IMG/VR virus record: IMGVR_UViG_3300020371_000002
Source of the DNA: a virus
Taxonomy: Duplodnaviria; Caudoviricetes
Strand: one strand, 5' to 3'
DNA length: 64,000 nucleotides
Numbering within the stretch: position 1 is the first letter of the stretch; every line of letters starts with the position of its first letter. The notes under the pieces are model-generated. The model saw nothing but the letters and a program-made list of their open reading frames with translations, had not been told where the DNA came from and made no database searches. Both the position numbers and the translations under genes were made by a program. Positions 1 through 64,000 of the stretch are shown in pieces.

Positions 1-793
1 ATTTCTTAATAGTTGCATTAGACTTCGAAAGAGAATCCGCCTCAATTTGTAGTTCTGTTTCGATTTTTTTCTGATTCTTTACATTTTCTTCCTGAAGTTC
101 TTCAGAAAGTGTGAGCAACTGTGTGATTTTATGTTGTTTCTCTTTGATTTTCTCCTTTCCACGCTTATCAAGATCGGCAATAAACTCCTCTTGCATCTCA
201 ATCTTATCTTCAACCATGTCTTTCTTAAGAGAAAGTTGTTTTACAAGATCATTATTATCCCTAACACGATCTTTCAAGATATTACCCATGCTTGAGAAGA
301 TCTTAATGTCCAACAAGTCCTCCACAATGTCTCTACGATTAGGGGCATTGAGTTGCATGAAGGGAACAAACGTTGCCGATCCCAGAATAACTGTCTGAGT
401 GAAAGACTTATAGTTTAATTTAAGGATATTATCTTCCAAATACTTCTGTTGATCAATTGCATTAGGGAATTGATCCTGCATCTTACCATTTACATGAATC
501 TCAAAGATGTTTGGTTTGATGCCTCTAATAACTTTATATTCTTTACTAAGAATGGAGAACTCAATCTCGACTACAGCATCTCTTTCATTAACTGTATTGA
601 CGAGTTGACTCCTAGAAATCTTACGGAACGCCTTATTATACAAAGCAAAAGTCAGGGCGTCCAAAATTGTGGACTTCCCTGTACCATTATTACCTACAAT
701 CAGATTGGTTTTATTCTGTATCAGATCAATCTCTGTGAAGATATTTCCCGTAGACAAGAAATTCTTCCATCGGATCTTCTCAAATTTAATCAT
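1..793 (-). CDS. g46: Recombination endonuclease ATPase subunit gp46 (SbcC/Rad50-like); N-terminal part, runs off the left edge
   Basis: Manual translation from ATG at 793: MIKFEKIRWKNFLSTGNIFTEIDL..., then a Walker A (NGTGKSTILDAL). Sits downstream of g47. Not in the ORF track because it is truncated. Confidence 0.95.
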   Translation of the reverse strand, partial: MIKFEKIRWKNFLSTGNIFTEIDLIQNKTNLIVGNNGTGKSTILDALTFALYNKAFRKISRSQLVNTVNERDAVVEIEFSILSKEYKVIRGIKPNIFEIHVNGKMQDQFPNAIDQQKYLEDNILKLNYKSFTQTVILGSATFVPFMQLNAPNRRDIVEDLLDIKIFSSMGNILKDRVRDNNDLVKQLSLKKDMVEDKIEMQEEFIADLDKRGKEKIKEKQHKITQLLTLSEELQEENVKNQKKIETELQIEADSLSKSNATIKK

Positions 794-1047
794 ACTTTAG
801 GCGGGATCACACAATCTTCTGACGTGATGATGACGTACTTATAATTATACAACTCACACGTTTTTATTGCAACCTCTGCGTCAACTTCAATGACTTTCAG
901 GGATGCATAGTCATCTGCTTCTAAGAGACCAACAAAACGTTCTGCATCGTCTTCTTCCTCAAAGATGTAGAGGGCTTTATCACCACTCTCATCTTCAACG
1001 GCATATGCACCTTCACCAGTCTGTTCCTGTAAGGCAAGAATGAACAT
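790..1047 (-). CDS. Small acidic conserved hypothetical protein between g47 and g46
   Basis: ORF track 790..1062. ATG at 1047 (MFILALQEQ...) overlaps the g47 stop as TAATG, so it is taken as the start. Stop overlaps the g46 start. Confidence 0.75.
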   Translation of the reverse strand: MFILALQEQTGEGAYAVEDESGDKALYIFEEEDDAERFVGLLEADDYASLKVIEVDAEVAIKTCELYNYKYVIITSEDCVIPPKV

Positions 1048-2090
1048 TAGATCATTTCGCAAGCTTCTGTGTAAACTTCTCTCAGAAGTTTCTTTACTCT
1101 CTCTTTGTCTAGTTCAAAGTCAGAGTCTTCAACATATTTATTGAGAAGTGTAATAGTGTCTTCAATCTTTTCCCCATCAAAATCAACTTCCTCATCATTG
1201 ACAGATAGGTTCTCGATGATCTTTAATTCATGGACATCAGCCTTGAATAGTTTATCGATGAAGTTTTCAAACTGAACGGGATCAGTTTTCTTACGAACGA
1301 TTACCTTTACAATCTTGTTCGTATACTTAGTGGCATTAAACAAAGCAGGATTTGTATCCTCGTAATGAATGACTTCAAAGATTGTGTATGGATTTAAAAC
1401 ATACTCAATTTCAAAAGTTTCCGTATCGAGAATATGAAAACCTCTCTGATCATCTACATCATTCCAATATAGTTGATAAGGATTGCCAAGATAAAAGATG
1501 TGACCGTCACTACTCTTAGTATGATAGTGTCCAGAGAACACATAGTCAAACTTCTCGTAACAATCTTTATCCATGCCATGAGTTTGAACGTTTCCTCTGT
1601 GTAATTTGAATCCGTTCAATTCAAGGTGACCAAAAACAACTTTGGATTTGGTCTTTTCCATTTTCTCTAAAGTTTGTTCCTTGTTATCTGCACAAATCCA
1701 AGGTACAGCAAACCACTTTAGATTACCTGTTTTGTATTCTCCAGGTTCGGAGATGGGAATAATATTTGAATAATCCTCTAGGAGAGATTCAATAGCATTG
1801 ATCTCATTAGAGTTTTTATAATATGCATCATGATTACCAACCAGTTGCCATACTTTGACTCCCATCTGGTTGAGTCGATTATAAAAGTTTTTCTTGGCCC
1901 AATTCAGGGCCCAAAAGTCTACACTTCTCCTGTTATCAAAAGCATCACCCATATGAATGACTGCCTTAATCTCTTGTTCTTCTAAAGTTGGAAAGAATAC
2001 ATCTTCATAAAACCTTTGAAAATAATCATGAAATGTTTTATTACCTCTACGTCCACCAAAGTGCGTGTCCGTAATAATAGCTACCTTCAT
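1047..2090 (-). CDS. g47: Recombination endonuclease nuclease subunit gp47 (Mre11/SbcD-like)
   Basis: Metallophosphoesterase motifs DTHFG, GDAFD, GNHD, GHYH, YLGNPY; adjacent to g46. Confidence 0.96.
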   Translation of the reverse strand: MKVAIITDTHFGGRRGNKTFHDYFQRFYEDVFFPTLEEQEIKAVIHMGDAFDNRRSVDFWALNWAKKNFYNRLNQMGVKVWQLVGNHDAYYKNSNEINAIESLLEDYSNIIPISEPGEYKTGNLKWFAVPWICADNKEQTLEKMEKTKSKVVFGHLELNGFKLHRGNVQTHGMDKDCYEKFDYVFSGHYHTKSSDGHIFYLGNPYQLYWNDVDDQRGFHILDTETFEIEYVLNPYTIFEVIHYEDTNPALFNATKYTNKIVKVIVRKKTDPVQFENFIDKLFKADVHELKIIENLSVNDEEVDFDGEKIEDTITLLNKYVEDSDFELDKERVKKLLREVYTEACEMI

Positions 2091-2797
2091 TTACCAGAAA
2101 AAAGAGGAGTACCTTTAATTGTGGCGCAAATAACTTTGAAAATTGACTGGGTTACAGATCCTTCAAACTCTTCAAACATGTACATGTTAAGTCTGAATGC
2201 ATAGTTAGCTTCCGCAACAATCTGATTCACTGCAGAGACATGTGGGTTCATGCCACCAGAATATTTGGAAATTTGCAAGTTATCAAGAGTCTTACGATAA
2301 CATGTTTTAAACTCCTTGGCATCAGGGATGTCATCAAATTCATAGAAGTTTAAACCTTCTCCCTCTGGTGGATTCAGAGCCTTCTTGGCAATACCCTTTA
2401 GGATTTGTCCTCCAGATAGATCCCCAAGATACCTAGTATAATGATGTCCAATGAGTGACAGTACAGGTGCTTCTTCGATTCTGTGAACGTATTGTTGAGT
2501 CGCAGGAGAAGGACAGATATGTTCTCTCCAAGTGGGACCATAATAATACTTCAGATCTTTTTCTAAAGCCCTTTTCCTGTGAAGTTCGGGAAAATAAAGA
2601 TCACCTAAAACTGGATCGTCTTTCAATTTATCAAATCTCAACTCCATTGCGGAGTAGATGTAATAAAAGTTTCCAAGTAATTTTTTATATTGTTCTTCGT
2701 CAAGAACACCGCGAAGGAAACCAGCAATAAACTTACCGTTTTCTGCTGCGTTGTGGGATTCTTTAGTTCCCTGTTTTAATTCTGTTGAGAGTTGCAT
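2087..2797 (-). CDS. ho1: Heme oxygenase (auxiliary metabolic gene)
   Basis: LKQGTKESHNAAE (heme-ligand His), ELHRKRALEKDLKYYYG, HHYTRYLGDLSGGQIL, EANYAFRLNM match the cyanobacterial Ho1 family. Confidence 0.95.
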   Translation of the reverse strand: MQLSTELKQGTKESHNAAENGKFIAGFLRGVLDEEQYKKLLGNFYYIYSAMELRFDKLKDDPVLGDLYFPELHRKRALEKDLKYYYGPTWREHICPSPATQQYVHRIEEAPVLSLIGHHYTRYLGDLSGGQILKGIAKKALNPPEGEGLNFYEFDDIPDAKEFKTCYRKTLDNLQISKYSGGMNPHVSAVNQIVAEANYAFRLNMYMFEEFEGSVTQSIFKVICATIKGTPLFSGK

Positions 2798-4086
2798 GGA
2801 AGTCCATCATATTTTTCTTCAAAATCCAAGAATCGGATTTGATTGAATCCACAATAAAGAGTCTTGATATCGAAGTAATTAAATCCTCCAATAACACACT
2901 CGTTACTTACTGTGTTTCCAATATTGGGTCGGTTACCTGCTGTGAAATCTTCATGTCTAACCTGCTCTTTCCATTGATAGGGAGTGGTAAGATCATCTGA
3001 TGTTTGAGTATCCAGTTGCATTGCATCAAAGAACTGAGCGTCATCACAAGCAACAACGTGTCTCTTCAAATTGTTCTTTGCAATTGAAGTTACCCTATTC
3101 CAGAAGGGAGTATCGTAAGTAGAACCAAACTGATAATGTAAAGAGAGTGCATATTGATAGTCCAACATTTCCTGACGGAATCTATGGTTTGCACGAACAA
3201 AGGCAGTGTAATCTCTTCTCTCTACAAAATCACAGATGTCTTCAGAAAGAAGTTTGTAATAGTCAAGTGACAGTGCCTGCAGGGGTTCAAGGAAGAACAA
3301 TCTATTACCGTTCAGTGCCTCCCACCTACTTACAACCATTTGTTTGGCGTAACGGGGTTTCCACTTGATTTGTTTGAACTCCTTATCTTCACCATACATT
3401 CTCTTGAGTTCGGCAATAGCCTCCTCGTCTGTCGTCTCGGTATCATTATAAAGATATCCGCAGTGACTTTCCCCACCATTAAGTTCTGGGAAAGGAAGTT
3501 GGAACTGCCATCCATGAGGAGTTGCAAGGTGTACCGTATGATGATACTCCTTCATCTCAGGGATGTGGTGAAGCAAAGCTGCGTTCACTGTAGGCATCAG
3601 GGGTTCGTCATACTGACTATCATCCTCATTCCAGCCACTACAATTCACAACGAAATCATACTGTTTCCCATTAATAATAATATGGGAACCGTCGCCAGCC
3701 TCCTTATATCCATTGTATTTCTCTGGGTGAAAAACGACGCCGCGCTTCTTCTCCAAGAGTTCAATGACATACTCATTCCATCTCTGGTTATCTAAATGGA
3801 AAGCAGTATGGTTACTATTGAATGGGTGAGTAAACTCTCCTCCTTTACCCCAACCAACAAAGTGTACACCGTTCTTATAGGATACAATTCCATCGTCAAC
3901 AAATGTACCGATACACATGCCAAGAACATCTCGCATCAAACACGAGATATGAGGCGTAGTAGATTCACCAACTCTAAGGAATGGCCTTTCTGGATCGTAA
4001 AAATGTTCAGTCTGGTGTCCTCGTCTGAGGAAAATCATGGAACAAACTAATGCACTTGTTCCCTTTCCGATGATAGCGATTTTCAT
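2776..4086 (-). CDS. Tryptophan-halogenase-fold flavoprotein with degenerate halogenase motifs
   Basis: Rossmann IIGKGTSA, VGESTTP, K-G-x-F-x-GW (YKNGVHFVGW), DTPFW. WxWxIP reads WQFQLP and FLEPLESTG reads FLEPLQALS. Confidence 0.8.
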   Translation of the reverse strand: MKIAIIGKGTSALVCSMIFLRRGHQTEHFYDPERPFLRVGESTTPHISCLMRDVLGMCIGTFVDDGIVSYKNGVHFVGWGKGGEFTHPFNSNHTAFHLDNQRWNEYVIELLEKKRGVVFHPEKYNGYKEAGDGSHIIINGKQYDFVVNCSGWNEDDSQYDEPLMPTVNAALLHHIPEMKEYHHTVHLATPHGWQFQLPFPELNGGESHCGYLYNDTETTDEEAIAELKRMYGEDKEFKQIKWKPRYAKQMVVSRWEALNGNRLFFLEPLQALSLDYYKLLSEDICDFVERRDYTAFVRANHRFRQEMLDYQYALSLHYQFGSTYDTPFWNRVTSIAKNNLKRHVVACDDAQFFDAMQLDTQTSDDLTTPYQWKEQVRHEDFTAGNRPNIGNTVSNECVIGGFNYFDIKTLYCGFNQIRFLDFEEKYDGLPCNSQQN

Positions 4087-4625
4087 TGATATAACTTAGA
4101 TTGTACTGCGTCTTTGATAGAATTGTAATCTGCTGAGTTTCCGTAGTCGTCATCTACACTGAATACTTCATCATATCCAGATCTCTCGATAATCTTTGTT
4201 CTAATCTCCATCTGCTTTTTCTCTTTCTGAATACGTCTCAGAAATGCATAATGGATAATCTGTGTAAAATAAGCAAAAGGATTGTTTGACTTTTCAGGGT
4301 CAAAGTTTTTAATATACTGAATACAGTTCTCAATGCCGTCAGACACCATGTCTTCACGGTACATGTAATTTACGAAGTTTGGTTTGTATGCAAGGTGGTT
4401 GCCGATTTTAGAGAAACAACTTCCAAGATACTCATAACATCTATTAAACTTCTTAGCAGTAACGCGATCTCTATGTTCTTTGAAATACTTGATTGATACA
4501 CGATGATTTTCGTGACCCAGTTTTTCACCGTCTTTGAAATAATCACGCAGTTCAATAACTGCGGCCAAAAACTGTTTGTTATTTACATAGTGTTCCGATC
4601 GCTTCCTTGTTGATCTAATTGCCAT
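4083..4625 (-). CDS. g55: Late-transcription sigma factor gp55
   Basis: EHYVNNKQFL, HLAYKPNFVNYMYREDMVSDGIENC, NFDPEKSNNPFAYFTQIIHYAFLRRIQKEKKQ. Start set at ATG 4625 (AAGGAA upstream) rather than the track's 4676. Confidence 0.96.
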   Translation of the reverse strand: MAIRSTRKRSEHYVNNKQFLAAVIELRDYFKDGEKLGHENHRVSIKYFKEHRDRVTAKKFNRCYEYLGSCFSKIGNHLAYKPNFVNYMYREDMVSDGIENCIQYIKNFDPEKSNNPFAYFTQIIHYAFLRRIQKEKKQMEIRTKIIERSGYDEVFSVDDDYGNSADYNSIKDAVQSKLYQ

Positions 4626-4666
4626 GTCATAATTTCCTTTTGCGTGGAACTGATTCCGTTGTATAA

Positions 4667-4695
4667 AGTATATCATAAAACCTTATGCTTGACAA
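4667..4695 (-). promoter_or_regulatory. Host sigma70-type promoter for g55
   Basis: Minus strand TTGTCA (4695-4690), 17 nt, TATACT (4672-4667), with TG-n extended -10; about 40 nt upstream of the g55 ATG. Confidence 0.7.
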
Positions 4696-4717
4696 GGTTC
4701 CGAATACTGTGTACAAT
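4689..4717 (+). promoter_or_regulatory. Sigma70-type promoter on the plus strand, antisense to the upstream genes
   Basis: TTGACA (4689-4694), 17 nt, TACAAT (4712-4717). No plus-strand gene downstream. Confidence 0.6.
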
Positions 4718-4724
4718 AACTCTG

Positions 4725-5141
4725 TCAGAGTTCAGAATCAGTAGAAGCTTTATTATTATATATCTTCTCCAAGAGAAGCCTTGCGTTGGATACCGAATCT
4801 AGGTATCCCATTTTTTTGGTTACTTTAGTTTTACCTTGACCTTTCTGTCTTTGTCTTAGGAACTTTCTGTACGCACGAACCATATCACCGTTGTCATCTG
4901 CTTCTAATACAGTAATGACTTTTTCCATATCAATGACGATCATTGCATCGCCTTGACTTTTAATCCATGGATCAATCTTTACACCTTCAATACCATTAGT
5001 ATTTAAAGAGACGGTCTGCACTTGTACAGGTTCACTAAGCAAAAGAAGAGTACGGCCATTTTCTTGCGTGGGGAGAATCTCTGCGAAAATCTCTTCCCCC
5101 GATACTAGTTTAATTGTTCCGTAGAATTCTTCTTCAAGCAT
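4725..5141 (-). CDS. Conserved hypothetical protein between uvsW and g55
   Basis: 138-aa ORF (FYGTIKLVSGEEIFA...) in the usual cyanomyovirus position; starts 2 nt after the uvsW stop. Confidence 0.8.
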   Translation of the reverse strand: MLEEEFYGTIKLVSGEEIFAEILPTQENGRTLLLLSEPVQVQTVSLNTNGIEGVKIDPWIKSQGDAMIVIDMEKVITVLEADDNGDMVRAYRKFLRQRQKGQGKTKVTKKMGYLDSVSNARLLLEKIYNNKASTDSEL

Positions 5142-5143
5142 AG

Positions 5144-6607
5144 TTACTCTTTGAGTTTTATTTGTGTGAATTCATAATTGAAGTTTTCTTCATTGTAGAT
5201 TTTTACCCTCTCTATGAGGTGATTAAGCGTGTAGTTCTTACGATGCTTAAATGTGATGTCATCTGCGACATCATATAATACTGCCTTTGACTTGTTGTTT
5301 CCTTTCCTCAGGACTCTTCCTATGGACTGCAAGTTTCTAATCCTAGATTTACTTGGAGAGGCGAAAACAACATTGTGTAAATTTCTAATGTTTACGCCTG
5401 TGGAAAAAGTTCCGTATGATGCGATGATAATTGCATTCGATTCTGTGTCTACGATCTCCCGAACTTGTTCTCGTTCGGAAGCATCAACTCCTCCATGGAC
5501 GAAAAATACTCTTCGACCATCTTCAACAGCATTATTTATCAATTCATAAAGCACCTGTCCATGAGTTTCTACTCTGCTGTATAAAATGAGAGTATTGCCT
5601 TTAAGGTGCAATGATAGGTTTTTGATGAAATTGTTTCTCTTGGAATGACTGATTAGATATTGAATTTCATCTTCATAGGTCTCAAATTCTCGCGGGTTGT
5701 GTTTGAGTAAAAGAATTTTGATATCCAGTTTGGATAGATGCCCTCTTTGAATTAGTTCTGATGTCTGTGTGATCTTGTAACTTGGACCAAACAAACCTTC
5801 TAGAACCCACTTGTGAGTTTGAGATCCGTCAAGCGTTCCAGTAAATCCATATCTATATTTGGTATCTCTGAGTTTACTCATGATCCCAACCAGAGATTTG
5901 GATTTGAATTGATGTGCTTCGTCTCCAATGACTACATCATAGTTTGCAAAGAATTTTTTATCTAACTTGTAGATGGATTGCCAAGTTGTAATCGTTACTG
6001 TCCTTGGATCAAACTTCTCTTTACCAGAGTAAATCATATGGCAATAGTTTTCTGCATCCCAACCATAATCAATGAAATCCTTGTACATCTGTTCCACTAG
6101 GGAAGTTGTGGGAACTACAAGAAGAATTTGTTTTTTCTGTTCTGTGAAATATCTAACAATCGAATAGATCATCAAAGATTTGCCTGATGCAGTAGGCGAA
6201 ATCAATAATCTACGATTGTATTTCAATGCATCATAAACTCCATCAATTTGATAATCTCGGGGTTTATGTTTTGAGATACTGGTGATATAATCTTTGACTC
6301 CTTCTTTCGAGATGCCATCATTCTTTTCAAAAGGAGTTCCGTAAAACTTACTGTCTCGGAAACTTACTGTGTAATCTGATTTTTTTGCCCATGAAACAAT
6401 CTTGTCTAAGAGACCGACATAGATCTCTCCCGTAGCAGTAGAGTAAAGACGGATCTTACCGTCCCAATACTTACTACGATATTGAGGCATGAACTTTGCA
6501 CCTGGAACGTCAAACGTAAAATAGTCTGCAAGTTCTTGGTTGATGTATGGTTCAGCTTCAACTGTGAGAAAAACTTCGTTCTTCTTAGTAATAACAAGAT
6601 CAGTCAT
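5144..6607 (-). CDS. uvsW: UvsW RNA-DNA/DNA helicase (SF2)
   Basis: SPTASGKS, DEAH, GFTGT, STGVNI, QSIGRVLR. Start set at ATG 6607 (MTDLVITKKNEV), overlapping the uvsY stop. Confidence 0.96.
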   Translation of the reverse strand: MTDLVITKKNEVFLTVEAEPYINQELADYFTFDVPGAKFMPQYRSKYWDGKIRLYSTATGEIYVGLLDKIVSWAKKSDYTVSFRDSKFYGTPFEKNDGISKEGVKDYITSISKHKPRDYQIDGVYDALKYNRRLLISPTASGKSLMIYSIVRYFTEQKKQILLVVPTTSLVEQMYKDFIDYGWDAENYCHMIYSGKEKFDPRTVTITTWQSIYKLDKKFFANYDVVIGDEAHQFKSKSLVGIMSKLRDTKYRYGFTGTLDGSQTHKWVLEGLFGPSYKITQTSELIQRGHLSKLDIKILLLKHNPREFETYEDEIQYLISHSKRNNFIKNLSLHLKGNTLILYSRVETHGQVLYELINNAVEDGRRVFFVHGGVDASEREQVREIVDTESNAIIIASYGTFSTGVNIRNLHNVVFASPSKSRIRNLQSIGRVLRKGNNKSKAVLYDVADDITFKHRKNYTLNHLIERVKIYNEENFNYEFTQIKLKE

Positions 6608-7034
6608 AACCGCGAATAAACCTCTGCCATTCAATAGAGTTCTTAATCTGATACGTTCGATTAAGAATGGTTTTTAATATACTGTCAAGATAATTGAGCA
6701 TCATTGTGTGATACTCAACCTTTGTTACACATCTGATAAGTTCTTCATCAGCATCAAGATACTTATCTAGATCTGCCTTTAATACTTTGTAGTTAAATGG
6801 GTTTTCTGCGTATACTTCTGGTGCAGATTTACCAGAGTAATATTCCCATTTTTCTTTTCTTAAAATTTTGAATTTGTTTTCCTGTGCCTTCTTAAGAGTT
6901 AGGACGTTGTTGTAGATCCTGTAATATTTGGCGTGGAGAACTGGAATTTTTGTGGATTCTAGATGCAGGTCATCGTTATCAATTTTTGCATCTTCTTCCC
7001 ATAACGATTGGATTTCATCAAGTGTCATCGTCAA
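6600..7034 (-). CDS. uvsY: UvsY recombination mediator
   Basis: LDEIQSLWEEDAKID...STKIPVLHAKY...KWEYYSGK...RTYQIKNSIEW; lies between g3 and uvsW. Confidence 0.92.
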   Translation of the reverse strand: MTMTLDEIQSLWEEDAKIDNDDLHLESTKIPVLHAKYYRIYNNVLTLKKAQENKFKILRKEKWEYYSGKSAPEVYAENPFNYKVLKADLDKYLDADEELIRCVTKVEYHTMMLNYLDSILKTILNRTYQIKNSIEWQRFIRGYD

Positions 7035-7557
7035 TTAAACTTACAATGTCAAAGATCGTATACTTAAATGTAGCTTCCGCCACAATATAATTTATATCAG
7101 TATTTTGAGCGTCAAATTCAATCTGAGTTAGATCTGTAGGGAACATGTCTTTGAAACTGACTCTCGCAATAGCATTCATATTACTATTGAAAATAACAAG
7201 ACCTCCATCAGAAAATGATTCAACTCCCAGTGGAGATGCTTCATCTAGATCTTCTGGAAAACCAAGACTTCTCATCCAATCGTGAATCTCAAGATAGTTC
7301 CTTAAATTTTCATCTACCAAGAATTTGATTGAGAAATCGTTGTACACTAACTTATCGCCAGGTACAGGAATATCTTTCAGATAAGTTGACTGAACTGCAA
7401 CTCCGAGATTAATGGAAGGGATATTGGCAGACTGTGAGAAAAAGTCAACAGTAGGTGCCTTTCTAAGATTGAACTTAAATCCAACGGGGGATAAGAAGTT
7501 TCTATTTCTAAGTTGTCTATCCCAGGCAGTTAATCTACCTTCACCAGTGGTTGCCAT
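7018..7557 (-). CDS. g3: Tail completion / sheath stabiliser gp3
   Basis: NRNFLSPVGFKF, VDFFSQSANIPSINLG, PGDKLVY, FLVDENLRNYLEIHDW, FKDMFPT; follows g23. Confidence 0.9.
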   Translation of the reverse strand: MATTGEGRLTAWDRQLRNRNFLSPVGFKFNLRKAPTVDFFSQSANIPSINLGVAVQSTYLKDIPVPGDKLVYNDFSIKFLVDENLRNYLEIHDWMRSLGFPEDLDEASPLGVESFSDGGLVIFNSNMNAIARVSFKDMFPTDLTQIEFDAQNTDINYIVAEATFKYTIFDIVSLIDDDT

Positions 7558-7575
7558 GGTTATCTCGTTTTTAAG

Positions 7576-7583
7576 TATTTAGA
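7576..7583 (-). promoter_or_regulatory. T4-type late promoter (TCTAAATA) for g3
   Basis: Variant of TATAAATA just upstream of g3 and directly after the g23 terminator. Confidence 0.7.
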
Positions 7584-7584
7584 C

Positions 7585-7612
7585 AAAAAAAAGGACCCTT
7601 GCGGGTCCCTTT
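7585..7612 (-). terminator. Intrinsic terminator after g23
   Basis: Minus strand GGACCC-GCAA-GGGTCC followed by T8. Confidence 0.9.
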
Positions 7613-7635
7613 GAAAGAATCGTGAATCCGATGGA

Positions 7636-9027
7636 TCACATGAGGTTTTGAACCTTGACTCTTCTGTAGTAACGGTTGGTGTTTGCACGAAGGCGACCAA
7701 GACCTTGATCGGTTCCTTCTGCGAATGGGTTCGCTACGATACCGTAACGAGTCTTGAAGCCAATCTTTGGCTGGAAGGTGTCCTGACCAACGGCGCGAAC
7801 CATCTGGAGAGGAACGTAAGGGCAGTAGAACAGACCTGCGTCGTAAGGAGAAGAACCTTTGTAACCGACAACGTAGTATTGATCTGCAGCGTTGTTTGCA
7901 GCAAATGGGTCAATGTAGACCTTGAACTTACCAGCAAGTGTACCAGCGAAGGTGTTGCCAGTGTCATCAACGTTGAGGTTAGCGTTGAGTGCAGGAGTGT
8001 AGTCGAGGAGACCAGCCATTGTGAGTGCGGAAGCAACGTCTGCGGAACACAGAATTGTGTTGCCCTTCCCTCTACGAGTTCTTTGTGCAATCTGGTTCGC
8101 ATCTCTTTCGATCTGGAACAGAAGACCCTTGAACTTCTCAACAGACCAACGACCGTTGGAGTCAACGTCGAGGTCGAATGCACCTGCGGTAGCAGTGTTG
8201 AGTGTTGCACCCTGCTCAGCAATCTTGTAGATAGTTCTGATAACTTCGCGGTTGATCTCAGCAAGAATCTCAGTAGAGAGAATGTTTGCGAGTTCCGCTT
8301 CAGCGTTCAGACCGTGGATTGCCTTCAGGTCTTGTGCAAGCTCAAGGCTGTACTCAGCTTTCAGCGCTCTGGACTTTGCAGTCACAGTGACTTTCTCGAT
8401 CGAGAATGCCATTTCCTGGAAGTGGTTGTTAGCACCATCTCCAAGTGCCTCAGCCTCTCCAGTTGCCATACCCTGACCTACGTTGTAGGCAGAAGTTGTT
8501 GCGGATCCAACTGGGTTAAGAACTGCAGGGTTGGAACCAGACTGAGAGTCTGTACCGAAACCAGCAGCTACGTCGGTCATACCAGCAGTCAGGGACTGAT
8601 CGTCGTCCTGACCAGAGAATGCAGTATCAGGCTCATTGAACAGTGCCTCAGTACCACTCTGGTTGGTGTAGCGAGAACGCATCGCGAAGATGAGTCCAGT
8701 AGGTCCAGACATTGGCTGAACACCTGCGAGGTCATAAGCGACCAGGTTAGGCATTGCACGTCTGATCAGGGAGATCAGAACTGGGTCGAAACCAGCAACA
8801 GGACCACCTGCTGCAGAACCACCAGAGAAACCACCAGTACCAGCGGAGTTGGTTGGGGATGCTTCACCGAGGAACTCAGCGTTCTCGCGGAGCATTTGCT
8901 CTTGGTTCTCAAGCAGAGCAGCAGTTACGTTGCGTCTGTGGGAGTCTTGAATTTTGTCGATACCATCTGCATCGAGCAGTGGAGCCCACTTTTCAGTGAG
9001 TTGGTTATAATTGATTTGTTGTTGCAT
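7636..9027 (-). CDS. g23: Major capsid protein gp23
   Basis: FDPVLISLIRRAMPNLVAYDLAGVQPMSGPTGLIFAMRSRY, KSRALKAEYSLELAQDLKAIHGL, FQPKIGFKTRYG. Confidence 0.99.
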   Translation of the reverse strand: MQQQINYNQLTEKWAPLLDADGIDKIQDSHRRNVTAALLENQEQMLRENAEFLGEASPTNSAGTGGFSGGSAAGGPVAGFDPVLISLIRRAMPNLVAYDLAGVQPMSGPTGLIFAMRSRYTNQSGTEALFNEPDTAFSGQDDDQSLTAGMTDVAAGFGTDSQSGSNPAVLNPVGSATTSAYNVGQGMATGEAEALGDGANNHFQEMAFSIEKVTVTAKSRALKAEYSLELAQDLKAIHGLNAEAELANILSTEILAEINREVIRTIYKIAEQGATLNTATAGAFDLDVDSNGRWSVEKFKGLLFQIERDANQIAQRTRRGKGNTILCSADVASALTMAGLLDYTPALNANLNVDDTGNTFAGTLAGKFKVYIDPFAANNAADQYYVVGYKGSSPYDAGLFYCPYVPLQMVRAVGQDTFQPKIGFKTRYGIVANPFAEGTDQGLGRLRANTNRYYRRVKVQNLM

Positions 9028-9059
9028 TGTAGCTTACCTTGTGTTTTAGTTTAAAAAAA

Positions 9060-10166
9060 TCACTTCTGTGCGTTGAGTGCCTGCAGGTAAGCAGCCATGG
9101 AATTGGATACATCTCCAACTTCTTGACTGGTCTCTTCAGTTAACTCTTCGGCTACAGTTTCTTTCGGAGTGCTGGACTTTTGGGCGAAATACGCTTCTTT
9201 AAGGGTTTCCAGTTTCTCGCGATAGCTTTCTTCACTTTCAAACTCAACACCTTCTGCAAGGGAAGCAAGCTTTTCCTTTTGGGAAACAGCCAATCCTTCT
9301 GCAACATTATTAATGATCGTTTGAGCAGTTGCGTCACCCAGTCTCTTATTCAGTGCGACGTTTCTCTCAATCTGCTCGTTGAGTTTTGTCTCCATTTCAT
9401 CAAGTTTGTCTACCATAGACTCAAGTACATCGTATCTATCTTCAGGGATATTTACATAATGTGCTTCAAAAAGCTCTTTCATGCCTTCGAGGAAACTCTC
9501 GGTCATTTGAGTCTTGATACCACGCTCAACAGCGATAGCATTTTCCTCTAACCATTCCTCTGCGACATACTCAAGGTAGGAGTCGGTACGCTCGGTGAGT
9601 TCAACCTTGATAGTTTCTACTTCCTCAACGAGTTTTTTGTCGTACTCTTCCTGCAGATTCTTAGATACTTCATCTACTCTAGCGTTCAAGGCAGCCTCGA
9701 AAACAATCTTAGCCTTTTCCTTGAACTCTTCAGAGAGTTCTTCGCCACTCAGGAGGGCATTTACGTCCTCTTCGATAGCAGCTTCAACATTGACATCCTC
9801 TTGTTCCTGCACGACTTCTTCTTCAGTAGTTTCTTCTTCTGAAATTGTATCCTCAGCTTTTGCTTCGGCTTCTTCGCCATAACCAGTCTTCTTCAGACCA
9901 GCTGGCATTGGTTCGGCAGGTTTTGCACCCTTGTTCACTACATCCTTAACCTGCTTAATAGTCTTTTCAGGCGTCTTAAGCTTGTTAGAATCGTCATCTG
10001 GCTTAGAGTTCTCAGGGGTAGGACCACCGAGATCTTCTACTGCACCGTTATCGGGTACATAATTTGGTGCCTTTGGCATTGGATCGCCAGGCTTGGCGCC
10101 AGAATTGACTGCGGTTTTGGATTGCTTAGTGCCTGCTTCCATTTCCTGTAAATCCCCACGAGACAT
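9060..10166 (-). CDS. g22: Prohead core scaffold protein gp22
   Basis: Acidic coiled-coil protein (LSEEFKEKAKIVFEAAL, YLEYVAEEWLEENAIAVERG) directly before g23. Confidence 0.93.
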   Translation of the reverse strand: MSRGDLQEMEAGTKQSKTAVNSGAKPGDPMPKAPNYVPDNGAVEDLGGPTPENSKPDDDSNKLKTPEKTIKQVKDVVNKGAKPAEPMPAGLKKTGYGEEAEAKAEDTISEEETTEEEVVQEQEDVNVEAAIEEDVNALLSGEELSEEFKEKAKIVFEAALNARVDEVSKNLQEEYDKKLVEEVETIKVELTERTDSYLEYVAEEWLEENAIAVERGIKTQMTESFLEGMKELFEAHYVNIPEDRYDVLESMVDKLDEMETKLNEQIERNVALNKRLGDATAQTIINNVAEGLAVSQKEKLASLAEGVEFESEESYREKLETLKEAYFAQKSSTPKETVAEELTEETSQEVGDVSNSMAAYLQALNAQK

Positions 10167-10210
10167 TTGAACTCTCCTTTTAATCTGTTGTAGATATCGT
10201 AATCTATATT

Positions 10211-10218
10211 TATTTATA
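10211..10218 (-). promoter_or_regulatory. Late promoter (TATAAATA) for g22-g23
   Basis: Exact consensus, intergenic. Confidence 0.85.
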
Positions 10219-10220
10219 AA

Positions 10221-10952
10221 TCAGAGATTTGACAGGAAGGACTGGAACAACTCCAGTTTCTTCTCATCAAGTCTTCCTTGATCCACTAAGTTATTTATAG
10301 TTTGCTTAGTTTCTTCGATCTTTTCCTCTACTTTAGCTTCAACTACAGCAGGGGTTTCGATCACTGCAACTGGTTCAACAGGTGCAGATTCGGTGAATGT
10401 GTTGCGTGCTTTGAGGATTCCAGCATCCCAAATCCACTCTACACCTTCCATGATTCCGTTTACGAAAGCATCTGGGGCAGAGGGATCTGCAACAATGTCA
10501 GCAGCAGTTGCTAACATGAAGTCCTCTCCAACAACTTTATAGCCTTCCTGTGTGTCACGAAGACTACCCATACCTCTTGAAGAAACTCCAAGAGTTACAC
10601 CTTCGTCCAATAAGGACTTTGCAATAACACCCATAGGAGTGTCGAGCAGTTTTGCTTTACCTACAAAATTAGAACCCTCTCTTACAAGAGATGTAATCTT
10701 GTGGGAAACTCTATCTAGATTAACAGTAGGTCCCTCAGGGTGACCAAGTTCACCAAGAGCGCGTCCCTTAGAAATGAAAGACTCGGTATATCTGTTTACT
10801 TCTTTTTCAAGAATTTCAACAGGATACATACGATTATTTCTATTCTTCAGGTTTCCTTGCAGGAAGACACCCTCAATAAACATAGATTTCTTGCCGTCTT
10901 TTTCTTCGACAAGAATCTTACACTGTTCGATTTCTTCTGTGATGAGTTTCAT
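10221..10952 (-). CDS. g21: Prohead protease gp21
   Basis: IEGVFLQ, NRNNRMYP, RALGELGHP, NLDRVSH, LGVSSRGMGS, ADIVADPSAPDAFV. Confidence 0.96.
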   Translation of the reverse strand: MKLITEEIEQCKILVEEKDGKKSMFIEGVFLQGNLKNRNNRMYPVEILEKEVNRYTESFISKGRALGELGHPEGPTVNLDRVSHKITSLVREGSNFVGKAKLLDTPMGVIAKSLLDEGVTLGVSSRGMGSLRDTQEGYKVVGEDFMLATAADIVADPSAPDAFVNGIMEGVEWIWDAGILKARNTFTESAPVEPVAVIETPAVVEAKVEEKIEETKQTINNLVDQGRLDEKKLELFQSFLSNL

Positions 10953-10964
10953 TTTAAGTAAAGC

Positions 10965-11285
10965 TTAGTTTTCTTCTTCATCATCTGGAGTCTCTACTTC
11001 CGCAGTAGGACTTTCAATCTCTTCTTCCTCAGAAGAATCTGTTTCTACTTCATCAGTAGGTTGTTGATCTGCATCTACCTCAGCTTCTGCTTCGGGAGAT
11101 ACTTCGTCTGTTTCAGTAGGAGGTTCATCCAGATAAGGATTTGGTCCACCAAACATGGACGCAGTAACCGCAGGGGTAACAACATCAACATTGTCAGAAG
11201 CCTTCTTAGTCAAAAGGTCTTTGATCTTAGAATGAATATCTGTAGGAGACTCATTCCCAGCGACCATATTAATTAAATCATCCAT
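10965..11285 (-). CDS. Small acidic prohead-core-like protein (gp67/68 position)
   Basis: 106 aa with a very acidic C-terminal half, between g20 and g21, with its own late promoter. Confidence 0.6.
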   Translation of the reverse strand: MDDLINMVAGNESPTDIHSKIKDLLTKKASDNVDVVTPAVTASMFGGPNPYLDEPPTETDEVSPEAEAEVDADQQPTDEVETDSSEEEEIESPTAEVETPDDEEEN

Positions 11286-11307
11286 AATTATGTATTGGCT
11301 ACACGCC

Positions 11308-11315
11308 TATTTATC
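11308..11315 (-). promoter_or_regulatory. Late promoter (GATAAATA)
   Basis: Intergenic after the g20 stop. Confidence 0.65.
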
Positions 11316-11321
11316 ACTTTA

Positions 11322-12989
11322 TTAGATTTCCCCACCCTGAGGCATTTCAGGAGCCTCTGTGGCACTACCATCTAGCTCAGGTTCTGTGACTGGTTGTCCC
11401 ATATCCATTCCCATTGCTGCACCCATTTCTGCTTGTTGTGCAACTACTGGGTCCATGATAGTTCCGTCTTTAATCTCCTTTTCAATTTCCTTATCCATTT
11501 CCTCAATTTCAGTATCAGTGAACTTGAGAATATTTCTTCTAACATAACCTGCAGAGAAATACTTTCCAAGATAAGGTTCAACGGCGCCGACGACGGCTAA
11601 CCTTTCATTCATCAACTCAGTTTCTTTGAGTTCAGAGAAATGATTATCATAAACGAAATCGTATTGAATGTGATCCTTCAAAGTTTCCCAATCTTCAGGA
11701 GAAACAATGTTCTTAAGAATCAACTGAGTTTTCAACATATCATTGAAGACTCCAGAGAATCTCTTTCTCATTCTCCCTACAAACTTAGTAAACTTGATTT
11801 CGTCTCTAAGAATTTCGGAAGAACGACCAAGGTTGAAACCCTCTCCAGATCCAGCAATACGAGACTCTGGAACACCAAGAGCTCTGTATAGTTTCTTCTG
11901 GAAATACTCGATGTCAGACAGTTCACCTAAGTTCTGTCCGCCAGGAAGAGTAGTGATTTCTGTTCCGCGACCACCTTCACGACGAGGGAGCCAGAAATCT
12001 TCAAGCATACTCATATGCTTGCGGTCATCCTTAATCTCTCCTGTCGATGCGTTATAAACCAGTTTGTTACGATAACGGTTCATAACATCACGCAGGTATT
12101 GTTCTGCTTTAATTTTTGGCAGATTACCAACGTCAATATAAAAGATTCTTCTTTCAGGAGCTCGCGATAGTCTGTAGATAACCAAAGAATCCTCAATCAT
12201 TCTAAGTTGATTGAGTGCCTTGATAGACTTATGCAAGTATGAAAGAACAGTCTGTTTATTTCTATCAACTAGGCCAGAGTGGCAGAAGGTAATTGAATCG
12301 GGTGCAATCTTGACTTTCGCCATTTGGTCTTTAAAGGCTGGTTGACCAATAGCACCAAGATTGTTTTTAGCCTGACCGACTTGTGGATCATACAGGTAAT
12401 ACTCATCAATCTGTGGAGTTTCCACAGTCTCAGCACCAATTCTTTTGATTACTGAGTTAAGACTCTTATCCTTGTTTTTAAGTTTACGAACAAACTTAAT
12501 TTTGAGTGGATCGATATATCTTACTTCTTTGAGACCGTCTTCTGGTTTGTTGATATCAATTACCTTGTGGTAAAAGACTCGCCCATCCACATACCAGTTT
12601 CTTAGAATCTCGTGACACTTTCTATCAAAGTCTAGTAACTCTTTGACTTTGGTAAATTCTGCCCTAATTAATTTCTTTAAAGAATCCGACCCAGGGACGT
12701 TCTCCAAGTCAATCTGGACTGGAGAATCGTTTTGGTCGGATACAATTGCTTCGTTTATAATATCTTCAATGGCGCTATCCACTTCTGGATGAAGCGCCAT
12801 CTCTCTATAACGTTTGATGAGATCAGCTTCGGACTTATAAACTCCGTCGATGTCTACATACTGACCGTAAAAGCCACTTGATACATAATAGTCCGAAGAG
12901 TCCTCATCAGTTCTAGGTACTGGAGATACAATCCCCTTGGAGTTATCCTTAGACTCGTCCTCTATTTTGAAACCAAATAATTTAGCCAT
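11322..12989 (-). CDS. g20: Portal vertex protein gp20
   Basis: LRMIEDSLVIYRLSRAPERRIFYIDVGNLPK, EDFWLPRREGGRGTEITTLPGGQNLG. Confidence 0.98.
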   Translation of the reverse strand: MAKLFGFKIEDESKDNSKGIVSPVPRTDEDSSDYYVSSGFYGQYVDIDGVYKSEADLIKRYREMALHPEVDSAIEDIINEAIVSDQNDSPVQIDLENVPGSDSLKKLIRAEFTKVKELLDFDRKCHEILRNWYVDGRVFYHKVIDINKPEDGLKEVRYIDPLKIKFVRKLKNKDKSLNSVIKRIGAETVETPQIDEYYLYDPQVGQAKNNLGAIGQPAFKDQMAKVKIAPDSITFCHSGLVDRNKQTVLSYLHKSIKALNQLRMIEDSLVIYRLSRAPERRIFYIDVGNLPKIKAEQYLRDVMNRYRNKLVYNASTGEIKDDRKHMSMLEDFWLPRREGGRGTEITTLPGGQNLGELSDIEYFQKKLYRALGVPESRIAGSGEGFNLGRSSEILRDEIKFTKFVGRMRKRFSGVFNDMLKTQLILKNIVSPEDWETLKDHIQYDFVYDNHFSELKETELMNERLAVVGAVEPYLGKYFSAGYVRRNILKFTDTEIEEMDKEIEKEIKDGTIMDPVVAQQAEMGAAMGMDMGQPVTEPELDGSATEAPEMPQGGEI

Positions 12990-13018
12990 GAATCAAGTAA
13001 TATGGGCTGTTACCCATC

Positions 13019-13026
13019 TATTTATC
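13019..13026 (-). promoter_or_regulatory. Late promoter (GATAAATA) for g20
   Basis: Intergenic between g19 and g20. Confidence 0.65.
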
Positions 13027-13042
13027 AACTCAGAGTTGGACC

Positions 13043-13732
13043 TCAAAGTTGAGTGTTTTGTACCACTTCTTCTTCAGATTTAAGAATAGTCTTGCCCTCA
13101 GTGTCAAGAGCATCCCACCATTGAACTTGAAGATCTACAGTAAACTCTTCGATAGTATCGGAGTTATCGTAGGAAACTTCAATTGCACCAACATTAGTTG
13201 GGAACACACCATGGAAAAGATATGACTTGAGAACAGGAACATTTGAACCCGCTTTAATGGGTGCATTTCCTGGACCAGGTTGAGCAACATTTGTACTCTT
13301 GATAGTATTTCTACCGAGTTGATGAACTCTAGCATCACACTGATATTGTGCTGGATTGATGTAACCAGTAGCATTGTCATGCTTATTGATTCCATTCATC
13401 CATCTCTCAAATGCATTTCTGATACCGAAATCGATATCATTGATAACAGTGATTGTCCAGACATCGAATGTTCTGTCACCAGCAATCTTGAGATTTCTTC
13501 CTCTGAAAGGAACCTCGATTACATTGATGTTAGAAGCAGGAAGGTTAGCAGCCTTAACTAAGAACCTTGAATTGTCGAGCATTTTAGTGTCCGAGCCCCC
13601 TTCCACGAAGGAAGGGAACTGGAGCTCGACCTCGAACATATTGGGTCTCGCAGCACCACCGATCAATTTCGATTTGAAATCCTCAATGGTTCTCTGGGAG
13701 ATCTGGGGATGATTTTTTGAAAAGTTAGCCAT
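13043..13732 (-). CDS. g19: Tail tube protein gp19
   Basis: GAARPNMFEV, VPFRGRNLKIAGDRTFDVWTITVIND, FPTNVGAIEVSYD, IEEFTVDLQVQWW. Confidence 0.96.
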   Translation of the reverse strand: MANFSKNHPQISQRTIEDFKSKLIGGAARPNMFEVELQFPSFVEGGSDTKMLDNSRFLVKAANLPASNINVIEVPFRGRNLKIAGDRTFDVWTITVINDIDFGIRNAFERWMNGINKHDNATGYINPAQYQCDARVHQLGRNTIKSTNVAQPGPGNAPIKAGSNVPVLKSYLFHGVFPTNVGAIEVSYDNSDTIEEFTVDLQVQWWDALDTEGKTILKSEEEVVQNTQL

Positions 13733-13772
13733 CGTTAATGAGACCTCTAGTGGATTTTGTTAAACTAATTGA

Positions 13773-16187
13773 TCAGACAGCACCGATCACTTCATCGAAA
13801 CTGATACCAGATCTTGTAGCAACGAATGTAAGACCGATGAAGTTAATCGATCTTGCAGGCTTGACGAAGATGTCAGCCTTGAACTGGTTAGCGTCAATTA
13901 CATCGGGGGTGTTATTAGTTTCGTCGCAGATAACTACGAAGTCACTAATACCTCTCTTTGCCTTAACATCGCGGAGATATGGTTCTACGATATTGAGGAA
14001 GTTAGTTCTGGTGAGAACATCGTTGAACTCAAACAGTTGAGCTTTTGCAGCTCTCTCGATTGTTGACTCGATAGTGAGGAACAAACGACGAACGTTGATT
14101 CTGTCGAATGCAGAAGCAACCTTCAGAGCAGTCTTATCTCCGAAGAGAACCATGCCAGCACCAGGGCTAAACATGACTGGGTTAACTCTCTTAGGATAAA
14201 GAAGATCTCTTTGTGCCTGAGATGGATTGAATGCAAGTTTAATTGCATTGTTGATGGTTCCTCTAGTTGCACCAGCGGGGGAGAACCATGGGAAAGAATT
14301 GATGGAAGTTCTTGCCATCAAACCAGCAACGTCACCATTCAGAGGAATGTATCTGAATGAATTGTTGAATCTGTCATACATGTACTTGTATCCAGAATCA
14401 AACACTGCATAAGAACTCGAAGGCAGTGCATCATAGAACTGGATAATACCAGAAGTCTGTGCATCAGAACTAGTGACATTAACGACACTGGCTCTGTGTG
14501 GAGAAATACATGCGATGCAATCCTTACGAGTTTCTGCAATCTGAATCAGTTTTGAAGCCTTCGCTTGCGATTCGTAGATCGAAGCGCCACCAGATGGTCC
14601 GTTGATGAGGAAGTTTACAGAGTATTCTGCGGGATTCTCCAGAACGGAATAACCACCAACTACATCTCCCAGTTCGACGTTGAATCTATCGACTCCACCG
14701 TAATCACTACCACTTGCAAGAGACCAGCTCTTAGAACCGATTGCGTTGAAAGTTGTAGATTGTGCGTTTCCGCCCCATGCACCAGTAGAGTCTACTGTGT
14801 ATCCACCCATAGAGGTGAACTTAGTACCAGTACCTGTGTGTGCAGCTCCCACAAAGATATACTCAGAGAACTGTGCAACATAGTCCTTATAGTAAACAGC
14901 GGTAGAAGGAGAAACCTTAGCATCTGCTGCCTTAGAAAGATTTGTCCACTTCTCGATGATATTACCAGAACTTCCAGTAATGTCTCCATTGTCATCAACA
15001 ATGGCAACGTGGATTTCATCATGTTCGCCCATTCTGTCTGCAGTATATTCAGAAGTCTTAGGACGATCTGCAATAGACTTCCAGTAAACAGTGCTGTTGG
15101 TGAGACCAAGAGTTTGTTGGTTATACCAGTCGGTTGCAGTATTTACATTAGAGAGGGTAAGTCCAGAACCAATACCTGACTTAATGATGAACGTGGTATT
15201 TGCCATACCAACACCAGCAGTCTGGTTAAGAATGACACCTGGATTAGAAGCCGTTGTAAATCCAACAACAGTTGCAGTCAGTGTTCCGTTAAGGGACTTC
15301 AGAGTGTCACCGAAAGTGACATATCTGCTATCAAAACTATCGAAACTTACAATAGAAGAACCAGATCCAACAGATCCACCGAATCTGTATCTCTCAATTT
15401 GCTGCTCAGTACCTGCATCGTTGTAGATTCTGTATCTGTTAGCAAAGTTTTCACTTGTAAGGGTACTAATACCAACGAAGAGGTTAGCGTCGTAACCTTG
15501 GAATGCCTTAGTAACACTTCCTTCCTCGTATGCAACCTTCGACCATGTAGTCGTTGCGTTGTCATAAATGGAGGTCAGTTTAACATCAACAGATCCCTCA
15601 TTGATCTGTGTGATCATTCCCTTCAGGAATCCAGTTTCAACCCCAACAGTACCATCAGACTTAGCTACGGAAGTTGAGAATCCTGCAGTAATTGCATATC
15701 CAACTGCAAGTCCATCTGTACCGATTGCAAGTCTCTGATCTGCAAGAGAGTCAATTACACAAACTCTTAAGTTGTTTGCCCAAGATCCAGGGTTTCTAGC
15801 AGCATAGTGCCAGTCATCCGAAACTGTGTGATTTGTGTAATAATCCTCTTGGGATAAAATCTTTAAGTTAGTAACAGCCGCTGCAGTCGGGGCGTTCGCG
15901 TTAACGAGACCCGTTCCACCGTCAGTTCTAATAACTCTTAGGACACCACCATATGAAAGATATGAAGAAGCGGTGTGCCAATATTCGTACTGTCCATCAG
16001 CAGAGTAAGGCTTTCCAAACGTATTGAGCAGATCCTGTTCCGTTTCAATCAGGACAGGTACTCCGACTGGACCCTTAGCGAAAGGACCAGCAATAGCACC
16101 AACTTGATCATTGATGTCGTCAATTCTGCCAATAGTTAAGTCAACTTCTCTTACTTTGACTCCTGGTGATACTAAATTTAACGCCAT
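13773..16187 (-). CDS. g18: Tail sheath protein gp18
   Basis: LVSPGVKVREVDLT N-terminus; GDKTAL...SAFDRINVRRLF, FEFND..TRTNF, KPARSINFIGLTF C-terminus. Confidence 0.97.
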   Translation of the reverse strand: MALNLVSPGVKVREVDLTIGRIDDINDQVGAIAGPFAKGPVGVPVLIETEQDLLNTFGKPYSADGQYEYWHTASSYLSYGGVLRVIRTDGGTGLVNANAPTAAAVTNLKILSQEDYYTNHTVSDDWHYAARNPGSWANNLRVCVIDSLADQRLAIGTDGLAVGYAITAGFSTSVAKSDGTVGVETGFLKGMITQINEGSVDVKLTSIYDNATTTWSKVAYEEGSVTKAFQGYDANLFVGISTLTSENFANRYRIYNDAGTEQQIERYRFGGSVGSGSSIVSFDSFDSRYVTFGDTLKSLNGTLTATVVGFTTASNPGVILNQTAGVGMANTTFIIKSGIGSGLTLSNVNTATDWYNQQTLGLTNSTVYWKSIADRPKTSEYTADRMGEHDEIHVAIVDDNGDITGSSGNIIEKWTNLSKAADAKVSPSTAVYYKDYVAQFSEYIFVGAAHTGTGTKFTSMGGYTVDSTGAWGGNAQSTTFNAIGSKSWSLASGSDYGGVDRFNVELGDVVGGYSVLENPAEYSVNFLINGPSGGASIYESQAKASKLIQIAETRKDCIACISPHRASVVNVTSSDAQTSGIIQFYDALPSSSYAVFDSGYKYMYDRFNNSFRYIPLNGDVAGLMARTSINSFPWFSPAGATRGTINNAIKLAFNPSQAQRDLLYPKRVNPVMFSPGAGMVLFGDKTALKVASAFDRINVRRLFLTIESTIERAAKAQLFEFNDVLTRTNFLNIVEPYLRDVKAKRGISDFVVICDETNNTPDVIDANQFKADIFVKPARSINFIGLTFVATRSGISFDEVIGAV

Positions 16188-16224
16188 GTCTTAGTCCTCT
16201 GGAAGAAGTTCATTTCTCTGTTAT

Positions 16225-16232
16225 TATTTAGA
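16225..16232 (-). promoter_or_regulatory. Late promoter (TCTAAATA) for g18-g19
   Basis: Intergenic upstream of g18. Confidence 0.7.
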
Positions 16233-16272
16233 AATTGCTACTTTTCCACTGGGGAAACAATGCACGAACCCC

Positions 16273-16491
16273 CTACCAGTCTGGATACACGTCTTCCCTT
16301 TCTCTACGCCTTTTAGATCTAACTCTCTTCTTTGTACACTCTTTACACTCATATGAATATGCAGATCTATTTGCTCTATTTCTTCGAGTCAAATAAAAAT
16401 CAGATAATAGATCTTTGACTTTTCCACAAGACCTACACTTCCTCTCTTGCAGAAAAAGATGTTCTAAGTCAAACTGATCATCAAGGTTCAT
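16273..16491 (-). CDS. Small CxxC...CxxC putative zinc-binding protein
   Basis: 72 aa, CRSC...YECKEC, basic C-terminus; TAATG coupling to the upstream gene. Confidence 0.7.
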   Translation of the reverse strand: MNLDDQFDLEHLFLQERKCRSCGKVKDLLSDFYLTRRNRANRSAYSYECKECTKKRVRSKRRREREDVYPDW

Positions 16492-16685
16492 TATTTTTCG
16501 GCTGCATATAATGCAAACGTTGATGTTGTGATAACGGTCATCATGTTAGCAATATGTTGTTTATCTGCCTCTCCGCACTTATTATCTTTGGCGGTAAAAC
16601 AACCTACTATGGTTGCTGCTACTATTGCTAGTTGGAAAAAGATGACGAATCTTATTAGGTTTATGACTTGTTTTTTAGTTTCCAT
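16491..16685 (-). CDS. Small hypothetical membrane protein
   Basis: Two hydrophobic segments. ATG at 16685 (METKKQV) overlaps the g17 stop as TAATG. Confidence 0.65.
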   Translation of the reverse strand: METKKQVINLIRFVIFFQLAIVAATIVGCFTAKDNKCGEADKQHIANMMTVITTSTFALYAAEK

Positions 16686-18340
16686 TAGTAATACTCCCAC
16701 ATATAAGACCTATCACCATATTCATCAACATTCCATCTATCACCTGCACCGTCTACAAATGACTCAGTATCATCAAGACCATCACTCATGAATCCAAACG
16801 GAGCCATATCTTGTTCGATCTGATTCTTTTGTTCATCATATAATCTTTTACGGATATCATCATCCGTCATCTCCTTAAAGTAATCTTGAGCAACTAACCA
16901 TGCAAAGATTACGAGACACATTGCGAGGTCATCATTACATCCTTCTTCTGCCTGGAATGTATTCTTTGTTTGAATGAACGTGGTCAACTCAGCAATAGTA
17001 TCATAGTCACAAAGAAGAAGTTTATCGGATTCGATTAATGACTTTAAGTTCAATGATCCAATTTGTTTAACCGTCTTACTCATCTTGACACCCAGTTGTG
17101 TCTTCTTACCAGAAAATCCTTGTCCTACAACTTGACCTGCTCTACCTCTCATTGAACACATCAAAAGGTTCTGATATTCTAAGTCATAGTTTATGATTGA
17201 TGCAACTTGATCACCAATATCATTCACTTCACATAAGATATAAGCATTATTATATGCCTTTGCAAACTCATAGATGACACTAGGAAAGATCATAGGTTTG
17301 ATCGTATTGTTCCTATATTTTGCAACTAACTTGTATGGGAACTCTGTGACATCAAACACACAAAAGGCAGAGTAATCTTTTTCTACACCTCTAGCAACGT
17401 CAACAGTTACGACATAATTGTGTTCTGATTTAGGGTTTTCAAATATATCTCCACCATTACTTCTACCAATAGGATCATCATACGATAAAGCTTTCAATTT
17501 TGCAGGAGCAATCAACGTATCAATAGATCCTAAGAACTCACACTCAAACTCAACTCGGAACTGTTGTTCTGATGTGTTCTTAATTGTTTGTTCTTTCCAC
17601 GCCTCGTCTCTACCTGGAACTTCTGACCAATGAACATCTGTAGTTACATATTCATTCCTACCAAGTTCCGCATCATGCCATAATCTATAGAAGTGATTCA
17701 TACCCTTGGGGGTAGAAACGATAATCACTTTTGTAGATTTACCAGATGAAATCGTAGGATATACAGAACTGAAGAAGTCGTCTGCAATATGGTTTGGAAT
17801 GAACGCAAATTCGTCCAAGAAGATGATGTTGAAAGACATACCACGAACAGCAGAAGCAGATGTCGATGCAGCAACAATCTTTGATTTATTTTCTAGTTCC
17901 ATAGAACCCTTGTTCCATGCAACGATACCCTGTTGCATCCACATGGGTAGAGCTTCATATGCTGTTTGAAGTCTTCCTAATAGTTCTCTGGCAGTTGCAG
18001 CTTTGTTTGCAAGTATACCAATATTAACGCTATCGTTGAAGAGTGCATAATGGAGGAGATACGAAACAACGGTTGTTGACTTTCCCGACTGTCGGGGCAT
18101 CTTACAGATGTTGAATCTATTTCCATGGAAGTTTCTTACTAATTTTTCCTGAAAGGGGTACATTTCAAAAGGTACAAGACCTTTATCAAGGTTAATGATT
18201 CTGATATACTTTTCAGTAAAATATACAGGATCGTCTTTACACTTCAAATACTCCCTGATATTATCTTCTGTCCAATCTACAGCTACATTAGCTTTCTTTA
18301 GATTGGGATTACCAAGATATACGTCAGCTTGATTTACCAT
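16685..18340 (-). CDS. g17: Terminase large subunit gp17
   Basis: PRQSGKST Walker A, IIFLDEFAF Walker B, STPKGMNHFY, DVARGVEKDYSA, NDDLAMC. Confidence 0.98.
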   Translation of the reverse strand: MVNQADVYLGNPNLKKANVAVDWTEDNIREYLKCKDDPVYFTEKYIRIINLDKGLVPFEMYPFQEKLVRNFHGNRFNICKMPRQSGKSTTVVSYLLHYALFNDSVNIGILANKAATARELLGRLQTAYEALPMWMQQGIVAWNKGSMELENKSKIVAASTSASAVRGMSFNIIFLDEFAFIPNHIADDFFSSVYPTISSGKSTKVIIVSTPKGMNHFYRLWHDAELGRNEYVTTDVHWSEVPGRDEAWKEQTIKNTSEQQFRVEFECEFLGSIDTLIAPAKLKALSYDDPIGRSNGGDIFENPKSEHNYVVTVDVARGVEKDYSAFCVFDVTEFPYKLVAKYRNNTIKPMIFPSVIYEFAKAYNNAYILCEVNDIGDQVASIINYDLEYQNLLMCSMRGRAGQVVGQGFSGKKTQLGVKMSKTVKQIGSLNLKSLIESDKLLLCDYDTIAELTTFIQTKNTFQAEEGCNDDLAMCLVIFAWLVAQDYFKEMTDDDIRKRLYDEQKNQIEQDMAPFGFMSDGLDDTESFVDGAGDRWNVDEYGDRSYMWEYY

Positions 18341-18527
18341 TTTTCACTTTCCTCAATGCTAACAGAATCATTTGTAACTCGGAACTACTTCTGAGTTCCT
18401 TTGCGGTTATATCTGGTGATTTTAATTTAGGGCTTCTTTGTTTTAAAGCACCAACCTTTAACATATTAGTAAGTGCTTGTTCCAGTTCTTTTCTGGCACT
18501 ATTTCTTTTCTTCACCAGTCCCACCAT
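18324..18527 (-). CDS. Possible small basic hypothetical protein between g16 and g17
   Basis: 67-aa ORF filling the 158-nt gap and overlapping both neighbours; no recognisable motif. Confidence 0.35.
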   Translation of the reverse strand: MVGLVKKRNSARKELEQALTNMLKVGALKQRSPKLKSPDITAKELRSSSELQMILLALRKVKNGKSS

Positions 18528-18930
18528 TTTTTAGAAATTTTTGCAAGTCAGCTGTAGATCCAATAAACAGTGCATTATTCGTCACACTGTTTGGACCCTT
18601 TGCATCTTCTTTATTTAAGTCTTTCATCTTTTGTTGCAGATCAATTAACTTATCCGTAGCATCTGCAACGTTCTTAATTAACTGACCAGCAACCTCGTAT
18701 GCTCTTGGAGAATCACTTTCCTGCGATAACTCAAGAATTCCATTTACAGCCTCTTGACCTTTTTCAATCAAAGAGTACAATTGAGCTCTTGTGTACTCAT
18801 AATCTTTTTCAGACTCCTGTTTACCATCTCTGATTTTAGGAGGTGCCTTAGGTTTCTTCACAATCTCCTTATCTACTGGAGTTGCTTCAATGTCTAATGC
18901 CTGATCAATTTTATCAAATTCACTACTCAT
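18499..18930 (-). CDS. g16: Terminase small subunit gp16
   Basis: DYEYTRAQLYSLIEKGQEA, SPRAYEVAGQLIKNVAD, NNALFIGSTADLQKFL. Confidence 0.94.
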   Translation of the reverse strand: MSSEFDKIDQALDIEATPVDKEIVKKPKAPPKIRDGKQESEKDYEYTRAQLYSLIEKGQEAVNGILELSQESDSPRAYEVAGQLIKNVADATDKLIDLQQKMKDLNKEDAKGPNSVTNNALFIGSTADLQKFLKNGGTGEEKK

Positions 18931-18935
18931 TATGT

Positions 18936-19250
18936 TTATTCTGTATATGGGTATTTAGCTCTTATTTCTGCAACCTTTGAATCGTAATCGGATTGAGTTG
19001 CTTCTCCTCTCTGAACTTTGAAGAAGAGGGGATCTGCTTCATTGAGAAATGCCTGTTGACGTTGAAACCTATTGTATTCGTTGAGTGCCAATTTGTCCTC
19101 TTCAACAGCAGCTGCATCCACGAGACTTTGATCGAATTCAAAAGGCGTGGTATCACTGATATCTCTATCAAAAACCCCAATGTCATCTTGAATTAAAAGA
19201 TTCTTATCAGGATACGCTTTGCGAATTGCTCTATGATTGTATTTCATCAC
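18936..19250 (-). CDS. Putative fibre assembly chaperone
   Basis: C-terminal RQQAFLNEADPLFFKVQRGE...KVAEIRAKYP is typical of small chaperones that follow phage fibre genes; 4-nt overlap with the fibre gene. Confidence 0.6.
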   Translation of the reverse strand: MMKYNHRAIRKAYPDKNLLIQDDIGVFDRDISDTTPFEFDQSLVDAAAVEEDKLALNEYNRFQRQQAFLNEADPLFFKVQRGEATQSDYDSKVAEIRAKYPYTE

Positions 19251-21814
19251 TTAACCTCCGTTACGGTGATACGACTCCAAGTTCTTCTACCATTGGCGTT
19301 ATCCCCATCAAATGAATCTCGATTGATATAGTAATCATAAGCTGATGTAGTTTGGTTTCTAACAACGAATCTATATGTAACTGTAGAAGTGGTATTCGGT
19401 GCATCCAGATATGGATCTATAGTAGCTTGATCGATTCTATAGTTGAGATTAGTATACGGTGCAACGACTGCCAGTGATCCTTGTCTAAATCCTGAACCTG
19501 ATGGAATGATATTAGTATCTACACCACCAACAGTTCTCCTAATACCATATAAGAAAGCATAATCATACTGGAAAGAGTCTGCAAAGATAGCACCTTCAAT
19601 TAGAAACTTACTACTTGCTGAAGTAGGAGTAATATCAACACTAAATGGTAATGCTGCAAAGGAACCTTGACCAGGCACACTAATACTTGTAGACGTACTA
19701 TATATGGTCTGTTTGCAGTTTGGTGATGCATTCAGTCCAGTAAGACCAGAACCATTACCATTAAATGCATCAGCATATACAGTTGCAAATCTATTAGTAT
19801 CAAGTCCTATATTGTATTGACTGTCTGAAGCTGGTAAGATACCATCAGAAGTTATCCAAACTCTTTCTTGTCTACTACCCCCAGGTGTCTTTGTTGATAA
19901 TCTCATACTATCATCAACATGAGAGTATAATATTCGACCAGCAGGATCACCCGTAAGAGCTCTAAAATCAACCCTACCACTAGCAGGAGTCCTGAGTTCT
20001 AAAGTAGAAGGTGAAAATGTACCTGTTGTGTGAACTCTTATCGTAGATCCACTACTATTAAACAGATGCAGTTGCTCAGCTGGAGCATCGGTCCCTATTC
20101 CAATCTGACCATTTGTATCTATGCGAGCTTTCTCAGATCCATTTGTTTCAAAAGAAATGGTATTTGCTTCTGGGAATTTGATAGATGTGTCAGAATCAGA
20201 TGCATTTGCAATATGTCCATTAACAGAAATACCACTACTGAACGTGGAAAGTCCACTTACAGTCTGAGTTCCAGTAACTTGAACACCATCTCTTAAGTAT
20301 GTCTCTCCAGTAACATCCAAGTTTCCTGAATAGAATCCTGTAGTTGCTGTTAGTATTCCCACGTTAAGTTGTGGAGTTCCAGTTAGTCCAGAGGCATTAC
20401 CACTAACATCTCCCGTTAAATTACCAACAAAACCTCCAGTGGAAGTTGTGACTCCTGTAATCTCAACGCCCCCGTTTTTGGTTTCCAGGCAGAGAGTATT
20501 ATTGTAGTAGAGTTCTACACTTTTTCTAAATCTATTAAACTTTGCAATAGTAGAGTTCGCTTCATCAGTATCAAAAATAATGTCTCCACTATTACCAGAA
20601 AACTTCTGTCTGAACCTAGTATTGGTTCCATCCATGAAGAGCATGGTCTCTCCACCTGTACCAAGATTCAACTTAACGTTATCTTGATATGTGGATGGTT
20701 GTGTATATCCGAGTGGACTATCAACACTGGTTGCATTGAGTGAACCGATAGTTGCCGAAGAAATACCTACAAAATTAAAGTTGGAGTTAGCTGATGTATT
20801 AATACCAGGGTATGCAACATTAACTGTTGAGATTCCAGAGACAGGATCGGTAATAGTAATACCAAATCCAAAGTCCATCGTAACTGCAACACCTACAGCA
20901 ACGCCATCTCTACGGATATTCTGACCAGAAGATTGTGCAACAACACCTGTAAGACTTGCACCAGAACCAACAAATTCTGTTGCAGTTACAACTCCAGCAG
21001 TAATATTAGAGACATTGATGTCTGGAGATCCTGTTAATCCTTGGGAATTTACAGATAAGGTAGATATTCCAGCAGTTGTTGCATAACCAGCAGTTCCTGC
21101 ACTAGTTGCATAACCAGCAGTTGTTGCAGTTAAAGCATTACCACTGGTGTCTTGATTACCTGCAATGTTTACACCAGGCAGATCAATATCAATTGTTCCA
21201 TTGAAATTAATTCCTCCAATGGTTCTTGTCGTTTCTAATGCACTTGTTACACCTGCTTTAATTGCATACTCCGCAGTTGTTGCAATACCAGCAACTTCAG
21301 CCAGAGAAGAGATACCTGCATTTCTGGCATATGGAGTATAAAGTGCAGTGGTTGCCAAACTGGCGAGAGAGGCAGTTCCTGATAAGTTACCAATGAATGT
21401 TCCTGTAGCAAAACCTACTGCAATATCTGGACTTCCTGTCAGTCCTTGTGCAAGTTTTGCGACGTTTGCAGTTTCTGCCGTTCCTACTACGTTACCAGTA
21501 ACGTCACCTACAAGAGGTCCATAAAAATTACTATGAATAGTATCCGCAGTAATATCATCAGGCAAGAAGAAGTCTAATAACTTACCACTGTTGATATTGG
21601 ATGCATTAGTATAGTAATCTTTGGGTTGTCCACCGAGGAGATTGGAATCACTACTGATACCAGAAGTTTTGGCGTAACTTACCAGATTGGTAGCATCACC
21701 AAAAGTTTCATATAATTCAGTGAAGTTGGAGTTTACTTTGATGGCTCCCTGTCTCAGGGTATCACCCGTTCCATCGTTTACGCTGTTACCAACACCAATC
21801 GATTGTTTAGACAT
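19247..21814 (-). CDS. Tail-fibre-like virion protein (855 aa)
   Basis: N-terminal IGVGNSVNDGTGDTLRQGAIKVNSNFTELY attachment motif (gp9/gp10-like), GNxTG and TAGYAT repeats, GQIGIGTDAP fibre motif, beta-rich C-terminal domain. Confidence 0.75.
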   Translation of the reverse strand: MSKQSIGVGNSVNDGTGDTLRQGAIKVNSNFTELYETFGDATNLVSYAKTSGISSDSNLLGGQPKDYYTNASNINSGKLLDFFLPDDITADTIHSNFYGPLVGDVTGNVVGTAETANVAKLAQGLTGSPDIAVGFATGTFIGNLSGTASLASLATTALYTPYARNAGISSLAEVAGIATTAEYAIKAGVTSALETTRTIGGINFNGTIDIDLPGVNIAGNQDTSGNALTATTAGYATSAGTAGYATTAGISTLSVNSQGLTGSPDINVSNITAGVVTATEFVGSGASLTGVVAQSSGQNIRRDGVAVGVAVTMDFGFGITITDPVSGISTVNVAYPGINTSANSNFNFVGISSATIGSLNATSVDSPLGYTQPSTYQDNVKLNLGTGGETMLFMDGTNTRFRQKFSGNSGDIIFDTDEANSTIAKFNRFRKSVELYYNNTLCLETKNGGVEITGVTTSTGGFVGNLTGDVSGNASGLTGTPQLNVGILTATTGFYSGNLDVTGETYLRDGVQVTGTQTVSGLSTFSSGISVNGHIANASDSDTSIKFPEANTISFETNGSEKARIDTNGQIGIGTDAPAEQLHLFNSSGSTIRVHTTGTFSPSTLELRTPASGRVDFRALTGDPAGRILYSHVDDSMRLSTKTPGGSRQERVWITSDGILPASDSQYNIGLDTNRFATVYADAFNGNGSGLTGLNASPNCKQTIYSTSTSISVPGQGSFAALPFSVDITPTSASSKFLIEGAIFADSFQYDYAFLYGIRRTVGGVDTNIIPSGSGFRQGSLAVVAPYTNLNYRIDQATIDPYLDAPNTTSTVTYRFVVRNQTTSAYDYYINRDSFDGDNANGRRTWSRITVTEVK
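21078..21122. repeat. 18-bp direct repeat (GTTGCATAACCAGCAGTT x2, period 27) encoding TAGYAT repeats
   Basis: Copies at 21078-21095 and 21105-21122. Confidence 0.85.
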
Positions 21815-21842
21815 TATCCACAGGGACTAGTATTCTATATCC

Positions 21843-21850
21843 TATTTAGA
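21843..21850 (-). promoter_or_regulatory. Late promoter (TCTAAATA) for the fibre cassette and terminase genes
   Basis: Intergenic after the g15 stop. Confidence 0.7.
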
Positions 21851-21855
21851 CTTGC

Positions 21856-22926
21856 TTAGACATCCTCGTCCTTTGATGGACTGTATACTTTGCCATCATT
21901 ATAGTCATACCTGAATTCACTGAACCCAAAATCATCAGCAGGTTCAATCAATGCAGTATCCTGAGGAGTGATTACATTGAGTGCTGCACCGAAGTCGTGA
22001 TTGGTAATCATAGTGCTATATTCACCTCTTCTAACAGTAATCCTATTACCTGCAATGGACTTAATTTTCATTATTTCAGAATCAATCTCAATAAATGTAT
22101 CCACAACCAAACTGGTTGCATCAGATACTTCGAAAGAAACTACCTTAGAATTAACAACTTCTCCAAGTGTAGTTGTACGATCTTGATTGTAATCTTTGAT
22201 TGCAAGAGGTTCTGCGGTATAACGAACTTGTCTGGAGGCGTTCTTGAGATTATCGGTATTGGTCATGTAATCAACCTGAACCTTCTTAATGAGACCCTCA
22301 TTAGTAGAAGGTAGAGGACCATACATGTAGGTCTTTGCTGTAAAGTTTAAAGTATAAACAATCTCTCTTCTTGTCAAATAATCCTCAGTATAATTATCTT
22401 CAAAACTAATACTTTCCAATACAATAGGAACGTCTTTCTTTTCTCCCAATACATCAAGCATATCAATGGTCAAATTGAAACTTGGTTGAAAATATGGTAA
22501 GATCTGTTCCACAATCTGAAGTGCATCCTCATTCAATCTCGCAAGAATATTCAACTGAATTGCGATATTGTATGGTACAGGCATGAACGTTTTGTTCAAC
22601 TCGCCAGTAACACTATTAACGGCTTTAAAAGTCTGCATTGTTGAGACTTTTCTTGACCCATCATATTGAATACCAATCATCTCGAAAGACATTCTGGGAA
22701 GATCCACACTAGAAGCAGTTCTTGCAGATCCTTCAGTTCTTAATTCGGGTCTTTGTTCTAACCTTGCTAAGAATTTCTGAACTGGTCCATATGCAATAGG
22801 AACTTTAACCACACTAAGGTTTGCACCAGCACTAGTCTTGGTGCGTACTTCCATGTCGTTAAACAAGGTTCCGAATGCAATAATAGTCTTTCGGATTACT
22901 TGATGATAAAAATGTGGGGCTAACAT
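21856..22926 (-). CDS. g15: Tail terminator / sheath stabiliser gp15
   Basis: FYHQVIRKTIIAFGTLFND, VPIAYGPVQKFLARL, LPRMSFEM, QILPYFQPSFN, FTAKTYMYGP. Confidence 0.95.
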   Translation of the reverse strand: MLAPHFYHQVIRKTIIAFGTLFNDMEVRTKTSAGANLSVVKVPIAYGPVQKFLARLEQRPELRTEGSARTASSVDLPRMSFEMIGIQYDGSRKVSTMQTFKAVNSVTGELNKTFMPVPYNIAIQLNILARLNEDALQIVEQILPYFQPSFNLTIDMLDVLGEKKDVPIVLESISFEDNYTEDYLTRREIVYTLNFTAKTYMYGPLPSTNEGLIKKVQVDYMTNTDNLKNASRQVRYTAEPLAIKDYNQDRTTTLGEVVNSKVVSFEVSDATSLVVDTFIEIDSEIMKIKSIAGNRITVRRGEYSTMITNHDFGAALNVITPQDTALIEPADDFGFSEFRYDYNDGKVYSPSKDEDV

Positions 22927-22946
22927 GATATGACCAAATTATTAAC

Positions 22947-22954
22947 TATTTAGA
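22947..22954 (-). promoter_or_regulatory. Late promoter (TCTAAATA) for g15
   Basis: Overlaps the g14 stop codon. Confidence 0.65.
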
Positions 22955-25229
22955 ACTCGCCAAATGGGTTCCTTTCTGAGAAGTCAAGAATCTTGTCTGC
23001 CTCAGTCTCGATGTTTTCATTATCACCAAATCCCGTGTTATCACCACTGAAATCAATAGTAGAGATCGTGTAACTAACTCCAGCACCAACAACAGATTCT
23101 CCAATGACAAAACTACCATCAACTCTGGTAAGTTCGAGAGTCTTATTGGGCATGTTCCAAGATTTGACAGTACCCTTGGTTCCACTTTCCAGACCTTCAA
23201 CTTCCATACCTCTTTCATATTCTCCGAAGGATGGATCTCTAACAGAGTCAATACCGACAGTAGGATAGTTAAATGTATATCCTGCACCAGCACTACGATA
23301 TCTAATTTGTGTGAGAGATCCTGTAACATCCAGAACTGCCTCTGCACTGACATTATTAATTGCAGTGGATGTTCCAACCGATGAAGGAATGAAGATTGGT
23401 TGAACGTATATATTTGGTGTAGTCGAGTATCCAACACCACCAGTGATGATGCCTGCAGGTCCCATAACACCTGTATTGATTACGGCAGTTGCAATACCAC
23501 CACCTGAACCGCCGCCACCAGAGATGGTTACTGTAGGTGGACTTTGATATCCAGTACCAGGATCGATAAGGAGAATTCTATCGATACCCAATCCAGTGTT
23601 TGCAGTTCTACTTGTCATAATAGCAACCGCAGTTGCCTGTACACCTCTATCTGGTTCAGTAATATAAACCAGAGGAGTATTCATGAAACCTTGTCCAGTT
23701 TCTTTAATGAAGATTGAATCCACCTTCAGTCCATCCATAACAGCGACTGCCTGTGGGACAATATTATCGCAGGTTTGAATATACTGTGCTACTTCACTAG
23801 TGTGTAAATCAACTTCCTGTTCTGTAGTAGTTGTGGGAATTTGAGTATCTATAGCAGTTCTAAACTGGGTATCAGTGGTATGTAAAATAGTGACGTGATC
23901 AAGAACACCAATATATCCAGCTGTTCTTGTTGGAGCTCTACCTGCACCAGCAACGTCAGCACCCAGTTGCAGTACATCATTACCGATGAATGGAATTGGG
24001 TCTACGTTGGCATATGGTCCTTGAGAGACTCCATTGACACTGATCCTTGCGTCTGTGCCTACCTGAACGATTCTAACGAAGTTCCAAGCATTCAGATTCA
24101 TCCTCTGAGAAGATGAAGTGGTTGTCTGTGCCGATGCGAATCTAATTTTACCATCAGGTAGATGGAAGATCTTGATCCTATCGGACCACATTAAAACACC
24201 ACCAAGATTTACATCTGGTTCCAAATCAGTTGGGTAATACCAGAAACTAATTACAATCCTGCCATTTCTTCCATCAATTGTCGATGGGAACACCAATCTA
24301 GAATTTTCTACATCTGTCGCAGCTGTGTGTTCAAATGCATTATTACCGAACTTAACTGATGTTGCAGTAGTTCTATTCGGTGGACTGAATGTAACGGTAG
24401 GAATTTCTAGGTGATTTGAACCAGAATCTGTAACTGTGATACTGGTTATTGCTTTATCGGTTAAAGATGCAGTCGCTGTTGCACCTCTTCCTTTTTCTGG
24501 ATTGGCAATAGTTACACTAGGAGTAGTAACATAACTACCATCATTGACCATATCAATATATTGAACAGACTTCACATCGGTGAATGTAGAAGCATATCCA
24601 ATACTTGCAGCTGCAGAAACTGCAGTGTCACCAATCATCTTGATGATTACAGCAGTACCCTCTCCACCAAGAGGTTCAATAATATCCTCACCTTGCATAC
24701 CAGTTTCAACATCAGAGATGTCAATGATCTCATCTTTATACTCAAAGATCTCACATCTGAGTTCATACATGAAGAGATCATTTAACTGATAGAAAGGAAC
24801 CTTTCCTTCCACATACTTAATCTCAAATAAAGCATTATCTAAAGGAAGATAAATCAAGTCGCCTTCTTGAGGTCTATTAGTTAATTTAACAGTACCTTCT
24901 GGATACATCTCCAAGAATGGACTGATGAAATCATCATACCTTTCTTTAGAAATTACTAATTGAATCTCATCTGTTGCACGAACACCAAACTTTGTTAGAA
25001 TATCTGATGGAGTACCAAACCCCTCAAAGTTGGTTAGATATGCTTCGATTCGGAAACTATCATCGAATCTAGAAGCATTAATCTCTTTAATTACTGTTGC
25101 TTCATTAATGATCTTTCTAGGAAGATACAAGACATCCTGACCAAACATCTTAAGATGTTCGTTCACCAAATCCTGAACTAACCTCTGTTCACTAGGTGAT
25201 CCGTGTAAGAAAAAAGGACTTAAAGGCAT
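22950..25229 (-). CDS. g14: Neck protein gp14 with a large inserted region (759 aa)
   Basis: gp14 N-terminus (EQRLVQDLVNEHLKMFGQDVLYLPR, PQEGDLIYLP, FYQLNDLFMYELRCEIFEY) and C-terminus (ILDFSERNPFGEF). The middle has GSGY-type repeats and a LamG-like domain. Confidence 0.92.
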   Translation of the reverse strand: MPLSPFFLHGSPSEQRLVQDLVNEHLKMFGQDVLYLPRKIINEATVIKEINASRFDDSFRIEAYLTNFEGFGTPSDILTKFGVRATDEIQLVISKERYDDFISPFLEMYPEGTVKLTNRPQEGDLIYLPLDNALFEIKYVEGKVPFYQLNDLFMYELRCEIFEYKDEIIDISDVETGMQGEDIIEPLGGEGTAVIIKMIGDTAVSAAASIGYASTFTDVKSVQYIDMVNDGSYVTTPSVTIANPEKGRGATATASLTDKAITSITVTDSGSNHLEIPTVTFSPPNRTTATSVKFGNNAFEHTAATDVENSRLVFPSTIDGRNGRIVISFWYYPTDLEPDVNLGGVLMWSDRIKIFHLPDGKIRFASAQTTTSSSQRMNLNAWNFVRIVQVGTDARISVNGVSQGPYANVDPIPFIGNDVLQLGADVAGAGRAPTRTAGYIGVLDHVTILHTTDTQFRTAIDTQIPTTTTEQEVDLHTSEVAQYIQTCDNIVPQAVAVMDGLKVDSIFIKETGQGFMNTPLVYITEPDRGVQATAVAIMTSRTANTGLGIDRILLIDPGTGYQSPPTVTISGGGGSGGGIATAVINTGVMGPAGIITGGVGYSTTPNIYVQPIFIPSSVGTSTAINNVSAEAVLDVTGSLTQIRYRSAGAGYTFNYPTVGIDSVRDPSFGEYERGMEVEGLESGTKGTVKSWNMPNKTLELTRVDGSFVIGESVVGAGVSYTISTIDFSGDNTGFGDNENIETEADKILDFSERNPFGEF

Positions 25230-26047
25230 TATCCGATCATGTCTAGAGGTGGCATTGCATATTCAGTCATTAGTCTCTCTTCATGGTCTTCGATCTCTCT
25301 CTGAGCATCATCGAACAGTTGTCTACCATTCATTTCAAGACCGCCAGGAAGTTTGACCCCTTGGAATTTGATCAAGTTCTGACCCCACTGTCTCTTGATT
25401 AAAGAAGTTGTATATCTCTTTAACCAAGGATCGTTGTAAACAGAAGTTGCGGATTGTGGATCCACTTCTCTGTAACAATCAATAAGAATATAATGATTAG
25501 CCGTGACTTCACCAAGGTCAATATCTAAGTATAGTCTTCTATTTTTCTTGTTGAACCTAACCTGAGCATCAGGATTGATCATATAATCAAGAGTCTCAAG
25601 GTAAGATTTTACCATTCCATAATTTAACAGATCGATTGCTCCGTAGTAATATAAATCATTCAGGAACAATTGATATTTGATATTGAATAATCCGTCCGAA
25701 ACGGATGAAGAGTCAATCTTGAAGATCTTGTTTACTCCAATGATTGAATCTGGAAGAGGTAGATAATTAGCACCTTCCTCATATTCCATTGTAGAGACGC
25801 CGCCGTGGGTACTAGTCCCAGTGGTAGTAGAAGCAATACCTGCAAAAGTATCCTTCTCCACTTCAAGCAACTTATGCTTGAGAAAAACTCTGTCTATTCC
25901 CTCACCATGTCTTTCATGGTATAATTGGATGGCATCATCGATCAGATCCTCAACTTGATCGTCGTCAACGTTGATCTCCAATACTGGTTTACCGAGTTTC
26001 CTTAGACAGTATTCCTTCAACTCGTCTCTACTAGAGGGCTTTGCCAT
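25229..26047 (-). CDS. g13: Neck protein gp13
   Basis: MAKPSSRDELKEYCLRKLGKPVLEINVDDDQ, QWGQNLIKFQGVKLPGG; start at ATG 26047. Confidence 0.95.
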   Translation of the reverse strand: MAKPSSRDELKEYCLRKLGKPVLEINVDDDQVEDLIDDAIQLYHERHGEGIDRVFLKHKLLEVEKDTFAGIASTTTGTSTHGGVSTMEYEEGANYLPLPDSIIGVNKIFKIDSSSVSDGLFNIKYQLFLNDLYYYGAIDLLNYGMVKSYLETLDYMINPDAQVRFNKKNRRLYLDIDLGEVTANHYILIDCYREVDPQSATSVYNDPWLKRYTTSLIKRQWGQNLIKFQGVKLPGGLEMNGRQLFDDAQREIEDHEERLMTEYAMPPLDMIG

Positions 26048-26074
26048 TCCCAAACTCTATAGGTTTCTCCAAAG

Positions 26075-26082
26075 TATTTATG
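26075..26082 (-). promoter_or_regulatory. Late promoter (CATAAATA) for g13-g14, overlapping the gmhD start codon on the other strand
   Basis: Plus strand TATTTATG includes the ATG at 26080. Confidence 0.6.
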
Positions 26083-26886
26083 ATCTTACTAACTGGTTAC
26101 AAAGGATTTATTGGTTCTCACTTCAGACAAGCACTAGGTGAAATGGGTGAGGACAAAGTGATTGGTGTCAATCAGGACAATGCCTGGGAGTTTGTCAGCA
26201 AGTTTGATGAATGGGATAAACTTAAATTAATTATTCATAATGGAGCAATGTCTTCCACCACAGAGAAGAACTGGATGACTATTGCACACTACAATCAAAA
26301 CTTCACTGCTCATCTCTTCGGAAAAGCAATAGAGTATCAGATTCCTATTAAATATGCATCCTCTGCTTCAGTGTATGGGAATCAAAAGAAGAATAGAAAA
26401 ATTATAAACCCGTTAAACCAATACGCCATTTCAAAACTAATCATTGACTACTATGTCTTAGACCATATAGACAAATTCAAACATATTCAAGGATTTAGAT
26501 ACTTTAATGTATATGGAACAGGAGAAGATCATAAGGGTGATCAAGCAAGTCCTATCAGTAAGTTTACCAAACAAATCAGAGAGACTGGAGAATTAACGTT
26601 ATTCGAAGGTTCTGATAAGTTTTATAGAGACTTTGTGTGGGTAAAAGATGTAGTGGATGTTGTTCTTAACAATACTGCTGATAGTGGTATCTACGATGTT
26701 GGTACGGGTAATCCAGTATCATTTGAAACTGTTGCTGAATTAGTCGCAAAAAAAGAGAAGGGAACCATAAAAAGGATCCCCTTCCCAGAACATCTTAAAG
26801 GTAAATATCAAGACTATACCTGTGCTAACAATTCATGGTATGAACATGATTACACTACTGTTGAAAGATATCTTGGAAGTGTATAA
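26080..26886 (+). CDS. gmhD: ADP-L-glycero-D-manno-heptose 6-epimerase-like extended SDR
   Basis: MILLTGYKGFIGS, IIHNGAMSSTTE, YASSASVYG, LNQYAISK (YxxxK), FRYFNVYGTGEDHKG-QAS, RDFVWVKD. The only supported plus-strand gene in the window. Confidence 0.85.
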   Translation: MILLTGYKGFIGSHFRQALGEMGEDKVIGVNQDNAWEFVSKFDEWDKLKLIIHNGAMSSTTEKNWMTIAHYNQNFTAHLFGKAIEYQIPIKYASSASVYGNQKKNRKIINPLNQYAISKLIIDYYVLDHIDKFKHIQGFRYFNVYGTGEDHKGDQASPISKFTKQIRETGELTLFEGSDKFYRDFVWVKDVVDVVLNNTADSGIYDVGTGNPVSFETVAELVAKKEKGTIKRIPFPEHLKGKYQDYTCANNSWYEHDYTTVERYLGSV

Positions 26887-27430
26887 ATCCCGTCGCAATG
26901 TATTTTTCATTTGAAGTGGGCATCTCTCCTTCATGTGCAAAGAGATAACTACATGGAAAGATAAGAACTTTTCCTGCTTCTGGTTTGATTGTTACATTGA
27001 GATCTGGAAACGATGTGCAACCACCCTCTTCAACATCATTTAGATAAGCAATAACTGCAAAGACTCTCGTAGCGTTTGGACCCGCAGTTTGATCAAAGTG
27101 TTCTAGGAAATGACCCCTGTCCTTTGGATACACTCGTACTGAAATATCTCGAAGAACTAGAGGTTCTCCCTTTGGAGTTAGATGTTCCGACTCATACTTC
27201 TCATATGCCCTAAAAAATCCTTGAGTTAGAAAATGGGATATAGCGTCATCAGGTTTAGGATATGCCTGAGTTGCAACTTTCTTAGTCCAATTCACGACTG
27301 AACCATTGGAATGGTCCATTGTTTTTCCGTCGTGATGTAATTCTGGAGTATTCTTAAACCAGTCAATAATAGTATGACATTCTTGCTGATCGTAAATGTC
27401 ATAACAACAAATAAATTCACTCAGTTCCAT
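26855..27430 (-). CDS. 2OG-Fe(II) oxygenase (prolyl-4-hydroxylase-like)
   Basis: HFD...AYLNDVEEGG-T-F...LIFP...AH (HxD...H triad); 3' end overlaps the gmhD 3' end by 32 nt. Confidence 0.88.
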   Translation of the reverse strand: MELSEFICCYDIYDQQECHTIIDWFKNTPELHHDGKTMDHSNGSVVNWTKKVATQAYPKPDDAISHFLTQGFFRAYEKYESEHLTPKGEPLVLRDISVRVYPKDRGHFLEHFDQTAGPNATRVFAVIAYLNDVEEGGCTSFPDLNVTIKPEAGKVLIFPCSYLFAHEGEMPTSNEKYIATGFIHFQDIFQQ

Positions 27431-27808
27431 TCAGTCTCCTGGAATGATACGATTACTATCTTCATCAAAATGTTCTGAACTAAACTCAAATAGTTCTGTG
27501 TCTTCCATGGCATACATTCTATGTTTCATTCCAACTGGAACATGAAATTTATCACCACGTTCTAAAACGTCTACCGTTGCCATTTCAATGTTGTCATCCC
27601 ATCCATAGTAGATTCTGATTTTTCCACTCTGAACATAAAAGACTTCATCTTTTAGTTTATGGTAATGCCATGAACATTTTTTTCCTTTTGCAAGGAAAAG
27701 AAGTTTACCGCAGTATTGATCGCAGTTTACAATCCACTTTTCATATCCCCACCCTTTAGGTACGAATTTAATTGGATTGCCCTGCCTCGGTCTTGAAGAA
27801 ATCTCCAT
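27431..27808 (-). CDS. Cupin-domain protein, putative sugar isomerase
   Basis: KGWGYEKWI, SWHYHKLKDEVFYVQSG (HxH...E), HVPVGMKHRM. Confidence 0.8.
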   Translation of the reverse strand: MEISSRPRQGNPIKFVPKGWGYEKWIVNCDQYCGKLLFLAKGKKCSWHYHKLKDEVFYVQSGKIRIYYGWDDNIEMATVDVLERGDKFHVPVGMKHRMYAMEDTELFEFSSEHFDEDSNRIIPGD

Positions 27809-28112
27809 CGTTTATACCTTTATCGTCAATGTAATAATCGGCAGAAGGTTTACCTAAACGTAAATCGGTAAACATGCATCCCCAATTACAAAGTTGTTTT
27901 AAAGTCAACTTGTAAAATGCATCATGTGCTTTTTGACAGTCATCATTAAATCTACCCATACCTCTAGCAGTAAAGTAGATTACCTCATTGCCTTTAATAT
28001 ATAGATCGTTTATTTGACAGATTCTATCATATCGGGGGACTGCGTGAGTATACTTTTCCTCACCCTCACCAGGATAACAGATAGTGCCATCAATGTCTAC
28101 CACATATTTCAT
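27768..28112 (-). CDS. Small HAD-superfamily phosphatase
   Basis: Motif I DIDGT, motif II FTARG, motif III GKP, motif IV YIDDK. Confidence 0.85.
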   Translation of the reverse strand: MKYVVDIDGTICYPGEGEEKYTHAVPRYDRICQINDLYIKGNEVIYFTARGMGRFNDDCQKAHDAFYKLTLKQLCNWGCMFTDLRLGKPSADYYIDDKGINDGDFFKTEAGQSN

Positions 28113-28885
28113 AGTTGTCCAATGTCGTTTTGTGTTAGTGTATAAACGCCAGGATGTTGAACCGACATCGCTGCAGCACGGTTTGCATAATCAATCGAAA
28201 CCTGCAAGTCATGGGTTTCCAAATGTCTTTTAACTAATGCGGCCAAGAATGTGTCTCCTGCACCAGTTACATCATACACTTTAACTTGGGACTCTAACGT
28301 AAAGGTAATGCCTGCCCACTTAGCACCCGCAGCACCCATCGTAACAATCATATGAGTATCGTGAGGCATATCTTCGTGTTTCTCTAAAAGATCATATTCT
28401 TTCTTATTGATCTTGTAGAAAACATTATCTTTATGATATAATTTTCTCTTTTTTGTATCTACGAAAATAGGGCCATTGAAACTTTCAATAATCTCTTTCA
28501 TCCTATCTTCGGGTAGAAAACCTTTACCATAGTCAGAAATGACCATGACATCAAATCCGCCAAAGTGGATAAACGATGATCTAAGTTGTGCTGCGGTGAT
28601 GGGACTGACTTCTTTGTCTTCGTCCATCCTCATTAATTGGTAACCACTATTCTCATCGATGAAACGAGTCTTAATGATATGTTCTTTATGAGTTAATAGA
28701 TCTGTAGCAACACCAAAAGATCTCAAATTATTATTGACATTGGCTGCCATTCCTTTGGTCTTCTCACTCCGAGAATACTTCAATACTGGAACAGGAGCTT
28801 CGGGACTTAATCTATCAACAGTACCGTAAACATATTCATCGTCACATGTATCTCCAAGGACGATTGCCTTAAATGTATCACTCAT
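28109..28885 (-). CDS. hldA: Heptose-7-phosphate kinase (HldA / HldE kinase domain, PfkB family)
   Basis: VLGD...DEYVYGTVDRLSPEAPVPV, GMAANV, SDYGKG, DVTGAGDTFLAAL. Confidence 0.88.
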   Translation of the reverse strand: MSDTFKAIVLGDTCDDEYVYGTVDRLSPEAPVPVLKYSRSEKTKGMAANVNNNLRSFGVATDLLTHKEHIIKTRFIDENSGYQLMRMDEDKEVSPITAAQLRSSFIHFGGFDVMVISDYGKGFLPEDRMKEIIESFNGPIFVDTKKRKLYHKDNVFYKINKKEYDLLEKHEDMPHDTHMIVTMGAAGAKWAGITFTLESQVKVYDVTGAGDTFLAALVKRHLETHDLQVSIDYANRAAAMSVQHPGVYTLTQNDIGQL

Positions 28886-29282
28886 AATTTCTCAAAATTG
28901 TTTGAATGACTTTTGTAGAAGAATATCCGCCGACTCTTGGTAAGTGTCGAACTTCCTTTGCAAAGTCTGCTCCAACAACATCACCATTCTTCCAGTCTCC
29001 TCCCAAAAGAAGAATATCTGGACTATACATTTCGATCAAATCTTCTAATTCTTTCCTACTATTAAAATAGTGTACAGTATCTATGTAACGAATAGATTGT
29101 AACATTGACATCCTATAGCATAAATCATTAATAGGCTTAGAGGGACCTTTGTCGTTCCTAATCTTTTCGTCCGTATCTGTCGCTACAATAAGTTTATCTC
29201 CTAGAGAAGCACCGACTTTAAACAATTCAATATGCCCTGGGTGCAAAATATCAAATGTTCCGTTAGTAAAAACAATCTTCAC
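28878..29282 (-). CDS. hldC: Heptose-1-phosphate nucleotidyltransferase (HldC / HldE domain II)
   Basis: IVFTNGTFDILHPGH, KGPSKPIN, GGDW, GGYSST; GTG start overlapping the upstream stop (GTGA). Confidence 0.88.
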   Translation of the reverse strand: MKIVFTNGTFDILHPGHIELFKVGASLGDKLIVATDTDEKIRNDKGPSKPINDLCYRMSMLQSIRYIDTVHYFNSRKELEDLIEMYSPDILLLGGDWKNGDVVGADFAKEVRHLPRVGGYSSTKVIQTILRNYE

Positions 29283-30082
29283 TTAGGTTCTCCGTACTGT
29301 CCATATTTTAAAAATTTCTGATACTCACTATGATTCACTGGTAAGAAAGTTCCTGGGCCACCTAAGAAGATGAAGAACATTTGAACCAATCTCCAAGTAT
29401 CTCCAGTAAACATTCCAGGTTTAATATAACCTGTATGGAGAATGTTTGCAGGATACATTACAAACCTATTATACTTCATTTCGGCAAGATGTATCAGTTC
29501 CCACTCCTCCTCACTATCTGTAATATAATTATCGTAATAGGGGTACTTATTTTTCTTCTTTAACCAGTTATCTATTTTATCTGGATTGCCCAGTTGATCA
29601 CCTTCTAAGGTATAAAATGATGTGCCACCTGCACATTCTTCATCCTTATTAAGATATACAGTTGCAGCATATAACATCCCACCATCATCATCCACATGGG
29701 GGACAATAGGTTTTAGATTTTCTGATTGAGTCACATTGACACAGAATGTCAATCCCTTAATGGAATCTTCTACCCTAGCAGGAGTAATTTTTTTCTCCTT
29801 CATGTGATCTCCATAAACACTACCAAAAATGTTAGTAAAGAATGGAGTTAATGATGAGAAATCATAGTATGCATCTACCCTGTGGCCAGGCGCCCCTGCC
29901 AAAATAATTGGATTATTCGTACATGGAATCTGTAAGGCCAGATCTCTAACCATTTCTGGGTTCTTGTAGAAGTTATCAATAGTGACAATTTTGGATTTCT
30001 CTGGTCCAATTGTATGAACACTTGCTTCTAGATCATCACCCAAAGCAAATACTTCATGTTCATCAATAAAAGCTTTTTTCAT
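29279..30082 (-). CDS. DUF6445-like putative 2OG-Fe(II) oxygenase, copy 2
   Basis: IDNFYKNPEMVRDLAL, PHVD, VYLN...GGTSFY, KYNRFVMYPANILH. Confidence 0.78.
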   Translation of the reverse strand: MKKAFIDEHEVFALGDDLEASVHTIGPEKSKIVTIDNFYKNPEMVRDLALQIPCTNNPIILAGAPGHRVDAYYDFSSLTPFFTNIFGSVYGDHMKEKKITPARVEDSIKGLTFCVNVTQSENLKPIVPHVDDDGGMLYAATVYLNKDEECAGGTSFYTLEGDQLGNPDKIDNWLKKKNKYPYYDNYITDSEEEWELIHLAEMKYNRFVMYPANILHTGYIKPGMFTGDTWRLVQMFFIFLGGPGTFLPVNHSEYQKFLKYGQYGEPK

Positions 30083-30813
30083 GGATCTAACGCAACGAAC
30101 ATCATTTGAATTAATCTATAGAGATCACCAGTAAACATATCTGGTTTCATATAAGCAGTATGTACTACATTGCCTGGATACATTACCAGACGATTATATT
30201 TCATTTCTGCAACACTGAGTAATTCCCAATCAGGAACATTATCAGTGTCTGTAATATAATGATCCCAGAATTTTTCTTTACCTTTTGATTTTAACCACTG
30301 ACCAATATCTTCATTGGTAATGGATTGTTTACCATTTAACATATAGAACGAAGTCCCGCCCTGGCACTCCTCAGGCGTGTTTAAATAGATTCCCGCAGCA
30401 AATAACATAGAATCCCTATCATCGATGTGTGGGGTCACTGGCGGTAGGTTTACGGACTGATTAATGTTGACACAGAAGGGAGTTGTACGAACTGACTCAT
30501 AAATTTGGTCATCACTAACATTCTCTGTCAAATCCCCATATACAGTCCTAAACAAGTGTCTAAAAATAGGATATAAAGATTCGAAATCATAATGACCAAA
30601 CACTCTAGTGCCAGGAGTTCCTGCCATTATCTTTGCATTCTCTGTCGGAGGAATACTTAAAGTAAGATCTCTAACCATGTCTGGATTCTTGTAGAAGTTA
30701 TCAACAACAACTACACGAACTTCTTCTGGTCCAATAACATGAACACAAGCTTCCAGATTTGGATTTACTTCAAAGACTTCTTTTTCATTAATAAAGGGTA
30801 TATTCATTTCCAA
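30079..30813 (-). CDS. DUF6445-like putative 2OG-Fe(II) oxygenase, copy 1
   Basis: VDNFYKNPDMVRDLTL, PHID, IYLN...GGTSFY, KYNRLVMYPGNVVH; clear paralogue of the adjacent gene. Confidence 0.78.
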   Translation of the reverse strand: MEMNIPFINEKEVFEVNPNLEACVHVIGPEEVRVVVVDNFYKNPDMVRDLTLSIPPTENAKIMAGTPGTRVFGHYDFESLYPIFRHLFRTVYGDLTENVSDDQIYESVRTTPFCVNINQSVNLPPVTPHIDDRDSMLFAAGIYLNTPEECQGGTSFYMLNGKQSITNEDIGQWLKSKGKEKFWDHYITDTDNVPDWELLSVAEMKYNRLVMYPGNVVHTAYMKPDMFTGDLYRLIQMMFVALDP

Positions 30814-32321
30814 GGATTAACCGCTTTTTCTGTAAGATAATTTAAAGATGCAAAGTTATCTACTACTTTCTCAGCGACAGGAAGATAATCATATTTACCA
30901 ACTTCATTATCAAGGAATCTTTGTAAAAGTTCTCTAGAAAATTGTGGTGGCAGATCTATGTCTTTACTGCAAACTGGATAATCCAATTGTTTCAACCAAC
31001 AGAACCAATTTGCACCTGAGAACATTTCTTTACCTACATCATTGATACTCTTAGCTGCATACGCAAAGTCATTTGCATACCATTCCAGAGTTGGTGAAGA
31101 TTTATAATTCTGTTTAACCCATAACCAGAACTTACCTTCTTGTTTTGGTCTAGAATAATGCATATTCACAAAGTCAATAGAATTCTCATAGAATGCCTTC
31201 ATGTTTGCATTATACAAATCAATATCATGTTGATCGTAATTACGAGTCTTAATTCTCCTCAAAAACTCCCAAGCGCCTGCTGAGATGAGTCCAATACCTG
31301 TACTCTCCAGTGGTTCAATAAATCCACCCGATAACCCAATATTAACAACATTCTTCTCCCAGAAATTGCGAATGTAAAAAGGAGTCCAATCTAAAACTTT
31401 AAGACTGCCCTTTTCCAATCTTTGATCCCAATATTCAATAAAGAAATCTGCAGCTTCATCTATAGGAGTAACACTTCTATTGAATACTAAACCTGTTCCA
31501 TACCTTTTACTTGTAGGAATTTTCCAAATCCATCCATGTTCTACAGCATCACATGCAGTATATGGTTTTAATTCCTTAGTTCTATCAATGTATGGAACAT
31601 GACCAGCAACGGCAGTATCACAGAAAAGTCTATCAGTGAGATCTACTCTATCTTTATCTTCTCTAAGTAAACCTTTAAATCCAGTGCAGTCTACGAAAAA
31701 ATCTGCTTCATGACAATCACCATTAGCAAGACTTAAAGAATGGATATATCCATCCTGAGTTCTATTGACAGACATAACATCAGCTTCTATAAAGTTAATT
31801 CTGTCAGAAATCTTTCCTTTAATGAATTTTACAAGAAGAGAAGCATCAATATGTTGTGCATAGATTTTTAAATTATCAGGATCTATTTTATTATCTCTAA
31901 CTGCTGCATTGTAATGAATTTCACAATCAGTCTTTTTGTTAGGAAAATGTTCTTGATTCTGTGACCACAATTCATGTATTGTAATATCTGATCCTGGGAA
32001 AATACCAAGACTATCCAAATTAGGGAATGCAAAGGGATGCCAAATATCTTCACCTTCGCCTTTCCAATTTTCAAAAAGAATACCACCTTTAAAAGTAGAT
32101 GTTACCTCACGAAACCATTCTCGGAGTGGAAATCCACAATCATCCATGAATGCTTTAAAACTAAGGATGGTTGCTTCACCAACTCCAACAGGATTACCAC
32201 CATCAGTTTTATCGATAAGACTAATAGTAGTATCCTTGGTAATATTATTTAAAAGTAAAGCGGCAGTCATCCATGCGGAAGTGCCACCTCCCACAATGGT
32301 AATTCTTTTTGCATCTCTCAT
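30804..32321 (-). CDS. Flavin-dependent halogenase (tryptophan halogenase PrnA / VirX1-like)
   Basis: IVGGGTSAW, VGVGEAT, FKGGILFENW (catalytic Lys position), FFVDCTGF, GWIWKIP (WxWxIP), FIEPLESTG. Confidence 0.92.
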   Translation of the reverse strand: MRDAKRITIVGGGTSAWMTAALLLNNITKDTTISLIDKTDGGNPVGVGEATILSFKAFMDDCGFPLREWFREVTSTFKGGILFENWKGEGEDIWHPFAFPNLDSLGIFPGSDITIHELWSQNQEHFPNKKTDCEIHYNAAVRDNKIDPDNLKIYAQHIDASLLVKFIKGKISDRINFIEADVMSVNRTQDGYIHSLSLANGDCHEADFFVDCTGFKGLLREDKDRVDLTDRLFCDTAVAGHVPYIDRTKELKPYTACDAVEHGWIWKIPTSKRYGTGLVFNRSVTPIDEAADFFIEYWDQRLEKGSLKVLDWTPFYIRNFWEKNVVNIGLSGGFIEPLESTGIGLISAGAWEFLRRIKTRNYDQHDIDLYNANMKAFYENSIDFVNMHYSRPKQEGKFWLWVKQNYKSSPTLEWYANDFAYAAKSINDVGKEMFSGANWFCWLKQLDYPVCSKDIDLPPQFSRELLQRFLDNEVGKYDYLPVAEKVVDNFASLNYLTEKAVNPWK

Positions 32322-34168
32322 TGATTAGGGACCTCAATCATTAACTTATACTCGGGAAGATATAGATATTCAATATCACTTTCTACAAGAGTTCGAACAG
32401 CATCGTGCAAATCTTCTACTAATGGTTCTCCTCCAAGATTGAAAGAGGTATTAAAGATGATTGGGCATCCAGTTTTGTTATAGAACTCAGTAATTAGTTC
32501 GTGGTAATGTTTGTTTTGATCTTCAGTAACGGTCTGAATTCTACATGTATCATCAACGTGAATGATGGCAGGAATCTTTTCTTTAATTCCTTCCTGACAC
32601 TTGACTGCATACATCATGAAAGGAGTTTCATCCATTCCACGAAGATCGAACCATTCATGAACATGTTCTTTTAGAATAGAACCAGCAAAAGGTCTGAAGT
32701 ATTCACGACGTTTTACCGTATTTACAAAGTCCTTTCCATCGGGATCACGAGGGTCATAGACAAGAGAACGATTACCTAATGCACGAGGACCCGCTTCGGA
32801 CTTACCCTGCCAGACTGCGACAATATTTTTATCAGTAATTAACTCAACAACATCTGCATCATTAGCTTCAAATACTCTATTCGCACCTGCCTGATCCGCA
32901 ATATCGACAATTTCACTACGAGTGTGATTATATTCAAATCCAGTATAAAGGTCGTGAAGAGGACCTTTGATTCTAGTATCGGTTGGATTTAATCTATGAT
33001 GCATCAACATTGCAGCACCAAGTGCAGTACCTGCATCATTACTTACAGGTTCAACAAACAGATTGATACCTTCACCTTCCAATTGTTCAAGATACCAATA
33101 GTTTGCAACACAATTCAATGCATATCCACCCGACAGAACTACGTTCTTCTTACCACTAATCTTTACAGCATATCGAATCAAATCAAGAACCATTGCTTGA
33201 GATTGCGTCTGAATTGCATACGCAAAATCTCTACGATTATCAAGTTCTGTTAGATCATATTGTTTGTTCTGTGCTTTCTCATAGAGTTCGTAATCCGTTC
33301 TAAGGAATGGAAATCTACCCTCATTGACGAACGCGCCGTTGGGGTAATTTGGAGAAATCACATCTCTATTAGTGGTCTTCCAATCAGAAGTACCATTAAC
33401 GTCACCATAGATTGCAGGAATCTTATCATTGGGTTTTCCATATGGGAAAAGACCCATGGTCTTACCAGCCTCAATGGGTTGGAAACCACAGTAAGAAGTT
33501 GCAGCCTCATATGCCTTAACAATACCTGCACTATCATCAAGAACTAACTCGTAAGTAGAACCAGGTTCCCCTTCTTCAGTAGCATCAAACTCAGGGAACC
33601 TATGAGAAATGTATGGTCCTCTACCACCCAAATGTTTATAGAGTGTCTTGAATTCGTGAGGATAACCACAATCAAAGATTGATTCTAATTCCCACACAGT
33701 TTCATTACGACCATTCATATTCATAGGAATGAATGTTCCTGCACCATCAACAATAAGTGCAACAGCATCTTCAAAACCAGAACGGTAGAAGGCACATGCC
33801 GCATGAAGTTTATGGTGGTTTCTACTCAGGTCAATAACCTGGGGATGACCTGGGTGCAGTTCTGCCTTTCTATCGATGAGACCTAATTTTCGGGCAAGAC
33901 CTGTATAAACATCATCCCCAGTGAAATCAATATGTCCAGCAGCACCTGTATGCCCTGGTGTTTCTCTGAGAGGTTGAGTATGTGCAATGACTAGGTAATC
34001 TAATCGATCCGTATACTCTTTAATTTTCATCATGGCAGCAAATGGGCCGCCATCGTATTTCTGTCTAGATAGTCTCTCTTCCTCTACAGAAAAGATAACT
34101 TCCCCATCTTTGAGGAGACAAATACCGCCATTGTGGCCTCTAGTGAGACCTGCAATCCATTGTGCCAT
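32318..34168 (-). CDS. Carbamoyltransferase (NodU/CmcH/TobZ family)
   Basis: VEEERLSRQK, HHKLHAACAF, DGAG, SGGYALNCVAN, NDAGTALGAA, EAGPRALGNRS, KRREYFRPFA, NTSFNLGGEPLV. Confidence 0.93.
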   Translation of the reverse strand: MAQWIAGLTRGHNGGICLLKDGEVIFSVEEERLSRQKYDGGPFAAMMKIKEYTDRLDYLVIAHTQPLRETPGHTGAAGHIDFTGDDVYTGLARKLGLIDRKAELHPGHPQVIDLSRNHHKLHAACAFYRSGFEDAVALIVDGAGTFIPMNMNGRNETVWELESIFDCGYPHEFKTLYKHLGGRGPYISHRFPEFDATEEGEPGSTYELVLDDSAGIVKAYEAATSYCGFQPIEAGKTMGLFPYGKPNDKIPAIYGDVNGTSDWKTTNRDVISPNYPNGAFVNEGRFPFLRTDYELYEKAQNKQYDLTELDNRRDFAYAIQTQSQAMVLDLIRYAVKISGKKNVVLSGGYALNCVANYWYLEQLEGEGINLFVEPVSNDAGTALGAAMLMHHRLNPTDTRIKGPLHDLYTGFEYNHTRSEIVDIADQAGANRVFEANDADVVELITDKNIVAVWQGKSEAGPRALGNRSLVYDPRDPDGKDFVNTVKRREYFRPFAGSILKEHVHEWFDLRGMDETPFMMYAVKCQEGIKEKIPAIIHVDDTCRIQTVTEDQNKHYHELITEFYNKTGCPIIFNTSFNLGGEPLVEDLHDAVRTLVESDIEYLYLPEYKLMIEVPNQ

Positions 34169-34181
34169 AACAAACTCCTAA

Positions 34182-35312
34182 TTACTTCGAAGACTTGAGA
34201 AGGTTCTCAACTTCGGATTTAAACCCCTTATTTGGTTTTACTGCTGTAGATGGAATTTTCAACTTGGTGGGTTCCATGGTTGAAAACTGTAAATTATTCT
34301 GAACAGGTGTAGGTGCAGCACACTGTTGACCTTCATTCTGTGTCAGTTGTTCTAAACTTGGACCAGTATACTTAACTGATTTGCCAAGTCTCTTTCTCGC
34401 AGAAGTAATAACTTCTCTTACTTGTGCATCAGACATTTCACATGCCTGATCATTATATCTAGTACGTTCTTCATCCATCGTAATTCTGATTGGATCGTAC
34501 TTTCTTCTACCTTCACCAACATCAACAATATCAAAATCCTTGAAGTCTGGATACGAAATGTTAATTGGGAATGTAGAACCAATAACAACAGTTGCTGTTT
34601 TCTTTAATGCTTTTGCGATGTGTTGTCCTACACTATCACAACCAATAAAATGATCAGCACCATCAATAACTCCAGCCCAAATTCGAATGTCTTCGATTTG
34701 TGGACGAGCGACTTTGTGTTTTGCCTTTTCTTCATTTTCTTCAACTGGGAAGTGAATTTCACTCATGATAGCAACAGCATAATCTTTTTTAAGATCATTG
34801 ATGATATCAACTGTATTGACCATGTTCATACTTCGTGAACCAGGATCAACAACAAAATCCCCCACACTGGTAACTCCTCTACCAAAAGGTTGAATAATAA
34901 CAACCTTTTCTTTACCAGTTCCTGCTTTAATTTCTGTAAGAATATTTTGTGCCGTTACAACTTCCATCTTCGAAAGATGGATACTTGGATCTTGCAGTTC
35001 TCTGGGTTCATCAAGCTCATTGATAATGATATCAAAAGCCTGTGCAAGATTACATTTTTGATTATAGTAGTGCCAACATCTGTAGGGTTCTGGACTTACG
35101 AGATCCCTATGAATCAAATGTTCTTCGAATAAATTTTTGTGCCAGGAATCATAACACTTGTTATGAAGAACTGGGTGTCCTTTATAAAAATCTGTGCCCG
35201 CCTCACAAACGATAACAAAATCGTCGTGGGTTTCGGCGTATTTTTCCAATGCTGGGATAGAAGACAGGACTCTTCCTGCTCCACCATTAATAAAGAATGC
35301 TTTAGGTCTCAT
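34182..35312 (-). CDS. GT-B glycosyltransferase, GT9 (heptosyltransferase)-like
   Basis: N-terminal GGAGR..SSIPAL (cf. GT9 xxGD...PAL), VIIQPFG, and FIGCDSVGQHIAKALKKTATVVIGSTFP matching the GT9 signature IGxDSGxxHxAxAxxxPxVxxFGxTxP. Confidence 0.65.
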   Translation of the reverse strand: MRPKAFFINGGAGRVLSSIPALEKYAETHDDFVIVCEAGTDFYKGHPVLHNKCYDSWHKNLFEEHLIHRDLVSPEPYRCWHYYNQKCNLAQAFDIIINELDEPRELQDPSIHLSKMEVVTAQNILTEIKAGTGKEKVVIIQPFGRGVTSVGDFVVDPGSRSMNMVNTVDIINDLKKDYAVAIMSEIHFPVEENEEKAKHKVARPQIEDIRIWAGVIDGADHFIGCDSVGQHIAKALKKTATVVIGSTFPINISYPDFKDFDIVDVGEGRRKYDPIRITMDEERTRYNDQACEMSDAQVREVITSARKRLGKSVKYTGPSLEQLTQNEGQQCAAPTPVQNNLQFSTMEPTKLKIPSTAVKPNKGFKSEVENLLKSSK

Positions 35313-35333
35313 GTCAAAGATTCAATTTGAAAG

Positions 35334-35341
35334 TATTTAGG
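35334..35341 (-). promoter_or_regulatory. Late promoter (CCTAAATA) heading the tailoring operon
   Basis: 21 nt upstream of the GT9-like ATG; same NNTAAATA class as the structural-gene promoters. Confidence 0.65.
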
Positions 35342-35364
35342 GGTCTTTTCAGACCCCCTTTTTT
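35340..35364 (+). terminator. GC-rich hairpin with its T-tract on the plus-strand side
   Basis: Plus strand GGGGTCT-TTTC-AGACCCC-C-T6. On the minus strand it is a GAAA-loop hairpin with no U-tract. Confidence 0.5.
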
Positions 35365-35372
35365 ATACTATA

Positions 35373-36242
35373 TCAAAGACCAGGATTCTGATCTTCTGTT
35401 GGTTTTGCACGTTCCATTTGTGCCAAACCTTCTGCAACTGCACGAGCTTCCTTCTCTTTCTTACGAGCTTTAGCTGAGGCAGTCATAGTCTCGTATCTAG
35501 AAGATTCCGAGTCAGGATGGACAGGTGCCATCATAGCAGCGACTGCGGGAGGAATGCCCTGCTCTGTAACCAGAGTAGGCCAATCTCTCAACTTCTGTCT
35601 ATAAGATGTCCAAGTTTCTACCATTGCAGTAGGCATATCGGAAGAAATTTGACCGTCACTGTTGGTCAACATGGTGTTTCTGGTTTCTCTAATATCTTCT
35701 ACACCGAACCAGTCATCATTTGCTTCACCAAGAATAACTTCATTAACGCTCATCATTCTTGCGGTTGGAACACCATCAACAACTCTTACTGAGTCCATAT
35801 CCCAGATAAACTTGGGAAGGATGGGAAGACTGTATTGGAATCTCTCATATCCTTCCAGTGCAGGAGATTGTGGGTGGTTTGCAACAGATCCTGCTGCATC
35901 TCCAGTCTGAGGATTAAGAGTTTCGTTGTCTGGAAGAACTGGACCAGAGAACTCTTGAGATTCGTTGACGATAGGTCCTCTCAGTTGACAGATCAGAGGA
36001 TACTCTGTGCAGTCAACTTCGAAAAATTCTGTGCAATCTGCAGGAAGAGGACGGCCATCAGCCTTATCATCTTCTGTCAGTGGACCATACTTTTCATATC
36101 CATCGGCACCAATTTGAAGATAGATCTTATCGGGTCCGTGATATGTATACTTACGGGACTTAAGTTGTGCCCTATTGTGATCTACCATGTACTCGTCGGG
36201 GAGTGGTAGATCAAATTCTACTTTAATAATTTGTGTTGCCAT
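35373..36242 (-). CDS. Putative fibre assembly chaperone with an extended N-terminal domain
   Basis: C-terminal IRETRNTMLTNSD...WTSYRQKLRDWP is the phage tail assembly chaperone signature; follows the three Cys-rich genes. Confidence 0.7.
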   Translation of the reverse strand: MATQIIKVEFDLPLPDEYMVDHNRAQLKSRKYTYHGPDKIYLQIGADGYEKYGPLTEDDKADGRPLPADCTEFFEVDCTEYPLICQLRGPIVNESQEFSGPVLPDNETLNPQTGDAAGSVANHPQSPALEGYERFQYSLPILPKFIWDMDSVRVVDGVPTARMMSVNEVILGEANDDWFGVEDIRETRNTMLTNSDGQISSDMPTAMVETWTSYRQKLRDWPTLVTEQGIPPAVAAMMAPVHPDSESSRYETMTASAKARKKEKEARAVAEGLAQMERAKPTEDQNPGL

Positions 36243-36278
36243 AACGGTTTCTTTGTGCGAGTAAACATCTCTCGATAT

Positions 36279-36286
36279 TATTTATA
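36279..36286 (-). promoter_or_regulatory. Late promoter (TATAAATA)
   Basis: Exact consensus between the terminator and the chaperone gene. Confidence 0.8.
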
Positions 36287-36297
36287 AATTTTTCCAT

Positions 36298-36324
36298 AAA
36301 AAAAGGGGTGGTTTTACCCACCCC
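36298..36324 (-). terminator. Intrinsic terminator after the Cys-rich triplet
   Basis: Minus strand GGGGTGG-loop-CCACCCC followed by T7. Confidence 0.85.
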
Positions 36325-36346
36325 AACAAATAAATTTTTGAAATTC

Positions 36347-37129
36347 TTAGACGTAAGTAATCTTAACGATACCAGTACCACCCGTTCCACCAGTTCCATT
36401 GTCCCAGTTACCGCAATATGTGGTCATACCACCTTGTCCGCCATTTGCGAATGGAACAGTCCAACAACCGCATCTGTTCCAGCATTCGTGTAACTGATAT
36501 TGGACTTCACCACCGATAAATGGAGCAGAGAATGGTTGAGAACCTGTACACTGACAATGGCAGTGATATGCGTGAGAACCAAATTCACCAGCGTGTGCTC
36601 CCATCATGAAGTCAGAACCTTGATCATTAGGTCCTTTACAACATGTAAATACTGAGTTACATGCAGTGTTCCAAGAAGTGTTTGCCTCACCTCTGTGACC
36701 ACCAGTTGCACAGAAATTACTCAAGTTGTATCCATTAACGTAAGAAGCACATCCGTAACACCCTACGCACTCATAAGAACAACAGGGATAAACACCTGCG
36801 GCACAAATGGTATACTGACAACCAGGAGCAGTAGTAATAGTTTTATTTGCATAATATCCACCACCAGCACCTCTGTAGTGATGACAACGGTTCCAGGAAC
36901 AATGCCCGTGTCCGTTTCCACCCGATCCCCAAAGTTCAAATGTGACTCGTCTTACACCGTTGGGTACGGTCCAAAGACAGCAGCATCCACCAGAAGCAGA
37001 CGACATACTTCCGTAGACCCACTGAATATTCCAAGTATTCAGAGCATTAGAGTTGATTTTTGCATCGGTGATTACACCATCGGGAAGTGCTGCACCATCA
37101 ACCTTTTTGTAATCTGTATAATTTGCCAT
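36347..37129 (-). CDS. Cys-rich glycine-rich virion (fibre-tip-like) protein, paralogue 3
   Basis: 260 aa, 23 Cys. WTVPxGVxxxxFExWGxGGxG ... GGxGIVKITY glycine-rich fibre-tip scaffold. Confidence 0.75.
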   Translation of the reverse strand: MANYTDYKKVDGAALPDGVITDAKINSNALNTWNIQWVYGSMSSASGGCCCLWTVPNGVRRVTFELWGSGGNGHGHCSWNRCHHYRGAGGGYYANKTITTAPGCQYTICAAGVYPCCSYECVGCYGCASYVNGYNLSNFCATGGHRGEANTSWNTACNSVFTCCKGPNDQGSDFMMGAHAGEFGSHAYHCHCQCTGSQPFSAPFIGGEVQYQLHECWNRCGCWTVPFANGGQGGMTTYCGNWDNGTGGTGGTGIVKITYV

Positions 37130-37152
37130 GGGTGTAAGAATCCTACGTTAAG

Positions 37153-37160
37153 TATTTATC
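37153..37160 (-). promoter_or_regulatory. Late promoter (GATAAATA) for paralogue 3
   Basis: Overlaps the TGA stop of paralogue 2. Confidence 0.55.
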
Positions 37161-37956
37161 AAAAATAAGTGATTTTTACGATACCAGGTCCACCTGTGTT
37201 ACCGTATCCACTATCCCAGTTACCGCAATAACTAGATTGAGCGCCTTGTCCGCCACTAGTATAAGGGACGGTCCAGCAAGCGTGTTTCACCCAACAAACG
37301 TTAACTGCTTGAACTACGTTTGCTCCAACAACAGGGGCTTGAGCTGGTTTTGTTTGCTGTTTGGTGCAGTGGCAGAATCCTGCACCGAACCACCATTCAA
37401 CAGAACCGAATCTACCAGAGTGTCCATTAATACCGAAGTCTCCTCCGTTTGCACCTCTCTGCAAGCAACATTCAAATGTAGAGTAACATGTTTCTGCCCA
37501 TGAGGTGTTTGCACAACCTCTGTCACCACCAATAGCACAGAAACCACTCAGGTTATATCCATTAATATATGATGCACAACCTCTACATCCAGTACAACCC
37601 TGAACGCAGCATGGGAATACTCCACCTGCACATACTGTATACTGACAACCAGCAGTGGTAGTAATCATCTTGGAATTATATTGTCCACCACCTGCACCTT
37701 TAAAGTGCTGGCAACGGTTCCAAGCGCAAGATCCGTGTCCGTTTCCTCCAGAACCCCAAATCTCGAAAAAGATTTTATTTACACCAGAAGGAACTGTCCA
37801 AAGACAGCAACAACCTGATGATAAACTATTGGGTGAACCGTAAACCCATTTAATACCGTAATTCTTTCTCGCACCAGGAACGATCATGTTATCGGTGACG
37901 AATCCGTCTCCGATTTGTTCGGTAGTTACTTTCTTATAACTTGAATACTGTGCCAT
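37159..37956 (-). CDS. Cys-rich glycine-rich virion (fibre-tip-like) protein, paralogue 2
   Basis: 265 aa, 22 Cys, same scaffold and Cys spacing. Confidence 0.75.
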   Translation of the reverse strand: MAQYSSYKKVTTEQIGDGFVTDNMIVPGARKNYGIKWVYGSPNSLSSGCCCLWTVPSGVNKIFFEIWGSGGNGHGSCAWNRCQHFKGAGGGQYNSKMITTTAGCQYTVCAGGVFPCCVQGCTGCRGCASYINGYNLSGFCAIGGDRGCANTSWAETCYSTFECCLQRGANGGDFGINGHSGRFGSVEWWFGAGFCHCTKQQTKPAQAPVVGANVVQAVNVCWVKHACWTVPYTSGGQGAQSSYCGNWDSGYGNTGGPGIVKITYF

Positions 37957-37977
37957 TTTCTTTAAGTTCCCCTGATA

Positions 37978-38760
37978 TTAAACGTAAGTGATCTTGACAA
38001 CGCCAGTACCACCGACCTGACCAGTTCCATTGTCCCAGTTACCACAATATGTAGTCATACCGTTACCACCACCCTGTGCATAAGGTACTGTCCAACATGC
38101 ACAACGTTCCCAACACTCAGCAAGGTGACCACCAATAGTTCCACTCGAAAGGAATGGAGCAGTTCCAGAACACCAAGTGTGTCTGTAACAGTGACATCTA
38201 TGAGGTGCAGTTCCAGCAGGTCTCATATTGGACATGCCGAAGTCCGAACCATTTAGAGTTTGAGATACACAACAGTTCCAATCGGAGTTACACATTGTAC
38301 TCCATGCAGTGTTAGCGCATCCTCTGTTACCACCGTGAGCACAGAATCCACTTAAGTTTGGACCATTGACGTAAGAGGCACATCCTCTACATCCAGTACA
38401 CTCATAAGAACAACAGGGATAAACACCTCCCGCACATACTGTGTATTGACTTCCTGCAGTAACAGAAATAGTCTTAGTAGCATAAAAACCACCGCCACCA
38501 CCGAAGTAGTGATGACAACGGTTCCAGGAACAAAATCCACTACCGTTTCCTCCAGCACCCCATACATCAAAGGTTGCTTTCTTCACCCCAGCAGGTACTG
38601 TCCATAAACAACAGCACCCACCAGAGATACCACCAAGACTTCCACTTACCCAAAGTACGTTATACTTTGGACCCGATCCTGGAGCAAACGCTGAATCAGG
38701 AATCGAGTTGGGTATAATTTGGTCTGCGGTTAATTTCTTGTAACTTCCGTAAGAGGCCAT
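37978..38760 (-). CDS. Cys-rich glycine-rich virion (fibre-tip-like) protein, paralogue 1
   Basis: 260 aa, 23 Cys, same scaffold and Cys spacing. Confidence 0.75.
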   Translation of the reverse strand: MASYGSYKKLTADQIIPNSIPDSAFAPGSGPKYNVLWVSGSLGGISGGCCCLWTVPAGVKKATFDVWGAGGNGSGFCSWNRCHHYFGGGGGFYATKTISVTAGSQYTVCAGGVYPCCSYECTGCRGCASYVNGPNLSGFCAHGGNRGCANTAWSTMCNSDWNCCVSQTLNGSDFGMSNMRPAGTAPHRCHCYRHTWCSGTAPFLSSGTIGGHLAECWERCACWTVPYAQGGGNGMTTYCGNWDNGTGQVGGTGVVKITYV

Positions 38761-38796
38761 TTTGTTTCTACATTAGGTGGATTATAAAACAGACAG

Positions 38797-38824
38797 AAAA
38801 GAAAGAGGGGGAAGAATCCCCCTC
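38797..38824 (-). terminator. Probable intrinsic terminator after the 1475-aa gene
   Basis: Minus strand GAGGGGGA-TTCT-TCCCCCTC followed by TTTCTTTT. Confidence 0.65.
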
Positions 38825-38831
38825 CCCAGAA

Positions 38832-41800
38832 TCAGATGGAGAACAGTCTCCAACCGTATGTATCACCTTGGAAGGTGAGTTCGAATGACGCACCCTCTAC
38901 AGAAACTGTCAAGTCAGAGGAGTCACCCATGATTGTCTTGCCGTTACGGGCGACAACCAGGTTGTTTGTATCAAATGTCTTAGCGGCATCGAAGAATCGG
39001 ATCGTATCACCGATCGAAGGAGATGCAGGCAAGGTCATTTGAATCTGACCTGTAGTTGTGTTGACGAAGTACACATGACCCGCAAGTGCGTTACCAGAAG
39101 TAGACTGAGTAACGTACTGCAGTTTACCAGGCTGTGTCCATGCAGTTCCATCGTAGTATTCAAGAGCACCCAGAGTTGTGTTGAATCTGAATGCACCAAT
39201 TACGAAGGAAGGATCAACACCAGATGGTCTTTGTGCGGTAGTACCTACTGGAGGAACCATCGCGCCAACACCCATCTTACCGCGAGTAACAAATCCGCGA
39301 ACCGCGAATTCAGTTGGGCAAGCGGTGTTGGAATCACCAGACATGAATTCATCAGAGGAGAATTCGTTAATTGCCTCACCGACCTGACCACCGATAGCAC
39401 CCAGTCTCAGTTCTGTCAAACCAGACAGGTTGAACGCGGAGGCGTCCAGTGTTGCACGACCAGTCAACTGGTCAACGGAGAAGAACTGACCAACTCTGAA
39501 GTTACCACCTTGGTCGGTAGATACGAAGAATACCTTACCAGGACCAAATGTGTTGGTCTCATTACCCTGAATGATTTGAGTTTCGTCAACATCAGGATAG
39601 TTAGTTTCAGTCTTATTACCAGTACCAACACTCAAGAAGTCGTGACCTGTCAGGCGGACCTGAGAGAACCTAGTTCTAACACTGATGGTAGAACCTGCGC
39701 CCGTGATGTTACGGGTGTCAGGCGTACCCTGACCCTTCTCTGGAGAGATTGTCAGAGTAGCACGGTTATAGTAGGTGTGTGCAAGACCAACAGTGTCAGT
39801 GTAAGTTACCGCAGCAGCGACGTTAGTAACTGTGTTGACAATGTAGAACAGAGAGTCTCCACCGTAAGTAGTAGAGAATCCAATTGCGTCACCTACGAGA
39901 GGAACTTGATCGTATCCATCGATCTCAAGGATTGTACCCTTCTGACCAGAGATGGAAGATGTTGCAGCAGCAACAGTGAAGGAACCACCGTAAGACGCGC
40001 CCGAATCGAATTGGTATGCGTATACAAGTTCACCATCGATGAATGGAGATGTACCAATTGCAACGTTACCGTTAGAAGGAGCTGCAGTCTGACCGTATCC
40101 AGGATGATACTTGAAGTAGAACTTATCAGCAGACTTCTGATCATTGATCAACCATGCCTGAGCGCCAGAGGATTGACCCGAAAGGGTGTTACCAACTGCG
40201 ACAGTACCCGTAACAGTTGTTCCGAGAATGGTCATCAAGTCACCGAACAGTCTTGCTGTTCTTGCAGTTTCTTCAGAGGAGAAACCAGAAGAGATAACAC
40301 CGTAGTCACCGTAAGAGTTGTTACCACCAACAGCACGAATTCTCGCACCGCCACCAGAGTAGTAACCCCACTTAGCGTAGTAGGAGAAGCAGGAGACGAT
40401 CTCAGCGATTGCACTCTTATCAAGGAGGAATCCAGCACCATCAGAGTTAACCTGCGTGAAGGCGTCGAAGACCATCGATTTTGCACCTTCGCTGTGGACA
40501 CCACCGTCAATGAAGACTCCAACACCACCACCACCGAAGCGGCCGTAATCAGTTGCAGGATCAGAGAAGGTTGTGCAGTCCTTAACGTAAGGAGACTTGT
40601 TGTTGATTGGGGAGTTGGGGTTCAGTGCGAAGAACACACCAGCTGCAGTTGTACCAATACCAGTTCTGAGGTTGGTATTGTCCATCTCCAGAGGAGCATT
40701 AGGATCGTAATGGAAACCTTCCATTCCCTTGAATGCCAGTGCCTGAACGGTAGTACCATCAGACAACTTGAACATTGTCGATCTGTTGTTTGGAGTGGTT
40801 CCGTCGTCGGAGTAACCAGCCGCTGGCAGAACCTGAGTACCTCTCAGTGTGTGTCCAACAATCGAAGTGAATGGTGGAACAACAATTGGGAGTTGCTCAT
40901 AGAACTGAGAAGCAGAGAGTCTCAGGATAGCAGGTGTCAGGTCAGTTAACAGACCACCCTGGACATAAGTGTGGTTGATTGTCGAAACACCAACGTTAGT
41001 TCTGAAAGTATCAGCATCAGGAACTTCAAGAACTTCGAAGTAGGACTTAGAAGCCTTATCAGGATAAACGGTAGTTGTAAGACCAACGAATGCAGTACCA
41101 GACTGGACGTAGAGGTAATCAGTTGCAGATTGACCAACGTTCAGAATGACGGAGTTAGCATCGGGGATACCCTGTACAGGGAACTGATACTGACCAGGAG
41201 TGTGGACAGATGGGAAGTTACCTGTGATAGTTGTGTTGCTGGATGCAACGCCGATGTTAACGGTAATAGTTGTTGTAGTCGTTGCAATGATGTTGATCGC
41301 AGTATCATAGTAAGGATCACTGTTACGAGGATATGTGTGGTCGGTGATATAACCGTCCATTGCACAACGGAAGGTCAAACTATCGTTACCGAGTTTGATC
41401 GCTGTGTTTTGTGCGAGTTGGTGAGCACCGATATCCATGACCAGTTCACCAGTAAGGTGATCATAGGTTGCAGCATTTACATCATACTCAACGAGTGGTG
41501 ATGCACCAACGTTAACAGTAAATGTATTCTGAGAGATGGACGAAATGGTAAGAGTTGCACCATTAGCAGGGTCAGTCGCACGAGGATACGTCTTGTTCGC
41601 TGTGTTGTTGTCCATCGAACAGGTGAACGTCATGGAATCTTGATCCAGAGTGATTGTATCACTGATGGACAGTCCATGGTTACCTACGGTGAAGATGATA
41701 TCACCAGATCCAGGAGTGTATTGTGCGTTTGTTGGAGTCAGTTCAGTACCAGCAAGCGAACCGCTAGTTACGTTAATTGCGCCAGTGTCAGCAGCGATGA

Positions 41801-43259
41801 AGGTGTGAGTGTAGTTACCACCTGTCTTAACTGCACCAGATGTTGCAGACTGGAATTGGTGAGCGAATCTTGCATCTCCAGTGTATTGAACTTGAAGATT
41901 TCTAATTCTAACGGTAGCACCGATTCCAACTTCAGGAGCAACACCAAGTCCAATAGCAGTAATTGTTGCAAGACCAACAGTCTTGTTGTACTGCATACCC
42001 AGTACGTTGAAGACATTACCACCAGAGAGACATTCAAACTCAACGCCTTCTAACTGAACAAACGTACCAGTGTTTCTCAGACCATGACCAGGAGCAGTAA
42101 CGGTAGCAACACCAGTTGCAGCAGTGTAGTCGAATCCAGTAATTACAGTTTGTGGACGTGCAGCCTCACAAGCCCTCTTAATTGTTGCGAACGCCAGGTT
42201 AGGTGCAAGACCGTTGTTGCTGTTATGTCCAGACTCAGAGTCAACATAGTAGACTCGGGTTTGAGCACCAACAATCTCGTATCCAGGCATTCCGTTGTCC
42301 TGAACAGCAAGAGCATATCCAGTAGAACCAATACCAATTCTGAAAGGACCAGAGTTATAGGTAAGGATATCACCCTTACTTACCAGAACAGCAGAGCTGT
42401 CTCCAGCAGCAAGAGTTTCCCAATAAGTACCGAGACCTGCAGTAGGAATAACGCCTCTATGGGAGTTACCAACAGAAACATAGGAGTTGGAACCATATCT
42501 TACGACATGACCAGGGTGGTATGCATAAGTTGTAGAGAAGTTACCAACAAAGTTGAAACCTTTAACCAGGAGATCCCAAACAGAGTTACCAATACCAACG
42601 CCCTGCGTATTACCTGCAGAAAGTGGAGCAACGTTAGTAGTGATACCCAACTTGTGACGGAAGATATCTCCACCGTACTGTACAAGTTGACCTCTATAAT
42701 ATGTCGATTCGGAGTAAGTTTGTGCAGCTCCTGCAATACCATCTGCAAGGATCTGCCACTTCTTACCAGCAATATCTGTACCGATAGCAACGTTCTCTGG
42801 AGGAGAGAATCCTGCAAGAGAAGTCGTCAGTGCAACGTAAGAAGAACCGTTAAAGTTAACAACGTCTCCTGATTGATACTCGGAGTTTTGTAACCATTCT
42901 CCTTCTGCCTTAAAGCCTGCGACGTATTCTGTGACCTTTGTCAGGTCAATAAACGTTCCTGCGGAAGTGTGTGCCGTAGTAACTCTATACTGGACGTTAC
43001 CGAATTTAACAACGTCATTAACTTTGTAGTAAACGCCCGCTGCCCAATCGCCTTTCGAAGAAATACCTTCGATGTGAACACTCCACTTTGAGAGATCCGT
43101 AGCGTAGAAGTCTGCGGTACTCGCGGTAGAAGTGTGGTTGGCGATAGCAACATAAGAGTTACCACCAAACTTGATGAGGTCATCAATCAGGTAGGATTTG
43201 GATGGCTGCCATTCGCCAGTCCAGTTGAATTTTACTCTTCCAAGTCTAAACTCAGCCAT
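38832..43259 (-). CDS. Large multidomain fibre/spike-like virion protein (1475 aa)
   Basis: N-terminal W...Y...DxVxxGGxxY repeats (CBM5/12-like); YYVDSESGHNSNNG...FATIKRA beta-helix cap; internal YD..TG..H.L...TC..D...YPR..DP repeats; C-terminal PVGTTAQRP...RFNTTLGALEYYDG and YFVNTT...TLPASP...GD.I.F.D domains. Confidence 0.75.
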   Translation of the reverse strand: MAEFRLGRVKFNWTGEWQPSKSYLIDDLIKFGGNSYVAIANHTSTASTADFYATDLSKWSVHIEGISSKGDWAAGVYYKVNDVVKFGNVQYRVTTAHTSAGTFIDLTKVTEYVAGFKAEGEWLQNSEYQSGDVVNFNGSSYVALTTSLAGFSPPENVAIGTDIAGKKWQILADGIAGAAQTYSESTYYRGQLVQYGGDIFRHKLGITTNVAPLSAGNTQGVGIGNSVWDLLVKGFNFVGNFSTTYAYHPGHVVRYGSNSYVSVGNSHRGVIPTAGLGTYWETLAAGDSSAVLVSKGDILTYNSGPFRIGIGSTGYALAVQDNGMPGYEIVGAQTRVYYVDSESGHNSNNGLAPNLAFATIKRACEAARPQTVITGFDYTAATGVATVTAPGHGLRNTGTFVQLEGVEFECLSGGNVFNVLGMQYNKTVGLATITAIGLGVAPEVGIGATVRIRNLQVQYTGDARFAHQFQSATSGAVKTGGNYTHTFIAADTGAINVTSGSLAGTELTPTNAQYTPGSGDIIFTVGNHGLSISDTITLDQDSMTFTCSMDNNTANKTYPRATDPANGATLTISSISQNTFTVNVGASPLVEYDVNAATYDHLTGELVMDIGAHQLAQNTAIKLGNDSLTFRCAMDGYITDHTYPRNSDPYYDTAINIIATTTTTITVNIGVASSNTTITGNFPSVHTPGQYQFPVQGIPDANSVILNVGQSATDYLYVQSGTAFVGLTTTVYPDKASKSYFEVLEVPDADTFRTNVGVSTINHTYVQGGLLTDLTPAILRLSASQFYEQLPIVVPPFTSIVGHTLRGTQVLPAAGYSDDGTTPNNRSTMFKLSDGTTVQALAFKGMEGFHYDPNAPLEMDNTNLRTGIGTTAAGVFFALNPNSPINNKSPYVKDCTTFSDPATDYGRFGGGGVGVFIDGGVHSEGAKSMVFDAFTQVNSDGAGFLLDKSAIAEIVSCFSYYAKWGYYSGGGARIRAVGGNNSYGDYGVISSGFSSEETARTARLFGDLMTILGTTVTGTVAVGNTLSGQSSGAQAWLINDQKSADKFYFKYHPGYGQTAAPSNGNVAIGTSPFIDGELVYAYQFDSGASYGGSFTVAAATSSISGQKGTILEIDGYDQVPLVGDAIGFSTTYGGDSLFYIVNTVTNVAAAVTYTDTVGLAHTYYNRATLTISPEKGQGTPDTRNITGAGSTISVRTRFSQVRLTGHDFLSVGTGNKTETNYPDVDETQIIQGNETNTFGPGKVFFVSTDQGGNFRVGQFFSVDQLTGRATLDASAFNLSGLTELRLGAIGGQVGEAINEFSSDEFMSGDSNTACPTEFAVRGFVTRGKMGVGAMVPPVGTTAQRPSGVDPSFVIGAFRFNTTLGALEYYDGTAWTQPGKLQYVTQSTSGNALAGHVYFVNTTTGQIQMTLPASPSIGDTIRFFDAAKTFDTNNLVVARNGKTIMGDSSDLTVSVEGASFELTFQGDTYGWRLFSI

Positions 43260-43277
43260 TGTCTCTCCTGGTAATTA

Positions 43278-43682
43278 TTATTTGGGTCCGATAGAGTTGT
43301 AATCATAATCTGGTCCGTTGAACCTAATAACGAAAAAACCGTCATCATCTATGTAATAATATAAGTTTCTTCGATCGAAACGGATCTGTTGGTATTTATC
43401 ATTCGGATCATCTAACGCTTTTTTCTCAGTAGCGATATCGTTACGGATGACTGAGGTCTTACCAACTCCGACATCATACGTTCCGTAATCAATACCATCA
43501 CCAAATTCAGGAACACCAGTTCCGTCATTACGGTAGAATTCACCTAGTTCTGTAGAAGCAGCACTAACCTTTGAGAAATACAGCATATTTTCTGCATCTC
43601 TTCTCAGAGCATAAACGAAAAAACCAGAGGATTCTGATGGTAAAAACTCACCAGAAATTGAATTAGATAGGGTTAATGCCAT
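43278..43682 (-). CDS. Hypothetical (probable virion) protein
   Basis: 134-aa ORF inside the late structural cluster, tightly spaced to both neighbours. Confidence 0.7.
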   Translation of the reverse strand: MALTLSNSISGEFLPSESSGFFVYALRRDAENMLYFSKVSAASTELGEFYRNDGTGVPEFGDGIDYGTYDVGVGKTSVIRNDIATEKKALDDPNDKYQQIRFDRRNLYYYIDDDGFFVIRFNGPDYDYNSIGPK

Positions 43683-43684
43683 GT

Positions 43685-44143
43685 TTAACTTCCTCTATTG
43701 TTGAAGATTTTCCAAAGTGATCCAGTCCAAATCAAACTTACAGATGCACCAGAAACATCCAAAATCAATGGAGACGTTTCTCTCACTAGATGACCATTCT
43801 CAAATTGGTGAATCGAGGTCAACGATACTGGATTAATACTCCAAAAGTTAGTGAAATCTTCTACCCATACCCAGTCACCAACCGCACGAGGGGTTGGCAT
43901 CGCTAAAGAATATCCACCAGGAGCATCTTTTGAATCAACCGTATACTTTTGGTTAGTCGTCATAGAATAAGGACCATTGACGAACGTCCATCTGGACTTC
44001 GCCAATTCAAAACCACCTGGAGTTACACCGTCGTGAACAACAGCAACGTTTTTGTCTGTGTCAACAGTTACTTCTGCAAGGGCACCAGTGAAGTTAAAGT
44101 GTTCAGCCGTGGTGCCTTTTCTTAGTTGTACCTGCTTTGTCAT
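43685..44143 (-). CDS. Small virion protein with a major-tropism-determinant-like N-terminal domain
   Basis: QVQLRKGTTAEH..FTGALAEVTVDTDK...VVHDGVTPGGFELA (Mtd_N-like), followed by a YTVDS...MPTP...GDWVWVED domain. Confidence 0.7.
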   Translation of the reverse strand: MTKQVQLRKGTTAEHFNFTGALAEVTVDTDKNVAVVHDGVTPGGFELAKSRWTFVNGPYSMTTNQKYTVDSKDAPGGYSLAMPTPRAVGDWVWVEDFTNFWSINPVSLTSIHQFENGHLVRETSPLILDVSGASVSLIWTGSLWKIFNNRGS

Positions 44144-44179
44144 GATTCAAATCTCATGAAACGGACTTTGCTTCTGTTT

Positions 44180-44187
44180 TATTTATA
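44180..44187 (-). promoter_or_regulatory. Late promoter (TATAAATA)
   Basis: Exact consensus between 44206 and 44143. Confidence 0.8.
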
Positions 44188-44205
44188 CTTTTAAAAATAA
44201 TTGAA

Positions 44206-47200
44206 TTAAATGATAACAACGAATGTGCGACCTTCTTCAAATTGTACACGTTCGATGATTGTTGGTGTGAACGTCTCGATTGTGATATTTCCGATACCGA
44301 CGTAGGTAGATCTTGCATATGCCTCGTCTCCCGATCCGATACCGAAGAGGGATCCAGTCGCCTGTACTGGTGGGAAAAGACGGCGAATTCCGAGACCGCC
44401 AGTGATCTTGAATAGACCAGAACCATCTGGAGATGGAGTGTAATCGACAAATGGATGAACAAGAGTCGTGGAAGAAAGCTGAAGTTTTCCTGAAGTTCCA
44501 GGATCCTTGTCGTCTCCGTAATATCCGAATACTTGGATTTTTCTGGTATCGCCAATACCAGAAATTGTTGCCTGACCAGATGTACCAGGATCCTTGTCGT
44601 CTCCATAGTAACCATATACAGAGTTGAGAGCAGTTTCTCCGTCCCCAACAATCCTGAAGAGTTGTGTCTGTTCGCCAGCGCCCGAGGTAAACGATACGTC
44701 TGCAGAACCAGATAGTGTTGCAGTACCACCAATGATAATTGCGGTGATTCTGTAAACAGCAGTAGATTCTCCAGTGAAGTTGAATAGACCTGTACCTTCG
44801 ACTGCTGGAGTAAAGTCGATGTTTGGATGGGTAAGTTCCCCAACAATCGAAATTGTTCCAGATGTGCCTGGATCTCTGTCGTCTCCGTAGTATCCAAAGA
44901 CCTGAATTGGTCTGTTTGCAGATTCGCCACCAATGCTGACAAGAACTGTGAAAGTGGAGACAACAGGTGTGATGGATTCTGCACCACTCGCGAAGGCGAA
45001 GAGAGAACCAGATGCAACATGAGCTCTTGTTCTGGTTGTATGTGCCTCTCCAGATGCGTAAACAGTACCAAAGTATTCGTTGGTAATAAGGAGAGTTTCC
45101 TGAGCATCTCCAGAAAGTGTGAGGGTAACAACATTCTCTGGAGTTTGTGCGGAGTATGCCTCTGCAGCACCATAAGGACCAGATACGAACAGTGTACCTG
45201 CTCCAACTGGACGAACCAGAGTGCTTTCTGCAGCTCCACCGATTGTGTAGAGAGAACCAGAACCATCGTAAGCATTGGTTTTTCTGAAATCGAGAGTTCC
45301 AGAGAATGTACCAATACCAGCCTGAACTGCAGCTCTGGTAACTTCGCGGTAGAGAGTTTGATCGGTCTCTGTAGAGATCGTGATCGTACCAGATGTGCCT
45401 GGATCTCTGTCGTCTCCATAGTATCCAAAGACACTGATTGGTCTGTTTGGTGCAGTTCCAGTAAAGTCGAAGAGTCCAGGGCCCGCTTCGATAGTTGCAG
45501 GAATGAAGCGTTCCTTCGCACCAAACTCGACACCATTGAGGTCACCAATTCCAGTGTCATCATCGATAACACCATTGGCCTCAGTACCAATACCAAGAAT
45601 GTAGATTGTACCATCGGTAAGGATAGGAGCGTTGGTACGACCGATTGCCTTACCTTCGATGAAGATAGTACCAGATGCAGGATAATCAGGAATGAATCTG
45701 GTAGTGACGATACCTGGGCCTGTACCATCTTCGTTGAGTCCACCACCACTGGATAATGTAAATCCAGTCTCGATACCGATGTTTCTGTCGATACCGTAGT
45801 GTGGAGTGTAATCGATATCTGGGTGAACCAGTTCTCCAGACAGTCTGAGGACTGCTTTGTCTGCAACCTCTGAGTATGCTGCACTGAAGTTGGAGTAAGA
45901 TCCGTATGGTGTAAAGAGAGAAGTGCCTTCTGGAGGATTCGAGATGAGTTTCTCGGTGGCAATACCAACCAGACTGATAGTGCCAGATCCAACTTCTTCG
46001 AATCTGACTCTTTCGACCAGTTCTCCAGTGATGGTAGCAAGAGTACCGATACCAACATCGACTTTGGTAAGACTCTCCGTTCCAGCACCACTTGTGAGAA
46101 TAGTAACTGTTCTTTCTGGAGACTGCCAAACAACCGCCTCGTCGCCAGATCCAGAAAGTGGCAGAAGAGGAACATCCGCACGTTCGAATACTGTGATAGA
46201 TTCGGTGGCACTGGAGATATCGAAGAGAACCGTACCCGAACCTGGGAACGATGGAATCCACATCGTCTTGGCACGAGGCACTGCATCGATGATTCTTGCA
46301 GGTGGCTCGAATGGAATCTTCGGTGGATCTTGAGTATCTTCGTTGATCCAACCATAATCGAAGTATCCAGCATCGATACCTCTTTGATCGATGAATCCTG
46401 TATTGTATGGATACAGTTCCTGATCGTAAGATGGACCACCAACGGTGTTTGCGTTCTCTTCGATCTCACCCCAATCTTCACTAACAACAGTGCTACTGAA
46501 GTTAACGTTGTACTGATTGGTTTTATCAAATGTTGGTAGGACTCCAGCACCACCAACTGCCTCATCATATGTTCTACCAATTTGATCACTATTATCAAAG
46601 GTAAGTGTTCCTTCAGAGTAATCTTCAACGCTGGAACTTTGAATACCTTTGTATTGAAGATCGAATCCGAAACTTGGATCTGTACCAAAGATCTGTCCGA
46701 AGTTTTCGTTTTCTTGACCGTACTTGATCGAAGATCTGTTGTAGTGTTCGGTATTCTTCTCGATACTGGAACCAGTAATTCCGAAGAGACCGAAGGTAGT
46801 ACCAACATCAATAATTCTGAGGTAGGTCTGACCTTCTTCTCTACCCTGACTGATAGTGATCGTACCAGATCCCTTAGGTGCAGGAACAGGATTGGCCTTA
46901 GCAGAACCACTGATGAATTTCGTACCTGCAGCAGGAGGATTGACAGCAGTAGTTTCACTGATACCACCAATTGTGAAGAGACTACCAGATCCAATTTCTC
47001 CTGCAGGTGTGATAGATTCTGCACCAGATCCTTGAATAGTGAAGGATCCTTCAAGACCGAATACTGTATGTTGTGGTGCCTGACTGAACCAGTTGTAACC
47101 AAAGATATTGATGCCAGCCTTGTAAGTGGCAATACCAGTAATACCAGAAGATTCGTAGTCGTATGCTCTTGGAGCATCTGCAAAGTCGGAGAGGAAGTAT

Positions 47201-48795
47201 GTTCCAATACCGAGATAAGAAGATCTGGAGTATGCTTCCGTGGATTCCCCAAGAATCTCGACGGCCTTGAATCCAGGAATAATGTACTTGTAATCCTCTG
47301 CCCTGAAGGCAACCAGACGTACAAATCCATAGTCGATATCTTCTGGAATTGGAGTCTGAGTGATCGAACCGTAATCAACAGGAGTAACAATTCCATCTCT
47401 TTGAAGAGGCGATCTCCAATGAGGAGTGAAGTCCTCAATGATCGTACCACTAACAACGAAGAGTTCTGCACCATCGTAATCGGATACGAATGCGACATCG
47501 GATGCAGCACCACTGAGGGTATATGTTGGACCCGTTGTTGGTGGGAAGTGAGTAAGTTTGAGTCCTTCTGCAAATCCTGTGAAGAACAGTTCTGCACGAC
47601 TGATTCTTTCGCGAGCGATAGATTCTGTAGCCGCACTTCCCTTGACAATGAGACCTGTACCTTCGATACCCTTCGGTGTGAAGGATTCTTCTGCAGATCC
47701 ATTGAAGGTAAATTGACCTTCTTCTCCAAATACTGTGTGTTGTGGTGCCTGACCAAGACCAAGTTGACCTTGTGCAGTGATCGTACCAGATCCTTCCCAT
47801 GCAAAGGTGTTTCTCTCGGAGAGTCCCGACTGTTTGACCAGTTGAGCAGTTTCTCCAACATAATCTCTGATAAATTTGTCGTATGCCTTGTTCTGTGCAT
47901 TAACAGAAGTTGCCTTGGTGGACAACTTACCGTAACGAACATCAGCAACGATCTGACCCCAATCTTCATAAGATGCTGGAGTCTGAGAAATCTCACCAAA
48001 TGCTTCTGCTGTTACCTGATCGGCATCAGCAAACGAATTTACATTCGTATCTGTAGAGTCAAAGGTGACGCCATCTGCATCAGAGAAGCCTGCACCTTGT
48101 CGTACAGCAACTGTACCGAAGTCAAATTCTTCGAAACCGCCAGTGTAGAAGGAGTAGTCATACGTTCTACTCTCATCCAGTGTACCGTTAAGGGTTTCCT
48201 CATTAGGACGAACTTCAATGTATTCGTCAGGATACTCCTGTGAGGTTCCCCCTGAAACGGTGAGTGTAATTCTTGATTCGAACGGATATATGTTGAATTC
48301 CGCCGTTGCCGCCTCTTCCGAGACAGTGAGCGTTCCAGATCCGACTTCTGTAAATGTATTGCTTGTAACCGCCTCTCCAGAGAGGGTTGGAGATGGTCCT
48401 GCGGCACCCAAGTCTGGGATAACCAGTCTTTCCAGACCGCCACCAATCTCGAAGAGGGTGCCAGACCCCTGCCAAGGCGCCTGAGTGCGTGATACCTTTC
48501 CTGCACCCTGTATGACGTATGTATCCACTGGGACTGCAGGTACAAACGTTGCGGCTTCTTCTCCTCCGCTCTGAATGTCCGCGATAGAACCAAATGGATA
48601 TACTACACCAGTATAAACAATTAATCCATAATCATTGGGATTAAAACCTAATGCGTCTTCCTCTTCGATAGCCGCATCTGAAATATTGCCAAAGTCCTCC
48701 AAGTTCCCCGCCGACCCCGTAATCTCTCCGTAGGTATCGGTGAAGAAGTAGTTTATTCTTGCCGAGTCGTAGGTAAAAACCTTTGGGGCAGACAT
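44206..48795 (-). CDS. Large Gly/Thr/Ser/Glu-rich repeat virion protein (1529 aa)
   Basis: Codon usage like the other structural genes; no Cys seen in the translation; repeats D[YFW]GxI, GYYGDDxDPGTSG x4, APQHTVFG x2, HPxxD[YF]TP x3. Confidence 0.8.
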   Translation of the reverse strand: MSAPKVFTYDSARINYFFTDTYGEITGSAGNLEDFGNISDAAIEEEDALGFNPNDYGLIVYTGVVYPFGSIADIQSGGEEAATFVPAVPVDTYVIQGAGKVSRTQAPWQGSGTLFEIGGGLERLVIPDLGAAGPSPTLSGEAVTSNTFTEVGSGTLTVSEEAATAEFNIYPFESRITLTVSGGTSQEYPDEYIEVRPNEETLNGTLDESRTYDYSFYTGGFEEFDFGTVAVRQGAGFSDADGVTFDSTDTNVNSFADADQVTAEAFGEISQTPASYEDWGQIVADVRYGKLSTKATSVNAQNKAYDKFIRDYVGETAQLVKQSGLSERNTFAWEGSGTITAQGQLGLGQAPQHTVFGEEGQFTFNGSAEESFTPKGIEGTGLIVKGSAATESIARERISRAELFFTGFAEGLKLTHFPPTTGPTYTLSGAASDVAFVSDYDGAELFVVSGTIIEDFTPHWRSPLQRDGIVTPVDYGSITQTPIPEDIDYGFVRLVAFRAEDYKYIIPGFKAVEILGESTEAYSRSSYLGIGTYFLSDFADAPRAYDYESSGITGIATYKAGINIFGYNWFSQAPQHTVFGLEGSFTIQGSGAESITPAGEIGSGSLFTIGGISETTAVNPPAAGTKFISGSAKANPVPAPKGSGTITISQGREEGQTYLRIIDVGTTFGLFGITGSSIEKNTEHYNRSSIKYGQENENFGQIFGTDPSFGFDLQYKGIQSSSVEDYSEGTLTFDNSDQIGRTYDEAVGGAGVLPTFDKTNQYNVNFSSTVVSEDWGEIEENANTVGGPSYDQELYPYNTGFIDQRGIDAGYFDYGWINEDTQDPPKIPFEPPARIIDAVPRAKTMWIPSFPGSGTVLFDISSATESITVFERADVPLLPLSGSGDEAVVWQSPERTVTILTSGAGTESLTKVDVGIGTLATITGELVERVRFEEVGSGTISLVGIATEKLISNPPEGTSLFTPYGSYSNFSAAYSEVADKAVLRLSGELVHPDIDYTPHYGIDRNIGIETGFTLSSGGGLNEDGTGPGIVTTRFIPDYPASGTIFIEGKAIGRTNAPILTDGTIYILGIGTEANGVIDDDTGIGDLNGVEFGAKERFIPATIEAGPGLFDFTGTAPNRPISVFGYYGDDRDPGTSGTITISTETDQTLYREVTRAAVQAGIGTFSGTLDFRKTNAYDGSGSLYTIGGAAESTLVRPVGAGTLFVSGPYGAAEAYSAQTPENVVTLTLSGDAQETLLITNEYFGTVYASGEAHTTRTRAHVASGSLFAFASGAESITPVVSTFTVLVSIGGESANRPIQVFGYYGDDRDPGTSGTISIVGELTHPNIDFTPAVEGTGLFNFTGESTAVYRITAIIIGGTATLSGSADVSFTSGAGEQTQLFRIVGDGETALNSVYGYYGDDKDPGTSGQATISGIGDTRKIQVFGYYGDDKDPGTSGKLQLSSTTLVHPFVDYTPSPDGSGLFKITGGLGIRRLFPPVQATGSLFGIGSGDEAYARSTYVGIGNITIETFTPTIIERVQFEEGRTFVVII
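44858..45432. repeat. 44-bp near-identical direct repeat pair (44858-44901 and 45389-45432)
   Basis: CCAGATGTGCCTGGATCTCTGTCGTCTCC[G/A]TAGTATCCAAAGAC with one synonymous mismatch. Two more diverged copies near 44495-44525 and 44582-44612. Confidence 0.85.
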
Positions 48796-48813
48796 ACTAA
48801 ACCTTCATTTGAT

Positions 48814-48850
48814 AAAAAAGGGGAGATACTTCTCTCGAAGCACCTCCCTT
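48814..48850 (-). terminator. Intrinsic terminator
   Basis: Minus-strand stem with a CTTC-GAGA-GAAG top; the stem mismatches become G-U pairs only on the minus strand; followed by a T-run. Confidence 0.7.
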
Positions 48851-48880
48851 ACATAACAAAGATCTAATTATATGTATTAA

Positions 48881-49888
48881 TCAGTCAAGTGCAACGTTCA
48901 GGGTGATCTTAATTTGGTCACCGTTGTTCTGAATGTTGTATGGACCGTTTGTAAATCTCTCAGCGTACATGATGCTGGAGTACAAGGTCGCAGTATTCAG
49001 ACCTGCAACACCATTTGCGGTTGCAGTCAGGGAAGGTGTAGTTACAAACTCGTCTGCGTTAGGTACATCGAATACCGTGTAAACGTTAGATTCAAGAGTT
49101 GTGTTACCTGCACCAGCAGCGACATACAGAATGTCACCTGCTCTAAGACCGTGGTTTGTGGCGGTAATCTTACCGAAACTAAATGTGATCGATGGATCAG
49201 TCTGAGGCTGAATGTTGTCGATAAGTGCCTTATCTAAGTAAACAACGTTCAGAGCTCTGTCAAGTCCAATGATTCTAGTTCCTGTTTGAATACCAGGGTT
49301 ACCTGCAACATACTGACCCAAGGTGAGATCATTCATCGTGATGTTGGCATCTACATTGAAGTAGAAGTTACCAACAACTCCGATACATGGATCGACGTTT
49401 GTACCCTTCGAGACAGTTGTTCCGATACCAACACCAGCAGCATGTTCAACACCCTGTAATGCGACAGGCATGTTGTTTGCTCTGGTCACATAATATCCGT
49501 AGATATTACCAGCAGGACCAGTAAAGGTGAAGGTTTGTTCTGGATAGGTTGCGGTTGTACCACTACCAACGTTCTTAATTACCCAACGAGAACCATTCAG
49601 CAGAATACCATACTGCTGAGTGTAATTCTGATCTGTTCTGTTATCCACGCAATTGGGATAACCTGTATTTGCTGTCGTTCCATAACCATTGGTGTTACCA
49701 TCAATGTATGGCTCGAAATATGCTGTGGTAGACGGTACGTCACCTTCCGCTGGGGTGGTATTACTCGTAAACAGTTTGAGTACGAGGTTTCTTGGTGAAG
49801 TATCCTCTAGGTCTTGCACGAAGTTATTCTGAGCAATCAGATAACGGAGAGACTCAATTTCACCAATATTGGGAACTAGTAATGCCAT
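48881..49888 (-). CDS. Conserved virion structural protein
   Basis: MALLVPNIGEIESLRYL...LKLFTSNTTP...YGYYV...YAERFTNGPYNIQNNGDQIKITLNV, interrupted by a Thr/Gly-rich insert. Confidence 0.75.
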   Translation of the reverse strand: MALLVPNIGEIESLRYLIAQNNFVQDLEDTSPRNLVLKLFTSNTTPAEGDVPSTTAYFEPYIDGNTNGYGTTANTGYPNCVDNRTDQNYTQQYGILLNGSRWVIKNVGSGTTATYPEQTFTFTGPAGNIYGYYVTRANNMPVALQGVEHAAGVGIGTTVSKGTNVDPCIGVVGNFYFNVDANITMNDLTLGQYVAGNPGIQTGTRIIGLDRALNVVYLDKALIDNIQPQTDPSITFSFGKITATNHGLRAGDILYVAAGAGNTTLESNVYTVFDVPNADEFVTTPSLTATANGVAGLNTATLYSSIMYAERFTNGPYNIQNNGDQIKITLNVALD

Positions 49889-49931
49889 CGAAACAACTCC
49901 TCGTAGGGGTTAGACTTTTAAGAACTAATGT

Positions 49932-49939
49932 TATTTATA
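49932..49939 (-). promoter_or_regulatory. Late promoter (TATAAATA)
   Basis: Exact consensus overlapping the upstream TAA. Confidence 0.8.
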
Positions 49940-50612
49940 ATTTTAATTTTAGAGAGATTAGGAATCTTCTAATTCCTGAGACTCCGAACACCTCAAATGT
50001 AAGGATATCACCAGCAACAATTGTCTTATCCCAATTATTTAGTACATCGTCAAAGTATTTGTTTACTCCAGACAGAATTACTCTCGATCCACCTGTGATA
50101 CTAGTGAATGTGGGATAATTTGTATAGTTAGACTTAGAAATCTCAAAAGCTACGTTTCCAGTCTGATCAGACAGAACTGTAATGGATTCGATAACTCCAC
50201 TGACATCTAATGTTACTTTACCTTTGTTGCCCGCAAGCATGTCTGAACTACCACTATCAATTACATAATTGATTGTTCTGGTAAGGTCAGCAGTTGTTGC
50301 AAGTGCAATAACAAAAACGTCATCCGTTTGCAATGGTGCTTGGCTGAAAATGATGTTACTACCTGCAAGAGTAAAATCTTGTGCAGGATTAAGTACACCA
50401 CCATTCTTAACCACTATGAGTTGTTGATCATTAATTGCAGTATACGGAGTGCCATTATCCGTAAGTGCAAAAGTAACTCCAATTCCATTGAATTGACCAC
50501 TAAAGTCATCAATTACAATATTGCCATATTGTATGGCTTTAGTTGGAATTTCGTAATCAACTCCAACCCTATATTCACCTGGGGTATTTACTGATACAAG
50601 ATAATTTGTCAT
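49935..50612 (-). CDS. Putative virion structural protein
   Basis: FNG..VTFAL...LIVVKNGGVLNP..DFT...IIFSQAP beta-sandwich-like domain plus a second C-terminal domain. Confidence 0.7.
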   Translation of the reverse strand: MTNYLVSVNTPGEYRVGVDYEIPTKAIQYGNIVIDDFSGQFNGIGVTFALTDNGTPYTAINDQQLIVVKNGGVLNPAQDFTLAGSNIIFSQAPLQTDDVFVIALATTADLTRTINYVIDSGSSDMLAGNKGKVTLDVSGVIESITVLSDQTGNVAFEISKSNYTNYPTFTSITGGSRVILSGVNKYFDDVLNNWDKTIVAGDILTFEVFGVSGIRRFLISLKLKL

Positions 50613-50944
50613 CAGGAAACTCCAGGAACAACAAGAACATTACCCTGAATGGGTTTTGTTTTATATGCATTTGGGGAAGTCAAAACAAGATCATATACAT
50701 ATCTTCCACCCTCAATTGCAGATGTAGCCGTGGACGCAAAGGAAACTTTGCACTGTCCTGCTAATCTGTTTGGAAACGAAATAACAAATGGGTAGTATTT
50801 TGTAGCCCCAGGATGTTTACGCATCTTGGCTTCTGCAGTATATCCAGTAAGATTTAATGCAGATGCGTTCTGGTTTTGAATTGTGAACGTGGCTTCAAAA
50901 TCTACGCCCTGGTCAACCACCAAATTAATAACTCTTGCTGCCAT
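50612..50944 (-). CDS. Small virion protein (baseplate-associated BppU_N-like pattern)
   Basis: INLVVDQGVDFEATFT...LNLTGYTAEAKMRK...GRYVYDLVLT. Confidence 0.7.
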   Translation of the reverse strand: MAARVINLVVDQGVDFEATFTIQNQNASALNLTGYTAEAKMRKHPGATKYYPFVISFPNRLAGQCKVSFASTATSAIEGGRYVYDLVLTSPNAYKTKPIQGNVLVVPGVS

Positions 50945-50967
50945 TATCCATCAGGGTCGGATTTGAA

Positions 50968-51174
50968 CTATTTATCCAATTTTTCTAATATCAACTTCAT
51001 CATATCTTTCAATTCACCAACTTCTTCTTTGAGATTGGTGATTTCCTGTCTATCAGTCAACGCTTTATTCTTCATTCTAATGTATTCGTCATATGCCTTG
51101 TCAGAGTTATTCAGAATCGCATTTGACTCTGAGTCTCTGACAAGTCCCGCATGATCTTTTACCTTAATGTGCAT
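50968..51174 (-). CDS. Small coiled-coil hypothetical protein
   Basis: VKDHAGLVRDSESNAILN... LKEEVGELKDMMKLIL; starts 1 nt after the 2503-aa gene. Confidence 0.75.
   Translation of the reverse strand: MHIKVKDHAGLVRDSESNAILNNSDKAYDEYIRMKNKALTDRQEITNLKEEVGELKDMMKLILEKLDK
50969..50976 (-). promoter_or_regulatory. Late promoter (GATAAATA)
   Basis: Overlaps the stop of the 68-aa gene. Confidence 0.6.
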
Positions 51175-51175
51175 A

Positions 51176-54100
51176 TCAAATAGAAGCGATGGCTCTCAAG
51201 TCACGAATCTTAGGAACATAAGCGTAATTAGTTCCTGTCATAACAATCTTGATCTGGAATCCAGTGAAAGGAGGAAGGTCCCTTGCATTGAACTCATACT
51301 CACGATAGTCATTCAATCCATTAGAAGCAGTAATTCTTCTATCTGGTAGACCACTATTTTTTGCAATGTCAACTGTTACGCCATTTCCATCAAGATTATC
51401 ATAACCAGGGAAGAGTTCAAACAACTGATACTCAGGAGGAGTATCAGGTCTAAAGATCCTATAAAGAACTCTAATATCATTAGTAGAGTGTCTGTAAGCA
51501 TCAAACATAACCTTAAGACCATCAGCAGCCTTTTCAAGATTAATTGGTTTGGAGAGATAAATCGCTGCGGATGGATCCGAATCAAGAGAATTGACTCTCA
51601 AATCAGTTGAATAATTATCAATCTTACTATTAATTCTATCCATCGTAGTGATCACGTTCACTCGATCCAAGTCAATCATTGGACTTACTTTATTGTCTGC
51701 AGTCGAGAGTGTGAACTCCATTGTGAAGGACTTTCTGCCAGGGAAGTCTTCAAGTCTAGAGAGTTCATTAACTTTAGATGCAATAATTCTTGGAGTTGTG
51801 AAAGGATTATTACTATTAAGAGAAATGGGTTCAAATCCTTGGTCTACAAACGATTGAGCATCACCATCAGGACTGTTGCCTGTAAATGTTCTGACTCTTG
51901 CAGATGCACCTGTTCCTTCTGGTTGAAGAATAGAAACATTTGTTCTCAAAGAGTTGAAAGGAACATTTTGCGTTGCTCTAGGTACATTTTGTGAACCAAC
52001 AATCGAATGCTGAGTATCATAAGATCCAGCAGATTTGGTTTCATTGAAGTACAACTCGGGAAGTGTACCAGAACCAGCAGCACGATTAGTACCTCTACTA
52101 GAAACACCAACTCTAACCCAGTAATGGTCAATATCTAAAGGATAATTTGCAATGTCTGTGGATTCGAAACTGTGTTGGCAATTAATTCTTCGAAGAGATA
52201 CACCATTCAATTCATACTTAAACAGAATATCATTTGGATTGTAATCTCCAGACTTGGTATCATCAATTGCTCTTGAAATTCCAGTGATTGTGGAATTTGT
52301 AGTAGAAACACCAGTATACTTAATAATTTCTTGTCCAAGTTTTACATAACCAGGGTTATTAGCGTCAACTGGATAATTTTCAAATGCGGTAAAGATACCA
52401 ACTGAAGTTACGGCGATATCATCAGTAGAGGCAGAATCAAATGCAGCTGTAATCTTTTCTGGTTTTACATCACTTTCAATACCAAAGAGTTCGACTCTAT
52501 CCAATCCAGAGTACATACCATGGTTAGCATGTTTTACTCGGAAGTGTAAACCATCATTGAGGGTACTTGCAAACTGTACCGTAGCACCGTTCAAAATACT
52601 AGATCCACCAGCACCAACGTAGAAAAGGTTGGAAGAAGCATCAACTTTAGGAGAACCTTGAATATTATCAAGAACCAGTGTATTAAATGCAGTGATGATA
52701 CCTGCATTATTGGGAATGGTCAAAAGTAAACCTTTACCAAATCCACCCGTATCGGAGGAATTTACAGTTAAGACATCACCTGCTGCATATCCAGTACCAC
52801 CGATGGAAACCGTTGCGGCCACTGCAACTCCACCATTAACATGAATCTTTGCCTTTGCACCAGATCCTTGACCAGTTTTGGCAATCAAAGGAACATTAGT
52901 ATAAACAATCGATCCACTAGTAAATCCTGCGCCAACAGAACTCAATACGAGATCACTACCAATACCAACAGAACCCAGTACCTTAGAAAGTTTGGCATTG
53001 AAGTCTTTATTATTTTGTTGTTTGATAGTAATTCCTGGTTGTAAAGCAGTAGTTTCATTGGAAGAGAGACTCTTAGCCATACCAACTACGACATTTCTTG
53101 CAACCATATCAATTGGGTTTCTCCTCAATGCTGCAATCTGTCTATTACCAATATCCAGATCTGGATTATAGAATCTTACATTAGCCTGTGCAGCATTAAA
53201 TTCTGCTCTATACAGAGTGAACTTAAGGTCTTCAAACTGAGATGGATCCCATGTAGCACCGTTTTGTGATTTAAAGAGAGAACCGAGAAGTGGTTGTTGA
53301 GAAACAATAATCTTCTCAGAATCTGGTTTATTCACCGTTGTTACATCTTCTTCACCCATTCTGGAGATGAATACTGTATATTCATTAGATGCTGACAGAA
53401 GAACCAGAGCAAACTCTCCACCACCCTCACAATAAACTGGAGATGGGAACTCAAAGGTTGTTGCCTTTGTGCCATCTTCAGAAAGAACAACTTGATCTGG
53501 ATCAAGAATACACTCACCGAAAGGAAGAATTGTTTGTGTTGGCAAACCAGTTTCCAGTGTTCTTACTTGAAGCGTAACTGGGAGACTCTTAGTATCTTTA
53601 GTTCTGAAGAACACATCACACTTAGTAAGGAAAACACCGTTAACATCTGGAACCTCGAAAGATTCTGCAAGAGGGTCAACCCATCTTGTCTGTTGTGTGG
53701 TTCTCTGACTGAATGTTGTATCAGCAACTAATCTGGTATCGGTTTCAGTAGTTGTTCTGGAATCAGAACGAGGAATTCTCTGGACATCAGCATTTCTCAT
53801 TCTCAAAGTAGATTCCTCTACATTTTGCAGAGTACCCTGAGAGGTGAAGTTCGCTTCTGCGGAACTGTCAGTGAAACCAGAAATAGTTTCATTAGTAGAA
53901 CTCGAAGTAAGAGTAAAGGTTTTTGTACCAGTATCAAACGTTGGAGTAGCAGGTGTAATTGGATCTGGAACAAACAAAGATCCAATCAATACGCCAGCCT
54001 GATCAGTGATCAATCGTACATCTTTAACAGTCGCAATAGCACCACTAGACTGACCAACCAGTTTCATTCCTTTAGCAAGATATCCAAAATATCCTGATGC

Positions 54101-57100
54101 CGACTGGAGTTCTAAAGATGCAGTATCAACGTTTAGAGCGGTTGCAGTAGAAGAATATGTTGCAGATAATCCGTCAGCAGGAGAATATGGGTTAATCTTA
54201 TAAGTTTCGGTTGGAACATTATATGGACCATACTTGTGATTTTGTTGTGCAAGTCTAAATCTAATACTTGCAGATCCTAGAGATCCAGATACAACTTCAC
54301 CAGTACCAAAAGTACCACTGACCATTTCAATTTCAATCAATTTAGGTACAGTGTACTTATTCATATCAACGTTATCGAAGAATGAATAAAGTCTGGTATT
54401 AGGCTTCAATCTTCTAGTAATAAATTCAATATTTCTAGATCTCATTGTAGCAATGACATCTGTAGAAACTACTTTGTCACCCAAACTTGTAGAATCGAAT
54501 CTTTCACCAACTCTAAATTGAATACCTTCTCTACTTTGATTTCTAGTTGTAGTAGTTGTTTGATTTCTAAACGTAGTAGTTCTACTATCAATTGTAGTTG
54601 TTGTGGTAATAGGAATACCACGACCACGAGGAATACCAGGGCCACGGGTGAATTGACCTCTTACAGAGGTACTTCTGGATCCAGTTTGTCTAGTAATGGA
54701 TTCAATAGCAGGACCCTGAGTTGTACTCTGTCCAGTCCAAGTAGTTTCCCAAGCACCCCAATCAATAGGAGACATGCCTGTGTTACTATCTGCTCCAGTG
54801 ATCGCCATCGATGCACTGTAACTACCTTCAATATCATAAGTTCTTGCACTTCTTCTGGTTTCAATCCAAGTATCAGTTGCTGGATTGAGTTCAATTTGTC
54901 CAATCCAGTTTACAACGTGGAATGGATTAACGTTCTCAATTCTTGTTGCAAACTTGTTTTCAATGTAATTAATATGTTCGTAATTCAAACATACAACATC
55001 GCCCTTTCTAATGACATTGTTGTCTCCAAGATCAGTTACGAATCTATAGTCTGCGGATGGATTAGAGGAAGTTGCAGCACCAACAACAACCTCAGAACCA
55101 AGTAATAGGTCAAGAGAAGTTGTATAGTGAGAAGGTCTCAATCTACCCTCTACAGTGTCGATACTTGCCTTAAACTGAACGTTCTGAATATCTCCACCAA
55201 GAACAGACTTAAAGTTGTCTACAAAGAATCCAGACTTAAATCTATTCAAATTGGTCTGAGGATCTCTCAGTTCCATATTTGCAGTATCACTTTCAAGAAG
55301 AGAAAGTGCGGTATAATACTCAACATTCTTCAGTCTCTTTTCAATTCCAGCGATATCCTTCATTCGATATCGTTTATGGGATTGTAAACGAGTTCTTACT
55401 TCATCAGCGTAGTAAATGTATGGGGGAAGAACAATGGTTGCAATCTCCAGAGCATTATCCAAAGTATTAGGAATCTTTGGTGTAAGTGCAGGAACACCTT
55501 TCTGTAAACTAAAGACACCTTCCTTAGTTAAGTAAAGTTTGTCAATTCTACCGACGTAGTAATCATATGAAAGATTTGTGGACTTATCTTTAGCAATGAT
55601 ATGGGTCGAAGATGATGTAAGAGGATCAAAAGTTCTTGCCTCAAACTCAAATGGTGACAAGTTATTTGGACTATATGGAGTTACTCTAGGTCTAAAGTCA
55701 ATAATATCAGATGCAGCCAAACCAGAAACGAATGGTAAGTCATAAGTATATCTGTCGGCATCATAAGAATTGACTACAACAAAATCGCCTGGATCAGATC
55801 CATCAATATAATAATTATTATAAACGACCTTAAGTCTCTTCGTAGGAGCAGAAGCAGATGCTTTTCTTACTAGAGCAGAATAACCAACATACTCTCTTAA
55901 CTGAGCTGGATCAAGTTCAAAGTTATCTTTAATATCCCTGTCGCCTGGTACAACACCTGCAATATTTGCGGAAATATTGGACTCTTTAAACTTGATTAAC
56001 TCATTTGTTGAGAATGGGTTTTCGTTCAGAGGAACATACTCAATTTCATTAGATCCATTGGAACTAACAAATGCTGCAGCAGCACCAGAATCTTGACCAA
56101 TGATTGTCTCACCACGAATGGCATTAAGAACATTTGAATTGAGATTAACCAGAGTCAATTTCGGAAGAGCTGGATCTTGATTCGTTGAAGATTCAAATAC
56201 ACCAATGACATTTGCAACATCAGGAATTCCAAGAGAAATTCTTCTGTCTTGGACTCTAGTGCCATAATTTGCATTGTAAGTAAGTCCATCATCAAGTTTT
56301 TCAACACCACTACCAGATCCATCCTTTGAAGATCCAGAGATTACAGTGATACTAGATCTCTGGAATACTTTTTTCTTAGGTCTAAGATTTATTTTCTTCC
56401 AAGTAACAGTAAGTTTTGCAGCACCATTGGTACTGATATTACTAAGAGAAACTGTTCTACCAGAGACAACTAATTTTTGATCAGTTAATGGTTCAATAGT
56501 TCCATTATCAAAAGCAAGACTGTAATCTTCTTCATCAAATGGTTCCAAAGTAACATTAGGATCTGTCTCTAGAACTTCACTAAATGCACCGCCAGATACT
56601 GTTACAGCATAAGACTTTCGGAATACCAATGATGAACTACTTAAGTCAACATTAGCTACATTTTCTCTTGTAAGATCTGAGAACAGGTATGCATCACCAT
56701 CATTCTTAACTTCAAGAGAAACATTAAAGAAGTCATTAGTCGTAATTTGACTGGATGGCAACGTTCCATCACAAATATCAGTTACATTTGTTGTTGCTTC
56801 AATTACAACATTTTTACTTGCGGTATTAACTGTAGAAACTCTGTTATACGTTGGAACACTATTTCCCGTCTTCGTATATTGAACAATATCTCCAGTCTTG
56901 ATACCAACTGCAAACGATGCATTTGCAGATGTTACCGTACTAACACCACCAGAAGCAGCACTAATTGTATATTGTGTACCAGCAGGTGCGAGAAGTTTAC
57001 CAATATCAAGAATAGGATCTGCAGTAAAAGGAACTCCCGAATTACCTACGATCTGATGAACATCATCAAATCTATAGTCATTTACTTTATCAACAGTTCT

Positions 57101-58687
57101 ATTAATTACTTCCCCATTAACTTTAATTTCTTCACCTACTTGGAACTGACCAGAGACTTGATACAAAATCATTTGATTTGTATCACTCATTGATTGATAT
57201 AAGTAACCAGAAGAATTACTACTTTGTCCTTCGATAAAAGCAGGTCTGGGAAGGATTGTTGTAGTATTCAGATTTAAGTATGTGAATGTTTGAACATCAT
57301 AGAGAGATGCTTCAAATTTTGTAGTTGCATCCTCATACTGAGCATTCTTTAGTTTTAAATCATATACTCTAGCAACACCAATTTTATTTCCTGATGCAGT
57401 TCCAGGTGTTGCTGTTCTTTTGTCATAAAGATGAACCATAGAAGTGGTTCCAAAACCAACTGGAGTCTGTCCGTAAACATTATTCAGTTCAATTTGCCTA
57501 CCAAGAGTGAAAGATAGAGACTCGTTGTTCTGTTTTTCAGTTGATCTACTTTTTGGAAGATCAATATTAGTAGTATTAATAGTTTCTACTTCATAACCTC
57601 TAACATAAGCCTTTCCTGGACTTACGGAAAGAGTGAGAAGATCCTCAGATGGAATAGCTCCACCTTTAGTTTTTTGATTCTCAAAATAAGTACCGTTATT
57701 ACCTTGTCTATCATTGAGAGACTCTCTGGTAGAAAGGGTAAATGGTTTTACATAATAATCTCCAGACTCGTCATATGTTCTCCTTGCCAACTCATCTCTG
57801 ATGAGATTATAGTTTGAGTCTTTTACAAATTTAGAGAGAATTCCATCTTCTACTCTTAAAAGTTCCACAAAGTTCTCATCATCAAAGTCATCAAGAGACT
57901 TTTTAATCAGAGTAGTTGAAATTTTAAATCTATCTGCACCAGGTGCAGCAAAGTTAGAGAATCCCCTTGCGTTGTCGAAGAGATCCGAATTACTCTGAGA
58001 TGCTGTTACTAATTCTTCAGTAATTAATAAACCAACTCTATAACTAGGTTTGTTAGTATACTGATCAAGAATAACAGTTTGTGATGCTACGTTTACAAAG
58101 AAACCACGAATAAAATATACACCATCAGCAACCCTGGCTGCAGAACCAGTTCTAGTGGAGTTTGAGATTGCAGCTGTAGCGAAAGTAGAACCTGCTCTGA
58201 TATTTGAAAGACCAAACGTAACTTCATCAAGTACGATTAAGTTTTCACCATCAGCAAAAGTCTGTCTTGCAAAATCAGTTTCACTAGAACTCTGATACTT
58301 AACGTACAGAGTATAGTTGCCTAGATCAGACGTTGAGTTGGTAATGAAGGTTTCTACCTTTGCAGTAACTCCACTATCCTCACCCTTGATTGTTTTACCA
58401 ACAATCTCAGTAAGATATAGACTGACGGGAAGACCCAAGTGAGTCTCATCAATCATTACAGCAGAAAAGTCAGAATCATATGCGATCTGACCTGGGATTA
58501 CTACTGATCCTTCTTTGAAAAAGTGTTTACCAAACTTCTCAACTTGATTCTGAAGAATCGATTGTAGAGTTGTTAATTCTCTCGCCTGAATAGGGAGTCC
58601 TGGTTTGAATAATACCTTTTGATAATTCTTAGACTCACTAAAATCGTCGAAGTATGGAGACGCATTGAGGTTAGTATTTTGTGGCAT
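51176..58687 (-). CDS. Very large virion structural protein (DUF4815-type, 2503 aa)
   Basis: N-terminal NLNASPYFDDF...KVLFKPG-PIQARELTTLQSILQNQ, ARRTYDESGDY, RYRMKDI..IEKRLKNVEYYT, RFKSGFFVDNF, DPLAESF, WDPSQFEDLKFTLYRAEF; follows g8. Confidence 0.85.
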   Translation of the reverse strand: MPQNTNLNASPYFDDFSESKNYQKVLFKPGLPIQARELTTLQSILQNQVEKFGKHFFKEGSVVIPGQIAYDSDFSAVMIDETHLGLPVSLYLTEIVGKTIKGEDSGVTAKVETFITNSTSDLGNYTLYVKYQSSSETDFARQTFADGENLIVLDEVTFGLSNIRAGSTFATAAISNSTRTGSAARVADGVYFIRGFFVNVASQTVILDQYTNKPSYRVGLLITEELVTASQSNSDLFDNARGFSNFAAPGADRFKISTTLIKKSLDDFDDENFVELLRVEDGILSKFVKDSNYNLIRDELARRTYDESGDYYVKPFTLSTRESLNDRQGNNGTYFENQKTKGGAIPSEDLLTLSVSPGKAYVRGYEVETINTTNIDLPKSRSTEKQNNESLSFTLGRQIELNNVYGQTPVGFGTTSMVHLYDKRTATPGTASGNKIGVARVYDLKLKNAQYEDATTKFEASLYDVQTFTYLNLNTTTILPRPAFIEGQSSNSSGYLYQSMSDTNQMILYQVSGQFQVGEEIKVNGEVINRTVDKVNDYRFDDVHQIVGNSGVPFTADPILDIGKLLAPAGTQYTISAASGGVSTVTSANASFAVGIKTGDIVQYTKTGNSVPTYNRVSTVNTASKNVVIEATTNVTDICDGTLPSSQITTNDFFNVSLEVKNDGDAYLFSDLTRENVANVDLSSSSLVFRKSYAVTVSGGAFSEVLETDPNVTLEPFDEEDYSLAFDNGTIEPLTDQKLVVSGRTVSLSNISTNGAAKLTVTWKKINLRPKKKVFQRSSITVISGSSKDGSGSGVEKLDDGLTYNANYGTRVQDRRISLGIPDVANVIGVFESSTNQDPALPKLTLVNLNSNVLNAIRGETIIGQDSGAAAAFVSSNGSNEIEYVPLNENPFSTNELIKFKESNISANIAGVVPGDRDIKDNFELDPAQLREYVGYSALVRKASASAPTKRLKVVYNNYYIDGSDPGDFVVVNSYDADRYTYDLPFVSGLAASDIIDFRPRVTPYSPNNLSPFEFEARTFDPLTSSSTHIIAKDKSTNLSYDYYVGRIDKLYLTKEGVFSLQKGVPALTPKIPNTLDNALEIATIVLPPYIYYADEVRTRLQSHKRYRMKDIAGIEKRLKNVEYYTALSLLESDTANMELRDPQTNLNRFKSGFFVDNFKSVLGGDIQNVQFKASIDTVEGRLRPSHYTTSLDLLLGSEVVVGAATSSNPSADYRFVTDLGDNNVIRKGDVVCLNYEHINYIENKFATRIENVNPFHVVNWIGQIELNPATDTWIETRRSARTYDIEGSYSASMAITGADSNTGMSPIDWGAWETTWTGQSTTQGPAIESITRQTGSRSTSVRGQFTRGPGIPRGRGIPITTTTTIDSRTTTFRNQTTTTTRNQSREGIQFRVGERFDSTSLGDKVVSTDVIATMRSRNIEFITRRLKPNTRLYSFFDNVDMNKYTVPKLIEIEMVSGTFGTGEVVSGSLGSASIRFRLAQQNHKYGPYNVPTETYKINPYSPADGLSATYSSTATALNVDTASLELQSASGYFGYLAKGMKLVGQSSGAIATVKDVRLITDQAGVLIGSLFVPDPITPATPTFDTGTKTFTLTSSSTNETISGFTDSSAEANFTSQGTLQNVEESTLRMRNADVQRIPRSDSRTTTETDTRLVADTTFSQRTTQQTRWVDPLAESFEVPDVNGVFLTKCDVFFRTKDTKSLPVTLQVRTLETGLPTQTILPFGECILDPDQVVLSEDGTKATTFEFPSPVYCEGGGEFALVLLSASNEYTVFISRMGEEDVTTVNKPDSEKIIVSQQPLLGSLFKSQNGATWDPSQFEDLKFTLYRAEFNAAQANVRFYNPDLDIGNRQIAALRRNPIDMVARNVVVGMAKSLSSNETTALQPGITIKQQNNKDFNAKLSKVLGSVGIGSDLVLSSVGAGFTSGSIVYTNVPLIAKTGQGSGAKAKIHVNGGVAVAATVSIGGTGYAAGDVLTVNSSDTGGFGKGLLLTIPNNAGIITAFNTLVLDNIQGSPKVDASSNLFYVGAGGSSILNGATVQFASTLNDGLHFRVKHANHGMYSGLDRVELFGIESDVKPEKITAAFDSASTDDIAVTSVGIFTAFENYPVDANNPGYVKLGQEIIKYTGVSTTNSTITGISRAIDDTKSGDYNPNDILFKYELNGVSLRRINCQHSFESTDIANYPLDIDHYWVRVGVSSRGTNRAAGSGTLPELYFNETKSAGSYDTQHSIVGSQNVPRATQNVPFNSLRTNVSILQPEGTGASARVRTFTGNSPDGDAQSFVDQGFEPISLNSNNPFTTPRIIASKVNELSRLEDFPGRKSFTMEFTLSTADNKVSPMIDLDRVNVITTMDRINSKIDNYSTDLRVNSLDSDPSAAIYLSKPINLEKAADGLKVMFDAYRHSTNDIRVLYRIFRPDTPPEYQLFELFPGYDNLDGNGVTVDIAKNSGLPDRRITASNGLNDYREYEFNARDLPPFTGFQIKIVMTGTNYAYVPKIRDLRAIASI

Positions 58688-58693
58688 TGTTCT

Positions 58694-60289
58694 TTAGAAC
58701 TCCAGTACGATTTTAATGTCTTCCTTCTGACTAGATGATCGGGGAATCGCAGTCCTGTTATCAATATAGATTAACTCACCAGACTTTTTATTATATTCTG
58801 CAGAAGCAATACCAGAGACGAAGTTAATGCCTAACTGGTATGTCGTATTATTTATTGACGTAGTAATACCGTTAAAATCGGTATTCAATTCTAAAACAGG
58901 TCCTGTAACAGAAGAACCGTTAATAGTAACACCGTATCCCGCATCAGGTGTTGCAGTAAATGGAATAATCTTAAATCCAGAATCACTCTTAGCAAGACCA
59001 ACTGGTTGATAGTATTTAAGAACCGCAGTAACAGGATCCCATGCTGCCACCATACCAATTGCAGTAGAACCAACACCAACAGTCTGAGTGATGGTGGAGT
59101 CCACTGCATATTTTGTTTCAGTGGAAACACCAGCTAACTTTAATGCCTGTAGTCCACTAACAACCGATGTATCTAGGAGTTCTTTATTACTTCCGAATAC
59201 CATCGGATTTTTAAGAACTCCGATTCTAGCAAAGTCATTTCCCTCGATAACGTCTGGATTAGTTTCCTGAGTTTCAAATCTAGAATATAAAAGAACTCGA
59301 TATGCACCCAATTCTCTGTAAACATCATATCCATGTCCACCCTTAGGTGGGATGATTACGTCAAATTGAGCTCTAGCAGTAGTACCAATACCCGTATTAG
59401 TCAGGTTTTCAATAGGACCACCAGACTCACTGCCAGGAGCGCCAGGGAAGAACTGAATGTTTCCGTGGGTATATCCCTGACCACCATCAGTAACAAAGAC
59501 TTCAGATACCTTACCGAAGGAGTCAATGGTAATGGTTGCTTTACCACCCGTACCATCACCAAGGATGGGAACATTAGCAAAAGAAGTAGAGATGGGTTGA
59601 TAACTCGTTCCCCTGTCACCAATAACTACAATCTCAATTTTGCCGTCAATGGCATTATTTTTAGTGGAAACTGTCTCACCTTGAACACCCCAGTCTTCTG
59701 GAACTGGAATGTATTCGATAGAATCAAACTTTACAATCTCAGATGGTTTAATAGTATAGAGATACTTCCAAACATAACCATCACCAGAAGTACCAGCAGC
59801 TCTTGGTTCTAAGTCAATAAATTGTGGTTGGTCATAGGAAGGACGACCTTTAGGATTCTCTGGGTCTGATCCGTTTTGCAAACAAACATATACTCGAAGA
59901 TCCTCATTAATTACATAAAAATTTGCTTCATATAAGTTTGCCTGAGAAGTTGTAGGTGTCAGATTGTAAATGTTATAGTCATGTCTATACATTTCATAGG
60001 TCGAACCAGCGACCCAATTAACCTTTCTAACAAGTCTACGAACATCTTTATCCGTAACTTTTTTGAGTGCAATAATTGACTCTTTGATCTCATTCTCTTC
60101 TCTGAATCCATCTAGAGGAGAAGGTGTATTAGTATTCCAATCACTAGTACCACCACCCTCGGGATTTGTCGAGTTGGGCAGCCCAATAAAAGAATAATAC
60201 TTATTTACTGTAGAGCCAACGCCAACAAAACTTTTCACAAAAGTCTCTGCGTTGAGAATTCTAAATTGATCCGAAATGATGGCAGGCAT
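58694..60289 (-). CDS. g8: Baseplate wedge subunit gp8
   Basis: MPAIISDQFRILNAETF, WVAGSTYEMYRHDY, RVYVCLQNG, DGYVWKYLYTI, SGELIYIDNR.AI.RS..QKEDIKIVLEF. Confidence 0.93.
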   Translation of the reverse strand: MPAIISDQFRILNAETFVKSFVGVGSTVNKYYSFIGLPNSTNPEGGGTSDWNTNTPSPLDGFREENEIKESIIALKKVTDKDVRRLVRKVNWVAGSTYEMYRHDYNIYNLTPTTSQANLYEANFYVINEDLRVYVCLQNGSDPENPKGRPSYDQPQFIDLEPRAAGTSGDGYVWKYLYTIKPSEIVKFDSIEYIPVPEDWGVQGETVSTKNNAIDGKIEIVVIGDRGTSYQPISTSFANVPILGDGTGGKATITIDSFGKVSEVFVTDGGQGYTHGNIQFFPGAPGSESGGPIENLTNTGIGTTARAQFDVIIPPKGGHGYDVYRELGAYRVLLYSRFETQETNPDVIEGNDFARIGVLKNPMVFGSNKELLDTSVVSGLQALKLAGVSTETKYAVDSTITQTVGVGSTAIGMVAAWDPVTAVLKYYQPVGLAKSDSGFKIIPFTATPDAGYGVTINGSSVTGPVLELNTDFNGITTSINNTTYQLGINFVSGIASAEYNKKSGELIYIDNRTAIPRSSSQKEDIKIVLEF

Positions 60290-60313
60290 TTTAACCGAGC
60301 TGATTTTTTTCTT

Positions 60314-60321
60314 TATTTATA
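60314..60321 (-). promoter_or_regulatory. Late promoter (TATAAATA) for g8
   Basis: Exact consensus just after the upstream stop. Confidence 0.8.
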
Positions 60322-60324
60322 GGG

Positions 60325-63300
60325 TTAAGTGAGAGGTCTTGTCCTGAAGATTTGCGCTGCAGTCGAAAGACCCACTAATCCAGCGTCAGGATTGACGATG
60401 AAGTTCTTAGGTTGTCCAGCAATTCTATTCTGGAAATCATAAATTCTACCCCATGAGTATTTACCATAGTAATCACTAATAGCAGTAGTTCCAATACCAA
60501 CTTGAATTTGACTGTTACTATTTGGACCAGGCAGGAAGGAACACGTTACTGTTACAATACCACTTACAACATCAGGAGAAGTAACTTTATCTACCTGGAA
60601 CAATCCATTCAATTTTTCACCAGCGGAAATAATACCAACTTTATTTGTTGGATAATTGTTATAACCACCGACATGTGTGCTGATTCCCGTTAGAGCATGA
60701 CCAACTGTTACGGGACTATCATAAATGATGAAATAGTCACCAATCTGCAGTTGAGAATTATTAATTCCAAATGTATTCAATGAGGAGAATCCATAACCAA
60801 GGTTAGTATTATCATTAAACTCAGACTTAAGATAGAACTCAAGTTTTGGAGGAACACTAAATCCAATACCAGTGACAAAGGTATTCATGCCAACAATACT
60901 ACCGAAGTCACCTTCAGTTTTATATGAGAACACTGTTTCTTTCTTGGGAATATCAGTTCCGACAATAACTGGAGGATTAGTGCCTCGATCATATCCAAAT
61001 CCACCATTAGTAATAACTGCGGTTGTAATTCCTCCATTAGTAACTGCACATGTAGCAGTTGCTCTGTTAATAATGGGTTCTGCATAATATGCAGTTCCAG
61101 AACCACCGACCACAATTAATCTACCATCCAGTCCAAAGTTAGAGAATACTAAATCTCCAACTGGTTGACTTTGACCACTGTCTCTGTAGTTCCAGTTTGC
61201 CAAATCCAATGAATAATAAATTTCACCTACAGTCGTAATACCGACATAAATTCCATCTCTATATCTAAGTTTTTCAAAGTCAAACGTTGCAGCTGCGGTT
61301 GTTCCTGCGGGGAGATTGTCACTGAATGGGAACCAGAAGTTTTTATCAGTAGAAGTAACAATAGTACCATTATCACCAACTGCAATAAATCTATCACCAT
61401 CATATAAAACATCTCTGAGATTTCTATTGGTATTACTTGTTTTCAGGTTCCAAATTCTACCTTTATTGGAAGAAATGATCGCACCACCATTACCAACTGC
61501 CACATACTCATTCTGAGCATAAACAATTCCATGGAGTGTTTCTAAAGTTCCAGAGTATTGACTATACAGAGTAGTAGTTCCAATACCAACACCCGTAAAT
61601 ACAGATCCACCAAAACCGATGGCAACCCAAGAACCTGCGGTATCATCCCAAATAACATCATTAAATTCTCTAGCAAATGTAGTTGGATAATCTACACTCA
61701 AACCAATAGAAGGGATTTGTCTTTGTTCTAAAAGATTAAACTCAGTAAATGGACCAATTGTATCACCATAAGAAACTGCTCTTGCAGCAGATGCATATTC
61801 ACCAACTATAGCAACTTGATAATTTGGACTATATGTTGAATCAATTGCAGTAGCTACAGCATTTAATGTAGTTGTTCCACCAAAACCAACAACTCCTCTT
61901 TCCCAGAAGAATCCACTGAGAGTATTGATATATCTACTACTGGTTCCAACTGCAATAATTGGTTCACTCTGCGTAATTTCTCTGAGATCCGCAGAAGCAA
62001 TATCGCCAGTGATAACATCAAACTTCCAATCCTTCATTGGATCCTTTCTCGTGACTTTAGATCCAGAGATAGAAATCGGTGGATTGGTGACATTTAAGTA
62101 ACCAGATCCAGAAGAAGCAATACTCAATGCAGAGATACTGGAAGATGTAGATACTGTACTTTCGATAATTGCAGGTTCAATTGATCTCTCTTCAAAGATT
62201 TGAATATGACGATCAGATTCTGCCAGAAGATCAACTTCGGAGAATACAGGGAAAGCATTCTGTACCCAAATCTGATCATCGGTTTCTCCAACGTTCTTAA
62301 TAATTCTAGTTGTTGGGGTAACCTTACTCTTATAATTCAGTCTATCTTTAGAGTAGTAAACACCTGAAATAATCTTATCCGCCTTCTGTTTTTCCCAAGA
62401 GAGAGGCCTTTCCGCATTTTGATCTGTCGAAATGCCAAGACTATCATATGTAAAGGTTTCAAGAACGTCAGAAGCAACAATTCTCTTTGTGGTTCTTGGG
62501 AACTGATCTCTATCAAGAACATCTAATTTATTCTCTTTAATCTGAATGACATCACCAGATTGAATTGTGGGAATTGGTTCAATTTCTTCAACGTCAATAG
62601 AAGACCCTCTATAGTAGAACACAGAACACTTGGATCCAGGCTTAGGTGCTTCCGTGAATATAACTCTACTACCTTTCCAAGTATAGGCCTCACCTGGTGT
62701 TTGGAGAATATCATTGACGTAGATAAAGATATTGTTAGTAACATCCATATCACTACCCTGAGCAGTCTTAAGACTAAGAATCTCAGTTACACCCGCCTTA
62801 GTAACAGATAAGGTGAATTTAGTTCTACTTCCATTGAAATATTGTGCAATATCATCAAACAAGACGAACTGGCCAGGATAGAATCCAAAGAACTTATCAT
62901 TTCCAATTTCAATAACTTCAAGTTGGAAATCGGTGTGAACTCCAACTGTAGGATCAGTAACGATACCAGCAACTGTAAGACCATCTTCTACCTTATAACC
63001 AACTCCCTCTTCAGTAATATCAAATTCACCAATATTTCCATCAACATTGACTCTTACATTTACAGTGGCACTTTGTCCAATACCTGTAGTAGTAAGTCCA
63101 GTTGCATTTGGATTATAGACTAATGGAAGGGAGAAATAACCTGGTGGTTCAACAACTTCAACGTTAATTGGTCTTTCAATTGTTCCGCCTCTAGAATAAT
63201 ACCAAGGAACAGTTGTTACACCCGACTGAACTCGAATATTGGCATTATCAATCTTCTCAAGTACATGTTGACCATCACCAAATTGTACAGACTCCATTCC

Positions 63301-63999
63301 TGCAGCTTGTACATAAGGAACAGGATATCTAAATGCACGTTGTACTGTACCACCTCTATTATAGTTGTGTGCAACAGTAGATGGACCAACTTGAATAGAG
63401 AATGATGTTGCACTACCTACCTTCTTAACAAATGCACCATTTGCAGCAACATCTCTCCCACTTGCAGAATTGTTTTGTACTCTAGGTGCTAAAATTGCAC
63501 CTTGAATAGTTCCACCACCAACAAAGTTTGAAGGTGTAGTAGAAGGACCAACATTGATCTCAACCTCAGTATTACTATTGATCTTAGAAATCTGAGCAGA
63601 GTTCCAATATGGATCACCACCCTGAGGATATCTGTGTTCAGTAGCATTACCATCCTTTGTACAAGTGAATACAAGAGACTCTGGTAAAAGTTTTACAGGA
63701 TTTCCATAGATCAAACCATGACCAGTTCCAATAGTCAGATCCATTAAACCTGTTGTTGGAGAATATGTTGCTCCAGTAACGTTATGGGAAACTGATGTAG
63801 TTGGTCCAACATTAACCGTAAATGTATTTGTGGTTGTAGCGGAAATCGATACACGACCTGCAACTGCAGCAGGATCTGTTGATCTTGGATAAGTGTGTTC
63901 TGTTTGATGATCATCCATACCACAGGTAAAGACAAATCCATCAGTAGCAAGCCTAATTGATGTGCCAGATCTTAAACCATGTGGTTTATCAGTAGTAAC
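60325..63999 (-). CDS. g7: Baseplate wedge initiator gp7-like giant protein; C-terminal part, runs off the right edge
   Basis: The frame stays open upstream of the track's Met at 63918 (VTTDKPHGLRSGTSIRLATDGFVFTCGM...). Immediately precedes g8. Contains YPR..DP repeats, a BNR/WD40-like propeller region (VAVGNGGAII.S...W) and a YSWGRI C-terminus. Confidence 0.75.
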   Translation of the reverse strand, partial: VTTDKPHGLRSGTSIRLATDGFVFTCGMDDHQTEHTYPRSTDPAAVAGRVSISATTTNTFTVNVGPTTSVSHNVTGATYSPTTGLMDLTIGTGHGLIYGNPVKLLPESLVFTCTKDGNATEHRYPQGGDPYWNSAQISKINSNTEVEINVGPSTTPSNFVGGGTIQGAILAPRVQNNSASGRDVAANGAFVKKVGSATSFSIQVGPSTVAHNYNRGGTVQRAFRYPVPYVQAAGMESVQFGDGQHVLEKIDNANIRVQSGVTTVPWYYSRGGTIERPINVEVVEPPGYFSLPLVYNPNATGLTTTGIGQSATVNVRVNVDGNIGEFDITEEGVGYKVEDGLTVAGIVTDPTVGVHTDFQLEVIEIGNDKFFGFYPGQFVLFDDIAQYFNGSRTKFTLSVTKAGVTEILSLKTAQGSDMDVTNNIFIYVNDILQTPGEAYTWKGSRVIFTEAPKPGSKCSVFYYRGSSIDVEEIEPIPTIQSGDVIQIKENKLDVLDRDQFPRTTKRIVASDVLETFTYDSLGISTDQNAERPLSWEKQKADKIISGVYYSKDRLNYKSKVTPTTRIIKNVGETDDQIWVQNAFPVFSEVDLLAESDRHIQIFEERSIEPAIIESTVSTSSSISALSIASSGSGYLNVTNPPISISGSKVTRKDPMKDWKFDVITGDIASADLREITQSEPIIAVGTSSRYINTLSGFFWERGVVGFGGTTTLNAVATAIDSTYSPNYQVAIVGEYASAARAVSYGDTIGPFTEFNLLEQRQIPSIGLSVDYPTTFAREFNDVIWDDTAGSWVAIGFGGSVFTGVGIGTTTLYSQYSGTLETLHGIVYAQNEYVAVGNGGAIISSNKGRIWNLKTSNTNRNLRDVLYDGDRFIAVGDNGTIVTSTDKNFWFPFSDNLPAGTTAAATFDFEKLRYRDGIYVGITTVGEIYYSLDLANWNYRDSGQSQPVGDLVFSNFGLDGRLIVVGGSGTAYYAEPIINRATATCAVTNGGITTAVITNGGFGYDRGTNPPVIVGTDIPKKETVFSYKTEGDFGSIVGMNTFVTGIGFSVPPKLEFYLKSEFNDNTNLGYGFSSLNTFGINNSQLQIGDYFIIYDSPVTVGHALTGISTHVGGYNNYPTNKVGIISAGEKLNGLFQVDKVTSPDVVSGIVTVTCSFLPGPNSNSQIQVGIGTTAISDYYGKYSWGRIYDFQNRIAGQPKNFIVNPDAGLVGLSTAAQIFRTRPLT

Positions 64000-64000
64000 T

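Follow-up and report, generated by a model that had tools for sequence, protein, structure and literature searches.

Fibre-linked transferase and carbamoyltransferase genes in a cyanophage sugar cassette, with a possible role in fibre glycosylation

Introduction

Why does an uncultured ocean cyanophage carry sugar-tailoring genes right after its tail-fibre adhesin genes? We addressed this question in a 64,000-nucleotide viral sequence (IMG/VR record IMGVR_UViG_3300020371_000002; hereafter, the window). A cassette between fibre/adhesin/chaperone genes and gp13 comprises ten closely spaced genes on the minus strand (26855-35312) plus an HldD-like epimerase gene (26080-26886) that converges on them. 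A preliminary description had read it as a self-contained, late-expressed pathway that decorates the virion. It also stated, correctly, that sugar genes of this kind are usually assigned to host lipopolysaccharide (LPS). Sullivan 2010 classed them as functionally linked LPS genes of unknown role (PMC3037559), and later cyanophage papers take them as host surface modification (PMC12801897).

Results and Discussion

Architecture of the locus

From the transferase to the last oxygenase, the gene junctions measure +13, -4, -10, -4, -4, -8, -4, -41, and 0 nt. Both these gaps and the open reading frames are exactly as first described. The gene identities all held as well, through Pfam, NCBIfam, and PDB matches and, for the transferase, an AF2 model compared with GT9 structures. 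The placement between fibre/chaperone genes and gp13 was also borne out. Directly upstream lies a gene for a tail-fibre assembly chaperone-like protein of 289 aa (35373-36242, minus strand; Pfam Phage_tail_APC 8.1e-7; PHROG tail fiber protein). Beyond it are three Gly-/Cys-rich paralogues of 260-265 aa (36347-38760, minus; Pfam Gly_rich_2; ~17% Gly and 8-9% Cys), presumed to be distal fibre adhesins, and a 1475-aa tail fibre protein (38832-43259, minus) with 68% identity to SSSM7_113, a tail fiber protein of S-SSM7. The downstream boundary is the head-tail adaptor gene gp13 (25229-26081, minus; PHROG 211 head-tail adaptor 4.2e-47), with gp14 on the same side. The late promoter of gp13 (26075-26081) is an ATAAATA placed 21 nt ahead of its start codon.

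The unit is bordered by a late-promoter-like CTAAATA at its start (35334-35340, minus; 21 nt before the ATG of the transferase gene) and by a terminator-like hairpin at its end (26755-26786, minus; 12 pairs followed by TTTTTTT in the terminator scan), which falls inside the 3' end of the epimerase gene facing it. A GC-rich hairpin read in the gap that separates the cassette from the chaperone gene (35340-35357; listed on the plus strand by the scan) overlaps the CTAAATA motif with its 3' arm. Across the window, all 23 occurrences of [AC]TAAATA are on the minus strand, 17 of them 18-44 nt ahead of a start codon; a motif scan found none inside 26082-35333. Among related loci, 51 of 79 have the motif within 100 nt upstream of the transferase, versus 3.3% of background windows. 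It is absent from that position in 26 loci, where a DUF6445 gene is directly upstream. The late promoter of the preliminary description therefore stands as a motif. Its statistics favour late transcription of the cassette, a timing read from the motif alone.

A phage-restricted GT9-fold transferase

The first gene encodes a 376-aa glycosyltransferase (34182-35312, minus). The window protein had no Pfam match, and 36 of 56 relatives matched Glyco_transf_9, weakly. Its AF2 model is confident (pLDDT 90.6), and the top structural matches are all GT9 enzymes (VIA Z 18.7-23.6), with the next GT-B structure at Z 12.0. On this model, the protein has a GT9 fold. It shares with WaaC and WaaF (CAZy GT9) the GT-B fold (Z 18.9-21.0), the D(S/T)GxxH donor motif (D226 and H231 conserved), an N-terminal G-x-V-L-x3-P-A-L frame, and an ADP-heptose pathway encoded alongside. 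Besides the donor motif, about 30 further positions are invariant or nearly so, and the C-terminal tail is variable from about residue 316.

The differences from WaaC and WaaF are equally marked. R14 stands where WaaC has its catalytic Asp13, and this residue is Arg in every family member examined, a replacement that leaves both activity and mechanism in doubt. The acceptor domain is acidic (pI 5.9), whereas those of WaaC and WaaF are strongly basic (pI 9.7-10). Among 185,579 species genomes, the family occurred only on phage-like MAG contigs, and the host has no Kdo/heptose core.

The preliminary description had likened the protein to the bacterial autotransporter heptosyltransferases TibC and Aah (BAHT), which transfer heptose onto an adhesin protein, the same logic as we propose for the phage. 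The GT9 relationship held (Z 19.5 to TibC), but a particular kinship did not. The phage transferase is structurally no closer to TibC than to WaaF, and it aligns only to TibC residues 96-391, without the N-terminal iron-binding/oligomerisation region. It also lacks the catalytic Asp of these enzymes, the Arg-for-Asp correspondence with TibC being one of structural register only.

Carbamoyltransferase, halogenase, and oxygenases

The second gene encodes a 616-aa NodU/CmcH-type O-carbamoyltransferase (32318-34168, minus; Pfam Carbam_trans_C 5.6e-59, Carbam_trans_N 1.6e-28). It is followed by a flavin-dependent enzyme of the tryptophan-halogenase family (505 aa; 30804-32321, minus; Pfam Trp_halogenase 7.6e-88), with PDB matches to PrnA (3e-63) and VirX1 (6qgm, 3e-44). 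Two DUF6445 2OG/Fe(II) oxygenases with 53% identity come next: copy a (244 aa; 30079-30813, minus; Pfam DUF6445 2.8e-16) and copy b (267 aa; 29279-30082, minus; AF2 pLDDT 90.1). Residues H129, D131, H216, and R231 of copy b are invariant. The best VIA-wide fold matches of copy b were OGFOD1 (Z 14.0), Tpa1 (12.5), and a mimivirus lysyl hydroxylase (12.2). The model thus places DUF6445 structurally nearest to protein prolyl/lysyl hydroxylases, although only about 2 Z units separate these from small-molecule oxygenases. A further 2OG-Fe(II) oxygenase (191 aa; 26855-27430, minus; Pfam 2OG-FeII_Oxy_3 6.1e-13; PHROG 61) is the last gene of the unit and varies between loci.

This mixture of halogenase, carbamoyltransferase, oxygenases, and glycosyltransferase resembles natural-product tailoring. 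The cassette could accordingly produce a small molecule, either a halogenated, carbamoylated heptoside or a modified nucleotide-sugar, acting in or outside the infected cell. DUF6445 is also similar to the sugar- and amino-acid-acting oxygenases PasI, PolD, and HygX (Z 11-12), and the substrates of the viral halogenase VirX1 are small aromatics. However, the cassette contains no scaffold-forming enzyme, the halogenase and extra oxygenases are variable cargo (the halogenase in 24 of 41 loci), denV lies mid-block in S-SSM7, and the invariant part is tied to fibre genes in divergent phages. We regard such a product as very improbable.

A plausible heptose-donor module

Five genes could supply the sugar donor. 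An HldC-like heptose-1-phosphate adenylyltransferase (134 aa; 28878-29282, minus; Pfam cytidylyltransferase-like) matched NCBIfam rfaE_dom_II at 8.3e-32; its 110 bits fall under the curated cut-off of 181.5, with TagD at only 75 bits. An HldA-like heptose-7-phosphate kinase with a short N-terminus (258 aa; 28109-28885, minus; Pfam PfkB) had rfaE_dom_I as its best NCBIfam match (3.7e-39; 134.7 bits, under the curated cut-off of 345). The 114-aa product of 27768-28112 (minus) is a mini-HAD phosphatase with a DIDGT motif (NCBIfam EcbF-BcbF capsule phosphatase 3e-5; PDB 1xpj 2.7e-7 and 9iqw 2e-6), and its atlas neighbours carry HAD Pfam families. It is a candidate substitute for GmhB, i.e. the 7-phosphatase. 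Its public label, "phosphoheptose isomerase", does not fit this fold and motif; nor do the folds found here fit the public labels "cysteine dioxygenase" and "minor coat protein".

The overlapping 125-aa cupin gene (27431-27808, minus; Pfam Cupin_2) encodes both canonical cupin metal motifs, co-occurs with HldA/HldC, and has atlas neighbours in the Lyx_isomer and MannoseP_isomer families. A SIS-domain gene was found in none of four complete genomes, and the cupin is a candidate sedoheptulose-7-phosphate isomerase in place of the missing GmhA. Finally, the head-on gmhD-like epimerase of the preliminary description was confirmed as an HldD-like ADP-heptose 6-epimerase gene (26080-26886, plus strand). 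The nearest solved structure is the E. coli ADP-L-glycero-D-manno-heptose 6-epimerase (PDB 1eq2, E 4.6e-44). The phage epimerase gene is the sole plus-strand gene of the window. Its correct start codon, an ATG at 26080, reads as the reverse complement of the opening bases of the late promoter of gp13, CATAAATA, and its convergent orientation is kept in most related loci. A complete, self-contained donor supply is therefore plausible. Viral heptose enzymes have been demonstrated to produce ADP-heptose (PMC11461863).

A fibre-linked core and a mobile module

The window cassette shares synteny with PSSM2_307-313 and SSSM7_120-133. In relatives, the carbamoyltransferase is directly downstream of the transferase in 56 of 56 loci (median gap 51 nt), and a DUF6445 oxygenase usually adjoins this core pair. 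Fibre, adhesin, or chaperone genes precede the transferase in 61 of 62 cyanomyovirus loci. Searching from the adhesin-like genes instead, we found the transferase within 4.5 kb downstream in 51 of 51 loci. As related loci share ancestry, these large counts are not independent events. Divergent homologues (26-38% identity) lie directly after tail-fibre or fibre-assembly genes in all six phages that carry them (L096-L099, the N4-like Vibrio phage SBP1, and Aeromonas phage HJ05). The donor module (HldC, HldA, mini-HAD, metal cupin, and HldD) is adjacent to the core in 29 of 41 loci, yet mobile. The S-SM2 heptose genes belong to a non-structural island that also contains a capsule-biosynthesis gene and several further glycosyltransferases. 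The linkage to structural genes for which a synteny survey had been proposed thus applies to the core but not to the heptose genes of S-SM2. The cassette is a composite of core, donor module, and variable cargo. Of the self-contained pathway first described, the donor supply survives as plausible, but no single conserved pathway unites the ten genes.

The homologue of the Vibrio and Aeromonas phages is surrounded by fibre/tail genes and has no sugar genes beside it. Together with the family-wide Arg, this would suit a non-enzymatic GT9-fold protein, such as an assembly factor associated with the fibre or a virion component that binds sugar, with a retained nucleotide-sugar pocket, the neighbouring sugar genes being unrelated auxiliary cargo. 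The conserved donor motif and other near-invariant positions, the constant carbamoyltransferase neighbour, and the co-occurrence of heptose genes with the core in most genomes argue against it. Vibrio and Aeromonas also produce their own ADP-heptose. We give this explanation only a slim chance.

What does the cassette decorate?

Comparative evidence suggests glycosylation of fibre proteins as the best-supported reading (probability roughly 0.45). Building on the observed gene identities, folds, motif conservation, and synteny, we propose an acceptor, timing, and chemistry as follows. The unit would be transcribed from its own late-type promoter alongside virion genes. The donor module would convert sedoheptulose-7-phosphate to ADP-L-glycero-beta-D-manno-heptose through, in order, the putative cupin isomerase, the HldA-like kinase, the putative mini-HAD 7-phosphatase, the HldC-like adenylyltransferase, and the HldD-like epimerase, in a host with heptose-free LPS. 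The transferase would then add heptose to a phage structural protein, possibly at a residue hydroxylated beforehand, and the carbamoyltransferase would subsequently O-carbamoylate the sugar. The likeliest acceptors are distal fibre proteins encoded just upstream, with the Gly/Cys-rich adhesin-like paralogues and the long fibre as candidates.

Glycosyltransferase genes also lie within structural modules in mycobacteriophage capsid/tail and in chlorovirus/mimivirus fibril glycosylation, and giant viruses likewise encode nucleotide-sugar supply. Freeman and colleagues reportedly found in 2023 that glycosyltransferase genes beside structural genes modify mycobacteriophage virions. Because DUF6445 matches the mimivirus lysyl hydroxylase at Z 12.2, a hydroxylase-plus-transferase logic (cf. 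the mimivirus L230 lysyl hydroxylase-glycosyltransferase) is possible. Unlike those examples, the phage system, seen here through genes and models, would combine a GT9-like transferase, heptose, carbamoyl capping, and fibre-specific placement.

The fibre linkage may also mark receptor-modifying genes tied to receptor-binding genes. Under host-surface remodelling, carbamoyl-heptose would be put on a host envelope glycan (LPS, capsule, or surface glycoprotein), masking the receptor and preventing infected cells or debris from adsorbing progeny or competitors; receptor-binding protein and receptor modifier would have co-evolved. 7-O-carbamoyl-heptose is known in the Pseudomonas LPS core. The published LPS assignments, the S-SM2 sugar island, and a sigma70-like promoter ahead of the P-SSM2 transferase also favour this reading. 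However, marine Synechococcus LPS is devoid of both heptose and Kdo (PMC4515613) and hence of the canonical acceptor for a GT9 enzyme. This and the acidic acceptor domain weaken the host LPS alternative. Family searches of the cassette genes revealed no flippase, polymerase, lipid-carrier transferase, or membrane protein, the transferase family was seen only in phage contexts, and the fibre linkage extends to lytic N4-like and other phages without a sugar pathway. Host-surface remodelling is unlikely on balance, though it deserves serious weight.

A third possible target is DNA. A 2OG oxygenase would hydroxylate a base (as TET/JBP do), the transferase would heptosylate it, and the carbamoyltransferase would cap the sugar, shielding phage DNA from host nucleases. 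Phage clusters of a HAD/kinase enzyme, a cytidylyltransferase, and a GT-B transferase install mono-/di-heptose on 5hmC and can be near structural genes (bioRxiv 10.1101/2023.12.21.572611). The cassette likewise encodes heptose-nucleotide supply and a GT-B transferase, with many 2OG oxygenases. In contrast to those clusters, its transferase subfamily and its kinase and nucleotidyltransferase types are different, and a route to 5hmC (C5-cytosine methyltransferase, ThyA/dCMP-hydroxymethylase family) was not found in the complete S-SSM7, P-SSM2, and 246-kb relative genomes. The transferase resembles GT9 rather than T4 beta-GT-like DNA transferases, its acidic acceptor domain is a further objection, and DUF6445 is nearer to prolyl/lysyl hydroxylases (Z 12-14) than to NgTET1 (Z 9.2). 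We consider DNA hypermodification distinctly improbable.

Glycosylation of the phage's own fibres thus remains our preferred, if tentative, reading. The genes are the same as those of the cyanophage "LPS gene clusters" of P-SSM2, S-SSM7, and S-SM2 (Sullivan 2005/2010; T4-GC 302-308), which published work takes for host LPS genes or, possibly, stuffer DNA. Our analysis divides them into a fibre-linked transferase-carbamoyltransferase core and a mobile heptose module, a split not made in that literature.

Gene layout and family assignments

Our ORF map reproduced the layout of the preliminary description, in which ten minus-strand genes (26855-35312) are joined at junctions of +13, -4, -10, -4, -4, -8, -4, -41, and 0 nt. 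The flanks also agreed, with a Phage_tail_APC chaperone, three Gly_rich_2 paralogues, and a 1475-aa fibre upstream, and gp13 and gp14 downstream. Pfam searches agreed with that description, recovering a carbamoyltransferase, a tryptophan halogenase, a pair of DUF6445 proteins, a cytidylyltransferase-like protein, a kinase of the PfkB family, a cupin, and a 2OG-Fe(II) oxygenase. The carbamoyltransferase (32318-34168, minus strand) is of the NodU/CmcH type, matching Carbam_trans_N at 100.5 bits and Carbam_trans_C at 199 bits against Pfam gathering cut-offs of 24 and 27. The halogenase scored 295.8 bits against Pfam Trp_halogenase and matched PrnA at 3e-63. Its translation contains both family motifs, GGGTSAW (GxGxxG) and GWIWKIP (WxWxIP).

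Several neighbouring genes have features of their own. The gp14 neck protein (22950-25229) is long, at 759 aa, and its T4 neck domain is followed by a Laminin_G_3 (concanavalin-like lectin/glucanase) domain. The three Gly/Cys-rich paralogues (36347-38760; 260-265 aa; ~17% Gly, 8-9% Cys, and 3.5-3.8% Trp) share invariant Cys and Trp positions in CCCLWTVP, WNRC, CWTVP, and YCGNWD, and may be adhesins. At each cassette boundary near these paralogues, a hairpin precedes a late-promoter motif. Inside the 1475-aa tail-fibre gene, metatranscriptome contigs (two runs, one sample) skipped 149 nt (39767-39917), which is probably a fibre strain variant and not splicing.

Fold and active site of the transferase

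The first gene of the cassette (34182-35312, minus strand) encodes a 376-aa protein, described previously as a GT9-like transferase. Direct sequence searches with this protein gave no Pfam match and no PDB match. Its family profile reached WaaC at E ~0.5 only, and NCBIfam heptosyltransferase III scored 20 bits against a cut-off of 170. Weak matches to Pfam PF01075 (Glyco_transf_9) were present in 36 of 56 relatives (best E 2.4e-8), with none above the gathering score for the window protein. The family is very common in marine metagenomes, comprising 4,154 clusters at 90% identity and 382 at 50%.

Structure prediction (AF2) from the 56 relatives yielded a model with a pLDDT of 90.6, for which the top 30 Foldseek matches were GT9 structures throughout. 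VIA structure searches gave Z scores of 23.6 for 3tov, 21.0 for WaaF, 19.5 for TibC, and 18.9 for WaaC, against 12.0 for the best non-GT9 GT-B structure. The donor motif D(S/T)GxxH is present, with D226 and H231 invariant in the 56 relatives and aligned to the motifs of WaaC ('vsvDTGlsH') and WaaF (both taken from the E. coli K-12 record). Where WaaC and WaaF have G-D, all eight aligned phage members have G-R within a common G-x-V-L-x3-P-A-L frame. Homologues from Vibrio and Aeromonas phages likewise have G-R, and R14 is conserved in at least 90% of relatives. The Asp of the WaaC pair (Asp13) is the catalytic base of that enzyme, and presumably matches the catalytic Asp of TibC by structural register (model residues 1-313 on TibC 96-391). 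The acceptor domain of the transferase is acidic (pI 5.9, net charge -5; family median -1.5), and that of WaaC/WaaF is strongly basic (pI 9.7-10).

Together, the GT9 fold, the retained donor motif, the G-R pair, and the acidic acceptor domain argue for a GT9-fold enzyme of a distinct branch, predicted to be neither a canonical member nor specifically TibC-like. The GT9-like identity thus stood in fold and donor motif, but not in a PF01075 match above cut-off or in the catalytic Asp. A specifically TibC-like enzyme was ruled out since the Z scores to TibC, WaaC, and WaaF tied within about 2. TibC and Aah (BAHT) also begin with a ~95-aa N-terminal extension (iron-binding, dodecamer-forming), whereas the phage protein begins directly with its GT9 core.

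Linkage to fibre genes across relatives

The cassette shares its synteny with SSSM7_120-133 and PSSM2_307-313. Searching IMG/VR with the transferase located 79 loci. A fibre, Gly-rich, or chaperone gene lies just upstream of the transferase on the same strand in 61 of the 62 loci with enough upstream sequence, and the carbamoyltransferase comes next after it in all 56 (median gap 51 nt). A DUF6445 gene is found within 8 kb (33 of 43 loci), HldA or HldC within 10 kb (29 of 41), and a halogenase in 24 of 41. When the search was started from the Gly/Cys-rich proteins, the transferase was present in 51 of 51 loci having at least 4.5 kb downstream. As the loci are related to one another, they do not represent independent events.

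Stronger evidence comes from six divergent transferase homologues (26-38% identity), all located among fibre/tail or structural genes. Four are on contigs from metagenome-assembled genomes (MAGs): one (L096) has a fibre-assembly chaperone directly upstream, another (L097) is flanked by large structural and fibre-like proteins, a third (L098) follows a 1318-aa tail fibre, and the last (L099) comes after a protein that has a match to fibre assembly. The homologue of N4-like Vibrio phage SBP1 lies between a 'tail fiber protein' and a 'tail family protein', and that of Aeromonas phage HJ05 between a fibre-like protein and the sheath. The proposed link of the transferase to structural genes therefore held for its fibre-side neighbours, from the side of the presumed adhesins, and in distant homologues.

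Among 185,579 species genomes, the transferase family was restricted to MAG contigs with phage gene order and an incoherent set of taxa. The cassette contigs (L085-L099) were in MAGs labelled Actinomycetota, Methanobacteriota, Neomarinimicrobiota, Flavobacteriales, Woesearchaeota, and others. Given their phage-like gene order, they appear to be mis-binned phage contigs.

Composite organization of the block

The ten genes had been proposed to form a single pathway. Among relatives, the interval between the carbamoyltransferase and HldC holds 0-2 halogenases, a second carbamoyltransferase, or extra oxygenases, and we reject the single-pathway reading because this gene content varies so freely. 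In S-SSM7, denV (DNA endonuclease V; L001:14960-15514) sits mid-cassette with a second, shorter carbamoyltransferase, indicating that the site accepts unrelated cargo.

The heptose genes and the transferase can also occur apart. Some clades carry the transferase and carbamoyltransferase together with DUF6445, 2OG oxygenase, and halogenase genes but lack heptose genes in the vicinity, and on two contigs of these heptose-poor clades an HldA-like gene lies ~18 kb away. In S-SM2, HldA, HldC, two HAD proteins, the cupin, and the epimerase occupy a non-structural sugar island near tRNAs, in which other glycosyltransferases are present and the pair of GT9-like transferase and carbamoyltransferase is absent. 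Carbamoyltransferases are also present in many cyanophages without the cassette transferase.

A small molecule as the acceptor would fit the mix of tailoring enzymes, but we consider it very improbable given the variable gene content and a core that stays locked to fibre genes.

Promoters and transcription

The transferase gene is preceded by CTAAATA (35334-35340), 21 nt from its ATG. As this is one mismatch from the late-promoter core ATAAATA, it was assessed by counts within the window. The minus (coding) strand contains 23 copies of [AC]TAAATA, and the plus strand none. Seventeen of the 23 copies sit 18-44 nt ahead of a start codon, and none falls within 26082-35333. Beyond the last cassette gene is a terminator-like hairpin (26755-26786, minus strand) that has a T-run. 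Given the placement of the motif, its absence inside the unit, and the terminal hairpin, a single late-type transcription unit is a reasonable, motif-based reading of the cassette.

In 51 of 79 related loci, the late motif is found no more than 100 nt upstream of the transferase, compared with 3.3% of background windows, and 26 of the 28 motif-less loci have a DUF6445 gene directly upstream. In P-SSM2 (L002:13150-13285), a hairpin terminator and then TTGACT-17 nt-TATAAT stand upstream of the transferase, whose expression there may be early or dual. This sigma70-type promoter is near-perfect, and its spacer includes TATAAATC. Assembled contigs of three RNA-labelled marine runs, which possibly include DNA and carry no timing, strand, or transcript ends, cover the cassette and its neighbours alike.

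The HldD-like epimerase (26080-26886) is the sole plus-strand gene in the 64-kb window, and its convergent orientation is kept in most related loci. It starts at an ATG at 26080, whose reverse complement forms the first three bases of the gp13 late promoter CATAAATA (26075-26082). gp13 and the epimerase diverge without a spacer, so the epimerase promoter must be inside gp13.

ADP-heptose donor pathway

The best NCBIfam match of the HldA-like kinase was rfaE domain I (3.7e-39; 134.7 bits against a curated cut-off of 345), and that of the HldC-like nucleotidyltransferase was rfaE domain II (8.3e-32; 110 bits against 181.5). The nearest solved structures to the epimerase were those of E. coli HldD (ADP-L-glycero-D-manno-heptose 6-epimerase; 1eq2 at 4.6e-44 and 2x6t at 1.4e-43), far ahead of other SDR epimerases, which identifies it as HldD-like. 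The co-location of these three genes makes ADP-heptose a candidate donor for the transferase. Within the HldC-like protein (28878-29282), RVGGYSSTK stands where heptose nucleotidyltransferases have (F/L)xxGxSTT, with Tyr at the fifth motif residue instead of the Arg that is associated with CTP/UTP promiscuity. This substitution weakly favours ADP-heptose as the product.

For the isomerase step, no SIS_2 match indicating a SIS-domain GmhA was found in S-SSM7, P-SSM2, S-SM2, a 246-kb complete relative, or the nearest record (69% complete); the four complete genomes do carry HldA and HldC. The cupin accompanies HldA and HldC across loci, contains both canonical metal-binding cupin motifs, and has D-lyxose and mannose-6-phosphate isomerase families as its Atlas neighbours. 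We infer that it may act as a sedoheptulose-7-P isomerase, making it a candidate substitute for the GmhA absent here. The 114-aa protein is a HAD with a DIDGT (DxDGT) motif that matches the EcbF/BcbF capsule phosphatase family as well as the HAD structures 1xpj and 9iqw, and is a mini-HAD of EcbF/BcbF type, not a canonical GmhB. According to commentaries on Tang et al. 2024 (PMC11461863), viral heptose enzymes make ADP-heptose in vitro, and no phosphatase of the heptose pathway was found among viruses. The mini-HAD may supply this missing step, the dephosphorylation of heptose-1,7-bisphosphate.

Three public names in S-SSM7, P-SSM2, and S-SM2 look wrong. T4-GC 306, named 'phosphoheptose isomerase', appears to be the mini-HAD phosphatase; T4-GC 307, named 'cysteine dioxygenase', a metal cupin nearer to sugar isomerases; and PHROG 1644, named 'minor coat protein', the DUF6445 2OG oxygenase.

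Candidate acceptors

An AF2 model of DUF6445 (pLDDT 90.1) has the fold of a 2OG/Fe(II) oxygenase, with H129, D131, H216, and R231 invariant. Foldseek matches were weak and mixed. Exhaustive VIA comparison placed OGFOD1 first (Z 14.0), with Tpa1, PasI, mimivirus lysyl hydroxylase, PHD, and LH3 at ~12. The model leans toward protein prolyl/lysyl hydroxylases, although small-molecule oxygenases score level with PHD and the lysyl hydroxylases (Z ~12).

We favour a phage fibre protein as the acceptor of the transferase, with a probability of roughly 0.45. Synteny from both directions and across phage groups supports this reading, and further support comes from the restriction of the family to phages, from the late motif, and from the lean of DUF6445 toward protein hydroxylases. 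A complex prediction of transferase residues 1-335 with the adjacent Gly/Cys-rich protein scored 0.00 in a run without controls, and speaks neither for nor against binding. That the GT9-fold protein is a non-enzymatic fibre factor is the least probable of the explanations considered here.

To our knowledge, the function of the 'LPS genes' of large cyanophages has never been put to the test since 2005. Those of P-SSM2, S-SM2, and S-SSM7 were listed as maybe functional, linked, or stuffer DNA (PMC3037559). A host glycan (LPS or surface) as the acceptor has been repeated in later cyanophage papers, but is unlikely for this transferase: heptose and Kdo are absent from marine Synechococcus LPS (PMC4515613, a review), the acceptor domain of the enzyme is acidic, and the cassette has no membrane or export components. 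We regard DNA as a less plausible acceptor still. Heptosylated 5hmC from phage gene clusters is a real precedent (bioRxiv 10.1101/2023.12.21.572611), and a base-J-like route through a thymine hydroxylase is possible. However, neither a C5-methyltransferase nor a gene of the dNMP hydroxymethylase family was found in complete carrier genomes, and the transferase belongs to a different subfamily from that of the phage DNA-heptosylation clusters.

Extending the fibre-protein reading, we tentatively propose that ocean cyanomyoviruses and some unrelated phages decorate their receptor-binding fibres with carbamoyl-heptose, a fuller scheme that is correspondingly less probable. Prolyl/lysyl-type hydroxylation of the acceptor by DUF6445 would possibly come first. 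The phage-only GT9 branch, with Arg in place of the catalytic Asp, would then add a sugar to the fibre, and carbamoylation of this sugar would leave carbamoyl-heptose on the receptor-binding tail-fibre proteins. ADP-heptose would be supplied by the phage's own pathway, patched with the cupin isomerase and the mini-HAD phosphatase.

Implications

Mycobacteriophages and giant viruses are already known to glycosylate their structural proteins with functions that they encode themselves. Our literature search found no published proposal of fibre heptosylation in cyanophages. New here are the distinction of core (transferase, carbamoyltransferase, and usually DUF6445), donor module, and cargo, the linkage to fibre genes across phage groups, a putative GT9 branch flagged by an unusual Asp-to-Arg active site, and the re-reading of three public labels. 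Separating a fibre-locked core from a mobile heptose module replaces a vague annotation with a sharp hypothesis, testable in cultured S-SSM7, P-SSM2, and S-CAM1. If the fibres are glycosylated, the host range and virion stability of marine cyanophages would depend on chemistry that is invisible in fibre gene sequences. Should the sugar prove to be carbamoyl-heptose, a fibre-tip glycan would be a determinant of host range or stability in one of Earth's most abundant virus groups.

Follow-up and report, generated by a model that had tools for sequence, protein, structure and literature searches.

A metal cupin as the probable counterpart of GmhA in a putative five-gene heptose route of marine cyanophages

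The whole stretch of DNA analysed here (64,000 nt, hereafter the window) is part of a T4-like cyanomyovirus, as indicated by PHROGs assignments to major head, portal, terminase, sheath, neck, and fibre proteins. Four ORFs on its minus strand follow one another with successive overlaps of 8, 4, and 41 nt. They encode an HldC-like protein (28878–29282, 134 aa, GTG start), a short HldA-like protein (28109–28885, 258 aa), a minimal capless HAD phosphatase (27768–28112, 114 aa), and a metal cupin (27431–27808, 125 aa). The first-pass annotation had reported hldC-hldA followed directly by a 114-aa HAD phosphatase and a 125-aa metal cupin, and the ORFs were found exactly as described. An epimerase, which the same annotation had named as needed, was also present as an HldD-like gene on the plus strand (26083–26886). 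This gene converges on a 2OG-Fe(II) oxygenase gene (26855–27430, minus strand; PF13640, E = 6e-13) located directly after the cupin gene, a slot that is likewise filled in the phages Sf-FS3 and S-SSM7. The longer minus-strand run around the module includes genes for a carbamoyltransferase, a Trp-halogenase-like flavoprotein, two DUF6445 proteins, and 2OG oxygenases. Conserved homologues of each module gene number in the hundreds to thousands, and we therefore regard the genes as real. Their nearest annotated relatives were found in Synechococcus and Prochlorococcus myoviruses. The nearest record, G001 (69% complete), had 83% of the sampled words in common with the window. A megablast search of the module against the phage collection, which may omit the source genome and very near records, yielded no match.

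The heptose pathway requires an isomerase, a kinase, a phosphatase, a nucleotidyltransferase, and an epimerase. The HldA-like protein, a PfkB-type sequence and a putative heptose-7-phosphate 1-kinase, gave TIGR02198 (rfaE_dom_I) as its top model with 134.7 bits (cut-off 345) and Burkholderia HldA (4e84) as its top PDB match. It carries the SPEAPVPV lid motif and DVTGAGDT, and is approximately 60–90 aa shorter than cellular HldA. The HldC-like protein, a putative heptose-1-phosphate nucleotidyltransferase, matched PF01467 (CTP_transf_like, E = 1e-16), and its top NCBIfam model was TIGR02199 (rfaE_dom_II) with 110 bits (cut-off 181.5). Its HPGH and RVGGYSST motifs correspond to the family patterns HxGH and RxxGxS(T/S)(T/S). 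A PDB search with this protein placed TagD slightly above Burkholderia HldC, and its C-terminal RVGGYSSTKVIQ lined up with RTEGISTTKI of TagD. It had been suggested in the first-pass annotation that SST in place of STT at this site hints at a different nucleotide. The comparison did not bear this out: the site reads STT, STS, ATS, or GTT in bona fide HldCs of canonical operons and STT, STS, SSS, or SST in phage HldC homologues. SST thus lies inside the normal variation of the motif, and we rejected the motif as a sign of a different nucleotide.

The HldD-like ORF opens at a TTG at 26041, and the ATG at 26083 is its likely start. The product, a short-chain dehydrogenase/reductase (SDR) and a putative NDP-heptose 6-epimerase, matched TIGR02197 (E = 4e-62) with 210 bits (cut-off 274.6) as compared with 48 bits for GalE; its TIGR02197 score was 160 bits above the next family. 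It contains the GxxGxxG motif and YAISK, which corresponds to the YxxxK pattern. Judged by these similarities, three of the five classical heptose steps have recognisable homologues in the window. A heptose rather than a hexose is the expected product, because an HldD-type C6 epimerase makes sense only for a heptose.

HldA-type kinases yield a 1,7-bisphosphate, from which the 7-phosphate must be removed before nucleotidyl transfer; the pathway therefore requires a phosphatase. The 114-aa HAD protein possesses HAD motifs I–IV, and its catalytic residues D6xD8xT10 (DIDGT), T48, K88, and D96-D97 were invariant across 20 homologues. It had no Pfam match. The best family was TIGR01689 (EcbF-BcbF) with 23.9 bits (E = 3e-5), far under the cut-off of 162 bits, and PDB matches were 1xpj (E = 2.7e-7) and 9iqw, a 'capsule biosynthesis protein'. 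The EcbF/BcbF phosphatases represented by this family and these structures are likewise minimal capless HAD proteins of about 110–135 aa with the same four motifs. Against the GmhB model TIGR00213 the small HAD gave no match, and its relatives scored only about 15 bits on TIGR01662. With the HAD included, the phage kinase, nucleotidyltransferase, and epimerase all score under the curated equivalog cut-offs. From its motifs and its place in the module, we propose that the 114-aa HAD is a GmhB analogue that would do the job of GmhB in the phage.

The cupin possesses the full set of metal-site residues, H48, H50, K53, E55, and H96, in the arrangement HxH..E..H with a Lys two positions before the Glu. 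In the family alignment, H50, K53, E55, and H96 were invariant and H48 was nearly so. A family profile built from 36 diverse members ranked the D-lyxose isomerases 2y0o (E = 8e-11) and 7nzo (E = 1e-9) first among PDB sequences; CapF reached only E = 2e-4. The metal-site residues align with those of 2y0o and 7nzo, and the family has the motifs YCxK, HxH..KxE(T)F, and E-x-S in common with them. D-Lyxose/D-mannose isomerases act on lyxo/manno sugars, the configuration that the GmhA reaction also involves. The phage cupin thus resembles the members of PF07385 (2y0o, 7nzo, and 3kmh) in fold, metal site, and the YCxK and KxE(T)F motifs, and their aldose-ketose isomerisation of lyxo/manno sugars is the same type of reaction as that proposed for the cupin. 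In contrast, the known enzymes are 170–230 aa long with insertions and use unphosphorylated substrates, whereas the phage cupin family is about 125 aa long, has its own C-terminal motif EFSxxHxDxDSxR, and sits in sugar-phosphate pathways. The window cupin itself did not match PF07385 at E < 0.01; its relatives P0316 (27.2 bits) and P0320 (21.8 bits) exceeded the cut-off of 20.8 bits. On these sequence relationships, the cupin family is a related, shorter subfamily beside PF07385. It is a beta-barrel protein and not of the Rossmann-like SIS fold, and hence is not a member of GmhA (TIGR00441/PF13580).

An AF2 model of the cupin (pLDDT 88) was compared with known folds. Many small cupins, including the CapF C3-epimerase domain and KdgF, tied with the model at Z 14–16, and the fold alone cannot separate isomerase from epimerase cupins in such a model comparison. 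The highest identity in the structural alignment (25–28%) was observed with the lyxose isomerases. Small archaeal cupin phosphomannose isomerases of about 110 aa, such as those of Thermococcus, also matched well (Z 15.7, rmsd 1.5), which agrees with an aldose-ketose isomerase of the heptose route as well. This similarity, together with weak GMP_PMI matches and the JGI label 'mannose-6-phosphate isomerase-like' on cupin homologues, would fit a phosphomannose isomerase that converts F6P to M6P in a module making ADP-mannose or another hexose nucleotide. We regard this as extremely unlikely: a hexose offers an HldD-type 6-epimerase no stereocentre, the kinase and nucleotidyltransferase best match heptose families, and the 'MPI' published for phage S-SCSM1 (PMC9602691) comes from a different family.

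The occurrence of the canonical isomerase and phosphatase genes was then considered at several levels. In the window, local HMMs detected neither a SIS-fold GmhA nor a canonical GmhB, in agreement with the first-pass annotation. SIS_2 was not found in G001 at its 69% completeness. In the complete, module-bearing genomes of Sf-FS3, P-SSM2, S-SSM7, P-TIM68, and S-SM2, a six-frame search detected no SIS_2 and no gmhA. Canonical GmhB was not found in these five cyanophages either, the only HAD-IIIA-like signal being the small HAD. Among the 28 viral cupin loci whose flanks extend 3.5 kb or more in each direction, the HAD, the kinase, and the nucleotidyltransferase were each present in 27 and the epimerase in 22, and SIS was present in none. 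Of 80 IMG/VR loci with the cupin, 77 have the small HAD next to it, and the two genes usually overlap by some 25 nt. The cupin family is present in at least 562 IMG/VR contigs of marine cyanophages.

An exhaustive search of representative proteins with the cupin yielded 1139 matches at E ≤ 1e-10. They included fusions of the cupin to other enzymes of the module, namely HldA-cupin (P0269), cupin-HldA (P0320), HldC-cupin (P0254, P0280, and P0330), and HAD-cupin (P0251). When contigs were scanned with the HldA-cupin fusion, 17 MAGs were obtained, assigned to Saccharibacteria, Peribacteraceae, Minisyncoccia, Woesearchaeota, Nanoarchaeia, Methanosarcinales, Thermoplasmata, Planctomycetales, Melioribacteraceae, and three unclassified bacteria. 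HldA was identified in all 17 and HldC in 16. GmhA above the curated cut-off was found in none of them, and mid-score SIS matches occurred in only two, an absence that, like every absence among these genomes, is weakened by MAG incompleteness. In four of the genomes (L015, L017, L018, and L019), the cupin gene is clustered with those for HldA, HldC, and canonical GmhB. HldD is present in the clusters of L018 and L019 and absent from that of L015, and the L017 contig ends in hldC. The GmhBs of the cellular cupin operons scored 135–181 bits on the GmhB models TIGR00213 and NF006506, and a weak match to the small HAD was obtained in only one of the 17 genomes. Thus, the cellular cupin operons have a canonical GmhB without the small HAD, whereas the phages have the small HAD without GmhB.

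The class Saccharimonadia allowed the two kinds of operon to be compared directly. HldA was present in 39 of 42 genomes and GmhA in 36 (171–214 bits), the latter mostly adjoining hldA. When a strong cupin was defined as one scoring at least 150 bits, 35 of the 39 HldA-bearing genomes had GmhA without a strong cupin, three had a strong cupin without GmhA, one had neither, and none had both; the three strong-cupin genomes are three of the six that lack GmhA. The gene order is gmhA-hldA-gmhB-hldC-hldD in G030, and is the same in G028 as far as hldC, where the contig ends. In G006 it is cupin-hldA-gmhB-hldC-hldD. The other four genes remain close homologues across the swapped operons, at approximately 300–400 bits with phmmer. 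The gmhA-to-cupin swap in Saccharimonadia is therefore a positional non-orthologous displacement. The three cupin genomes may reflect a single evolutionary event, and other lineages among the 17 MAGs show the same cupin-for-GmhA pattern.

One further cellular locus bears on the specificity of the cupin. In L022 (Saccharibacteria), cupin-HldA-GT9 occurs together with a full alpha-route set, HddA-GmhA(91 bits)-GmhB-HddC. The two genes can therefore occur in one cluster, so one does not always exclude the other, and the cupin might make a product different from that of GmhA. It is conceivable on this basis that the cupin is the aldose-ketose isomerase of the pathway without being equivalent to GmhA, producing another C2 (or C2/C3) epimer of heptose-7-phosphate or acting on another ketose phosphate. 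The presence of the cupin and a GmhA-like gene in one cluster hints at non-redundancy, the kinase, nucleotidyltransferase, and epimerase are well under their equivalog cut-offs, and many tailoring enzymes are encoded in the phage operon. We nevertheless judge a non-equivalent isomerase unlikely. The Saccharimonadia cupin takes the place of gmhA among four closely homologous genes, the nearest solved relatives have lyxo/manno specificity, and the GmhA of L022 belongs to a distinct alpha-route (HddA/HddC) set. A stereochemically distinct cupin leading to an undescribed nucleotide-heptose isomer in cyanophages and CPR/DPANN, which in the phage would be carbamoylated or oxidised and placed by the GT9-like protein on virion or host-surface targets, seems similarly improbable. 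The nucleotide-heptose yielded by a module of this kind would be one other than L,D-manno-heptose.

The cupin might instead act at a late stage, with the nucleotide sugar as its substrate, being either a metal-dependent epimerase of the CapF or WbuC kind or a hydroxylating double-stranded beta-helix (DSBH) enzyme, with the isomerase supplied by the host. The CapF cupin domain was the top match in both Foldseek and VIA, weak matches to the WbuC family were obtained, HldC-cupin fusions exist, and the cupin of phage S-SSM6a was placed among hydroxylating enzymes by Iyer et al. 2021 (PMC7824862). However, the profile similarity to CapF is about six orders of magnitude weaker than that to the lyxose isomerases. 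The minimal cellular operons consist of the cupin plus four canonical genes in a genome without GmhA, and cyanobacterial LPS was reported in a review to contain no heptose (PMC4390846). Considering these points, we find a late-acting cupin very unlikely. The same report on cyanobacterial LPS suggests that the phage would need the whole heptose route.

Here, we propose that the phage module is a five-gene route from sedoheptulose-7-phosphate to a nucleotide-heptose, in which the cupin would serve in place of GmhA and the small HAD in place of GmhB. We consider this route likely as a whole, and the similarities described above indicate that the unrelated cupin very probably replaces GmhA as the first enzyme. 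The cupin would isomerise sedoheptulose-7-phosphate to D-glycero-D-manno-heptose-7-phosphate by a metal-assisted aldose-ketose mechanism, as in D-lyxose/D-mannose isomerases. The short HldA-like kinase would then phosphorylate C1, the 114-aa capless HAD would remove the 7-phosphate, the HldC-like enzyme would add the nucleotide, and the HldD-like SDR would epimerise C6. The substrates, the stereochemistry, and the choice of nucleotide are inferred, and the product probably reaches its acceptor via the GT9-like gene that heads the operon. The non-orthologous replacement by cupin and HAD postulated in the first-pass annotation is thus supported in silico by the displacement of gmhA, the fusions, the profile similarity, and the viral linkage.

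The proposed route comprises the same five chemical steps as the canonical GmhA-GmhB pathway, with homologous kinase, nucleotidyltransferase, and epimerase, and the same operon logic is visible in Saccharimonadia. The differences lie in step 1, which is catalysed by a SIS-fold GmhA in the canonical pathway and would be catalysed by a cupin in the phage, and in step 3, for which the phage would use the 114-aa EcbF/BcbF-type HAD in place of a HAD-IIIA GmhB of about 180 aa. In addition, the phage kinase is shortened to 258 aa, and the kinase and nucleotidyltransferase are encoded by separate genes.

The genes of this module have been recorded previously under other names. They are the same as those of the cyanophage 'LPS gene cluster' T4-GC 304–308 of P-SSM2, S-SSM7, and S-SM2 (Sullivan 2005, 2010), in which co-occurrence of T4-GCs 304, 305, 307, and 308 was noted by Sullivan et al. 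2010 (PMC3037559), and as those of the S-SSM6a cluster of Iyer et al. 2021, where the HAD was described as sugar-dephosphorylating. In GenBank/RefSeq, the small HAD is named 'phosphoheptose isomerase' and the cupin 'cysteine dioxygenase', 'hypothetical', or 'cupin 2'. The isomerase name is attached to the HAD in P-SSM2, S-SSM7, S-SM2, S-CAM1, and others, and was repeated in a genome announcement (PMC7378029). A literature search combining cupin with GmhA or sedoheptulose found no paper assigning the isomerase step to a cupin. The S-SCSM1 'MPI' was rejected as prior art for the cupin on account of its different family, and the S-SCSM1 record was not among the 35 records matching the cupin, even at E = 1e-3.

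If the proposed route is correct, a second family of enzymes, not homologous to the first, would be added to EC 5.3.1.28, with members widely distributed among marine cyanophages, CPR bacteria, DPANN, and other archaea. An apparent pathway hole would be closed in many genomes that seem to lack gmhA, and long-standing misannotations would be corrected in model cyanophages such as P-SSM2, S-SSM7, S-SM2, and S-CAM1. Starting from an intermediate of the Calvin and pentose-phosphate pathways, the phages would make a heptose donor of the bacterial type while infecting hosts with an LPS reported to contain no heptose. The result is also relevant to efforts that target GmhA with drugs and to the question of where ADP-heptose, which acts as an innate-immune agonist, originates.

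A candidate for the use of the product was identified at the head of the operon, where a gene at 34182–35312 (minus strand) encodes a GT9-like protein of 376 aa. This protein had no Pfam match, and a profile search of PDB sequences likewise gave none. Foldseek was applied to its AF2 model, which is of mediocre confidence (pLDDT 63), and the best matches were the GT9 protein 3tov (3e-6), heptosyltransferase II (1psw), TibC, and WaaC. Based on this model, the GT9-like protein is a likely user of the heptose product of the module as a putative heptosyltransferase. Some of its homologues are named 'ADP-heptose:LPS heptosyltransferase' by JGI. TibC, one of the structural matches, is a protein-heptosylating enzyme.

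In a Saccharibacteria MAG (CAZWBU010000005.1), the cupin was located in a gene cluster (L022, positions 704–10208) together with HldA, a GT9-like heptosyltransferase, two GT2 genes, and an alpha-route set. The alpha-route set was complete, consisting of HddA, GmhA-like, GmhB, and HddC. The two heptose routes and the two isomerase types, cupin and GmhA-like, adjoin each other in one cluster. Longer relatives of the cupin, of approximately 170 aa and scoring 77–88 bits, were also identified in four Saccharimonadia genomes (G028, G032, G052, and G054); they were accompanied by GmhA in all of these except G054. These longer proteins probably represent a different, lyxose-isomerase-like subfamily. 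Among metagenomic proteins, the cupin was fused to an HNH-like endonuclease region, an unassigned region of approximately 250 aa, or dNMP-kinase-like regions (P0252, P0274, P0257, and P0305). Viral fusion or a read-through gene call is the probable origin of these proteins. In the control genome of Synechococcus elongatus, rfaE domain I was matched at E ≤ 1e-40, and a search for gmhA gave no match at E ≤ 1e-12.

Proteins annotated as "transketolase central region" neighbored the heptose module in two cyanophages, P-TIM68 (L004, 1941–3086) and S-SM2 (L005, 1–270). Sedoheptulose-7-phosphate is a product of transketolase, and this adjacency may therefore reflect a supply of precursor to the module.

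In the window, a 376-aa protein (34182–35312, minus strand) had no match in Pfam. The top fold matches of its predicted model, whose pLDDT was only 63, were the GT9 heptosyltransferases 3tov, 1psw, TibC, and WaaC; its C-terminal tail, which contains Cys/Pro, was modeled with low confidence. Furthermore, two tandem DUF6445 paralogues of 267 and 244 aa (29279–30813, minus strand) were flanked by a halogenase-like gene and HldC.
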